Shown here: piece by piece, positions 1-64,000 of the stretch | Position numbering within the stretch: position 1 is the stretch's first letter | Layout of the letters: each line of letters opens with the position of its first letter | Assembly (NCBI GenBank): GCA_903813345.2 | Contig: CAIIXF020000001.1 | Span: 5,208,001-5,272,000 of the forward strand | Source: Owenia fusiformis | Lineage: Eukaryota | Length of the DNA: 64,000 nt | Direction of reading: 5' to 3' | The notes under the pieces: generated by a model | What the model was told of the DNA's origin: nothing | The model's database searches: none | The model's input: the letters and a program-made list of their open reading frames with translations, nothing else | Position numbers and translations under genes: made by a program

Positions 1-571
1 GTTTAATGTACACCTGAAAAGTTGAAGGTAACAAAAAATGAGCAAAAAAGGTCACTGTCACAGATTCTATTTTTCAAACTATATGACGTCACAATATGGG
101 ACGCTTACTAAGAATTCATCCTTTCAAATAACACTTCCATCTACTTTTATCAAAATGATAGTCAAATGTGAGTTATGAGCGTTTAAAGACGAAAAATTGT
201 TCAAAATGTAACGTGTCGACAGCGGATATTTGCCAGATTTTGGCCGGGGTAAAAAAACTCGTTTTAAAAAAAGAACGCGTAAAAATGGTATATACATTTG
301 ATTAGAATAATATCTTATATTCCGAAGAATTAAAGTTACATTCATGCAATACCCTAAAAACACAAGTGCGCCACCTTTTTGCGACGTGGCTATAGGAAAG
401 CTAGGTAGTCACCAGTGCAAAGGTTGTAGGTTAGTCCCTGAGCTGATTCTTCTAAGAGCTCTTGATAAGGAGTTTGTTGTCCGGGTGTCCGCCTCAAAAA
501 TCAACTACTGCATACCATAGTGTTCCTATATATGCTCTACACTCACTGGGTTATGGTATATTTATCCGGTA

Positions 572-1760
572 CAGGCCCGTAAGACACTTTTCTCCAAGGG
601 GGGTGCGGTTTTTACTAAAGAGAATATAAAATCGTCAATTTTTTGCCGCGTAAACCAAATCGCATAAGTCAGAGTGGGGGGGGGGGTCGGTCACTCCCCC
701 TAGAAGATTTTACAGTTTTGAGATGCTATTTGGTGCATTCTGGGCACTTTCAAAGTGTATGAGTCAATAAGAAAAATGTGATTTTTTCAAATTCTTTTGG
801 GGGTGTCAAAAAGGATGAGAGGGTGAAGTGGGGGAGCAAGGGGTCGTCCCCCAGAAACATTGACCATATCAAGGTGCAATTTGATGAGGTCTGGGCACTT
901 AAAAAATGTCTGAGACAATACATGAAATTCAGAATATTTTCTTTTGTTTTGTGGGGGATGTTAGGGGTGGCTTACTCTCATAGAAAATTTTACAATTTAA
1001 AGATGATATTTGGTACTTCTGGGCACTTTTAAAGTGTATTAGTCAATAAAAACATTGAAAAACAATCATAATTTTTTTCAAATTTTGGGGGTGTCAAAGG
1101 GGAGGGAGGGGTGCCAGAGGGGGAGGTGGAGTTGGGGTGCCAGAGGGGGAGCAAGTGTTTGTCCCCCATATCTGTCCCCCAGAAACATTTACGATATCTA
1201 GGTGCTATTCGATGAAGTCTGGGCACTTTAAAAGTGTCTGTGCCTATCAGTTCCCAAGAAAATTTTACAATTTTAAGATGCTGTTTGGTGCTTTCTGGGC
1301 ACTTTCAGAGTGTATGAGTCAATAAAAATTTGAAAAATCTTAATTTTTTTTTAATTTTTGGGGGGCAGGGGGTGTGTCAAGGGGGGATGCCAGATTTTAC
1401 GACACTATTTGGTGCTTCCTGGGCACTTTCAAAGTGTATGAGTCAATTAAAGAATTTGAGAAAATCACAACTTTTATCCAATTTTTTTTTTGGGGGGGGG
1501 TCAAGGGGGGGGGGGGCGCCAGAGGGGGAGGTGGTGTGGGGATGAAAGTGCAAGATGCAAGAGGAAAGCAAGTGTTAGTCCCCCAGAAACACTAACTGTA
1601 TCAAGGAGCTATTTGATGATGTCTGTGCACTTTAAAAGTGTCTGGGACAAAACACTGAAATAAATTTAGATTTTTTCCATTGTTTTGTGGGGGGTGTGAG
1701 GGGTGGCAAATACCCCTAGAAAATTTTACAATTTTAAGATGCTATTTGGTGCTTTCACCT
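572..1760. repeat. MITE-derived imperfect tandem repeat with G-runs
   Basis: Starts CAGGCCCGTA; ~8 recurrences of TTTGGTGC.TTCTGGGCACTTT.AAAGTGT separated by poly-G stretches. Confidence 0.65.
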
Positions 1761-2996
1761 AGAAAATGAGGATTTAGGCAAGGATGTATTGACTTAACAT
1801 GGGCTATATCCACTATGGACATATCTGGACATAGACATAGACATGGACATATCCATGGGGCCTATAATCATATTACCAAGCCATCATAGATATCTATTTG
1901 GGTTTCTGTCGCCCTGTAAATTTTATACATGCCGCATTACCTTTTTGAAGCATTAGACCGGGTTTTTATTGACCAAAACATTGGGTCATGCAGATTTTTT
2001 CTATAGCAGACGTTTGCACCCTGTGGGTACCATATAATTGACATTTTTCAAATTTTATGTTCTCTTGTTAATCTAAAGTACTTAATTCCTATCAAAACCA
2101 ATTGATATGATACTTCAAATGCAGTTCATGTGGTAGAAATATGTATATTATTAAAAGTTGTTTTTAGAAGGCAACCTTGGGTGACCCTATTTTAGAGGCA
2201 AAAGCCCCTGTTACAATCAAAACGAAATACGTATTTTTTAGAAGGGGAATTCAGTACTTTGAAATGGTATGTTCATTTTTGTGGCAGATGACGGGACAAC
2301 GAAACTACATTTTTAGGAGCAGCTCAGGCATGTCAGGGGCTATTGGTGGTTCAAATCCCATGACTAACCACTTTCTTTGTTGCCCAACTGTATTTGCGCG
2401 TACTTATTTATATGCAATATGGTTCATGTACATGAACTATTCAAATAACACTGGTGATCCGCTCGATTACGCTGGTTACCGAAACGGTTCGTTTCAGTAA
2501 CAAAATGTCGGAACGTCGAAGGTACGATTTTTCTTTTTTCTTTATTTCACGCGCTGTAGACAGAATCCTAACAGTTCTCTCACAAACGTGTATCAGCATC
2601 ATATATTTTAGAAAATTTGCAAAAAAATAGCTCAGAAGACAACAGAATCGTCGATTTGATTCCTCGATTAAGTTACATAAACGGTATGGATTAAAAGTGT
2701 AGATCTTTACCGTTTTTCGAAATACCGTTTATGTAACTTACGATACGTCAGCGTAACAAGATGGAAGAACTTCCGGGCTTCGTTTTCGGTAAGATATTTT
2801 TATTTCTCGATTCTACACCACTTATAAGTCAAGTTGTGGACAATAATTTGGCTCAAAGTTAAGGGAGATAGTCTAGTTTAAGAATATGCAGGCGGTTCTA
2901 TGTTTGGTATATTAACGACTCGGACGCAATTTACATATTTAGCCCCTCGCTTTTGTTACGTTGACGATCTTCATGAATATTGTCACATTGGCAATA

Positions 2997-3648
2997 TTCA
3001 TTTGACACCAAAAACACCTCAAACAGATCACATCAGAGTTGACACTAGATCATGAAAATATATTTTCGATCTATTAATTTATATATTTCAGGTTTTTAGC
3101 AATGCCATTGAAAGATGGCATTGTTGTTTGCATTAATTATCCATTCATTTTTGATAGGATTTTCAACCATGCGCCATCTTTTAATCCAAGAGTTATTTAA
3201 AACATACACTTTGTGAAAAGTGGTAATTCACTTCTTTTGATCTCTGAACTTCAAATGCTTTCTATGCAAGTAATTTTTCTTTCACTTCAGTATTAACCCA
3301 AATTAAAGTTTTATCATATTTGATTGAGTGTGTGAGTAACATGTCTCAAATAATGTTTTGTCCCTTTTCCTTCAAAAATAAGGTCTAAATAAAGTCTCAC
3401 TTTTGATCTTCATAGTATTTCCAATGGAAATACAATGCAAGTACCTGATCTTTCATTTGACACCAAAAACATTTCAAACAGATCACATCAGAGTTGACAC
3501 TAGATCATGAAATATATTTTCGATCCATCAATTTATATATTTCAAGTTTTTAGCAATGCCATTGAAAGATGGCATTGTTGTTTGCATTAATTATCCATTC
3601 ATTTTTGATAGGATTTTCAACCATAGGCCATCTTTTAATCCAAGAGTT
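2997..3648. repeat. Local direct duplication (~200 bp, offset ~455)
   Basis: TTCATTTGACACCAAAAAC...TTTTAATCCAAGAGTTA at 2997-3194 and 3452-3649. Confidence 0.85.
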
Positions 3649-4808
3649 AAATTATAAACGGTTATGTGGCTGACAAGCAAAATAATGTTCAGTGATATTA
3701 AATCTACCAATACAATATATTTAGAACAGTGGAGCTTCAACAGGAGGAAGTTGTTGAAATTTTTTCAATTAATTTAGTACTAAAGGTGTTGATCCATAGA
3801 CGCATAGCAAAGAACTGAAGTATATACATTTAGATGCACTTTTTAGCCACTAAAGCAATGACGTAAGCAGACAGCATGTACACACATGGAAATACAAATG
3901 CAAGAAAGTGATACAGTATCGGTGTTTATTGTTATAATTTGAAATAAAGAAATACAATATATAAAAAAAAGAATCAGATCTAGCAAGCGGGCCAACAAAA
4001 TAAATTTTATAATATTTCTGGCTCATGGCATTCCTTGTCATGCCTATTTTCTAAACATCGCCATAGTACACACTTTTTTCAGGATGGTTACCATTCTTAT
4101 TTTTTAGGAGAATTTAAACATTTTCACCCATTTTTGAACTTTGAATCCATAATAACTTCACCAATTTAGAACAGATAGTGAATCTTTTGGGAGATTGTAT
4201 TTGAGCTTTGAAAGAATAGATTAATAGGTCAATTGCACATGTCGTTTGTAATTTTTTGACCCCTATAGATCTGATTCTGCCTTTAATCACATAGGTTATT
4301 GTGTCATTTAAAAATTCTCCATTGGTTTACTGGGTTTTCCCAGAAGAATCTTATGACCATATGTGGTATCCCTTATTAAAATATTGATATAAACAAAGTA
4401 CTGCACATGTATCTCTCAACATTCATTAACATTTAGCCTACATGCAAGTAAATTTTTACAAAGAATAAATTCAGCCAGGTGGTCTGGAATATTTGATCAG
4501 ATTTCTTGCCCCTAGGCTGGGGAAATTGACACATTTATTTGGCCCGCATGGGGAGGAGGTCTCAAGCGAACTTTTGAATGGTGCATTACATCCTCTGACC
4601 ACTGCACTCCAAGATCTAGAATTAATCCTCTTAAGTGAAACAAGTTCTGTAGCCCTGTGTTAGAGGCTGTAGCGGCCTTTGAATCCACTTTTATGCATAT
4701 TTGAAGAATAGAATCATGGGACAAGGTGTACAACCAAGCCACTGATGATAAGCCAGAAAATGTTTTGTTTTCAACACTACCAAGAGTTCCTTGAACCTTC
4801 ATTATTTG

Positions 4809-4958
4809 CTATCCTGTGCCATTTTGATTATTTAGTATTTCCGCAACAGAAAACTTATAAAGTTCAGCATTTATCTTTTTAATTCTTTCAAGTTCTTTTC
4901 TGAGTTCTATGATTTCACTTCCATTTGTTGTTTTCCCTCTCTCAGTAGATACATCATC
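4809..4958 (-). CDS. WDR18: WDR18 last coding exon (DDVSTERG...ELRKELERIKKINAELYKFSVAEILNNQNGTG*)
   Basis: ccccag acceptor, TAG stop at 4809-4811, WDR18-type C-terminal coiled coil. AATAAA on the minus strand at ~4534-4539. Confidence 0.88.
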   Translation of the reverse strand, partial: DDVSTERGKTTNGSEIIELRKELERIKKINAELYKFSVAEILNNQNGTG

Positions 4959-7900
4959 CTGGGGAGCAAAATAAATCAATGATTAGTCTTCTCTTTTTGT
5001 CATCTTTTAAGAATGTAGTGCACATGTACTTTTATGATTGAATATCATGCCATGAAATATTATATGAATATTTAATTCTATTGAGGTGAATACCTGTGCA
5101 TCTTTCACAAGTAATGTTTCACAAAGAACATAGGGCTAGTGGAATATCATCTTGTGGATGTGTCACAGGTATTTACCGAAAATATATACCAAATATTCCA
5201 TTCTATTGAGGTGAATACATGTTCTCTTTCCCTCAGTATATTTCCCGCAACCCGATGGGCTGCGGGAAATATACCTGTAAGACATTGATTTTAATAAAAA
5301 ATAAATAAATAAAAAAAAGACATAATACAAAAATTATGTATAGTGCCCTAACATTGCTTGTTTGGTTTGAAGCATATCTGGAGGTGAACATTGTTGATCT
5401 TCTTGAAGCTAAAAATTGTGCATGCAAGACTCATAATCTCCATTTTGACATTGTATAATATATAATGATATACATTAAATGTTTACCTTGTCATTCATTG
5501 CCACCATATACTCTTCTATTAATGATGTGTCATCATCATTGCACTGGGAGTCCTGTAATAAAATAAATATCTTAATAACATATAAAACTAATAAATTATT
5601 GAAAAACAGCAACTCCACGGATAGTGGAGAATTAGAAACATATTTTGATCATTTGTGGCCATCTTGAAAATTCTTTCTTGAGCAGAGCTTGTTTGTCCCT
5701 AGGCATCAACATATAAAATTTGAACAAAATTCATTCAGTGCTATTTGAGTTTAGGCCATTCCCCTCCATACATTTACAATCATATGAAGTGCAACTGCAA
5801 TAAACATACTTACTTGCTGATTTGCATTTTTTTATTATTTTTGTTTACACCATGTTAAATTCTCAATGAAATTTTGTTTTCTAGCTTTAAAAATTAAATC
5901 AATTGAAGAAGAAATTATTGAATCACAAATTCATTTGGGACAGAGGCATTCCATTCGCAACATATTGCTGTTTTGTTGACAAAATTTTCTTATGCAAATT
6001 ATAGCAAAAATGCTCATTTTTAATGCATTACATAGACTTTAATTCAGTATGTCTCATTGTTTGTCTATGCAACATGAACTGCCTTCTGATAGCAGAGTTT
6101 TGTAAGATATTTTGCTACAAATTGTCCATTTAAACTCATTTTTGTAAGATTTTCTCCATAATCATATGTATGCAGGTAGCCCAAGAACTCTGATGTGTTT
6201 TTTTGATGACATAAGCTTAAGCTGAACAGTAAAACATACATATTTCTACATTGGAGATAATACTATATGTATGCTTATGGTGTAGAGAAAGTCTGTTAAG
6301 ACCCAGTGTCTTGATACCTTCCATACCTCTATGTTCCCCTGTATTCTGACTGGTATAGTGTGTCTAATGCTGGGTTCAGGAATAAAGAGCTGTCTTTTAA
6401 AGGGCTGCACAGGTAGGTTGGGCTTAGCATCCCCAAGTAAGGCGCCAGGTGTAGGTACTATCAGTGCATTCACAATTGGTCCTAAAACATACAACCCATC
6501 ATCAATGTCATGCAATTATCTAAATAGTGACCTAATAAGTGCCATAGTTTGCTCAAATAGGTTTTTATCCATGAGACTTAAATTCTTAAACGACTAGTCT
6601 CGATTTGGAGAATGAAGTTCATCAGTCTACTACATGTTACATTTTCCATTCAGGTATGGTCTAGTGATTGTCCAAAAATTTTAAAAAAGCAATTTTCTGA
6701 AATTGATATTTCTGTCTTAGCCATTATTTGAGCCATCTCTGGATTGCTTTCCTACATATTATCAATAGTATGTCAAATCTACTCATTTTATCAATAATCT
6801 TGTCAAATATGAAAAAGTGACTGCTTAGGAAAATTCTAATGTTTCATGCATTGAACTCTCTATCTGCACAAGAAATCATGAAAATTCCTTCAAAATTGAG
6901 ATACAATTGAGGGGTAACATTTCTGGGGTCATACTGTACAGGGAATTCATTTGAAGCCCCTCCCCTAGAAATGAATGAATATGAATCGTTCAATAATAAG
7001 AAGTTTTTGAGATAAAATAAAGCCCTGATATTTTGAGAAGTATATACAAAATATGTATATTCATTCACCAGAAAGAGAGGATTAGTATTGCGCAAGTTTC
7101 AAATCAAGTGTCCAAAAAAAGTTAAATTAAAATGTATGATCTTGCCTCCAGATTTCAGGATATCTATTTAGTAAAAGATTCACCAAAACTGTCCTTATAC
7201 AGGAAATCAAATTGTCTAACTTTTTCAAATTCAATTTTGCTTTCATTACACTGTACATATTATACAAATAAGAATTCAAACATAAGGATGCTTAAACATT
7301 CCAATGGGGGAGTTACGGTTGCCAAACTTTTGGAGGGGGTGTAAATTGTATGTATGAAAAATACAAAAGTGGTTTTATGTGATCAAATATTGTTTTTAAG
7401 AAAAATGGCAGCCATTTTGGATTTCAGCCGCCATCTTGGAAATTATTTCTTGAACAAATTTTTTTCCCAGGGCATACTCATATACAATTTGAACCAATAA
7501 AGGAGTTTCTAAATAGCTTTGAAATCTCGCTAATTCTCGTTTTTACATGAGATTTTAAGAGATTTGCACTTTTTTCCTCTAATGAATTACTTTTCTTTAT
7601 TTTTGATAGCATATTTGGATTCAGTGACAAATTTTCTCCAATTATAGCTTTGATTTAAACAGTTGTGTCATTAAAATCACTTTCCATGACATTTTTAAAA
7701 AACTTGGGCCAAATCTCCATTGGTGCAATGCTGAAATTCATTAAAACCTTGGTTTTTTCGTATGACAACCAATATTTTCATGGTTAATCACAATATGTAC
7801 ATGGACAGGGTCATCCAATAGTATGCCATTCAAATTTCAAACAGATTCAACCAACACTCTTTGATAAATCATGAAATTAAGTGACTGTTGCAAGACTCTA

Positions 7901-10900
7901 ACATTGGAGTGAGTGGAGGTCTGGCCCTAGAAAATCAAAGACAAGCAAGGGTGACATCTATTATGTCAGCACTTTTCAGCTATTTCAAAACTATACTATT
8001 CCATTCACTGGTATCTGAGTTATCAAAGATTACATTTTTTTTCGAAAACTGGCTGTATGTCCCAGATCTCTTACCTTAATATGGTATGGTTCTGATGTAC
8101 TGTTTGCTAAGTATGTCTCAGATCTCTTACCTTAATGTGGTATGGTTCTGATGTACTGTTTGCTAAGTATGTCCCAGATCTCATACCTTAATGTGGTATG
8201 GTTCTGATGTACTGTTTGCTAAGTATGTCCCAGATCGCTTACCTTAATGTGGTATGGTTCTGATGTACTGTTTGCTAAGTATGTCCCACATCTCTTACCT
8301 TAATGTGGTATGGTTCTGATGTACTGTTTGCTAAGTATGTCCCAGATCTCTTACCTTAATGTGGTATGGTTCTGATGTACTGTTTGCTAAGTATGTCCCA
8401 GATCTCTTACCTTAATGTGGTATGGTTCTGATGTACTGTTTGCTAAGTATGTCCCAGATCTCTTACCTTAATATGGTATGGTTCTGATGTACTGTTTGCT
8501 AAGTATGTCCCAGATCTCTTACCTTAATATGGTATGGTTCTGATGTACTGTTTGCTAAGTATGTCCCAGATCTCTTACCTTAATATGGTATGGTTCTGAT
8601 GTACTGTTTGCTAAGTATGTCCCAGATCTCTTACCTTAATATGGTATGGTTCTGATGTACTGTTTGCTAAGTATGTCCCAGATCTCTTACCTTAATGTGG
8701 TATGGTTCTGATGTACTGTTTGCTAAGTATGTCCCAGATCTCTTACCTCTTGGTATGGTTCTGATGTACTGTTTGCTAAGTATGTCCCAGATCGCTTACC
8801 TTAATGTGGTATGGTTCTGATGTACTGTTTGCTAAGTATGTCCCAGATCTCTTACCTTAATATGGTATGGTTCTGATGTACTGTTTGCTAAGTATGTCCC
8901 AGATCGCTTACCTTAATGTGGTATGGTTCTGATGTACTGTTTGCTAAGTATGTCCCAGATCTCTTACCTTAATGTGGTATGGTTCTGATGTACTGTTTGC
9001 TAAGTATGTCCCAGATCTCTTACCTTAATGTGGTATGGTTCTGATGTACTGTTTGCTAAGTATGTCCAAGATCTCTTACGTTAATGTGGTATGGTTCTGA
9101 TGTACTGTTTGCTAAGTATGTCCCAGATCTCTTACCTTAATGTGGTATGGTTCTGATGTACTGTTTGCTAAGTATGTCCCAGATCTCTTACCTTAATGTG
9201 GTATGGTTCTGATGTACTGTTTGCTAAGTATGTCCCAGATCTCTTACCTTAATGTGGTATGGTTCTGATGTACTGTTTGCTAAGTATGTCCCAGATCTCT
9301 TACCTTAATGTGGTATGGTTCTGATGTACTGTTTGCTAAGTATGTCCCAGATCGCTTACCTTAATATGGTATGGTTCTGATGTACTGTTTGCTAAGTATG
9401 TCCCAGATCTCTTACCTTAATGTGGTATGGTTCTGATGTACTGTTTGCTAAGTATGTCCCAGATCTCTTACCTTAATGTGGTATGGTTCTGATGTACTGT
9501 TTGCTAAGTATGTCCCAGATCGCTTACCTTAATGTGGTATGGTTCTGATGTACTGTTTGCTAAGTATGTCCCAGATCTCTTACCTTAATGTGGTATGGTT
9601 CTGATGTACTGTTTACTAAGTATGTCCCAGATCGCTTACCTTAATATGGTATGGTTCTGATGTACTGTTTGCTAAGTATGTCCAAGATCGCTTACCTTAA
9701 TATGGTATGGTTCTGATGTACTGTTTGCTAAGTATGTCCCAGATCGCTTACCTTAATATGGTATGGTTCTGATGTACTGTTTGTTAAGTATGTCCCAGAT
9801 CTCTTACCTTAATGTGGTATGGTTCTGATGTACTGTTTGCTAAGTATGTCCCAGATCGCTTACCTTAATGTGGTATGGTTCTGATGTACTGTTTGCTAAG
9901 TATGTCCCAGATCTCTTACCTTAATGTGGTATGGTTCTGATGTACTGTTTGCTAAGTATGTCCCAGATCTCTTACCTTAATGTGGTATGGTTCTGATGTA
10001 CTGTTTGCTAAGTATGTCCCAGATCGCTTACCTTAATGTGGTATGGTTCTGTTGTACTGTTTGCTAAGTATGTCCCAGATCGCTTACCTTAATGTGGTAT
10101 GGTTCTGATGTACTGTTTGCTAAGTATGTCCCAGATCGCTTACCTTAATGTGGTATGGTTCTGATGTACTGTTTGCTAAGTATGTCCCAGATCTCTTACC
10201 TTAATATGGTATGGTTCTGATGTACTGTTTGCTAAGTATGTCCCAGATCTCTTACCTTAATGTGGTATGGTTCTGATGTACTGTTTGCTAAGTATGTCCC
10301 AGATCGCTTACCTTAATGTGGTATGGTTCTGATGTACTGTTTGCTAAGTATGTCCCAGATCGCTTACCTTAATGTGGTATGGTTCTGATGGATTGTTTAC
10401 TAAGTATGTCCCAGATCTCTTACCTTAATGTGGTATGGTTCTGATGTACTGTTTGCTAAGTATGTCCCAGATCTCTTACCTTAATGTGGTATGGTTCTGA
10501 TGTACTGTTTGCTAAGTATGTCCCAGATCTCTTACCTTAATGTGGTATGGTTCTGATGTACTGTTTACTAAGTATGTCCCAGATCTCTTACCTTAATGTG
10601 GTATGGTTCTGATGTACTGTTTACTAAGTATGTCCCAGATCTCTTACCTTAATGTGGTATGGTTCTGATGTACTGTTTGCTAAGTATGTCCCAGATCTCT
10701 TACCTCTTGGTATGGTTCTGATGTACTGTTTGCTAAGTATGTCCCAGATCGCTTACCTTAATGTGGTATGGTTCTGATGTACTGTTTGCTAAGTATGTCC
10801 CAGATCGCTTACCTTAATGTGGTATGGTTCTGATGTACTGTTTGCTAAGTATGTCCCAGATCGCTTACCTTAATGTGGTATGGTTCTGATGTACTGTTTG

Positions 10901-13900
10901 CTAAGTATGTCCCAGATCGCTTACCTTAATGTGGTATGGTTCTGATGTACTGTTTGCTAAGTATGTCCCAGATCGCTTACCTTAATGTGGTATGGTTCTG
11001 ATGTACTGTTTGCTAAGTATGTCCCAGATCTCTTACCTTAATATGGTATGGTTCTGATGTACTGTTTGCTAAGTATGTCCCAGATCTCTTACCTCTTGGT
11101 ATGGATCTGGTGTTTTATTTGCTAAGTATGTCCAAGATCTCTTACCTTTATGTGGTATGGTTCTGATGCATTGCTTGCTTGATATATCCCAAATCTTGAC
11201 ATTCCCATCTTGTGAACCTGATACCAGCAGACTGCCATCTAGGGAGATATCAAGGCATGATACTTCTTTACTGAAATAAATGAAGTTTGCTATTTAGACA
11301 ATATTCATGATCAAATGATTTTACGCTTTTCAAACTCTTTTGTCCATAGCTAACTCTCATATTAACCCTTAAACAGAGAGGAGGATCTGCCCCCTAAAGA
11401 ATTTTTTTGATAACTTTTTTCGTTATTTGTCCTTTAATCAGAAACTTTCTGACTTCTCTTAAAACTGAACTGGGCATGTTTTAAAGAAAGAATTGTAACT
11501 TTAATCATTCCCCTTGGAGGAAAGTTAGAGCTGGTCAAAGTTACTGTAATACCAAACTTGTCAGCAGTTTTTACTTGAAACGATAAACCCCCGTGTAAAT
11601 TAAACTAGAAATCGGTAACACCAAGATATAGCAAATCCCAACGAACACTATATATTCATGAATCTGTATATGTCACAATATAATTATTTCATGGATGGAT
11701 GGAGGGCTTCACTATATCCCCACCAAACTTTGTTCATTGGGATAATAAACCTACCCAATAAATATGACTGACACAGACCTGGATATTGTCCAACTTACAG
11801 TCTAACATACCTGTGTCTATTGAAACTGATGTAGTCACCATCGCTTTGGTTGTGCCTTTTAAAGTGAACTGGCTGAAACAGTCAGATGTAAAACTTTAAA
11901 ATTAGTTAAGTGTTCAAACAGACATGCTTCCCCTTAATTAGGTATTTGTACTTGAATTTTTTTCAATTCTTACATACATGTATTGGTATGCATCGTCTTT
12001 GATGCCTATATTCTTCATTTATCATGGTTTGAGCTATCAGAAGAAGGATATGATATTAATCTTTAATGGTATTTTTAAATGATTTGAGTAGAAATATAAC
12101 ATTTGAATCAATTTCAACCACTGTAATTTGATTTATCAAAGATAACATCTTTTTAAAATGGCAGCCATTTTGAATTTCAGCTGTGATCTTGAAAATTTTC
12201 TCTCAAGAAGACTTCCTTTGTCTATAGGCATAAGCATATAAAATTTGAACCAAATCCATCCACTGATATTTAAATTATCAAAGATTACATTTTTAAATGA
12301 AAAATGGCAACAATTTTGAAATTTTGCCGCCATCTTGAAAATTACTTCTTCAGCAGAGCTTGTTTCATATAAAATTTGAACCATATGCATCCACTGGCTT
12401 TTGAGTTACACCCTATACTTAGTGAGCGGACCTAATTTCAAGGGTGATGGTAAAGACGAGGCAGGGCGCCCAAACCTAACTGTAGCAGACCAGCAGTAAG
12501 TTTATTTCTCTAAGTTCTACTCTTTATTGGCCTTGTGCTGGCCTGTAACTAGGTGCACTGATGCTTCAGATGCCTATAATTAGATTCGTAATGAAAGAAA
12601 GATTCATACTTATATGTGAAACGGATACGAAGTGATGTGAAAAGAAAAATTAATTTTCTGCATATTTTTTTTTCGATTATTTTCAAAATAATGATACTTC
12701 TCCTGCATAGAATTCCTTGATATTGCATGTAATTATTGTTGATGAACGTATTTATATCGTAAACCCATCCATTTCCCAATTTGAGCCGTAATTGCAGTCA
12801 AATCATAAAAAACACCCTACAAATAAAATGAAAATTCGAAAAATCGTTAATGTCTGCCATGTTAACAACCTCTCACTACATCTGTCATGGTAACAACCTC
12901 TGACTACATCTGTTATGTTAACAATCAATAACTACATCTGCCATGTTAAAAATCTCTGACTACATCTGCCATGTTAACAACCTCTGACTACATCTGTCAT
13001 GGTAACAACCTCTGACTACATCTGTTATGTTAACAACCAATAACTACATCTGCCATGTTAAAAACCTCTGACTTCATCTGCCATGTTAACAACCTCTCAC
13101 TACATCTGTCATGGTAACAACCTCTGACTACAACTGTTATGTTAACAACCTCTAACTACATCTGCCATGGTAACAACCTCTGACTGCATCTGCAGTGTTA
13201 ACAACCTCTGATTACATCTGCCATGTTAACAACCTCTCACTTCATCTGTCATATTAACAACCTCTGACTATATCTGTCATGTTAACAATCTCTGACTACA
13301 TCTGCAGTGTTAACAACCTCTGATTACATCTGCCATGTTAACAACCTCTCACTTCATCTGTCATATTAACAATCTCTGACTATATCTGTCATGTTAACAA
13401 TCTCTGACTACATCTGCAGTGTTAACAACCTCTGATTGCATCTGCCATGTTAACAACCTCTCACTTCATCTGTCATATTAACAACCTCTGACTACATCTG
13501 TCATGTTAACAATCTCTGACTACATCTGTCATATTAACAACCTCTGACTACATCTGTCATGACTCTATCTGCCATGTCAACAGCATCTGACTACACTTGT
13601 CATGTATATAAAGTCTGACTTCATTTATTATGTTAACAATTTCTGAATACACCTGCCATGTTAACAACCTTTGACATCAACAATCTCTGACTACATCTGT
13701 CATGCGTCTGATTTTTTATGACTTTGTCAACATTTGTTAAAAAAAGTGTGGGCCAGTTACCATTTCTACAATTTTAAGATTCTTTTAAGTTATTCTATTT
13801 ATTCGTTCAACAACCAACACTTTTTGATAAATCATAAAATCAAGTGACTACATGTTTTGCAAGTTTTTACCATTGATTGAAGCCTATGACAACCTTGCCC

Positions 13901-16900
13901 AAATTCATTAATTTATTAATTGACAGTGTACATTTTAGCTAAATTTACCAGTACACGTAGCAGCTAAGTGCTTGCCCATAGCCACTCCTCTTCGCAAATT
14001 ACATCGCCATTGTTCGTCATCGAAATTCTGATCGCCGAATAGTAAACATTCATTTTGTATTGGATGTACATAACTAGAGACCGCCTTATTTCGCATATAT
14101 GAAAAAATAAAACATATCTAGGTACATATATAAGGGTTATGTACTGGGAGGTTTCGGATATGGGGTTTATCCAGAGGGAGATATGCATATCTACCTGAGG
14201 GACCGTAGGGACCGAAGGTAGATGTGCATATCTCACGAGGGATGAACCCAATATTCAAACCAACCGTACATAACTGCTTTATCCTATACCAAGTAGAGTT
14301 TTCAGCGGCATATGGCCATTTCAATAGTACAAAGTGTAAAAATAAACACACCATTCGTATGCAAAGTCATTTTATTGCATTTCCACTACTTACCGGAAGC
14401 GGGAAGATATGCACCGAAGCGGGAGATATGGCGGGAGATATGGAGGTTCTGGATATGGAAACCTCAAAATCAGAATACGGGATATATCTTACCAACTTAT
14501 CTCCCTAAAACTCTACTTGGCATAGGATAAATCTTTATATGTGACATCGATCAGGAATTATTGACATATTGACAATATTAGGTTGTAATTTCTTGCGGTA
14601 AATTCAAATTGTATCTTTAAACGACTGTTTCATCTTAACTATTCGTTTTATTGGATGTAAAACAAACGGTATGCATAGTTTAACATCTTTCACTTCTAAA
14701 ACAGCATAAAATATCACAATATCATCACCTAATGCTGCAATAATACGACTTAAAAGATTATGGTACTAATATTCTTTGGTTTTTAGGTGCCATGCCTCGT
14801 CTTTACCATCACCCTTAAAATTAGGTCCGCTCACTAAGCATAGGGTGAGTTATAGACGATTATATTTTTTGTGAATGAATAGAACCATGGGTATTGCGCT
14901 CACATGGGAAGGTTTCAATATTTTTAATGTTTTGCAGGAGGAGCTTAGAATAATCAGGGGATTCATTAGCAGCAGGTAACAGCCCATTGTTTTTAGGGAC
15001 TTTTCAATTTCTCTTTGTTAAATTTATCATGTTGTTTTCATTTATTAAGCCTGTTGTGAGAAACGGATGGATGGTTTTTTTCAAAAAATGGCAGCCATTT
15101 TGAATTTGAGCTGCCATCTTGAAAAAAATTTCAGAGCTTCATCATCCCTAGGCATCAGCATATAAGATTTAAGCCAAATCCATCCACGAGTATTTGAGTT
15201 ATCAAAGATTATATTTTTACGTAAAATGGCAGCTCTTTTGAATTGAGCAGCCATATTGAAAATTCCTTCTTGAGCATAGGTCGTACACCTTTGAGGCATT
15301 AGTCTATAAAATTTGAATCAAATCTGTCTACTAGTATTTGAGTTATCGCACGGACAGATGAATGAACTAACGGACAGACAAACAGACAGATGGACGGACA
15401 GCTTTCCTATATCCCCCACAAACTTCTTTCGATGGGATAATGAGAGACATTCACCTTTTCAAATAAACTGACTTGATAAATGTGTCCATTGCTACAACCG
15501 ACAAAAAGGGTACTTTCTGCAGAATCCAGGACAACAGAAGTCAAGGAAGTGTCAAATGTGATGTTAAACAACATCTCTCCTGATATGATGTCCCATAGCT
15601 AAAAAACAAAAGGCATGTATCTGTACATGTATATTAATTATATGATCAAAAGGTGTCCACTTAAAAACATATTATCATGCCTAAACATCGACAATGTACA
15701 GTGACAAAATATACTGTCGTACGTTCACTTTAGATGTTCGGTGTCACTATTAACTGATTTGAAACAAAAACTATGATGTAGGTTTGATGAAGGTTTTAAA
15801 AAATTAATTTTTGGAATACATTAAGGATTTCATGTTTAATTTCGCGTGTATTCACTTGGAAACACCATTAGCTTTCTGATTATGTTATTCTGATTCTCAA
15901 GCAGTGCTTGATTTTTTTTGTCGTAAATCTACCCAAAAAATTGATCGTTTGGAAAATGTTGTTTTTTCACATTTTAGAGTGGAGAAGGGGGACCTAATAA
16001 TATTTCTGCTCCACATGTCCTAGTTCACAATTTATGACATCATGCCACTTTTGAAAATCTGAATAAATACCTGTTTATTTGAAATGAAGATTGTTCACAT
16101 ACCTTACAGGTGTGATCTAACGAGACAGTGGCCACCCTTGTTTGTGGACCCCCACATCCAACACATACATCTGTCACAGGTAGACTGTGCTTCATCCAAA
16201 CATGCTTTGGCTCAACAGACTGACCATTAGACTGCTGATTTAAAACACTGAAATAAAGCACATGAAATATAAGTAGTTCTGAACTAAACTAGAAAAACAG
16301 CAACTCCCTAGATAAGCTTAATTCCACAAACAAATAATATTTATAAAATCACTCATCCTTTTTAATATCACAAGACAGAAATAACAAGGACAAAGTACAG
16401 AAGTACAGTATCATTGTCTCCTTCGAGTTTGATTCAGATTTAAGTTTTTACATAGCATGTTTTACATAAAATTAGTTCAGATGATATTTTTGCTCTATTC
16501 TAATCTTATTTTTTTGCTAAAAAATGTAACCTTGAGAATTCTTTTCAATGTTTTTAGTGTTCACTGGGATGTGAAAAGCTTGAATAACTGTTATGTACAC
16601 TGTACATTATCTGACATTGTATCGAAATGAAAATCTTTCTGAATCTTGTAATTTTTCTTCAAGAAATATATGATGACTTGGCCTTAATAAATAATAATTA
16701 GGAGGCCCCATTGGGGCATCCATCCATCCACCCACCCATAATTAGGAGGCCCCATCAGGGCATCCATCCATCCATCAATCCATCCATAAAAAGTGATTAT
16801 GAATTTTTGCTGATTTCTTTTTACAAAATTATTGCATATAATTATTGTAAACAATAACATAGGCTTTTACAACAAAGTACACCTGAAATTATTTATAAAG

Positions 16901-19900
16901 CTACGAAATAGTTAAAGTATGAAAACTCAAAAACACCATTCAAATATGATAAAATGAATTATCACGCACTAAATTTTCTTAAGACATTCAAAATGGCTGC
17001 CATGACTGATGTAGATCTAGAATGAAGTGAGCTGAACAAGATGTTAAAGTTAAAACTGTGAAGCCATTTTCCTTAAAGTTTGCAGACAAGGATTTTAGCA
17101 TTTGACTTTTTCATTTGATTTGATTTTTTCATCAACATCTGTATGCACTCATAATTTATCCCTGAAAATTTGAAGGTGATATCTGTGGCAGTTTTAGAGA
17201 AAACTGTCGGACGAACATACGGACGGACGGATGGAGAGACAGATGGACGGACGGATAGACAGACGGACAGACAGATGGACAGACGCGCCTAGGCCAACAA
17301 TATGGCCCTACACTATGTGATGGGGACATAAAAACATTTTGGACTGAAGCTAATAAAATGCATAAACTTACTCAGGAAGCGACCACACTAGTACAAGGTT
17401 GTCATCTCCTGCTGATATGAAATGACTGCCATCATTTGTGAACTTGAGGCATGTCACTGCCTGGTAGTGTCTGGATATGCTAATCAGAAGGTTACCTGAA
17501 CAGACCTAGAGATACAATAAAATCATTCTATAGTAACAGCTTGGGATTGGAAGATTTTTCATAAAAACATAACATTTTATGTTTCAACTCAGTTAATTCA
17601 TTATATAGAAGAAAACAGTAAAGTCTCCTTTTGGAAAAATTTACATCCATAATATGTGACTTTTTCCTGAGAAATGGTGACAATTTTGAGTCAGCATTTC
17701 TTTCTTTCATTTCTGATATTTAATTTGGGTGTTATATCTATGTTTTTCAGAAAAAAAATATTAACCCAATAGACTGCTCTCCAAAACGAGACTTGTCCTC
17801 AGTTGAAATAAATAAAATAACACATGGTCAGATGAGGGACATTTCAAAATTAAATACCTCCCAAATGTATATTTTCTCTGTAACTGCAGCAACACAATAT
17901 TTTCCATCAGGTGACACACATAGGGTTGAAATCTTTCCAGGGGCTATCATCTTCACATCATGTTGATCCTAGTGCAAAATGTTCATAATTTTAATACAGA
18001 TAATATGACTAGTTAAAAGAATATGTAAGCATTCATATACAGGGAGGTAAAAAAATGGAAACCCTAACCTCCATTTTCCTCATATCTTTGACCTTTTCCT
18101 GATATTTTACACATTTGTATATCATTTAATTTCCTACCAGTCTACCATATTCCATGACCACCGTCCACCAGACCCATAGTGACAGTGTGACAGCACTTTA
18201 AAGAACATGCTCTAGTGGCCACTATTGTGCTGTAGGAAAACCTGTAATCCAAAAGTCCCTACCTGACTTCTACTTATGGGATACACGAAAGATAAAGTGA
18301 ATGAGAATGACCTCAGGACAAGTCCAGACCTCAAAGTGAGATCATCCGTGTCATTCAGGCTATACCTGCTGAGGAATGCATATGGGTCATTGACAACTGT
18401 GCATGTTTGTCAACATTGGGATGGCCACACTTGCATGTTGAGCATGTTGTTCAATGTGCTGTAATATTGTGAATATCAGTCTGATGGTCATGAAATATGA
18501 TAGGCTTGTAGGAAATCGAATCATTTCTTAAAATGACAAAGATATTAGGAAAATGTAGGATTTCCTTTTTTACCACCCTGTAGAACGTGTTAGAAAATTT
18601 TTGTATTTTCAATAAATCAATATATTAAGAGGAACTAGACAACAGCAAAGCCAAAGCGTAGCAAATCCCATCGAACGGCAATGGATGGCTTTTTTACAAA
18701 CGAAATATATTGTGGGAAATTTAGGAATTCCCCACTTTATGTTATTTTAATAAAATTGTAATAATCTTTAATAAATTTAGAAGTTAATTGTTACATCTCA
18801 TATACAATATAAGAGGGACTCTCCCGGGAGTTATTAATTACACTGGACCGAAAGGTAAAGGGTATTTCCCCTAAAATTGGTCACGTGGGATCCCTGATTT
18901 ACAATAGTTGAACCTGGGGCTTGAGGAAGAAGAAGCGTAAGGAAGATGGCGGCCATTTAGCTTTGGATTGATGCTGAAACTTGTGGAGATATCGTAGGAG
19001 ATAAGTGTAATCTGTCATTAAGGATAATGACATTTATTCGAGAAGTATTTTGTGCTGTTGTTGAGGCAGTTTAATCTACACGGAAGTAGGTTTATTGGAC
19101 GTTTTGGAGAGGGAAAAGCGGGAGAGAATTAGGGCCATGTGTGGTGTGACTACCTGTTGATGACCCGAAGTTTGGAGTAAGGTATCTAGAAGCAGGAAGA
19201 CGCATGTGGTAAGGTAACCTTTTTCTATGGTTCGTATTCCATAGCTTCAAATGATGTTGAGGATGATGATGTGCTGATCATCTATTATTTTTGAGAAGCA
19301 GTGAATTATTTATAAGACTTTATTAAAGGTGCATTTATGTGCGTTTAACTTTGTATTTCCAAGCTAAATATTTCCATCTGGCTGCCAGTGTTGTCTTCCA
19401 AGTGTTTGATATCTAAGCCTGTGAACTTGATTCTCAGTTGCGGCATCTAAAAGTGAGCTGGAGGTAATTGGTACTTCCCGCGGAACTACCAGAGAGTGAC
19501 TGGGAATCAGTGTTGTTTATTGTTTATCAGAACCTGATTTATACAGTATTTTTATGCTTACATCAGTTTGAGATCGAGAATAACCTTTTCATAATTGTGC
19601 TTTTGGTATTTTCCTACTTTTGCTAATACAAGGGGAATCCATATCTCTGTAACAAATTAATTCATTATCATTTAGCTTGTCTGAACAAATACTCCTTACT
19701 TTACTTTCCTAACGTTTCTTTAGTTAACTTTGCATAGTTTTGCTAGCTGTGGAGTAAATTGATCTTTTGCCTTTGCTCCTCATGTGGATTATCAGGGAGT
19801 AATATAGATTGTTCATTTCTCATTAGAATTACTCATCTCCAGCATTGTTTCACTCTTATTGTAAGAGCTAATTTATTCAGGTTTACTCATTGGCCCTACA

Positions 19901-22900
19901 GAATCTACCAGTGAGCCGAGAGTAATTATTATTCTCCGCGGAACTAACAGAGAGTAGGCTAGGAGTAATCTGAGAGTGGAAAGAGTAAGTTGAAGAGCAA
20001 TTTGGAGTAATTAAGGAGTTGTCTGAAATTAGGAGTAATCTTGTGAGTAATCAAGGAGTAATTCAAGAGCAGGGGGAGCAAATTGAGAGCGATCGTATTA
20101 GCAGAGGAGGAGTAACTTGAGTAAACCAAGAGTATATTTGGAGTTACCTGTAGAATAACCAGGAGTATTGTGAATTTTGCTGTGAGGAGTAACCCAGAAT
20201 ATTAACCTTGTTCCTGAGAAGTAACCAGAGAGTAAATGAGACGATCACATAGGATCTTAGAAGAGACTGAGTAGCCAAGTGAATATAATTTTCAGGACAT
20301 TGAGAGTAGTATTTCTTTATGAACAATTCAGTGATGATAGACATTTGAGTTTTATTTTATCAGAGCATTTGAGTAATAATAAGGACTTTGAGATTACTCT
20401 TTGAGTATAGAAGGATAAATAAAGACAGTAGAAGTACATTATTTGAGTAAACTGATATTTTATTGTAACGTTTTATTGTACAAATATATGTGTTTTTGTT
20501 GCCATTAATTCTTGTCATGTACGTTTTCTTAAGCCGCAGTACCACCAAACCAGGTCTGCGCCCACGTAGATAATCTGTGAGAATCCCATAATAAAATATT
20601 TGTCAGTGACTTGACCTCTCCACACTACCACATTTTGGCCAGGTCCGACATTGGTGGCAGCGTCGGGATTTGCTTAGGGAGGACGTCCAAAAGAGAATAT
20701 GGCAACTAAACCAGAGGAAGGGATGGAATACATGGAATCCCAGACGGAAGGGAGAAGACAGGAGGAGGAGTCTGCTGATAATACTGTCTTCTTCCAAGGA
20801 GATAATGCTCAAATGGATATTGGGCTTGATGATACAGTGCCAGTCAGAAGAGACACGTTTAGTGGAACCGAATCTGCAAGACAAGCAGAGGAAAATCCAG
20901 CAGGAGCGAGGTCAAAGACTGGATACACAGTACAGGGAGAAGGTTATGGGATGACACCAGCAAGAGGTTACCCTTTAACATCCACTGTACTAGAAGGAAA
21001 ATCTCCAGGAGTAATTATGCCAATGGGACAGGAGCTACAGAGTCAGCAAGTCCAGATGTCTGTGTTAGACAGTCAACTGAAGGCGCTGGACCAGCAAAAC
21101 AGAACTATGTATGAGGATCTGAGGAGGGAAGTATACTCAGGTCAGGAAAATCTTCGAAGGGAAGTAAATGCAGGTCAGAGAGAGATCCAGACAGAGATAG
21201 AAAGACTGAGTGCAAGCCACCTGGAAGCCCAACAAGAAGCTAAAGGAGCGCTACAAGACGTTAAGGGCTTTCTGTCTATTCTAGTGCAGCGTCTTCCTGC
21301 TACTAAGGATGACAGTTGTTTCACTTCTGATGAGTCAGGGAGTAAACAAAAGCAGAGTTATGGGAGTACAATGGCTGCAAATCAAGAGCTAGATCAGAAG
21401 AGTAGACTAGACTCTCAACATACTCCAACCAGAGTAAATACTCAGCCGCAAGGAGATGTATGCTCTGGCATACATATGAAAAGGCCATCACTTCAGAGAC
21501 AAGATCAGTATGTTGGTGAGGAATTAGCATCACATCTTGGCAAAGGATGGTCACGGGAAGCTAAGATGGGGGGTGATAGTTGGCCATTATCCCAAGAATA
21601 TGGAAGGAGTTACTCTGAGCAATTGAGAGAGCAGGGAAGGTCTGCTCCATTGCTCAGAGAGGAGACGTATCAGATGCCTACCCAATACTCCCGAGAGCAG
21701 TTGGCCCAGGAGGGGGTTGGAGAAATCTGTGGCGGAGGAGAACTCGACAGGAGTGAGATAAGGAGAAGTAGGAGACATTCCCTACACTCTCCGATGGAGT
21801 ACCCTCCTGATCATCAGGATGGGAGGCAACCAGAGGAACTCATTGCTAATGTTCCAAATCCAGACCTAAGTAGAGGTACCCAGCAGAGAGTATCAACGGA
21901 AGCATTAGCTCCAGAGGTGAAAGAGGAGAAAGCAGCAGAGTCAGTGATTGTTACCAAGGTTCTGGACATGTGTACTAAGTTAATTGAGTCCAACAAAGGT
22001 CCACGGGTGCGAATAAAGCCAACACAAACCTTCGATGGTAGTACACCTTGGAAAGACTACAAGGCATATTTCTCTACATGTGTAGAGAACAACGGCTGGA
22101 CTCCAGATGAGAAAAGGCAGTATTTGGCTACCAATCTTCGTGGAGACGCCCAACAATTGGTGCTAGAACTAGAAGAGGGCTATTCCTATGAGGACTTAAT
22201 AGAGGCCCTGGAAAAGCGATTTGGACCTGGAGGGAAGGCTGACGTCTTCGAGGCTGAGTTGTGCAGTCGCACACGAAAGCCAAAGGAGTCCCTTCAGAGT
22301 TTGGGCCAGAATATCCGGCGTTTAGCTTCGTTAGCCTATCCTGAGATGAGCAGGATGGCTCAAGATAGGCTTGCCAGAAGGAGCTTTGAGCAAGCCATAC
22401 CAGATGATGATTTGCGACAAGCCATTCACAGGAAGGATCCAGAAACACTTGATAAGGCCATTGAGGTAGCTCTCAAAGAGGAAAGCTACCAGGAATCGGA
22501 AAGAATCAGGAGAGGCCTAAAATCTAAGAGGGATCATAAAATCTTGCAAGTTGATGAGGAAGATGATATAAGTACTAAACTGCAGCAAATACTAAAACCA
22601 GTGGAGCAGTTACTCGAAAAGACACTGGGAAAGATGAGTAAGGATATAGCCGATATCGCTAACAGAGGACCTTCTAAACGTACATTCAGTTGTAAAAAGT
22701 GCGGAGAGGAGGGACATAGAGTAAGATGGTGTCCAACAATTACATGTTATAATTGTGACAAACCTGGGCATTTGTCATTTGACTGTCCATTACCTGAGAA
22801 GCCAAAAAGAGAGAAAGATCAGTCCAGGACAGTAACCACCAATTCTGTGACTCCTGTGAGGTTTATGGCAGATCGTTATGAGGAGATAACTACAGGGAAT

Positions 22901-25900
22901 AGAGAGGAACTGGTGCGGAAGATAGTAGCAGATGTGGATATCTGTGGGACTAGGATGGAATTCCTTGTGGATTCAGGAGCTGTAAGCAGTATGCTAGGGT
23001 GGGGTTGCTATAATCGAATCTCAAAGAGGTGTCGTCCTTGTTTGAGGCCCTTAAGTCGTCTCTTTACTCAGGCAGATGGATCCCATTTAGCTGTGTATGG
23101 AATGATATCATGTGACATTGAACTAGATGGTAAAGTGATGCCGATGAATATAGTGGTAGCAGATATTGCCCAAGATGGTATCCTTGGATCAGAATACTTA
23201 TCTGCAAGTGGGGCAATTATAGACTATGCTGATCTCAGAATTTACTTCAAGGACCAAAACCAAGAGGAGAGAAAACCTGATGTAGAGAAAATAATGCTGG
23301 ATTCCTCCAACCAGTTGCAGAATAAACGAGAGAAAGATAGGGTCATTGAGAAAAGTTACTCAAGCAGGACCAAAAAGACAACATTCGACAGGAATGTAGA
23401 CGCTGATGATACTGAGATAGGGGGAGAGTATCCAGAGACAATTGGGATCTACGTTTGTAGTCAGGAGCAAGAGACTGAGAATTTAGTTTCTTGTAGGAGC
23501 AGCGATGGAACTTCTAAGAGATCTGAAGAGATAACCAATAAAGACTGCACCATTCAGAGCACAGAGATTCATCCAAATAAAGGTACGAGGATAAGATGTG
23601 AGAAATCCTGGAGTAATGAATCCAAAGAGAAGATCAATGAGGAGTTTACTACTGGAAATGACTCTCCAAAGAGTAAGCAGAGACAGAGAAAGGGTTTGAT
23701 GCAGAGGAAAAAGAAAGCGTTGTCCATTTCAAGTAACAAGGTTCAGGAGAGAAAATTACAAAGATGTACTTTGGGAAAAGCACTTCAAGTAAGCAAGGTG
23801 AAAAGTCTTACTAATGAGAAAATCCAAAGGGGAGATATGATAGTACAAATTCAAAGGAGGAGGATACCGAAGATTATAAGAAAAAATTTCCATCAGCGCC
23901 ATAACTTAGAAGGAAATGAAAAGAGGAACCTTACTCTGGGTTGTAAATCGGTACAGAGTAGAGATGGAAACCCTACTTCTAGAGGCAGCTCGCCAAATAG
24001 TAGAGAGCGACCATTGGATCGGAGAGGAAGGCCTACTCAGAGTAACTCAGAGAATAAGGTAAGCAGTCGGAATATTAATGAAGTTCGAGTGAGTAAGGCA
24101 GTAGTACCAACCCCATACAACAGATGTCTGAGGGGAAAGATGGAGCATTTGGAAACAGGACCTCTTGGTGAAGAGAGTAAAACAAAGGAACTTTATCAGA
24201 GAAGGCCATTCACAAGGAATAGAGTCAAGGGAGGGACCAGAGAAGACAACTCGCAGAAGAGCAAAGCTACATGGACTAGGAAGTTGTCACCCACTGAAGA
24301 AGGAGAAATAATTTCTATTCTGAGATTCTGGATAAGGAAGAGTAGAGAGTCTGCCTTTTGCAGAGAGGTGCCAACGAGTAAAACAAAGATGCCAATACAG
24401 AGTAGGGAACAATGTGTAGAGATCGGACTTACTCAGAGGGATAAGATGTTAGAGTGTGATAGAGGAGCCTTTACTGAGGACAGAGCACAGGACTACAGAG
24501 AGAAAAATTCTTTTAAAAGACAGTGATTACATGTTGAGAAGTAGAGATTGAAATGGGTATACTTAGAGGCGTTAAGTGATATATTTGTGTATGAAGAGTT
24601 TTATATGGAGTAGTTTTATACAGAACCTACTAGATAATTAGTGTTTGAATATGTGATAACTATAACACAGAGACATTTGAGAGTGTGAGTTCATGAGGAG
24701 TTTTGAAGCATCATAGACTATAAGATGTTAAATGTTATTTTTATAGTTGATTGAACTTTAGATTAAGATGGTCGTTTACTCATTACTCGAGCTAAGAGTA
24801 GCAATGCGAGGGCGCATTGATTTAAGATGGGGGGTGTGTGGGAAATTTAGGAATTCCCCACTTTATGTTATTTTAATTAAATTGTAATAATCTTTAATAA
24901 ATTTAGAAGTTAATTGTTACATCTCATATACAATATAAGAGGGACTCTCCCGGGAGTTATTAATTACACTGGACCGAAAGGTAAAGGGTATTTCCCCTAA
25001 AATTGGTCACGTGGGATCCCTGATTTACAATAGTTGAACCTGGGGCTTGAGGAAGAAGAAGCGTAAGGAAGATGGCGGCCATTTAGCTTTGGATTGATGC
25101 TGAAACTTGTGGAGATATCGTAGGAGATAAGTGTAATCTGTCATTAAGGATAATGACATTTATTCGAGAAGTATTTTGTGCTGTTGTTGAGGCAGTTTAA
25201 TCTACACGGAAGTAGGTTTATTGGACGTTTTGGAGAGGGAAAAGCGGGAGAGAATTAGGGCCATGTGTGGTGTGACTACCTGTTGATGACCCGAAGTTTG
25301 GAGTAAGGTATCTAGAAGCAGGAAGACGCATGTGGTAAGGTAACCTTTTTCTATGGTTCGTATTCCATAGCTTCAAATGATGTTGAGGATGATGATGTGC
25401 TGATCATCTATTATTTTTGAGAAGCAGTGAATTATTTATAAGACTTTATTAAAGGTGCATTTATGTGCGTTTAACTTTGTATTTCCAAGCTAAATATTTC
25501 CATCTGGCTGCCAGTGTTGTCTTCCAAGTGTTTGATATCTAAGCCTGTGAACTTGATTCTCAGTTGCGGCATCTAAAAGTGAGCTGGAGGTAATTGGTAC
25601 TTCCCGCGGAACTACCAGAGAGTGACTGGGAATCAGTGTTGTTTATTGTTTATCAGAACCTGATTTATACAGTATTTTTATGCTTACATCAGTTTGAGAT
25701 CGAGAATAACCTTTTCATAATTGTGCTTTTGGTATTTTCCTACTTTTGCTAATACAAGGGGAATCCATATCTCTGTAACAAATTAATTCATTATCATTTA
25801 GCTTGTCTGAACAAATACTCCTTACTTTACTTTCCTAACGTTTCTTTAGTTAACTTTGCATAGTTTTGCTAGCTGTGGAGTAAATTGATCTTTTGCCTTT

Positions 25901-28900
25901 GCTCCTCATGTGGATTATCAGGGAGTAATATAGATTGTTCATTTCTCATTAGAATTACTCATCTCCAGCATTGTTTCACTCTTATTGTAAGAGCTAATTT
26001 ATTCAGGTTTACTCATTGGCCCTACAGAATCTACCAGTGAGCCGAGAGTAATTATTATTCTCCGCGGAACTAACAGAGAGTAGGCTAGGAGTAATCTGAG
26101 AGTGGAAAGAGTAAGTTGAAGAGCAATTTGGAGTAATTAAGGAGTTGTCTGAAATTAGGAGTAATCTTGTGAGTAATCAAGGAGTAATTCAAGAGCAGGG
26201 GGAGCAAATTGAGAGCGATCGTATTAGCAGAGGAGGAGTAACTTGAGTAAACCAAGAGTATATTTGGAGTTACCTGTAGAATAACCAGGAGTATTGTGAA
26301 TTTTGCTGTGAGGAGTAACCCAGAATATTAACCTTGTTCCTGAGAAGTAACCAGAGAGTAAATGAGACGATCACATAGGATCTTAGAAGAGACTGAGTAG
26401 CCAAGTGAATATAATTTTCAGGACATTGAGAGTAGTATTTCTTTATGAACAATTCAGTGATGATAGACATTTGAGTTTTATTTTATCAGAGCATTTGAGT
26501 AATAATAAGGACTTTGAGATTACTCTTTGAGTATAGAAGGATAAATAAAGACAGTAGAAGTACATTATTTGAGTAAACTGATATTTTATTGTAACGTTTT
26601 ATTGTACAAATATATGTGTTTTTGTTGCCATTAATTCTTGTCATGTACGTTTTCTTAAGCCGCAGTACCACCAAACCAGGTCTGCGCCCACGTAGATAAT
26701 CTGTGAGAATCCCATAATAAAATATTTGTCAGTGACTTGACCTCTCCACACTACCACATTTTGGCCAGGTCCGACAATATAGCAAATATTGTAAAATAAC
26801 ACACATAAGAAAGGCCACCATTTTCAAAATCGTTGCTCACTAGCCAAGTTTTCATCAGAAAAAGTAATATGCTTTTAAGTAGGGACATATAAAAATCTTT
26901 AAAAATCACACACACGTACATGTAAATGGTGGTCATTTTTTAAAACTAATACACAAAATGTCAATGGGGCTTTTAACATTCAGGGATCAGATGGAATTTA
27001 TCGCCATTCCTTATTGTGGTGGTGATTACCGCCATTTTAGAAATGAAAGGAGGGGAACTTTTTGTAAGTTTCTTTTGGTTTTAGTATAAAAATACATGAA
27101 AAGATGTCAGGACAATCCATTAGCGATGCCTTGTTTGCTCTGTCATCCCTCATTTCGAATTTGCTTTTACTTTTGTGTCAAGAAAGAGAGACAAGAACAC
27201 AAAGGTGCACAACATGTTCCCACCAATGGGTGATCCTATATTAAGCTCATTCCAGATATAAGCATACATTTGAGTCGCCAGCTATAATCTCATTATAGTC
27301 CAGAAATAAAACTCATTTGTTATTTTAGAAGTTGGGGTTGGAGTCTACCTTTACCACACTATTCAGTAATATGTATTTACACATATTTTTCAAGACCCAA
27401 ATATAGCTGAACTAGTCTCTAAGCTAGAGACTTGAGTAATCTTTGTATTATGTTGGGTCCCATTTGGAGTGGGGTTTTCAGATAAATTTCTCTTGTTGGT
27501 ATAATACTGTAACCTACCATTTTTTGAAGCGGCCACATATGAATCAAAGGCTTGTTGGCTATTGCTGCAATCACATACTGCCCACCAAGTAGTGCAAGGG
27601 ACCTAGGGGCACTAGAACCACCTTTAAATGTCGCAATAGTTGTACCTGAATATGGATCCCAAATACACGTGTTCCATAGCTGTCCTGTAGACTCACTTGT
27701 TATAAGTATCTGGAGTATAACAGATTCATATTAATACAAGTGATGTTACAATAGTGATGGCTCGGTTAGATTCAGTTACCTGTATTTTACAAACGGGGGT
27801 CTTTTACAGGTGGGAGTCTTGTACAGGGTGGCCAGAAAGAAATGTTATCTCCTTGAATAATATTTTACTCCAGTTTTTAGGCACCACTAATTAAGAAATA
27901 TAGAACGAAGAGCAGAGCCAGGGCATTGATCTCGAATATGCCCCAGGTGAAACTAGACTATATCCTCTAGTCTGAAATTTTTTTGAAATTTGGAATGAAA
28001 ATATTCAGACTATAGCCCACATATAGTGGATGAGCTCGGACCACTTTTTTACTCACACTATTGCATTTTTATAATTATGTTAATTATTTGTAGTTTATCA
28101 TTTGCCATTGATTTTGAAAATAATAGGGTCTATTAAAAATGTAAAATAGTTCCCCTTTTCATCATATGTGGTCAATTTTCATACAACTTATAAAATATGT
28201 ATTCATGAATGTTCCCCAAACATTATTTTGTCAAAATATTTCAAAATTATTGAAATATGAGAAGAAATCAACGCGGAAGGAATTCTGAGTAAAAGTTGTG
28301 TTGATAATAGTTTACCGCACGTGTTGTTTATTAGTTAATATGCGCAATTCAACCAATGAAATTGTCTAAATTTTACAATCACGCGACCTGAGCATGGGAC
28401 TAGAACCAATCACGTCAGTTGTTTATTACGAAGTTACCATGCTTACGGTGAGATACCTGCCCGTCGCAGTGATATATCACTGCACGGGAGTTCGCCTCTT
28501 CGAATAATCGCCATTAATGCCCTCCTTGCTACTTTTATGAGGGGGTAATACGATAAGCATCCATAATTTATGTTATATATCTCCAATCAAATTTATATTT
28601 CTAGGGAGTGTGTATCTATATATAACAAGTTCCCATGACAAGTTTGATCATGCTTGGTCAAGTGGTTGCCATGGCAACACAACTTAAGTGCGAAAAATTG
28701 TTAATATTTCAAATTAAACCACCAGTACTTTAAAAAGTAAACGACTGCTAATCTCTTTGGATTGCACCAATCAGCATGAAGTTGACTTTAAAAACATATT
28801 TAAGGAGTTTTCAATGAAATAACATGATTAAAATGATTAATTGAATGATATCTATGACTCTAGTCCATTACTCTATTTGGTCACTATCATTCACATTGCT

Positions 28901-31900
28901 CAAAAGTGGGCGTGGCACTTTTAAGTAACTATCTTGAGTAATTCATGTTATGTACCACGTAGGGGCCGAAATTTTAAATGTTTGGAACTACTTTGAATCT
29001 AAAAATAAGCAATTGGAGAACCATATTGAAACAGAATATGTAAAAATAGAAACATTTATATATCTGCTTCATATGGGGTTATTAGCCTTTTGCAGATTGT
29101 CGACATAGACATTTAGACTCTATACTTGTCCTAACTTTTGTATATTTTAGAGTCTAGTTTGTTTTGTATTTTAGCTATCATATCTGCACATTACACATAA
29201 CTATCTGAAATATACAAAAAATAGGACTTGTGCATACTGCATATGCTTCCATTTTTTCATATACTCACTGTTGCAATATATACAGTCATTTGATTGCTTA
29301 TTTTTTTTAAGTCCAAACATGCACTCTAAAATTTCTTGAAAATTATAGTCTACGGTACGCCCATAGGCCAAGGGTAAAGTAATAGTAAGCCATATATAGA
29401 AGAGACAGGTGAACAACTCTGACTTAGACCACTTGTTAAGATGGAGATTTCAACATTATTTAGTGTATTATTTTCAAAAACACCCCGGGTGATCAATATC
29501 CTGTGTTCCGAATTTCGTTCCAGCAAGTCAGTGAGTTGTGTTTTACTGAATCCCGACAAATATGGCGGCTAATTTGACAACAGACGATGTTGATGTCGAC
29601 AATTATTCAAAACTTTCTGACAGCATAAGGTAAGACTGAATATAGAGTGGCGCATTCGGTGCCTAAATATGTTTGCAACATTTTCTTAGTTGTTTATCCA
29701 TATGCGTTGGGCATTACTGCTAATCGAAGCATAAGTAAACGTGACCTCATTTTCAACGCTCGCTGGAAAGTATGTCACCGAGCAGTTTTTGACCTTCTGT
29801 TAGTTAATGAGATAAACTGTTATCATGGTATAATTGCTGGGTAAACGTTCAAAGTATGTACCAACTCGTGCTTCCAGTGAATATAAACCATTTCTTTGCA
29901 TAAGCGTCCTAGAAGGCATAATAAGATATATTCCATAGTACCGAATAGGAATCGCCAGTGTTCCGACGCACTTCATGGATAAATGCTCATAGACTATTGA
30001 ATCATAATGAACAGAAGCAATGTATACTCACGTGTGATATCTTAATTTATCAAAAATAAGAATTGAATGCATTTGATAATATTGATACTTTGCCAACTTG
30101 ACTGATTTTTTTCTAGTCTGAGTAATTAATAAATGAGTAGTGGATTTGATTAATTGAGGATTTCCCATGTTAAAATATGTGAAAATTGTCAAGAGGCCAC
30201 ACACATCAGAGGATGAGAGTACAATACAACGATGTGTAAATTATGAGACTATGTTGCAACACCTTCAAAGAATGGTCATTTCACAATCCACATTGCACAT
30301 ACTGTAGCAGGCATTTTTATGATATATTTTAACATTGTCACAAAAACCAGGGATTGACAAAAAATATAGCATATCATATAGCAGGTATATGCCAGGTATT
30401 GTAATATATTTCAACGTTGTCACTGTTAGAGTAGGCATTACAATTTACCCATAAAAATATAATAATATTGACAACAGGCTAAAAAGTCTTCACTTAGTAA
30501 GCCATAAATGTCACATAAAGGCGACGGTCACACCAGGCTTTCACGATAGCATTGCTAAGGTAATAGTCCCTGGTATGACTTCCGAATATGAAGGATCCGT
30601 AGCACACTATAGCGCAGCAACATTTGAAGCAATATTTATGAAGGTGTATATGTCTTGATTCTTTTAAAATACCATTTGCCGAAAAAACTTCCGGCTTTCG
30701 GGTCGAAAAATGTATTTCATCACAAGGGGTCAAAAAACGTAAATATTTTGATTCGAACTTTTATAAATTTTATAAGACACAGACCGTTATTCTAAGCATA
30801 CGAACAAAAAAATTGATTATCATAATGTCAAAATTACTATGATTTTACTGTAGATGTCGGTGTTTAATTAGTGTAATTACACAAGTGTGTTTTTCAGATT
30901 TTGTTTGATTTTTCAAATATGAGCTAAGCCGATTCAACAAAATTGTATGGAATATTTAGGTAATTTTTTTTGATTGGGAACGTATTAGTTTTCCGGGTAG
31001 TTTTCTTACCAGTTAAAACATTTTATTACCAGAATTTTTCCATATAATCGTAAAGGGTCTAACAACAAATTATTGTTGATGTTTTATAAAACATAATACA
31101 ATAACAAATAGGTAAGATTCATATCTAATTCGATGTTACAGAGGTATTTGCATGTTCATATATTCCAAGGGCATGTCTAATAATCAATTAGAGTCATATG
31201 CAGTCGAACGCCTTACAATTCTTCCTCGACGTTAGTTGTGGCTATCATCAAGTTTTCTGATAGTTGTTTCTTCTTTGACCTTACCGAAGGATGCAATCAA
31301 ATTTTAGGAAGATAATGATAACGATTTTTCTCAATTATTCATGAATTCGACCAAGTCTTGATGGTTGTTTCATAAGTAACTGAGCTATATCTAACTACGA
31401 GAAATGGAATTTTAGCTGTAGTCGCAATTAGTCAAGGGAGAGCAATAGGCCCACCTTTATTGATAATGTTCACCGCTGAATAAAAGTTCATATCTTAAAA
31501 CGTATTGAGACCCATTTTGCGAAAAACTAGCATAATTTAAGCATTTGTCATTCTAATAGAAAAGTGATTCATTTGTAGCATTTATCTTATTAATACCCGA
31601 GAAACAATACAAAATGTCGATTCACTGATGACATAATCTTTTGGTATTGAATAGAAAAATAACCTCAAACTTTTAGCTTAGAAACCTAAATCATATACTT
31701 AAAATCATATTTTATTATTTGCTATTGCATTGTGTACTCCAAATTGTAAAAGTTTGGAAGTTTATTTTTTGGAAATTTTTTGACCTCTGTTAATGGCAGG
31801 CATAATTTAGCCTTAAAGCCGGAAGTATATTAAACGGTTATAATAAAAATTATTAGGGGACATATGTAGGTATGCTTATGTTAGGTCAAATATCGCTGCG

Positions 31901-34900
31901 CTATAGTGTGCTACCAGCTCCTTTATTAGACGTCCTAGAGATTTCATACCATGGACTATAATGGCAGGATCCATGCATAATTTATTAAATCAGGCCCGCA
32001 GATAGGAGGGGGGGGGGCCCTGGTCAGAAATTCTCTCAAAAACTTGCAGTTTTTCACCATTCTGAGCACTTTCACATGATTTGCCAAAACAACAGATGCC
32101 AGCCAGATCATACTTATAGTAGAAGGCTAGGCTCAAATAAACCTCAAGTTGAGGTATTATCATTGAGATACTGATACTATACATACGATCGTGCTATCAA
32201 AACTGTCAAAAAGCCCCCCCCCCTTGGCAAAAACTCCACCCTTGGTAAAACCGCTCACCAATGGTGAATCCTGGATACGGGCCTGTAAATGGTCATCGTG
32301 GTTGTACCAGACAGCAATGCAATGTTTTGATTTGCACACATTTTTATTTTTAAAAATCTAATTGAGAGCATCCTAATCATGTGAAAAGTTCAATTTTTTT
32401 TAATAGTTATATTCCTTCTATAAAGTGGGTACACTTTTTGGGACACCCTGTATTTGCAGTTCAATGCCAATGTGGAAATCAATATACAGGGAAATTCGAT
32501 CTTGAATTTGTAAAATAATAACAAGAAAGGTAGCACCAAATTAGCTTGATGTATTCATGAATGGATTCTCAAAAGTATACAAAATATATATAATCTTATT
32601 CTGTAGCTTCGGGACAATGGCGATTCCTATTCGGTAGAATGGAATATATCTTTCAACGACTTCTATGACGCTTATGAAAGGAAATAGCTTGGATTCAAAC
32701 ATAGCACAAGTTGAGACATACTAATAAGGTATACTTTACAGTTATACAATGCTCAGAGTATCCATCATTACTTACAGAAGGCAAAGAACGACTCGCTGAT
32801 ATCGTTTTCTGCGAGCTTTTCGAATTGGGTCATGTTGGTTTCATGCTTCGATTTGCATTAATAGCCTACACATATGGATAATCGTTTATGAACATGTTGA
32901 AAACATATTCCAGCACCGAATGCATTACTCTATATTCATTCTTTCCTTATGCTATCTGATTTGTTTGACACATTTTCGTCACCTGGCTCGTCGAGACGCC
33001 ATATTCATCGGGATTCAGTAAAAACACAACTCGGGTCACTGACTTGCTGGAACGAAATTCGGAACACAGGATATTGATCACCCGGGGTGAAAAAGCCATG
33101 GGGAGTTGATAGAAAATTGATAGTTTGTAGCTCTTACCTAAGATTGAAACTCAGTCAGATGATATAGAGTGAATAATGCTGTCTAAAAGAGAGAATTTCT
33201 GAAAACCTGCAATTGCTTGGCAAGTTCATTAGTAAACAAGTGATCTGATTGGTCACTGCTGACCTCCCTGACCTCCACCAGTGACAATCAGTTTCAGCTT
33301 GCCAGGCAATTGCAGATATCCATACAGTGGGGATCATAAAGAATTGCAAAAGATATGAAAATTACATGCTGTCGCACATGTAATGGATCCTTACCTCAGT
33401 GTATTCAGTGCTCTATTTTCTCCGTCTTAGTAAGTCCAAATATAGTGGAATTTGTGTCCCTAATGACAAATAAGAACTTCAAAAGTTGAGGTAATTTTGT
33501 CGCCCGATTGCGCCGGAACGGAGGATTGGCTCCCAGAATGCAACATGACAATGTGCCAGCTTTCAAAATGCTGTTCCGCCATTTTGAAACCTGTCATGAG
33601 TAAATACGGTTAACTGATGTTGCATTCTGGGAGTCAACCATCCTTGGATAACAAACATGGCGATTCATGAAAACATTCATTCGATTTGGTAGGGATTTTA
33701 TCCATTATTTGCAGGTATGAAGCTTTGGATTCATTTATTGTGCTACTTTAGTGAGCGGGAATTATTTTTCTACCGCTTGGGAGAGTTTGAGACACGAAAC
33801 TTTGAAATTAGCTCATTGTGACAACTTGTGAACGTTGAGTTTTATGTTCGAAGTGTCTGGAGTACCTTAAAATTTAAGGTTCTTTAGCCAAAAATGCTAA
33901 AGAGCCTTCAAATTTAAGGCTATTTAGCTGTGAACATAGTGTTTTGGCTAGAGAGCCTTTGTGTTTATAATCCGTGTTTATATTGTTTTTTATTGAAGTT
34001 TTCGTCATCTAAACAATAAAACAACACTCTCGAAAGTTTTTCAACCCAGAATGCCACTTAAAAATTTCACACATGTATATCACTATAGAGTTGTAAAATC
34101 TTTAGTCTCATCACGGAATAACATCCTGGTATAGTGGTTAGGGTGCTCGCTTCCCAATTCTGAGGCGTGGGCTCGATTCCCCGATGGAGCACCTATTATT
34201 TTGAATAACAAGCCGGAAGTTTGTTCTCCGACCGGTTCTCTGATGTCCGGAAATTATGTACACAATTTTTTCTAGAATTCTTGGGCTTGCTCCATCGCTC
34301 AATCATCAATGTAAATTAATCACTTGTATCGGCTCTGCTATAATCTAGTCACGAGAATACAGGGAATCCCATTTTAAGATGGCAAAAAGTATGATGAAGA
34401 CCTGGGGATGAAAAAGGATCTTGTTTCTTCTAGATCAGCACATCTTGACGCAGTTTATCGTGAATGCAGGGACATCACAGAATACACTTCCAAGTCTAAA
34501 TGCCCATTAGATTTCAATGCTGATTTTAGAATTTTTCACCTGACGAGATATTTTTGCATCTTCCTCAGAATTTAAGCACATGAGACAGCACAAAGAAAAT
34601 TTACAGTACAAGAGGTGAACTGTCGAGGAAACAGCGGCTTATGCAACACAACAACAACATTTTTATCCTAGCCTCCAATCCATCAATAAATGTCTATACA
34701 TCAAAATCTTTACTAAACGGACGTTGCGATTTATAGTGGATAAAATGGTAAAAATTACATTTTTCTGGCTATATACGTGATTGCCTGTTCTTACACCTTC
34801 TCTGGTGAACCAGAGCATAGCCGTAGCCAGCGGGGGTTCGGTGGGTTCGAACGAACCCCCGGTCAGGATTTCCCAAAATATCATTTTGCGGAAAATGTAT

Positions 34901-37900
34901 ATAACCAGAATCATTAAATTACTGTGCTATTTGAAAACTACATATGTGAGCAGTAAATGAATTGATATTTGTTATGGTGAACACGAGAGCATTATTTTCT
35001 TAAAAACATGTCATAGTGAAGTTACACTTCCCTCAAAACGTTTGGCATGCTTCATCTCGGACAAAATAACCCATCTTGGGCAATGGCTAAATCAGTCCTT
35101 TATAGGAATTTTGTTTTAAGCCAGTTCTGGTCCAATACGAAGTTATTGAAAGTTATTGAAAACAATGCAGACGTCCCATTCTCTGAATGATTTTTACAAC
35201 ATTGGCGAATAAATATCTGGAAGAGTCGTAATATTGATGAAACACATGTTCTTTCAAATGTGTACATCTCTGTTTTGTTTTATTTCGATTAAAATTAAAA
35301 ATATTTATTGGGGCCGGGCGTCCCTGGGGCTGGCAAGTCCCCGAAACCAATTAATAATTAAAAACGTTGTGAAATGAATTATTTAAAAGCGTATATCATT
35401 TATAAACACAAGCAAAATTCATTCATTCTTTCATTTGTTCAGTATTTATTTACCCATAACTTTCCAAAGAAAAATCAATCATTGCAAAAAATGTTGTTTT
35501 TTCAGATACACTCCACTCATCTCCACTGTAAGAGATTGTATAGAATTCAAATTGTTATCGTTCCAGTTTACTTGCTCTCCATTATTTCATGTTAATGTCA
35601 TAATATGTTTAGCGAATAAATAATGTAATAAAAAAAAACATTGAAAAATTATATGGTATTTATCTTCAAATAATGAAGGCCTAATTTGTTATCAAGCCGT
35701 CTGAACTTAACAAAATAACAGTCGATTGTATTTATATATAATTTTATCCACTAAAACGTTTTTATTATCAATTGCGGTTGATCTGCTCTGGGGGACTTAC
35801 CACTGAGCTCCGATGACGTCCAAAGAAATATTTTTAACTTTTTAAAACAAAGCATAACCGAGACCCACTTATTTGAAAAATAGATATTTTCATTGATCAG
35901 TAATACGACTATCCCGGATAGTTTATAAAGCCTTCGTGTAAACGTTGTGAAAAGTTATCATAGAAGAACGATCTTTCGGAGTAAGGGTGTTTGCGTCAAT
36001 TTCAATAACCTTGCATTTGATCCGAACTGGCTTCCAACAAATTTCCTGAAAATAATGATAAGCCATTGCATGAGGTGATTTATTTTGTCCAAGATGAAGT
36101 AGCTTAAGTTAAAGAATAAATTGTGCGAAATAGTTGATATTCCTTGGAAACAAATCATGCTCCAGGGTCTCCCAGAAATCAGTCGAAATAATGGTGGATT
36201 CGGGGCAAATCAGATTTCAGGATATGTATTCAGTAAAAGATTCACCGAAGTATATTTTGATGCAGAAAATTAATTATAAGTTGTCTGACTTTTTTGCACG
36301 TTGCCTGTTTATTTTACTTTGTGAACATTAAAGTCGCAAAGCTACAAGGTCATTTTTGAAAATCATTTTTGCGTCCAGACTTTTCTCATGTCATTCCTTG
36401 TCATGTCTATTTTCTAAAAATCACAACATTACATACTTTATTCCAGGAAAACTAAAGATTTTTACAAAAATGTATTATTTTTCTATAAGAATGGTTACCA
36501 TTCTTATTATTTGGGAGAATTTAAACATTTTCACTCATTTTTGCACTTTGAATCATTAATAACTTCACCAATTTATAACATGTTGTGAATCTTTTGGGAG
36601 ATATTGTATTTGATATTGTAAGGAATAGATTGGTAGGTCAATTATACATGTTGCTTGTAATTTTATCACCCCCTATAGATCAGATTCTGCCTTTAATGAA
36701 GGTATTGAAATGAATTATATTTCCCCTCCCAAAATAGTTTCTTTACAAATTATGCAAATAAGAATTCAAACTTAAAGATGATTTAATACATAATTCAATG
36801 GGGTAGTTAGGATTGCCAAACTTTTGGAGGGAGTGTAATTGTACAAATTGCATTATTTGAGAAACCCTAATGAAGGGGGGGGGGGATTTGTGAATAACAT
36901 AAAAATAGAACCCCCGGTCACCAAATCCTGGCTACGCCACTGCAGAGACATATATTTTCGATATATGCATGAACATCAAACAAATAAACATTTACTTTTC
37001 AAAATCGATGTTTGTACCTTTAAAAAGCCAAATTTAGACTGGGGATTGAAAAGGTTCTTTTATTTCTCTCGGTAGACCGGAAGTAAATTTATGAGTCGAG
37101 CAAAAAGTGATAATGTTTTTTTGTGAAGTGGGGAAGTCAAAACAGTACTAAAAGAAGTCATAGTAAGCATTAGAAGATCATTTAAAACCATTCAAATCGA
37201 CGGCAAAGTTAGTTGATATGACTGAAATCTTTATATATTATCTTCTTCATCTTCGCGGACCTCAGAGAAGTCACTTCCGGTTTAATAATCAGTGATTTTA
37301 TCGATCAAAAAAATTTTCTTTTTGAATTTGTCCGATATCTGCTAATATGGTATGTATATTTGTGCTGATTGTTAAATTACAAAATAGGTTGGGTATAGAA
37401 TATGTCAAAGTCGTTTGATCTTGTCCCAGAAGCAATATTTCGTCATTTCTGTTGCCTGGAATTCCTCTAAGGCTCTCTAGCAGAATTGGCTATCAAAATG
37501 CTAAAGAGCCTTAAAATTTAAGGCTCTTTAGCCCAAATGCTAAAGAGCCTTAAAATTTAAGGCTCTTTAGCATTTTGGCTAGAGAGCCTTAAATTTTAAG
37601 GCTCTCCAGGCGCGGCCATTTTTGTCCCCCACTGTAGTTGTTGTTTATGCAGTAGACTATTATATGCAGTTTTTAGATAAAGATTTGAAAAAAACAATGA
37701 TATAAGTTTGAAAAACACTTTGAAGAAGATTTTGGAGAGATTTGGGAATACAATTTGATACCAGTAAGGAGAACTAGTCTAGTGCCAAGACTAAAAAATT
37801 GGAAAAATTTTCAATCTTAGTCTACTTGCGATTTGCGAACCTATGTACAGTTTACTATTACTTTTCCCTTGGCCTATGGGTACGCCTGCGTAGACAAGAC

Positions 37901-37990
37901 CTCACACAACGATTCGACAGAAACTTATTCTTAAAACTCCAAAAAGAGATCTTTTATAAATTCTATACTTACCTCACCGGAAGGTGCCAT
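4809..37990 (-). CDS. WDR18: WD repeat-containing protein 18 (IPI3 homologue, rixosome / pre-60S factor); whole 11-exon gene, ~433 aa
   Basis: Manually spliced exons 37973-37990, 27518-27709, 17858-17968, 17372-17505, 16103-16247, 15455-15598, 11811-11872, 11146-11270, 6327-6481, 5487-5552, 4809-4958. All introns are GT-AG and phases are compatible. The protein is collinear with WDR18 as I recall it (e.g. SGNLL..SRHYQ.V.CL.FT.DGSHFIS, GG...RVAT.SLD.T.KLW, C-terminal coiled coil). Confidence 0.93.
5487..5552 (-). CDS. WDR18: WDR18 exon 10 (DSQCNDDDTSLIEEYMVAMNDK)
   Basis: ttacag acceptor, gtaaac donor, 66 nt, phase 0/0; poorly conserved linker. Confidence 0.7.
6327..6481 (-). CDS. WDR18: WDR18 exon 9 (GPIVNALIVPTPGALLGDAKPNLPVQPFKRQLF...QGNIE)
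   Basis: ttttag acceptor, gtatgg donor. An alternative in-frame donor lies 9 nt further, ending the exon at 6318. Within ORF 6246..6515. Confidence 0.88.
8055..11195. repeat. 56-bp minisatellite (55 copies) derived from the WDR18 exon 8 / intron 8 junction
   Basis: Unit CCCAGATCTCTTACCTTAATGTGGTATGGTTCTGATGTACTGTTTGCTAAGTATGT. The 3071 bp between the last copy's donor and the real donor equals 52x56 + 3x53. Confidence 0.97.
11146..11270 (-). CDS. WDR18: WDR18 exon 8 ([41 protein letters not shown])
   Basis: tttcag acceptor, gtaaga donor, 125 nt; canonical WD40 repeat. Confidence 0.93.
11811..11872 (-). CDS. WDR18: WDR18 exon 7 (PVHFKRHNQSDGDYISFNRH)
   Basis: tttcag acceptor, gtatgt donor, 62 nt; phases 0/2 bridge exons 6 and 8. 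Confidence 0.8.
12852..13710. repeat. 28-bp minisatellite (~30 copies) inside the CAC-terminated element
   Basis: Unit CATCTGCCATGTTAACAACCTCTGACTA, degenerating at the right end. Confidence 0.92.
14279..14530. mobile_element. Small MITE nested in the 12409-14847 element
   Basis: 24-bp TIR TTATCCTATACCAAGTAGAGTTTT / AAAACTCTACTTGGCATAGGATAA; related TIRs at ~58268-58431. Confidence 0.6.
15455..15598 (-). CDS. WDR18: WDR18 exon 6 (LWDIISGEMLFNITFDTSLTSVVLDSAESTLFVGCSNGHIYQVSLFEK)
   Basis: ttttag acceptor, gtgaat donor, 144 nt. Confidence 0.92.
16103..16247 (-). CDS. WDR18: WDR18 exon 5 (VLNQQ...[35 protein letters not shown])
   Basis: tttcag acceptor, gtatgt donor, 145 nt; lies within ORF 16040..16261. 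Confidence 0.93.
16287..17333 (+). mobile_element. Helentron/HINE-like non-autonomous element (related copies at ~11602-11749, ~15080-15440 and ~18633-27140, the last interrupted by the LTR element)
   Basis: AACTAGA start, (GACA/GACG)n microsatellite, terminal short palindrome ending GGGAC/TATAAA; layout typical of lophotrochozoan pearl/DTC84-type elements. Confidence 0.45.
17372..17505 (-). CDS. WDR18: WDR18 exon 4 (VCSGNLLISISRHYQAVTCLKFTNDGSHFISAGDDNLVLVWSLP)
   Basis: ctctag acceptor, gtaagt donor, 134 nt; classic WD40 repeat. Confidence 0.95.
17858..17968 (-). CDS. WDR18: WDR18 exon 3 (DQHDVKMIAPGKISTLCVSPDGKYCVAAVTEKIYIWE)
   Basis: cactag acceptor, gtattt donor, 111 nt. Confidence 0.92.
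18711..20650 (+). repeat. 5' LTR (1940 bp)
   Basis: TGTGGGAAAT...GGTCCGACA; direct repeat of 24837-26776 (offset 6126). Confidence 0.96.
20652..20670 (+). other. Primer-binding site, tRNA-Leu type
   Basis: TGGTGGCAGCGTCGGGATT, 1 nt after the 5' LTR. Resembles the complement of the tRNA-Leu(AAG/TAG) 3' end (TGGTGGCAGCGGTGGGATT) with 2 mismatches. Confidence 0.8.
20699..24526 (+). CDS. Retrotransposon Gag-protease polyprotein with a long uncharacterised C-terminal tail (1275 aa)
   Basis: N-terminal coiled coil; capsid-like FDGSTPWKDYKAYF..C..NNGW (~aa 445); two CCHC knuckles, CKKCGEEGHRVRWC and CYNCDKPGHLSFDC (~aa 665-696); aspartic protease FLVDSGA (D758) ... GILG. No YxDD, RNase H or HHCC/DDE motifs seen. 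Confidence 0.92.
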   Translation: MATKPEEGMEYMESQTEGRRQEEESADNTVFFQGDNAQMDIGLDDTVPVRRDTFSGTESARQAEENPAGARSKTGYTVQGEGYGMTPARGYPLTSTVLEGKSPGVIMPMGQELQSQQVQMSVLDSQLKALDQQNRTMYEDLRREVYSGQENLRREVNAGQREIQTEIERLSASHLEAQQEAKGALQDVKGFLSILVQRLPATKDDSCFTSDESGSKQKQSYGSTMAANQELDQKSRLDSQHTPTRVNTQPQGDVCSGIHMKRPSLQRQDQYVGEELASHLGKGWSREAKMGGDSWPLSQEYGRSYSEQLREQGRSAPLLREETYQMPTQYSREQLAQEGVGEICGGGELDRSEIRRSRRHSLHSPMEYPPDHQDGRQPEELIANVPNPDLSRGTQQRVSTEALAPEVKEEKAAESVIVTKVLDMCTKLIESNKGPRVRIKPTQTFDGSTPWKDYKAYFSTCVENNGWTPDEKRQYLATNLRGDAQQLVLELEEGYSYEDLIEALEKRFGPGGKADVFEAELCSRTRKPKESLQSLGQNIRRLASLAYPEMSRMAQDRLARRSFEQAIPDDDLRQAIHRKDPETLDKAIEVALKEESYQESERIRRGLKSKRDHKILQVDEEDDISTKLQQILKPVEQLLEKTLGKMSKDIADIANRGPSKRTFSCKKCGEEGHRVRWCPTITCYNCDKPGHLSFDCPLPEKPKREKDQSRTVTTNSVTPVRFMADRYEEITTGNREELVRKIVADVDICGTRMEFLVDSGAVSSMLGWGCYNRISKRCRPCLRPLSRLFTQADGSHLAVYGMISCDIELDGKVMPMNIVVADIAQDGILGSEYLSASGAIIDYADLRIYFKDQNQEERKPDVEKIMLDSSNQLQNKREKDRVIEKSYSSRTKKTTFDRNVDADDTEIGGEYPETIGIYVCSQEQETENLVSCRSSDGTSKRSEEITNKDCTIQSTEIHPNKGTRIRCEKSWSNESKEKINEEFTTGNDSPKSKQRQRKGLMQRKKKALSISSNKVQERKLQRCTLGKALQVSKVKSLTNEKIQRGDMIVQIQRRRIPKIIRKNFHQRHNLEGNEKRNLTLGCKSVQSRDGNPTSRGSSPNSRERPLDRRGRPTQSNSENKVSSRNINEVRVSKAVVPTPYNRCLRGKMEHLETGPLGEESKTKELYQRRPFTRNRVKGGTREDNSQKSKATWTRKLSPTEEGEIISILRFWIRKSRESAFCREVPTSKTKMPIQSREQCVEIGLTQRDKMLECDRGAFTEDRAQDYREKNSFKRQ
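24824..24836 (+). other. Polypurine tract
   Basis: AAGATGGGGGGTG abutting the 3' LTR; preceded by the perfect hairpin CAATGCG-AGGG-CGCATTG (24802-24819). Confidence 0.8.
24837..26776 (+). repeat. 3' LTR (1940 bp)
   Basis: Identical to the 5' LTR by eye except A18752 vs T24878. Confidence 0.96.
27518..27709 (-). CDS. WDR18: WDR18 exon 2 (ILITSESTGQLWNTCIWDPYSGTTIATFKGG...HMWPLQKM)
   Basis: ctccag acceptor, gtaggt donor, 192 nt open; matches the WDR18 N-terminal WD repeat. Confidence 0.9.
30564..31958. mobile_element. Academ-like non-autonomous DNA transposon (TAG termini, 3-bp TAA TSD)
   Basis: TAGTCCCTGGTATGA ... TCATACCATGGACTA; internal inverted repeat TAGCACACTATAGCGCAGC / GCTGCGCTATAGTGTGCTA; TAA on both flanks. 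Confidence 0.7.
31991..32285. mobile_element. MITE with CAGGCCCG...CGGGCCTG termini and 5-bp TSD (hAT5-like)
   Basis: TSD TAAAT on both sides; shares internal TGCAGTTTTCACCATTCTGAGCACTTT with 59604-59777. Confidence 0.7.
34122..34191 (+). pseudogene. Degenerate tRNA-like sequence (possibly Gly-derived) / SINE head
   Basis: A-box TGGTATAGTGG, B-box-like GGCTCGATTCC, tRNA-like spacing, CTTCCCAA anticodon-loop-like segment; stems imperfect. Confidence 0.45.
34816..36942. mobile_element. hAT5-like non-autonomous element with nested repeats
   Basis: CATAGCCGTAGCCAG ... CTGGCTACGCCACTG; TSD CAGAG at 34811-34815 and 36943-36947. Confidence 0.65.
37973..37990 (-). CDS. WDR18: WDR18 exon 1 (MAPSGE)
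   Basis: ATG GCA CCT TCC GGT GAG followed by gtaagt donor. Phase 0 joins exon 2. Lies directly downstream of the promoter motif cluster. Confidence 0.75.
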
Positions 37991-38044
37991 TCTCTTTATG
38001 TCTCCACATGGAGTAGGGGCAATCTGCAGAAGTTTGATTTTCAC

Positions 38045-38255
38045 TCCCCGCCAATCCAGCAATTTGATTGGGTCAAATTATTAAAACGCATGCGCAACAA
38101 ATTCTGTGTATTCGGGGGATTCCCCACTACGTCATGTCCCGCATCATCTCCAATCAAATTGCAGGATGTGATCACGTGAACAATCATGAGCACGTGCTCT
38201 CTTAGTGCTGCGCATGCGCAAAGCTAAATTTGATATTTCACATTGGATTGGCAAA
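38045..38255 (-). promoter_or_regulatory. WDR18 housekeeping-type promoter
   Basis: Several CCAAT/ATTGG boxes (38051, 38068, 38150, 38242, 38247), two CACGTG E-boxes (38173-38178, 38191-38196) and a perfect NRF1 palindrome TGCGCATGCGCA (38209-38220), all within ~260 bp upstream of the ATG. Confidence 0.75.
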
Positions 38256-40894
38256 GGTCGATAGAAATAATTTTTAAATAAAGATGGCAGGGTAATCGAT
38301 CTTTGTTTATAAATATTCTGGATGATACTGGATTCTGTTGGTGCTGTCATCTTTATGTCGGCCCAGAACCTGTGGTTTTTCATCAATGGAAGTACTTCAT
38401 TCCCATGATTCAAATTGGTTTCCTGCGATCAGATCGGTTTAAATTTGTACATCAAATTATAGATGCTGGCCAGATCGTTTTGTTGTAGGATCTCATAGGC
38501 TCAAAGAATAATTCAGAAGATGCGTCACTAAACTGGAAAATTCAAAAAAGTGACCACCTTTCGAAACGTTCCTTATACCATGGACGTATATTTCGATAAT
38601 ATCATAGGCGAAGGTCGATAGAAGTAATTTTTTTAAATAAAGATGGCATGGTAAATAATCTATCTGAGTTTATCTATATGTTTCTCTTGAGAAAAAGATA
38701 ATTCTGGATTCTGTTGGTGCTGCCATCTTTATATCGGCCCATAACCTATGGATAATATACGTCCATGCTTTCACAGATCTTCGCAGAACGGTACATGCTT
38801 CCCCGTGACAGATTTTGCACTAACTGCTTAATTTAAAGCTGAAATCTTTATCTTTCTATTTCTCCTTGTTTAGTTTGAACCCATGGACGCACTAATTTAA
38901 CCACCAGTGTCACGATATAGGGAAGCGATTTTGGTTTTTTATTTCGTGCTACTTTTGGACTTACACAAATTGTAAGATACATTATCTATCTTTGTCTTGC
39001 ACTAAATTGAATATAGTCACTTTTAAAAAGACATGAATTAGCACATTCCATGACGAAGATAATTGACAGACTGTTGAAAATGTGAGTTTTGACCTAGTTC
39101 TTGACCATTGACCTAGATAAAGATTGACCTACCACAGTTGTCTAAACCTACAAAGGTTAGTGCCCTTGAATCTATAGCAGGACAGAATGAATGAAGTGGG
39201 ATTCTACGATTTCTGCTAGAAAATGCAACAAATCTGCCTGATTTATTTTTTCAGATTTCCTACAAGCCTATCATATTTCATGAGAATGTTTGCTAATAAA
39301 TCGCTCAATGAATAGATGCATAGTGTAACAAAACCTTTTTGTGATTTCACACGAACGTTTCTAAATAATAACGATCGCCTAATGAGATAAGAGGTAAGAA
39401 AATTCATTTCCGGATTTTCCTGATTCATTATTCAGAGGCGCAAACATCCTTGTCCGACTTTAGACAATGACTTGGAATAATAATATTCATAAGAAGCCAA
39501 CAGATACTGTTTCAAATAATTAGAATCGAACGCTCGTGTATTAATGTTCAAGCAAATGATGGCTGTAATTTATTTGGCGATCAAACTTATGTTTGTTGCT
39601 GCACGCGACCTATTGATTTCTAAAGGTAACTCTCTTGGGAAAATTGTTGCCTATTGGTTTGATCGGATGTGGTCTGTATGCCTACAAAAACCTGATTGCT
39701 CACTCGGTTGCATATGCATCAATTAATCCATCAATAGCGCTCACTAAGTTATTTACCCTTAGTAGTATGGTAGAAATATTTTTCAATATTACACTATCGC
39801 TGCCATTTAGCCACCTTGATTGATTTAAGCTATGGTCAGCATTGCCTTGATAACTGGGATCTGAATTAATCTAACTACATGCCATCCCAGCACCTTTTTT
39901 CAAAGAAATTGTGGGATATAATAAAGAGATTTCTAAGGCCCCAAAAGTGGGCATTTTCGATCATTACTGAGCCTTTTAAGGCCTTTTTTAATCAAATTTT
40001 GAAGAGATGAGCGGTGACGGAACGTCAATGTAACAAAATGGATGGACTTCCTGGATACAAGTTTTTGTTTTCTCGATTTAAACTTAGTATAAGTCATCTT
40101 GCGGATTATCATTTGGCACAAAGTTAGACAATATAGTCTAGCTTTAAGAAATGCTCTCGGTTTGGAATTTGAGTTTTAAATAAAGCTGTGATTCATGCAT
40201 TTAGACCATCGCTTTTGTTACATTGACGTAAGTCGTCAAAGTAACATACATTGATAATATAACGGACTTACGTCAATGTAACTAGCAATGGACAACCGGT
40301 TTTTTAATTAACCCAACTCCATTAAACTGTATATTTTCTGAAAGCTTGGAGTATTAATAAAAAGAAAATCTATAATTTTTTAGAAAATGTATACTGGCCG
40401 TGACACGCAATTAAAGTAGGTCAACCCCAGGAGGTCCGAAAATCGGTTTTTGCTAAAAATTGACCCCAACTTTGAAATTCAATTAAAAATTAACAACAGG
40501 TTTATCTTATCATACCTTATTTATTCTTGTTACTCCAACTTTTATTCAAACAATAAAAAAACGAAAGTCTAATATAAGTTCATATAGTTTATAGGGTATC
40601 ACCCATGTGCGTTTCTTGTATTTTCAAAAATAAACATCTGCAATGTACAATGTTCTGTGTCTCTATCATTTTGATCAATGCAGTACATTAGTCCAGATAT
40701 TTTTCTATTATATGAGTAATATTCTTTCAATGTATACAAATAGTGTATTTATATGCTGGCACCTACACGTATATCACTAAATTATTTTCCATAATATACA
40801 ATATACATATGTCCATATGTACATGTATCATAGTTTTCAAAAGTCTTGAGAGACCAATATAAAACTTTCCAAGTCGTCAAAACAAGCATGCTGC

Positions 40895-41490
40895 ATCAAA
40901 AAATCAATGGTTCGAGACATCAAGTGATCAATGGTATGGAACATCAAGTGATCAACAGTACTGGATATCAAGTAATCAACAATCTAGGACGATCTATAGT
41001 AAATAATAAGTATGGGAATCAAGTAATTAACAGTGTGAGAAATCAAGTGACCAATGGTATGGGGTAGAAAGTGTTAAATAGTATGGGACACCAATTGATC
41101 ATAAACATTGGGCAGTAAGTGATGAACGATATAGGGCAGTAAGTAATCAACAAAATGGAACATCAAGTGATCAACAGTATAGGAAATAATCAACAGTGTG
41201 ATCAATAGTATGGGAAATCAAGTAATCAACAGTATGGGACGTCAAGTGATCAATAGTATGGGAAATCAAGTAATCAACAGTATGGGACGTCAAGTGATCA
41301 ATAGTATGGGAAATCAAGTGATCAACAGTATGGGTCATCAAGTGATCAATAGTGTGAGACGTCAAGTTGTCAATAGTTTGGTATATCAAATGATTGATAG
41401 TATGGGACATCAAGTCGGATCAATATAGTATGGGCGTATAGTATGGGGTATGGGACCTCAATGATAAACTTTTACAGTATGGGGCATCAA
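40895..41490. repeat. 24-bp minisatellite (CAAGTGATCAATAGTATGGGAAAT-like)
   Basis: About 24 degenerate units; produces QVINSMG(N/R/H)-repeat ORFs on both strands. Confidence 0.9.
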
Positions 41491-42999
41491 GGGAGACGAG
41501 ACTGCAAGTAGTCAACGTGATTATCCGATGATATTAGATTGGGGCACTTCAATTAATGAATAATATAGCAGTGTCTAATAAGTCCAAATGCAACGGATAT
41601 CGTATGAAGAAGTTCTCAATAGCATATTTGCTTTCATAAATATGCATTTATTTGAAGTAACAAACACAATTGAACACAGATTAACCAAAATTAACGATTT
41701 TATTTTTGCACAAGACACACCCCTGAAGATATAGAGGTTCTTATATGAGTACCTGTGCAAGATCGTGCATTCTTGATGAGCTTTGATAATTCTTCTTTAT
41801 ACGAGATAAAGAAACATTATCAAAGCGAGTCAAGAATGGACGATATTGCACAGGTACGAGTACAAGAACGTTTTTCTCATATGACTTTGTTTTATGCCAT
41901 ATTTTCACCATTTTATTATAAAACTGAGTGAAAAATAGCTTAGATGAATCTATCAGGTGTATGAAAACCAAGGATTGTGAGTCTCACACTGCACCGTTTT
42001 CTTCAAACTTGTTCCGTACAAAGCAAAACAAAAATGCCTTTCTGTAGGTGTATTGCATTATTCTACAGAGTCTCTCGTTTTAGCGGCGTTAGGGTCCCCA
42101 GCTCTGAGATTACACGAATTTTCATAAAGGATACATATCAATATGGTGAACTGAATTCAACAATGTGTTTTTCAAACCAATTATTGAAAACATTCTGTAA
42201 AAAAACACGGTCCTTTATGTTGACTGATTGGCAACAATTTAATGCAACAAATTATATATATTTTATATAACTGTTTTTGTTAATATTTTTTGTTTTTAAT
42301 GCAGTTGTTTTTGTGTACCTTTCTACCAATTCTTGAGAATGAAATAAAATGTCTTTCCGAACCTTGTTGAAACAAAATAGCATATACAACATTTTCTTAG
42401 ACCTCTCAATATTACAATTATACAAAGGAAATTTTGATTGATTTTACAAAAAGTATGCAAAAACTTAAAACAAAACCCCCCAAAATAGATAAAAATTAAG
42501 ATAAACATTTTATTTCATTAACAAGATACTTTTTAAAATCAACCAAACTTTCCTTTGTACAATTACAATATTGACAGACTTAAACACATTTTGTTTATAT
42601 CGTTTTGTTCCAATGAGGTTCGGATAGATGTTTCATTTCATTTCGAACATATGATACCAAGATCAAAAGAAGTGTCTCATGTGTTTTCTAAAACAATATA
42701 GAGAAAAGGATATATATATATTTTTTTAATTATAATGTTACCATCCAAAAGATGACCATTAAATTGACGATGTGTAAAATTTTCAGAATGTTTTGATGAC
42801 TGCTTTAAGAGAAACGTGTGTTCAAAAAGTTCACCATATCGATACCACTCCTTTCAACTATGAGTTAATGAAAACACAGGATCAAATCCTGTGCTAAGGG
42901 CTGATGTGAAAAAGTCAGTCCGACCCCAATGGGGATCGAACCCACGACCCCTCGCTTTCTGTTATCTCGCCAGTTCTTTCCTAATTTTTGTCCATACAG

Positions 43000-43645
43000 G
43001 GTAGAGATTAAAAGGTGGATTGGATCGAGTGGATTGGATTCATGTAAAAGGTGGATTGGATCGGGAATCTTCAAAATGTGGAATTTCTTATAAAAAATAA
43101 AAAAAATTCTGTTGATCTCCCTCTAAACAATTTCCCTCTACAGTATTACAGGTTCCTTTTGAGACTGATCAGAACAAAGCAATGACAAATACATACTCCA
43201 ATTAGTTCATGGACACTCTTAAGTATTTAACCGCTTTCCCTTGTAAATCAACTTTTGTAAGACATAGATCTTTAGAAAAAGAAAACCTGTCATTCAAATT
43301 AATGTGTGAATGTTCACAAAACATTTCTGGTATGTTCAGTTTGGATTGATGATATGGATCTTCAAACCAGTCTGCCTTATGATTTATGAAATGTCTCAAA
43401 TTACACTTGGAATGAATAAGATCGTGTATCAAAAAGCGGGTACCAGGTCATCCTTCTAGCCCACCCAAGCAAAATAATATTACATCTATTATTTGACATT
43501 GTGCAAGTGAAGAGAGCACCAATCTTCCTAAAGGGAGATCAATAGAATTTTTTAAAGGAAAATCCATATTTTGAAGATAGCCAATCCAATCCACCTTTTA
43601 CATGAATCCAATCCACTCGATCCAATCCACCTTTTAATCTTTACC
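43000..43645. mobile_element. Merlin-like MITE (GG termini, 8-bp TSD)
   Basis: ~60-bp TIR GGTA(G/A)AGATTAAAAGGTGGATTGGATCGAGTGGATTGGATTCATGTAAAAGGTGGATTGGAT; TSD CCATACAG at 42992-42999 and 43646-43653. Confidence 0.8.
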
Positions 43646-46600
43646 CCATACAGGCATACTTTCCGAATGGGCGTCCATCACAACCCTTCATCGCTGTGTG
43701 TTATTTAGGGGCATTTAACGCAGCAGTTTCGAAATCATCCTCCACATGTTCAAGAGTGATCAATGTGTCCCGTCGTATTTCACTTACCCTGCACCATCTT
43801 TTGAGAAGCGAAGTCGAACGAATGCAAGGGGTGGGATACGCCCAATCGAGTCTATGACTACAAACGCGAAGTTTCATTCTGAAACACTTTGTTCATCGTC
43901 ATGTCCGTTAGCAGGTTTGCCATGGTTTAGCTTCATATAGTTTCCAATTAATTTTGCTGGTTCTTGGACTTGAGGATTGATGGGGTCTTAATACATGTAC
44001 CTGTGGGTGTCTCTTCTCTTTTTTCTTGCGATTTTTTGTCACAGAATGAATGAATTTACTTGATACACGATACATGGCTTCTATGATTTTCAGTCAATGA
44101 TATGTGTTCCGCCTTGGATTAATCATTTGCATGACTAGAATATTACACAATGGGCATGAACAGACATGGTAAGAATGTAAGAAGACATATAAAAGATACA
44201 TGTATAAGTATTTCAGCACCCTGAAAATGTGGCTGGAGGAACATACTGGTTTAACATTACAATAGATGACCAACTAACAGAATCGTTCGCAAAAGGCCTC
44301 TGCCATAATGGACCCCTATATATCACATGCTTAACATGCTACTGTAGAGTATTGATCGTTTGATGGCAATTTAAATATAGTAATTAACAATGCAGTTTCA
44401 CATATATTCCTGGGAAATTACTACAACGACACGTGTTTACCTCACCACCATAGCAACCACTCATTTCCTCCACTTCCTTTAATTTCTTGGCAAATAAGGA
44501 GCATTTCATTTTCGCTGTTTAACGTGCGCATGCCAATCGTCCTCGCCTAATGAAATCTTAACAGATCATTATAATAGAGAATGCTTTGGATGATAAATCC
44601 ACATTAGTAATAGAAGGATTGGATTTGTTTTCCCAGGGTTCTACTAATAAGGTTCTCGCAGCTGCATCCTGCCAATAATAATCAAACTAATAATAAAAAC
44701 CATTTTTGGCTTTATCTAATAAGCATGCCATGACTTTAATTTGCACCAACCATAAATTAAGGGTAGAATCAGATCTAGAGAGCAACTTTCAAGCAATAAT
44801 TATCAAAGTTACAATGAATTATCGAATTGCTGTGTAGTAATATTATTGACGAGTGAGTGGAACATATCTATATATCATATTCATCTATCAGTATTTTTTT
44901 ATCTGAAATTAATTATTCCTTGTTCATTCAAGGAAATCTTACCATTATTTCTGTTTTTCGCCCTAAAAAATGGGTCTCAAATTTTCAATTTTATTGAGGC
45001 AAAGTAGTCAAAAGTGAACGCCCCCCTGGAATATTAAAGGTCCCAAAAAAATCGTTAGGCCTCACAAAATAGACGTTTTTGTGCAAAATTTGGCCTTTTG
45101 GACCAAATTGTCGAAAAATAGGTATCAAAATTTGGGCCCAATTTTTTATTTTAAGGACAATTTGGCCCCAAAAAATGGATCTCAAATATTCAAAATTTGG
45201 GCCCACTTTTTTATTTTTTACCTCTAATGACTTATTTTTCTTTAATTTTGATAGCATATTTGAATTCAGTGACAAGTTTTCTCCAATAATAGCTTTGATT
45301 TACAGAGTTATTTCATTTAAATCATTTCCAATGACATTTAAAGAAACTTGGGCCAAATCTCCATTGGTGAAATGCTAAAAATCATTAAAACCTTGGCTTA
45401 TTTGTATGACAACCAACATTTTCATGTTTGGTGACAAAACCATGCTGGATTTCAAACATCTTTTGAACCAAGATAACAGAGTTCTGTTTTCACCTCCAGT
45501 CAGTTTAACTAGTTGCACATATCATTTATTTACATGACAAGGATCACAACGTTCATGGTCAGAATAACCCTAAACATGATGAAATAACGTCTTCAGCCCT
45601 CTGAAAATGTGACTGAAAGATAGCTAAAAGTAGGAGCTTAGGAAAGGGCAATGTACAGAATCTTTTGAATTTTTCAGAAAATGTGCCCGATAAATTGCTC
45701 TAAATGAAACAATCTTTAAAGTTTTACAAAATTGGCGGTCATAAAAAGGAAAATAGATCGCTTTTCAATTCAGTTTTTCATTTTTTTCTTTTTCTATGAA
45801 TGATATCAAATATCTTTATAAACAGAAGCATTCTCTCAGAAACATTGTCCCATTGGGACGGTGTCCTCGTCTGTGTTCATAGGGATACAAGCATACTCTT
45901 CAATGCATGTTAGGGTATGAACAACCTATTTTTGAGAATACGCGGCGTATCCTCGTCTATTGGAATAAACACACCTTCATCTGTTGGAATATGCACATAT
46001 AATTGATATTTTAAAAATCTGTTATTGTACTAGAGACTGCGACATAAATGTTGATTTCCTGGACATGCAATGTGTTATTTTTTGTTGACCAGACTTTAAG
46101 CAATCATTACCACAAGGTACCTGTTTGGAATATTGCTTATCTTTTTAAAAAAATATCACTTTAATGATGGATTTTTAGACAATTAAGAAATATTTTATTT
46201 TTTCGGCAATTAATATAAACTCGGATTTCTTTACCTAAAATGTATCGATTGCGTTGATATTTTTGAGCATGTTAATAAAATGTATGTGCTACCAACTCTT
46301 GAAAGCGGGATGTTTAATATGTTTATTTAATTAAGTATGTTTTACTATATGTTTACGATTTGTCAAACATTTGTATCCTCCAACACATTGGTCATATTTA
46401 TATACACTATTGATGAATTATTTTGATGAAAGCTATGCCAGAAGGTACATTTTGATGACATATCTTCGATTGCAGACAATGGAGATATATGATTGAGTGT
46501 AGGTATTTCTGTCGTGAATTCAAGTTGTCTAGATTAGGCTGTCCAATATTTTGTATCTTCCAAACATTAAAATATCATCTTTGGGAAAATATTTTTATTT

Positions 46601-47114
46601 TATTTTTTTATTAAGCATGTGTTGGAGGATACAAAATGACTTTAAAAGTATGTGAAATATAAACGTACGATCAAAAGTTAGCTGTATTCGTAATTTATGT
46701 TTATATTTAAATTACAGCAAAGAATGAGTCATTGCCAACCCAAGAAACAAAATATTTCACTCTCAGTTTCACATATGATCATGTTATAACTTTGTGGGAA
46801 TAGCGATGCATGTAACCTTTACATTTCTATTCAACATGCTATGCTTTCTTTTTATTTCCATGACTGACACATAACCATACAACTTTTAATGATGTTTCTC
46901 ATTCCCTCATTGCCCACGCTGCGTGTTTTTTCATAATATTATATTTTGAATGCTGTTTGTCGTTCCCTATGATGAATATATGGCCTTTACCCGAAATGAT
47001 AAATATTGCTTGCACATCTTAGTCATTGTAAGTGCCAGAATACTTTTATATCGATTCCAATGAAAATTATTGCATCCATTGCAATCTTTAATACTTTACA
47101 TGCAATATGAGCAA

Positions 47115-47888
47115 CGTACCCATAGCCAGCTTTTAGTAGGGGGAGGGGGCTCGAACCCATCCCCCTTCCCACACATAAATAATGTCCATGCTAAACCAAC
47201 ACCTGGGGCGACACTGAAAATTCAGAGGGTGGGAGACGAAAACAAGAAGGCAAAATGTCAACGCCTAGTTGCTCACAATATTATTAGTTCAATCTTAAGT
47301 CAGATTTGAATTTCTGAGAACTTGTTGATAAAAATTGGTCAATTTGAAGCAAGTTGAAAAAATACATTTTCTGACCCTGACAAGGTCATTGATGGTGAAA
47401 TCTCAAATCTAAAGTCAGATTTGAACTTCTGAGAACTTGTAGATAATTTTGAAAAAAAGTAGTTGGTCAATTTGAAGCAAGTTGAAAAAAGTCCTTTTTG
47501 ACCTTGAGAAGGTCAAATATTTTTTTGACCTTAAGAATGTCATTGAAGGTCAAATCTATAGTCAGAATTGAACTTTTGAGAACTTCTAGATGATTTTGAA
47601 AAAAGAATTGGTCAATTTGAAGCAAGTTGAAAAATACCATTTTGACCCTTTTTGACCTTGAGAAGGTCAATGAAGGTCGAATCTCAAATCTAAGTCATAT
47701 ATGAACTTCTGATAACTTGTAGATGATTTGAAAAAAATGGTCAATTTGAAGCAAGATGAAAAAAAACTTTTTGACCTTGAAAAGGTCACCGAAGGTCAAT
47801 TCTTGAAGGTCAAATAGAAAGAATATCGTTCAAGATCGCACGAGCCCACAATCTCGCCCCACACATACACAGCCCGGCTAAGGACCTG
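47115..47888. mobile_element. hAT5-like MITE containing a TGACCTTG-rich imperfect tandem repeat (~47290-47820)
   Basis: Degenerate termini (..CCCATAGCCAG / CCGGCTAAGGACCTG); near-TSD AGCAA/AGTAA; repeated TGGTCAATTTGAAGCAAGTTGAAAAA. Confidence 0.5.
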
Positions 47889-50339
47889 AGTAATATAAAG
47901 ACCTCAGACAAAAATTTGCGTGCGTGTTATTTGGAAAAAGGAATAACCTCAGTAACTTAAAATCATGATGGTCATTTCGAAAAAGCTCTTACAGACGTAA
48001 TCAAAAGCTAAATTTAGTCTCCTGTTTAAAAAGCCCTATTCTTCACTAAATAGGTTAGATTCTAGGTTTGCTCAGTAACGTATTTCTCCTACTAACAAGA
48101 ATGACCAGAATAGTGGAACCATTTCTAAAAACAAATCTTAAAAGATACTTCTGGTGGAATGCGCATCGGTTTCTTTACGAAAACTAAGACTTTACTTCAT
48201 CATCTAGCTTAGGCACATTTTATTTTGCTCGTACAGTGCTAGGTTTTTATTTTATTAGGCAAAAGGTAACGGTTTAAAATAGAAAATGGAATTTCATTGC
48301 CAAAAAAACGTTGTAGAAACGAACGTTTTGATAATACAAATACAATATTTCAGGATGTTAAAATCCACCTCATTCTAAAAAAATGTGTCTAAATTCCATG
48401 GTGATCAGAATAAAAAAAGTTAGAAACTTCTAAAAAGCTCTCCTATCAATCCTTCTCTTTTACATTTCTTCGTAGGAAGAGAAGAAGTAATATTAGGGAA
48501 CTTCAGCTTGCATGTAAAATTGAAACGCCAACCTATGTGTTGTTCCTTACCGTAACCGAGCATTATACCATCTACATTGATAGTTTGTAAAGTTTGAACT
48601 AAAAAATCACGGTCAAGTTCACTGTCTAGGATGTTGTTACAGACATTTACATATAAACATATCTAGAAACTAGATCAGATCTTTCTGAAACGATGAAAAC
48701 ATCAGTTTGCTCAAATGTCATCAGGTCATCTGTTGCACAGTGTGCGTTCACCTGAGTCACGCTTAATTTGGTATCGACCCTGTGAAAATAGGACCCGGTC
48801 CATTCATTTTCAAAATTAAACTAGTTGAAAGACTTAACAAATATAGTTAAACAAGGCGAAAGGAATATAAATACATTAAAATGCCTTAAATTTGTATATA
48901 AGAGTCAAAATGAATAAATATTTTGCTTTTCAACATTATTTATAATGTATGATGTTATAAAGTAGGCCATGTCATAGTAAAAGGGGTACTCTTGGAATGA
49001 TTAATGCAGTCTAATATAAATGTATCCTCCAAAACAGATGTATTGGAGAATTCATGATTATTGGACACCCTCTTCTGGAAAAACCATATTAAATGAAGCC
49101 ACAAACTTTGTCCTATAGTGAGGGCATCGGAGAAGAACTGTACATGTAAAATTGTATGAACGTATCTCGCCCATTTCTTAAGTTATCGCTTTTGACAAAG
49201 GGGTTGTTCAGAATAACTTGCGGATAATAATTTCAAACGACAACGTTGAATCTATTTACATTTTTATTTTTACAATTCGATACTAATGTCCAAATGGAAC
49301 ATCTTTCTGGTTTGTTTGATATACACAAATGTGATAAATAATATCTTATTTGAAATTTAACCAGACTTACTGAACGATTAACGAAAATATATTTTTTATT
49401 CCTTTGAAAATTGCTCAGGTTACGAAATACCAATATCGTTCCAATGATGCCACTTACGAATTTATAAAATATAATGTGTTTCCTCTACAATTCAAGAAAA
49501 AAATCGTCATATGAATATTTTTATTTTCGAATTTTGTATTTTTGAAATATCAATTATCGTAAATTGGCCCACAAATACATTGTAATCATGCACCCTTGTA
49601 GGCCTACTATGTAATCTAATGATTGAGGACTCGGATTGAGGACCCCTTGTTGCCCTTATTGCATTACACGATCTCATATGAGCTGCTCACACGCATGGTT
49701 AAATAAGTACAAAATACAACTAATTATGGTCAAACGCAACAGGTTGACATTTTACAGCTCAATCTTTGTGGGAAAACTTACAAAATGTTGTCCATTTCAT
49801 AGACTTATAAGCAATCAGAATAATTACCATTAATTGTGCGAATAATACAATCTGTCGCTAGATAACTACCAGCAATAAGGATCAAAGCCGCGACTCTCAT
49901 CGGAAATACTATATATGGCTGTTTCGGTAAACTACTTTATCCCATACTTAGTAGTGTTAATGGTAGTTAACATGTGGGAATATAATTGATATCTGAAGTG
50001 AGCGGGTGATATATATATATCTCCCGCTGAGGTGATATATATATCATCCGCTCATCAGCAATTCTCGGGAACTTGTACGGTGTCACTATTAACCAATTTG
50101 AAGCAAAGGCAATGGTGTAGATTTGATGTAGGTTCTTTAAAAAGATAATCTGAGGAATACATTTAGGATTTCATTTTTGATTTTGTGTATTCGTTTAGAC
50201 AGACATTTAACTTTCTAATAACGAACAGTGCTCGATTTTTTGTAGTCATTCTACCCATATAATTGGTCGGTTGGAAAATGTTGTTTTTTACACATTTCCA
50301 TTGATCATTTCCTCCCCTGTCGTCTAAGAGTGTCGAAGT

Positions 50340-50660
50340 GGGGAAGCTCTAGCCATTTTGAGATTGCAGAAGGTATTGCTGAGGATGAAAATCTAGCAGA
50401 ATTTAGTCTAATGGGCATTTTGAATGGATCAATGTATCTTAAGTCTCTATTCCTAACATTGCTAAACTTATCAAAAATGTCTGTGATATACATGTATGTA
50501 GGGCTTATGCCATTGGCAATTTTGAACAAAAATTATTTGATTGTATTCTACGTCTGGATTCAAGTGTTGGCCAGTTTAGGAGGTTAAGAACCTTTTCTGT
50601 ACTGCTCCCTTGGATGCAGCCAGAACAGTAGAGTGCCGCTGTATAATATAGACTAACGAG
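50340..50660 (-). pseudogene. CR1/L2-type LINE ORF2 C-terminal relic
   Basis: Frameshifted translation YTAALYCSGCIQGSSTEKVLNLLNWPTLESRR / LFKIANGISPTY...RFSSSAIPSAISKWLELP fits the typical post-RT CR1 motifs (W.TL..RR, FKI.NG..P.Y, S..PS.I..W..LP). Confidence 0.75.
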
Positions 50661-52709
50661 TCTTCTCAAAAGAAAGAAGGAGGGAAATTAGCGCAGATTT
50701 CGGACAGTCATATGTTGGATTTTGGTCATTTTCTGAGGATTTAAACGGGTGCATATTATGTTAGGCCAAAGCATTACCTCCAGGAAAAGCAATTCTAGAG
50801 ATGATAAAACAATTTCGACTTTGAGACAGGGTAGATGCAAACAACCCACCCACATGTATTTTCTGAAATGTTTTCCTGATTTTCAACCGCTTCCGTCTCT
50901 GCTTTTTTAAATTTTTCTTGCATCAATATGTTGCGTTTTGACAAACAGTAATGTGTTAACCCCTTTAAGGGAATAAGTAATTCCTTTTCGATAAAGTGGA
51001 AAACAATATTTTCTATGTTATTTTCTCATGGGGAAAACTGATGCGATCAATTGCTTTCAGCTAATTTTGGTCACCCATAATGGATATCTTTAAAACCCCT
51101 AAAGGAATCACTTTAAGTTGTTAACTGTGTGTCAAAACTCAACATATCGATACAACAAAAATTGAAAAAGCAGGGGTGGAAGGGGTTGAAAATCAGAACA
51201 ACATTTCAGAAAAAACATGTGAGTTGGTTGTTTGCACCTCCCCTGTCTCAAGTCAAAATTATCATCTCTATGAGTGCTTTTCCTGGACAGGTAATGCATT
51301 GATCTTACATGCACCTGTTTAAATCCTCAGAGAATAGCCAATCCAACATATGACTTTCCGAAATCTGTTGCGATACTTTCCCTTCTCCTTTAGAAGCTGT
51401 GAGACAAAGCATGTGGGTGGGTTGTTTGCATCTTCCCTGTCTCGGAGCCGAAATTATTTTATCATCTCTATGAGTGCTTTTCCTGGAGGTAGTGCATTGG
51501 CCTAACATATGCACCTGTTTAAATCCTCAGAAAATAGCCAAAATCCATGGTATGACTGTCCGAAATCTGTTGCGATCCTTTCCGTCCTCCTTTCCTACTT
51601 CTTGGTGGCAAGGATCTGCAGATCTGACAAATGAAATAGAAAACAATTCCAATATTTTATATTTTCAAAGCAGGTTTATATACACTAGATGCGAAAAGAA
51701 ATAACTTTGGTTTACTTCTTTAAATATTCAAAATTTAGTCAAAATGAGCATTCAATATGAATTCAGTTATATTTGGAATCTACATGTAAAATTACATCTA
51801 GAAATGTGGTTTTGAAAAGAGTTTATCAAAATTGAAAATTCAATTTTCTTTGAAAATGTGACTGCTAGGTCGGGGAAATTCACCCTAGATCCCATGTTGT
51901 AAAATCACAAAAAAGTGAAATATCTTATCTTGTATTGGGCAGGAAATCTTTTCTTTTACTGGACATTTTGTTTGTATATATAATTTGTATAACTATCAGA
52001 TACATTAGGGTAATATGAAAAGAGAAGCACTAAAACTGATGATTATTCAAGTTTAAGGGAATTTTGTTATACCCTGCAATGTTATTTCACCCGAATCAGC
52101 CACCTGGTGGCGAAAGTGGTTTACTACCTAATCGCATCTGAGTAATTTTAATAATCATATAATTAAACATACGATAACAATATTTCAAGTTCAGCGCACC
52201 AAATGGGGGACAGACAGGCAGAAAAATACTTTCACTAATTATGACTAAATGACTATGACTAATTCCATATTGTAAGTAGAAATGTTCTTTCCGGGCGATT
52301 ACACCGTGAATATGGTGTAAGTTTATTAATGAATCTTAGGAAATGAGAATGAGTATTTATGATTAAAATAACTTATCCCAAGGCATAACGTAACACGATG
52401 TTGAATCACACTGCCAAAGTGTTTAACACCCTAAAATGCTACAATTACGATGTTGAAATTGAGATTGATCTGTGTGTTTTGTAAAGAGGCAGGTGTTTTT
52501 CGAAACTTTCCCACGAAATCTAAAAAAGTTGTCGTATTTGTTTTTAGTTTCTTCCCTAGCTTGGAGTTTCACCTGTCGCAGCGGCTAATGCCCCTTATTA
52601 GGTCCTATTCGTAATTTCAAGGTGAAATTCCTAAATAGATATTTGACAACAGTACTGTTGTTTTGGGCTTATGATTGTTCAAGCAATGGTAAAGATGGCG
52701 CCCTATAAA

Positions 52710-53104
52710 CACTGTTCCACAACTAGTTTCTTTGACGAAACGTCAATGTAACGAAATGGATGAATTTCCTATATACGATTTTTCTGCTCTCTCGATTTAA
52801 ATGTACGTATAAGTCATGTTGCGTATTATCATTTGGCATAAAGTTAGACAATATAGTCTACCTTTTAGGAATGCTCTCGATTTGGAATTTATTATTTATG
52901 AACTTATTAAAACTAGACTATATTTTCTAACTTTGTGCCAAATTATAATCTGCAAATTGACTTATAAGTAGATTTAAATCGAGAAAACAAAAACTCGTAA
53001 TAACCAGGAAGTTTATCCATTTTTTACACTGACGTTCCGTCAAAAAAAGGATGTCTATTTCGAAATAGACGCCATTGGTCAAAGTAACTAGTTGTGGAAC
53101 AGTG
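52710..53104. mobile_element. Foldback MITE with CACTGTT termini and 5-bp TSD (Transib-like)
   Basis: TIR CACTGTTCCACAACTAGTT; TSD ATAAA at 52705-52709 and 53105-53109. The interior is an imperfect palindrome related to ~40015-40170 and ~2740-2900. Confidence 0.85.
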
Positions 53105-54827
53105 ATAAAGCGAACAATCGACGCATATGGTGATAAACTCTGATAAACGAATACATCCTCTGGCCATAATTGAACATAATTGAAACCAACCTATCTACCA
53201 AACGTAAGTTATAGTCCTACGTTATCACAAACAGCGGCTGTTTTGGTGGGATATGAACTTGTACAAATGCGCTATACAGTCCAAATACCAACAAAGGTCT
53301 TTAAGATCGTCTGGTGTCACGGTTGCAGCGAAGGACTCTTGATAGCAATTGTAGTCTATAGTGACATTAAGCAGAAAAGCTCTTTTACATTTTAAGGAGA
53401 CAAAATCAAACTAATTGATGACAATGACATCTAGAATTCTATTGATCAGTTGATAGTTTGCGGCAATGTATGCGAAGCAGAAGGGTCGCGAATAGATAAG
53501 TGGAAACAGTAGCTTGATAATGCCAGTCGCTTAGCACAAAATAAAAGACATGAAAGATGCATATTAAATTTATATCATTTTTGTAGTTTATTTTTTTCTT
53601 CCTCTGTTTCTTTTCATTCATATGCGTGTACAATAATATACTCTGCTTTAAATACAAAATATTCTTCGATTTTCCACACAAGTTACAAGTTAAATAACTT
53701 AACAAGTTGAATTTTTATCTAAAATTAAAAATATCTTTCCACTTATTAAAAACATTGTCGTTGCAATATTTAAAACAAATACTGTTGGTAGTAAGCTTTG
53801 CAGCTCTGATATGTTTTGATCAATTTGATGACAGTATGATGATAAAATTACATGAGGGTCATTTACAAATGATGTTTATGCATGACAACTATTTACAAAT
53901 GAGAGTATGACCATTGAGATGATGAAAATGATTAAGACTAGATAAAAAAGGTTGCCTGACTTTTGACAACCAAAACAATTTAAAGTCTCCAGATCAGATG
54001 TTTAGTAAGGAGAGTCTTAAAATGTGAGATCAAATTATGAAATCTCATAGATAACCATTCGTTGATTATTTAGCAACGTGTGATATATCCATCAACCACG
54101 GCCTTAAGTGTGGGGACGCCACGATGAACTGACACATCTTTGCTCGCCAACGCTATCGCCATATGCTGAGCGACAGCGTCTGATTGAAGAATGTTTAAAA
54201 TATGTATCTGGCATGTAGCTATGTCCATATGGTCGTTTTCTGTGTATCCCCCGCTACTGTCACATAGTGCTTAAAGTCCCATAACAACAAAGAGTTCGCA
54301 CAAACTGTTGGATCGGATTGAAACGTAGATCCTTTAGTATAATAAACTCTGATGGAGCTAAATGTCACATAAATTGCCGGGTCTTTGCCTATCCCCACTG
54401 ATGGCTGCCTGCATACCAAATATAGCAGTAATTTGGCTTATCTGCATCAGCTCCTTATTGAAGCCATATAGAAGCCTATAGTCATCGGGAACATCTGCAA
54501 ATACAAATGAATCACTTAATTAGTTGGGTGTCATGATTTTGTAAATTTGTACTGTGACATGTAATCCTTAAACTGATTAATTAGTCTAAATTGCAAAATG
54601 ATATAAGTTTGTTATCAAAGTTACTATCAAAGTTTGAAAACAATCTAAATTGTATATCTCTCTACTGTGTAATTTGTGTAATTCGCTAGTTAGGTTACAT
54701 GCATTTGTTTCTATTATTTGTTTAATTACTTGTTTTTGACTTTCTCCATTACATGATAAAGATTATTTATAATGATGAACTTGTAATTACCATGTGTCCA
54801 TGTTAACTAGAGGCAGCTTTAACACGT

Positions 54828-54872
54828 TCATCGAGTACAGCAGTCAGAAACATCCAATCTCTGGAATTGTGT
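54828..54872 (-). CDS. Id: Id exon 2 coding part (TQFQRLDVSDCCTR*)
   Basis: tgtttcag acceptor, phase 0, TGA at 54828-54830. A donor at ~54790 and an acceptor at ~54495 suggest a further UTR-only exon, as in vertebrate Id2/Id3. Confidence 0.6.
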   Translation of the reverse strand, partial: TQFQRLDVSDCCTR

Positions 54873-55478
54873 CTGAAACAATCAAAAAAGAACCATATAA
54901 ATACAAGTTTATCGATTTCTATAAATAATGAATAGAGACATCAGTGCTTATCAAATTGTGGAACAATGGCGTGAGAAAGTTAATGGCATTGCATCAGGAA
55001 ACAATAGCATGTTATCAGGTTTCAGCATATCTTGAGTGTAAAAGAAATAACCAGATTGAAAATTCTTTCAAAGGGGAAGTAAGCAAAAAGGGTGAACACT
55101 AAGATAATTAATGTGAAAGCTTTTAGAGTGCGATTACCGCAGTACGAAACCATTGTAGGTATTAGGGAAAGTCAGGCGTATTGATTCATCCAGGCTTAAT
55201 CCTTCTCTTCACTAATTAATGAATATCAAGGAGACACACCTGGGCTCGCAATATGCCATGTTTAATTCAGATTGCAGGTGCCATTCACTCAAATAATTTA
55301 ACAATTATAATCACACCAACGTTCTAAGCCAATTCCATACACGGAAGCAAGGTTTACAAAAGGTACATTATCCTCCCCCTACTATCCAGTGTATTCTACA
55401 TGCTTTATAGAACAGACACAGTAAAGTATAATATATGTAGATGTATAACAACTAAATTATATAACTATTATTGCTCAC

Positions 55479-55787
55479 CTGTAAAATTTCGTTGCTATTA
55501 TCAGATAGTGGCATTCTTGTAGGTGTCTTCGTTATTGTTGATTGGTGTGCTGGTTGAACGTTTAGGGTCAGCTCTAAATCCAGAATGTAGTCTATTACGT
55601 GCTGTAGCACTTGAGTTTTCGACACCTTCTTTGCGGAAGGGATGGTGGGTACCAAATCCTTGAGCTTCATGAAGCAAGCTTGAATCTCATCCTCTAGATT
55701 TCCCGATTTGCTGAGTTTAGCTACTTTGGTAAAGTCTCCACGGAGAGCAAACTCTGATATGATGTTGCTTCTGCTTTGTGCCTTCAT
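55479..55787 (-). CDS. Id: Inhibitor of DNA binding / extramacrochaetae HLH protein, exon 1
   Basis: HLH lacking a basic region: EIQACFMKLKDLVPTIPSAKKVSKTQVLQHVIDYILDLE, followed by R.PL motif. CAG|gtgagc donor at 55478. Confidence 0.93.
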
Positions 55788-55894
55788 GGTTGTTGTTGAA
55801 TGATGTGTAATGAAATCTTACTATATACTGATGATATCAAATACGTGTTACTCCTGTGATAGAATAATGTGAACTGATGTGAAGTGGAGATGTG

Positions 55895-56010
55895 TTGATT
55901 TATATAGCAGCCGATCACCAACTAAGCACCGCCCCGTGATTTATGCCTTGTAAACACAATAAAGCTACTATTGTTATGACTGACATTGATTACACTTTTT
56001 AACCAATCAG
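55895..56010 (-). promoter_or_regulatory. Id core promoter (TATA box, GC box, CCAAT)
   Basis: TATATAAA on the minus strand at ~55899-55906, CCGCCCC at ~55928, CCAAT at 56003. Confidence 0.7.
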
Positions 56011-56339
56011 CGCGCTGTATTAGTTGTTGATATGTCAATCATAATTAACCCCAGGGTGCTGATCTCACAAGTTGAAAAAATGTTCTATGTGTTTTACTGA
56101 ATACAATTGTAGATTACTGCAATGCATTTACTAACATATTGAGTTATGAAGTCAAGTGTTGCAAATTCGACTGTCACTACTTATTTTTGTTGGAAGTTAT
56201 AATTTCATCCTAAAGTCATGCGTTTCTTTGTAAAACGGGAAAATGTTTCCAATTAGGGTTAGTCCAAATTTGTGTATTTTTCTCATGGCAAAATTTGGCA
56301 AGTGATTAATTATGGAGAACGACCCCTTTTCCTCTCAGC

Positions 56340-56412
56340 TGGTCCCGCCAGGACGGCGCCAGTTTCGTGACGTCATCCATTCTACACTATGAGCCGGCGC
56401 CGGCCAGGCGGT
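56340..56412. promoter_or_regulatory. Id proximal BMP-responsive element (Smad1/5 GGCGCC x2 + CRE)
   Basis: GGCGCC(56355-56360)-AGTTTCG-TGACGTCA(56368-56375)-TCCATTC...GGCGCC(56396-56401). Same order and spacing as the vertebrate Id1 BMP response element as I recall it. Confidence 0.8.
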
Positions 56413-59400
56413 TGATATAGCAACAAGCCTGTCAATCATGACTTACTTCAAATACACCGCTCTTTACTTACTGATAAACGGTATTAGAATTCGTCACCTT
56501 CGGCTTGTTGATACTTAGCACATGCACACCTGCAAAATATATACGTACATATGTAGACTTTAGTGTACTTGTATTGTTTTGATACTTTATATCGTGGCGC
56601 CGGTAACTCAACAGGGATTAAGAAAAATAAATAAATCTGTAAACCAGACTGACTGACTTCCTAGTTCCTTATCCACCTGGATTTGTAAGTTTTGTATGGA
56701 TTTTGCAAACATTTGATTTTAAGTCATCTTTATCAATGACTGTTATATGGACACAACTCTTTTAATCAGCCATCCAGGGACCTCAAAATGTCACATTAAC
56801 AAACATATTATACATGAATGTTCCATGGAGGATTTATTGAACTAAATATTTGGAAAATTGGCCGCAATTTTGGAAAATTGGCCTATTTTCGAAAAGCGGG
56901 CAAAATTTTCCCACCCACCTCTATCAATGACTCTAGTTCGATTCCTGATGTTATTGTGTATAAAACATTGTGCAACCCCTTTTTTTAATTTTAAGAAGCC
57001 GGGTACTCATCATTATGATTAATACAGAATATCACATCATTTTGAGTGATATCATTTTATCGTCGAGTTGATATCAAATATCAACACGAGTGAGCGAAGC
57101 GAATGAGTTTTGATATTTGATATCTACGAGGCGATAAAATGATATCACGAGGAATTATGTGATTTGTGATGTTCTGATCCAATTTCCAGGACATTGGCAG
57201 ACAATATAAACTAGAAATTAGAATATCAATTGAATATTTGAAACACTTTATTTTAACAATTAAAAGTAAATAAAATGAACATGTAAACATTGTTTTTTGT
57301 CAGTTTTATGTCAGCTTCACAACCTTTAATATTATTGTGACTGTGGAAATGTCCAAATGTGATATCACACGGATATGCGTGAGATAAACGATATCATACG
57401 CATATGAGTTTGATAAACGATTTTCTGGAAAATATCACACGGATTTCAATAATATCAGAAATATCAATAGCTGTTATTGTACAGATAACACATTAATCGT
57501 GGGATAAACCATGATATCTCATTTGTTCCCAGTCCTGAGATGCCATGAAATAATGAGCTCGATTTGGCGATCCAAGAGAGCCTAAAATAGAGGATTTTTG
57601 AGATTTTTCATCCCAGCTCATATTTCATCTTATTGGGGTAATTTGATCAGATCTCACCCATAACATCTCAGAAATATAATTTGTGACAGTTTATATTATA
57701 TCTGTACTGAATCTAGTAGTTTCTTTTATCAAAACAACCTTGAAAGGCATTAGCAGACCAGTATTGAAGTATAGTTCAGATTTATATGCTATACTGGGCG
57801 ACAACACCTTTTTTGCCAAAATTACACAAAAAAAATGGAAGGTATCAAAACAGATTTTAGACAGTCATATGTTCATTATCTCTGAAAGGCACGCCATTGT
57901 TCCGAATCCCAATCGTCCAAATCCCATTCATCCGAAACCGAATGATTCAAAAATTAACAATTGTCTGTGTGATATTTTCGAAGAACCACATGGAAATAAC
58001 ATGATAGAAGGACTTTGATTAATGTTTTACTCTTAGCTTGAAAAACCTGCATTCAATTTCGTTGACCAAATCTAAAATCTTTGCAAATGACGTTTCTCTC
58101 TTTATGGATACGTATAGGGCATAGGGGGATACGGTAAACACGAAAATGAGGAGGGGGTACGGTGAAACTGGGGCTTTTGTATATGTTGTAACTGCGTTCC
58201 CTCGGGAAATATTGATATCATCCTTGTGATATTACTCATATCAAATCACGACTGGTGAATAACCTCTTTTTATCCTATACTTAGTAGTTATTATAGGTTA
58301 ATAACACGCGGGAGTAAAATTGATATTTGAGGTGAACGGGAAATCTCACTGTATCTCCCGGTGGATCTTTCTCTCAGCAATTCCCTGGAATTTCGTTCGG
58401 AGCATTTTCGTATACCAAGTGTAGGATAAATCAGTTATTTAATGATCATTTTTGGATACAAAGTATAACCCTCATAATTTATCTATATATAATGTTTCTC
58501 CCTCAGGATATACAATGTATCCAAAACTGACCTCTCCCGAATAGGCCCCGTTTATCTTGAAACGGGGTATATCGAATATAGTGTCGTTTATCCTATGACT
58601 AATGTTTTATGATACAGGGCTAATAGCTATTCTCAGATGCCTAGCCGGCATCTCGTGCACATGATACCAATGCACTCGTGTTTAAGGATTATTGCATTGG
58701 TCACATCTGTGGATTAGCTGATTTGCAATTTGCACTGTTTCTCTGATTTACAACAATCAAAATTTGGTCGCAGGCCGGTGTTAAGTTAATCCTTTTCAAG
58801 CGGCGCATGTTATATTTTCTTATCATTTTCAGCAAATGTTGAAATATAGACGTGTAGGTTTTTCCCATGGACTATGTGCATTTGGCGGCAGGTGAGTTGA
58901 TGCACTGCCATTTTCTCCATCTGCTTACTACACACACAACAATGGGTCCTTCGTTCTGAGAACGCATCTGTCCTCCATTTCCCACACTAACAATCCAGCC
59001 TCAATGTCCGGACCAGACTGAGTGAGGGATGGCCTCTCTCAATCTATGATAATATTCACTAAAACCTATGTTTAATTTTGATAAGGAAAATTAAATCCAA
59101 TTTTATTTGCATGTTGATCTTTTCTTTTATTTAGAAAGTTAAAAGTTTGCTGAAGTTTCTTCTGGCAGGTCGCGTGCCTCTATGTAGCATTAAACAGAGG
59201 CGCGTGCCATTTCAATAGACATTTAAAGGTAGGAGGGATTTGGCTCTATTCAGCCTTTGTTCAGTATACAATATGGTTACTACTAGTCAATAGAAAAGTG
59301 TGTCGTAGTATTTTGATACTTCAGATTGACCATTCACAAAAGTGATATTCCCCATATATACAAAACTCTCCGTGCATTGCAAGTTATGTGTAGCTTCATT

Positions 59401-59603
59401 CAAAAAACGATGTATCCAGGTATCATTCAAGTTCATAACAATCGTTAAAAGTTAGACCGCTCGGCAACTTGTGACACGTTTCAAGAACTGATAAAAGTGA
59501 GATCTGATTTGGGCTTTCATAACCTACATGTATTTTTTCGTGTCTGTGTCATAGTTTTGAGACAAATTGTAAATTGTAACTATATATAAATATATACGAG
59601 GGT

Positions 59604-59777
59604 CAGGCTTGAGCCAGTGCCCCCCCCCCCCCCACTGGCCAAAATATCTTTCAAAATCATGCAGTTTTCACCATTCTGAGCACTTTTTAAGCGATTTTGG
59701 CCATTTTTAGACCAAACTTGTCACAAGTGAACCCCCTGGAATTTTTCAAATTCCTGGCAAATCTGGCTACGGGCCTG
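59604..59777. mobile_element. hAT5-like MITE
   Basis: CAGGCTTGAGCCAG ... CTGGCTACGGGCCTG; TSD AGGGT on both sides. Confidence 0.75.
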
Positions 59778-61814
59778 AGGGTTGATCATAAAGTTCTCAT
59801 GATGTCTTCTTTATTTTTCAATATTTTCTTATGGATTTTTCACAGAATGTGCATCATGGAATGTTTTACTAATCCAGCAAAAAATATTTAGAATAACAGA
59901 AACATTAGATAAGAAATCAATGGTGCTATTGTAACTTGAAATCAAGGCATCCGGGGCAAATAAAAAACTAGCTAGAATAGTCCCCATTAACCATGTTTAA
60001 ATACATAATAGGTTGTCAAATAACCTTTCAAACACATTAAATGGTCAAACACTATGTTCTCTTGACTGTTTTGAGCTATTTAAATGGTCATGTGATATAT
60101 GGGATCTCATAATGGATGATTGTTATGCTTCATTTGAAGTGACTGTTAGACCTTGCTAATATGACTGTTTTGTCAAATATCCAGAGGAGGAAATTGATTT
60201 TGCCCCTTGTGTACAGGGTGTAATTTTGTTGATATCTTAGCAATCTTAACTTTATCAGTATGAATTTTATTTTTATCATAGACCTCTGCATCTACCATTC
60301 TATTGCATTCTCTTATTAATCTTATTAAGTCATTTCTGATCATTAGCTTTGAGTCTCAGATGGTATCACATCTAATGAAGCATGAAAGCATTCCCTATGA
60401 CATCACACAATCCACATGATCAATATCTTTTATAGTAAATGCACTTAACAACATATTCAAGTTAACATTTTCATGTGTTTGGTAATTTATGAGCGTTTAT
60501 TATGTATTTTTACATGGTTAATATTAGAGCCATTCTCTTATTTTCTTTTATTTGTCCCGGGTGCCTTGATTTCCCGTTACTATGGCAACCATTTCTTATT
60601 TAATATTTCTGTTAAACTAAATAGTTTTTGCTGAATTGATAGGTCATTCCATGCTGCATATTCTGCATATAAATTAGGGCCCAGATTTTGAAAAATAATG
60701 CCCAGTAATGCCCAATTATTTAAAAAATGCTTCGAAGGAAAACTAAAAACTTGAGCCAAATTATGGCTTGTACTCAAAAACAATAGCTGAGGGACGTAGC
60801 CAGGATAAGTAGTGCTAGTAAAGTAGTAGGGGTCCGGGAGAATTGAGGCTTTTTGGGCTGGTTTAGCGCGTTCTGAGCGATTGAAGGGACAAACTTAGAG
60901 AGGTTTCGGTACATTAGTGTGCATTCGTTATATACCAAATATCGGACCCGTCAGCTGAAATAATGATTACCCAATTAGCATTTGAATAGATTTATACGTT
61001 TACCGTCATCGTCTATATGCCTTTTTATACGTTCATACCTTATATCTCAACTTTAACTTTTATAATAACTGTGAAATCTAAGTGAGATAATGTAAGATTT
61101 TGCACTTAAAACACACACTATCGATAAAAAAAACTCTAAATTGAGTTATGAATGTTTTCTGATCATGAAAACGGATGCGCGCAGAGTCTAGTTATAATCT
61201 ACCTGAAAGAAGACAAAGTTCTAACACATACTCCAGACCATTTTTTAGCGATAATAATGATAGTCTTGCTTATAGCGATAATTTCACTTTTATCGAAACT
61301 TCGCAAGTTAAGCTAATGATATACTTATGTATAAAAATCAATCACAAATTGTTAATGATTTTTAAGTAATTCTCCGAAGAAAATAGTAGAAAAACAATAT
61401 TGAGTTATATCACCTTTCACAATAATTTACTTTCATAAGACATTTCTTTAATTTAATCACTTTTTGATACATCTTCTATTTCACAAGACTTTTAAATTTA
61501 AATTTAAATTCTATTTCAGATGTTCTCACAGAATAAAAAAGACTTATCGAATGACTGTTACAACAGCTAACAGACCATATTTGAATCAAACGCTAAATAT
61601 TCCCAGTCAAGTTCATTTTCATATTTTTGGAAGAACTCGCATATAGTTTTACAGTATACTGTTAAACATTTTAATCTAAATATGAACCAGATTTGCAAAC
61701 GCGAGCCTGTTTATGTTTATTTATTTACTCTAACTTGTACATTTCCCATGAATTTGCCAGACAGTGTAATAAGTGATTGCACACATAAATGTTTACATTG
61801 GAGTAGTTATGTCA

Positions 61815-62065
61815 ACCAACGGCGCCATAGCGTCTGCATTCCACCTGTAAAAGTGTAGCTTGTATCCTACCTAAACCACCTGTAGGACACACTTTTCCTA
61901 ACCCTTCTTATTTTTTAATACTTTCTGCAACTTCAGATGGGGATACTTAGTGTAACGTATACAGTCTATATACAGTGTGTGCAGAGCTTAGCTCGAGCCA
62001 GAGCGTCGGCGCCAGACTGTCTGTAAGCCACCTGTATGGATTGGCTAGTACTACCACCTGTGAGA
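61815..62065. promoter_or_regulatory. Candidate distal BMP enhancer: two GGCGCC-N5-GTCTG elements and four CCACCTGT E-boxes
   Basis: GGCGCCATAGCGTCTG at 61821-61836; GGCGCCAGACTGTCTG at 62008-62023; CCACCTGT at ~61841, 61876, 62028, 62054. Confidence 0.7.
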
Positions 62066-64000
62066 GACTAATACAACTTATAACGTGGGAGTCAATGTAA
62101 ATTGGGCTAAATTCCAAAAGACAACTAGTAAGACTCCGCCCCCTATTATAATACCTAATTTAAATGTTAAAAGAAACAATATGGTTAACTGTATTAAACC
62201 GGTAACATAAATATATGATTTACCGATTGCACGTTTCCCTGTTCTATCTTTGAGTGTTGTCGACGTGGAAGTCATGAAAACAAAAATTTATTTAATGCAA
62301 ATACGACTCAGGAATCCAGTTTCTTGATTGAATATCATATCCTCGAAAAAATATGAAGTAGGCATAGCTTATTAAAAACCTAGAATTCATAATATAGCAT
62401 GTTTTTCCAGATTCATATTGAAAATTTGCGGCAAACATTGAGCTGGGAATAAATGTTTTGGTTCGTGGGTTTCGACATGTTTTCAGGATGGCTAGTTCTT
62501 TTGAATGCATCGGAATTTTGCCACACCAACCACTGGCTCCAGTAGTCTGCGTTTCACCCATTTTCCCTCCCCCTTTAATCATATGTAAATATACAATGCA
62601 TTCTTATCTTTATTAGTACCGAATCAACTGAGCAATAACTTACATATCTAACTTTTCACACGGCATTAATACAGATTGGTAATTATATTAGTGACACAGT
62701 GTAACTACATGTATAGTTGATTTTTCGCACTTAGCCTACAGTTTTTTCAAGCTATGCACAGGGTTTATCCGTAATTAACAACATATGATGCAGAACGAGG
62801 TGAATGTCATATTTGGGACGTTATTAGGTTCTGATGACAGATTCTGATTCACCTTCAGCTGTGCATCTTTTCTCAGATCACCACAGTTCCCGACTGTTTG
62901 CGCCATGTGAAGGCTAAAATTGCTCCATGGATAAGTTCTTCCGTAGAAGTCCTTCTTTGATCGCGCAAGGCTACATTCATAAGCAGTCTGGATATAGTAA
63001 TTGTTGCATATTATAAAGTGTCATTACAAAGGTTTGAATGTATAGCTCTTGTTTATACATGGGCACTTGTTTAAATTCGAGGCGACAGTGAGTCTACATC
63101 CCACCTGGCCGCTTAACATAGGCTATCAATGCGACTTACATACACTATTATAAACATAAAATACTTGAACCAAGCCACAAATCCTATTACAATCTTATAC
63201 ACGTTTAAGGCCGAGTTGATTTAAGATTAAATATCAAAGTGTATCATTTACCTGAAACATTATCCATATGTATTATACATATATGAAATTTACCAAACTG
63301 GTGTGTTACTAACTCCTGGCCCTGAACGTGAATATGACGGAATCCTATAGAGATTAGAGACGAGTAATGTTTTGACTTAATCAGTAATAAATTGAACTTT
63401 TAACAGATTTTTGTGTGTATTTTTTTACCCATTGATTTACAATAGTAATGCGCTTTTTGATTTTTAGCTAAAACTTATATACGTGTAAGTTACTCATATT
63501 CAAAGAAAAACAGATTGTCTTCATGAACAGTTATTCGACTATCGTTGATAAGTACGAGCGCAATTTGCGATCAGTATTTGTTTACAGACTTCCACAGTAA
63601 CTGTAACATGTCAATGTTTGGCAATTTTGAGTGACACAATTGTAAGGTTCAATCTAAATTCACGCATTTTTAACCACAGATTGAGAAGCTAATTGCTCTT
63701 TTAACTGGACTTGAAGTGACAAACTTTTGAAAAAAGTGTTACCTTGTACCTTCTAGCTTAAAACCTTAATTACCTCTATTGCCTCCCTTAATCCATTTAT
63801 TCGCAAAACAAAATATTAACATGATCCACTAAAGTTTGATATTCGTGAAAATGGAGAGCAAATACACTGGAACAATAAAGTACTAATCTCTAAGACGATA
63901 TCGAGTGGAGTGCATCTGAAAACTAAAACATTTTGGGTTGATTTTTCCTCGAAAATATGATGGACACCCGATATTTCAAAACATATTTTTGATTTGATGC

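Follow-up and report, generated by a model that had tools for sequence, protein, structure and literature searches.

How does a spliceosome find the end of an exon when that end, together with its splice donor, is repeated 55 times in the intron behind it? This question is raised by a locus of the annelid Owenia fusiformis, located in a stretch of 64,000 nucleotides that we analysed as a whole (the window; features in Table 1). The host gene is WDR18: when 11 exons are joined at their window coordinates, the resulting model is identical to P0001, and P0001 finds human WDR18 in a PDB search with E=1.7e-106. The full-length P0001 was required for this, since the exon 8 peptide as sole query returned generic WD40 proteins, with WDR18 absent among the 60 listed. 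No literature linking WDR18 to a minisatellite was found. As argued below, the array is real but ordinary, an arrangement of a described kind, and very probably represents a 'mirage' (exon-boundary-spanning) minisatellite that is effectively neutral. By itself it is a minor finding, a long and clean case of a known oddity, which can also serve as a natural test of how 5' splice sites are chosen.

Splitting the minus strand at its donors yields, in the assembly, 55 full units followed by a stub of 20 nt between 8055 and 11145. TRF places the array at 8055-11179, with a period of 56, 56.0 copies and 96% matches, so that both methods bear out the 55-copy, 56-bp intronic array described in a first-pass annotation of this DNA. 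Its description of the unit also held: each consists of the donor hexamer and a copy of the final 50 nt of exon 8, from which the consensus unit differs at nine positions (41/50 identical). Unit length is 56 nt in 52/55 and 53 nt in the remaining 3/55 (unit positions 1, 8 and 43). While the 56-nt units differ from the consensus by a mean of 0.83 nucleotides, unit 1 and exon 8 are outliers; unit 1 shows seven differences from the next 53-nt unit and is the only array unit with an AATAAA. At least eight unit variants occur in irregular order, which shows that the array is not one unit repeated. The locus thus displays the traits of mirage or boundary-spanning minisatellites, namely a head-to-tail array with a unit (56 bp) within 10-160 bp, a first unit laid across a genuine exon-intron junction of the host gene, units that evolve in concert except for divergent copies at the edge, and a splice signal reiterated in most units, with the GT retained in 55/55 decoys. 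At the distal flank (8000..8053) the original start of intron 8 is not recognisable, and the fragment located there matches, in addition to the segment in Table 1, window positions 15218-15179 and 12154-12111 (blastn).

Table 1. Features of the WDR18 locus, in window coordinates
Feature	Position	Strand	Basis
WDR18 orthologue, 11-exon coding span, 433 aa	4809..37990	-	model equals P0001; PDB match
Exon 9 with T-rich acceptor	6327..6481	-	gene model
Intron 8, 4,664 nt, of which the array takes up two thirds	6482..11145	-	gene model
Dispersed-repeat fragment abutting the distal array end	8000..8053	-	blastn, 81% to window 12308-12255
Final partial unit, 20 nt, with decoy 55	8055..8074	-	
Units 2-55, homogenised copies, decoy donor at each start	8075..11092	-	
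In-frame TAG in unit 2, met by any read-through beyond decoy 1	11069..11071	-	
Predicted hairpin, -16 kcal/mol, pairing decoy donor 1	11080..11110	-	prediction only
Unit 1, 53 nt, most diverged edge copy, ending in decoy 1 (GAG/GTAAGA)	11093..11145	-	
Authentic 5' splice site AAG/GTAAGA	11140..11148	-	exon 8-exon 9 join in P0001; RNA depth stops there
Exon 8, 125 nt, one WD40 repeat	11146..11270	-	gene model; RNA depth 19-36
End of exon 8 (50 nt), template for the repeat unit	11146..11195	-	41/50 identical to consensus unit

When a 19-mer from the unit is searched in the 499.5-Mb genome, its 52 exact matches all fall at the WDR18 locus (51 units and exon 8), compared with none for the reversed 19-mer as a control, and of the matches listed by blast 25/25 are at this locus as well. 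The similarity between unit and exon 8 is therefore not due to chance, the unit is locus-specific as in mirages, and a dispersed satellite or transposon as its source is ruled out. As such, these matches support the view of the first-pass annotation that the array was seeded from the exon 8/donor junction. Between exon 8 and the unit, four of the seven changed codons are synonymous, with post hoc P values of 0.012-0.026 on the six single-change codons and 0.06-0.12 on all nine changes. Derivation from a coding paralogue was considered and rejected, as ordinary synonymous drift of exon 8 accounts for the excess of synonymous codons. The 5' 27 nt hold eight of the nine differences (Fisher P=0.028, post hoc). 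At position 11192, the site of one synonymous difference, another allele is present in RNA.

The array had been described as 55 nearly equal AAG/GTAAGR donors. This stands insofar as 31/55 equal the true donor over -3..+8, but the +6 position is A or C rather than R, and the first decoy is GAG/GTAAGA; in full, there are 31 AAG/GTAAGA, 19 AAG/GTAAGC, three GAG/GTAAGA, one AAC/GTAAGA and one AAG/GTATGA. With 31 downstream donors identical to the one used, sequence strength alone cannot explain donor choice. What would the use of a decoy lead to? As computed, decoy 1 adds 53 nt and leads to a stop 9 nt into exon 9 (331-aa product), and decoys 2-55 all end at the TAG of unit 2 (335 aa), in agreement with the earlier reading. 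All 55 alternative products thus carry a premature stop, as in alternative splicing coupled to nonsense-mediated decay (NMD), and these stops lie upstream of later junctions. The expectation that decoy use gives NMD substrates is borne out in this respect, but decoy use itself is not seen at steady state. For this we used three raw RNA runs, X21, X22 and X23 (cDNA libraries, NMD uninhibited), and the DNA run X24, with reads placed on a target that held only the first 2.4 units of the array. Depths in the RNA runs are 36.4, 20.4 and 19.2 in the exon 8 bin, and zero in all three in the unit 1 bin, with 23, 15 and 21 reads across the exon 7-exon 8 joint. About 70 read layers reach the end of exon 8, compared with none on unit 1 in 3/3 runs, and the joints listed, which require at least three reads, include none from exon 8 to a unit. 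Use of the true donor was judged from where RNA depth ends, not from the letters of the exon 8-exon 9 junction. Decoy use or intron retention at steady state is below about 4-7% in the three runs, a figure that is an upper bound rather than an exclusion, since NMD was not inhibited and could hide more. The authentic donor therefore dominates in steady-state mRNA, as in mirages, with carriage of the array shown for the X22 animals alone.

These numbers bear directly on the suggestion that the array acts as a poison-splicing rheostat, in which transcripts using a decoy gain a stop and are destroyed by NMD, so that array length or splicing state would tune WDR18 output, with a hairpin in unit 1 setting the threshold. 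The premature stops of all 55 decoys and the identity of 31 of them to the true donor are what such a device would need, and for the human genes 6-16 and CBS use of the nearest two pseudo-sites is indeed reported (cited in PMC1557585), whereas no such use is seen in WDR18 steady-state RNA. The empty unit 1 next to a deeply covered exon end led us to consider the rheostat improbable. The predicted hairpin on decoy 1, which arises from the changes in unit 1, adds weakly to its favour, with 49 of 1000 random five-change versions predicted to be as occluded (post hoc, p about 0.05). Predicted occlusion is higher for decoy 1 than for the true donor in 4/4 windows (6.3-7.2 versus 3.3-4.3 kcal/mol), which could be a sign of selection. 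We must however take into account that this test was post hoc, and that the predicted opening cost of WDR18's real donors is 2-10 kcal/mol, so that 7 is not unusual.

It is likewise quite improbable that the array, though real, owes its length to an assembly effect or to a single haplotype, with many animals carrying few or no copies. Amphioxus mirage clusters are unstable in length (PMC3087553), and array reads are absent from the RNA runs X21 and X23, so that carriage by these animals is not demonstrated. X24 also has no reads on the array, but it has none on exon 8 either and covers single-copy bins at 0-2x, and thus hardly covers the locus. Array-internal reads are found in X22 only, at a depth of 4 (about 0.07 for each unit, which corresponds to 0.4% of the depth on the exon). 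These reads cover at least two tandem units, with six joints that go back 56 from two start places, and they come from animals whose exon alleles differ from the assembly (C>G at 11266 in 18/18 reads). Together with the irregular order of the unit variants, this argues against a construct of the assembly.

A recursive splicing ladder, with AG/GT unit boundaries (54/55 decoys) as ratchet points for stepwise removal of intron 8, is highly improbable. Ratchet points require a strong 3' splice site (YAG and a pyrimidine tract) before the regenerated donor, and the decoy boundaries have none: they end in AAG (51/55), GAG (3/55) or AAC (1/55), with three T in -20..-4 of the consensus unit, while 10/10 real WDR18 acceptors end in CAG or TAG with 7-11 T. 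This lack of a T-rich tract argues against recursive splicing, as do the length of intron 8, only 4.7 kb, and the absence of an exon 8-to-unit 2 joint among the joints listed (at least three reads; cDNA is poor for intermediates). U1 ranks with the most abundant RNAs of the nucleus, and although each pre-mRNA offers 55 U1-complementary sites, the array almost certainly is no U1 snRNP sink altering splicing in trans, as its RNA is at or under intronic background and the few nascent molecules of one moderately expressed gene would be negligible to cellular U1.

The reading as a neutral mirage minisatellite is consistent with several known systems. In amphioxus, mirages are known in Adh3, the globins BflGb6 and BflGb9, troponin C and PGBD5, and splicing is reported to be undisturbed (PMC3087553, PMC3902484). 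Like the WDR18 array, these occur in a marine invertebrate, repeat an exon/intron boundary in tandem and keep the splice signals in the copies, with homogenised inner units from which edge units are excluded (the BflGb6 pattern). The present array differs in its host, an annelid, in a unit that is almost wholly exon (50/56 nt), and in its 55 units, compared with 3-6 in BflGb6 (PMC3087553). In the 37-bp VNTR of human F7 intron 7, identical downstream donors are functional yet unused (PMC1557585). As in WDR18, its first unit crosses the exon/donor boundary and the first donor is used, with identical later donors silent, but its 5-9 copies consist of 4 nt of exon and 33 nt of intron rather than 50 nt of exon and a hexamer. 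Furthermore, silence was demonstrated with 50 minigenes for F7 (PMC1557585), and for WDR18 by steady-state reads only. Other human minisatellites that reiterate a donor are those of 6-16 (25 pseudo-sites), CBS intron 13 (15-20 repeats), lamin B2 (100 bp x 10-15) and PDGF (81 bp x 16-18), all cited in PMC1557585; the WDR18 copy number is about twice the largest of these. The title of one CBS paper (reference in PMC1557585), by which a substitution within repeat two keeps multiple alternate splicing from occurring, loosely parallels the altered unit 1 found here. No literature on a UPF3A splice-donor VNTR was found, and the accessible part of PMC10078293 held nothing specific.

How may such an array have come about? 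A 56-nt stretch comprising the exon 8 end plus the donor hexamer would have been duplicated in tandem, probably by slippage at a short AAGA(T) motif that the interior of the exon shares with the donor. Unequal crossing-over or slippage could then have expanded it to 55 units, at the same time making the inner copies alike, with exon 8 and the edge copy, unit 1, escaping, and a later rearrangement may have brought the dispersed-repeat fragment to the distal end. At steady state, and within the limits given above, the spliceosome appears to choose the donor that comes first behind the acceptor of exon 8, possibly assisted by the predicted hairpin on the nearest decoy. As the first donor is used, the entire array is removed with intron 8 and a normal protein results. 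Rare decoy products with their premature stops would be cleared by NMD, and hence come at a small cost.

This genome makes tens of thousands of minisatellites, and some are therefore expected on splice junctions. An unbiased sample of 80 x 10 kb (0.8 Mb) contained 40 arrays, or 39 once one pair was merged, among which two Pfam-confirmed and two probable cases span an exon boundary, where chance predicts 1.4-2.5. Tandem repeats over exon boundaries thus exist elsewhere in the genome, at about the chance rate; were genes to average only five introns, four cases in the sample would border on an excess (P=0.049). The array units of this sample show no enrichment of splice signals, with donor motifs in 6/40 compared with 3.5 +/- 1.75 in controls (36/300 replicates reach six) and acceptor motifs in 3/40 compared with 5.4. 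Extrapolation from three to four cases per 0.8 Mb gives about 1,900-2,500 arrays genome-wide (95% range 390-6,400), and about 1,250 from the two Pfam-confirmed cases alone, which suggests hundreds to a few thousand boundary-spanning arrays in Owenia fusiformis. The arrangement seen in WDR18 is therefore common in this genome, at about the rate expected by chance, and its presence in unrelated genes speaks against the rheostat. A wider reading, in which the array would be an NMD-coupled rheostat of variable length for an essential rixosome gene, with a hairpin selected to mask the nearest decoy, and roughly 10^3 similar arrays would form a population-scale system for tuning gene output, seems very unlikely. 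The estimated number does suffice to test first-donor choice, and intron gain from mirages, across the genome; our limited literature search found no survey of splice-junction arrays across a genome.

In five other donor arrays, the first downstream donor scores equal to the true donor in four (L105, L016, L017 and L020) and weaker in one (L091), and in WDR18 the two scores are equal, so that systematic weakening of the first decoy was not found. This comparison was made without L019, and L018 is uninformative because its donors were missed by the search pattern. The two peptides of L091 gave no Pfam match and one of them no PDB match either, and in Atlas this locus leads to MFS transporters only, below 0.9; the L053 peptide had no PDB match. 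Identical in architecture to the WDR18 array is L105 from the unbiased sample, an 82 bp x 34 array behind an Adaptin_N exon, in which the 3' end of an exon and its donor (GTAAGT) are likewise repeated into the intron. Unlike those of WDR18, its units have hardly diverged from the exon (two differences over 72 nt, each located at the edge of the unit), and the L105 array is therefore the younger of the two.

The first-pass annotation had described a 3-kb array in a WDR18 intron, built from 55 copies of an exon end plus its splice donor, and TRF, a split into units and the gene model agree on this. The exon 2 peptide, used as a query, led to a single, 100% identical protein of 433 aa (P0001, source label Owenia fusiformis WDR18), which scores highest in PDB against human WDR18 (E=1.7e-106); placed on 11 exons in the window, it yields a spliced model that equals P0001 exactly. 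On the minus strand the array comprises 55 complete units, of which 52 measure 56 nt and three 53 nt, followed by a 20-nt stub; it begins with the first base of intron 8 and makes up two thirds of that intron's 4,664 nt. Each unit joins the donor hexamer to a 50-nt sequence copied from the end of exon 8, from which it differs at nine positions. Genome-wide (499.5 Mb), a 19-mer from the unit has 52 occurrences, every one at the WDR18 locus and one of these within exon 8 itself. The observation is confirmed, and the array did originate from the exon 8/donor junction, as earlier proposed.

Units of 56 nt differ from their consensus by 0.83 nt on average, with unit 1 as the outlier. The unit breakpoint falls at a short AAGA(T) match common to the exon interior and the donor, and the alignment of exon and unit makes this match a plausible slippage seed of the array. 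At its distal end the array adjoins a fragment of a dispersed repeat also present in introns 5 and 6, which indicates loss or displacement of the sequence that first opened the intron. Between exon and unit, four of the seven changed codons are synonymous, which, in a post hoc and borderline test, suggests some age and some drift of exon 8.

Among the decoys, the 55 donors downstream of the true one, GT is kept in all 55 and 31 match the true donor over -3..+8; 19 have C at +6, three carry G at -3 (the first decoy included) and two have other single changes. The expected premature stops were borne out, as decoy 1 would give a 331-aa product with a stop 9 nt into exon 9, and the other 54 a 335-aa product ending at the TAG in unit 2. 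The exon-junction rule is the usual criterion for NMD targets, and by this rule both kinds of transcript are predicted targets. Unit 1 also holds the sole AATAAA of the array, about 26 nt past the true donor.

Three raw RNA runs (X21, X22 and X23; about 6-12 in 100 of each was read) and one raw DNA run (X24) were mapped to 11017-11916, a stretch with exon 7, exon 8 and 2.4 units from the start of the array. Mean RNA depth was 36.4, 20.4 and 19.2 in the exon 8 bin 11167-11196, and 25, 14.6 and 11.4 in the bin with the true donor, the latter fitting read depth that ends at that donor; the joint of exons 7 and 8 was spanned by 23, 15 and 21 reads. Inside unit 1, depth was 0 in all three runs, at steady state with NMD active, which speaks against a poison-splicing rheostat. 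Transcripts that use a decoy or retain the intron must cover unit 1; from about 70 read layers, with about 46 distinct read starts at one nearby site, the rule of three puts an upper limit of roughly 4-7% on these transcripts at steady state with NMD active. Among the RNA runs, only X22 had array-internal reads (depth 4, sense strand), with six joints stepping back 56 nt from two start places. Divided among 54 units, this depth is about 0.4% of that on the exon, a level consistent with intronic background. The same reads show that units stand in tandem in animals with exon alleles unlike those of the assembly, and they make X22 the one RNA run of the three that documents the array in its animals. 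At the exon sites 11266 and 11861, 65/65 and 67/67 RNA reads disagree with the assembly, which carries a rare allele or else an error there; the change at 11266 turns Glu into Gln, the human WDR18 residue at that place.

The other functions proposed for the array are likewise not supported. Recursive splicing would require acceptor-like unit ends, whereas the consensus unit ends in AAG with three T in -20..-4, against CAG or TAG with 7-11 T at the ten real WDR18 acceptors, and no exon 8-to-unit 2 joint was among those listed for the RNA runs on 11017-11916. A U1 sink seems implausible on amounts alone.

A predicted hairpin over decoy 1 is, in our view, a lead and not a finding. In folding predictions, a sequence of the exon end and four units was more stable than each of 200 shuffles (z=-2.97). 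Over decoy 1 these predictions place a hairpin of -16 kcal/mol, completed by changes specific to unit 1. Its predicted opening cost is 6.3-7.2 kcal/mol in 4/4 windows; the true donor needs 3.3-4.3, and mean values for the other decoys run from 2.0 to 5.9. Among 1000 random five-change versions, 49 were as occluded as decoy 1, and the other real WDR18 donors range from 2 to 10 kcal/mol.

Arrays of this kind are already known. PMC1557585 describes the 37-bp VNTR of human F7, whose identical downstream donors are functional yet unused, and lists 6-16, CBS, lamin B2 and PDGF beside it. The amphioxus mirages, exon-boundary-spanning minisatellites, share the anatomy of the WDR18 array, and as portrayed in PMC3087553 and PMC3902484 they undergo concerted evolution without the edge units and splice normally. 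Six of seven mirage features are found in the WDR18 array; the seventh is copy-number variation, and X24 had zero reads on the array and zero likewise on exon 8. Our literature search found no paper pairing WDR18 with a minisatellite, so the locus itself seems undescribed in the literature searched.

How common are such arrays in this genome? TRF found an array at 8/8 further places examined for WDR18-like arrays, three of which were also examined for an upstream open frame. In an unbiased sample of 80 stretches of 10 kb across the 12 large contigs (0.8 Mb), 40 arrays passed the thresholds (period 20-200, four or more copies, 80% matches or more). Minisatellites of this period with at least 4 copies take up 4.8% of the sample (38 kb of 800 kb), at a density of about 50 per Mb. 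Of the 40 units, 6 held donor motifs, where controls gave 3.5 +/- 1.75, and 3 held acceptor motifs, where controls gave 5.4. An edge screen of all 40 arrays, followed by closer inspection of seven places, left four boundary cases: the donor array at L105, the acceptor array at L053 and two donor arrays at L091. The array at L105 is a younger twin of the WDR18 array, its first five donors all reading AAG|GTAAGT. Hydrophobic open frames precede both donor arrays of L091, with no Pfam match, and both arrays lie in a single gene, probably an MFS-type transporter. With 26,966 genes (the number stated in PMC9977687) and an assumed 5-9 introns per gene, 1.4-2.5 boundary cases are expected by chance among the 39 arrays left after one pair was merged (P(>=4) = 0.049-0.23), and this small sample shows no clear excess of boundary-spanning arrays over chance.

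Arrays and other features in the window and at further loci
Feature	Position	Details
WDR18 array	8055-11179	period 56, 56.0 copies, 96% matches (TRF)
AATAAA in unit 1	11114-11119 region
Second minisatellite	12853-13561	28 bp x 25, WDR18 intron 6; consensus unlike the 56-bp unit
Open frame	20678-24526 (+)	1,282 aa, WDR18 intron 2, antisense to gene; zinc knuckle (E=5e-11), weak aspartyl-protease and DUF1759 matches
Intron after first coding exon	27710-37972	10.3 kb
First WDR18 coding exon	37973-37990	18 coding nt only
Diverged array	40916-41434	24 bp x 21, upstream of WDR18
HLH exon	55455-55817 (-)	Pfam E=1.3e-11
Donor array	L105 2086-4852 (G000:C6 near 38.0 Mb)	82 bp x 34, after Adaptin_N exon (Pfam E=7.9e-12)
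Acceptor array	L053 6255-7281	94 bp x 11, before SLOG-in-TRPM exon (Pfam E=1.9e-4, below curated cut-off)
Donor-bearing array	L091 603-3009	58 bp
Donor-bearing array	L091 6441-8952	32 bp x about 78

Elsewhere in the window, the open frame in WDR18 intron 2 would, judging from its domain matches, be the gag-protease-like part of an LTR retrotransposon, and the HLH exon presumably belongs to an Id/extramacrochaetae-type gene.
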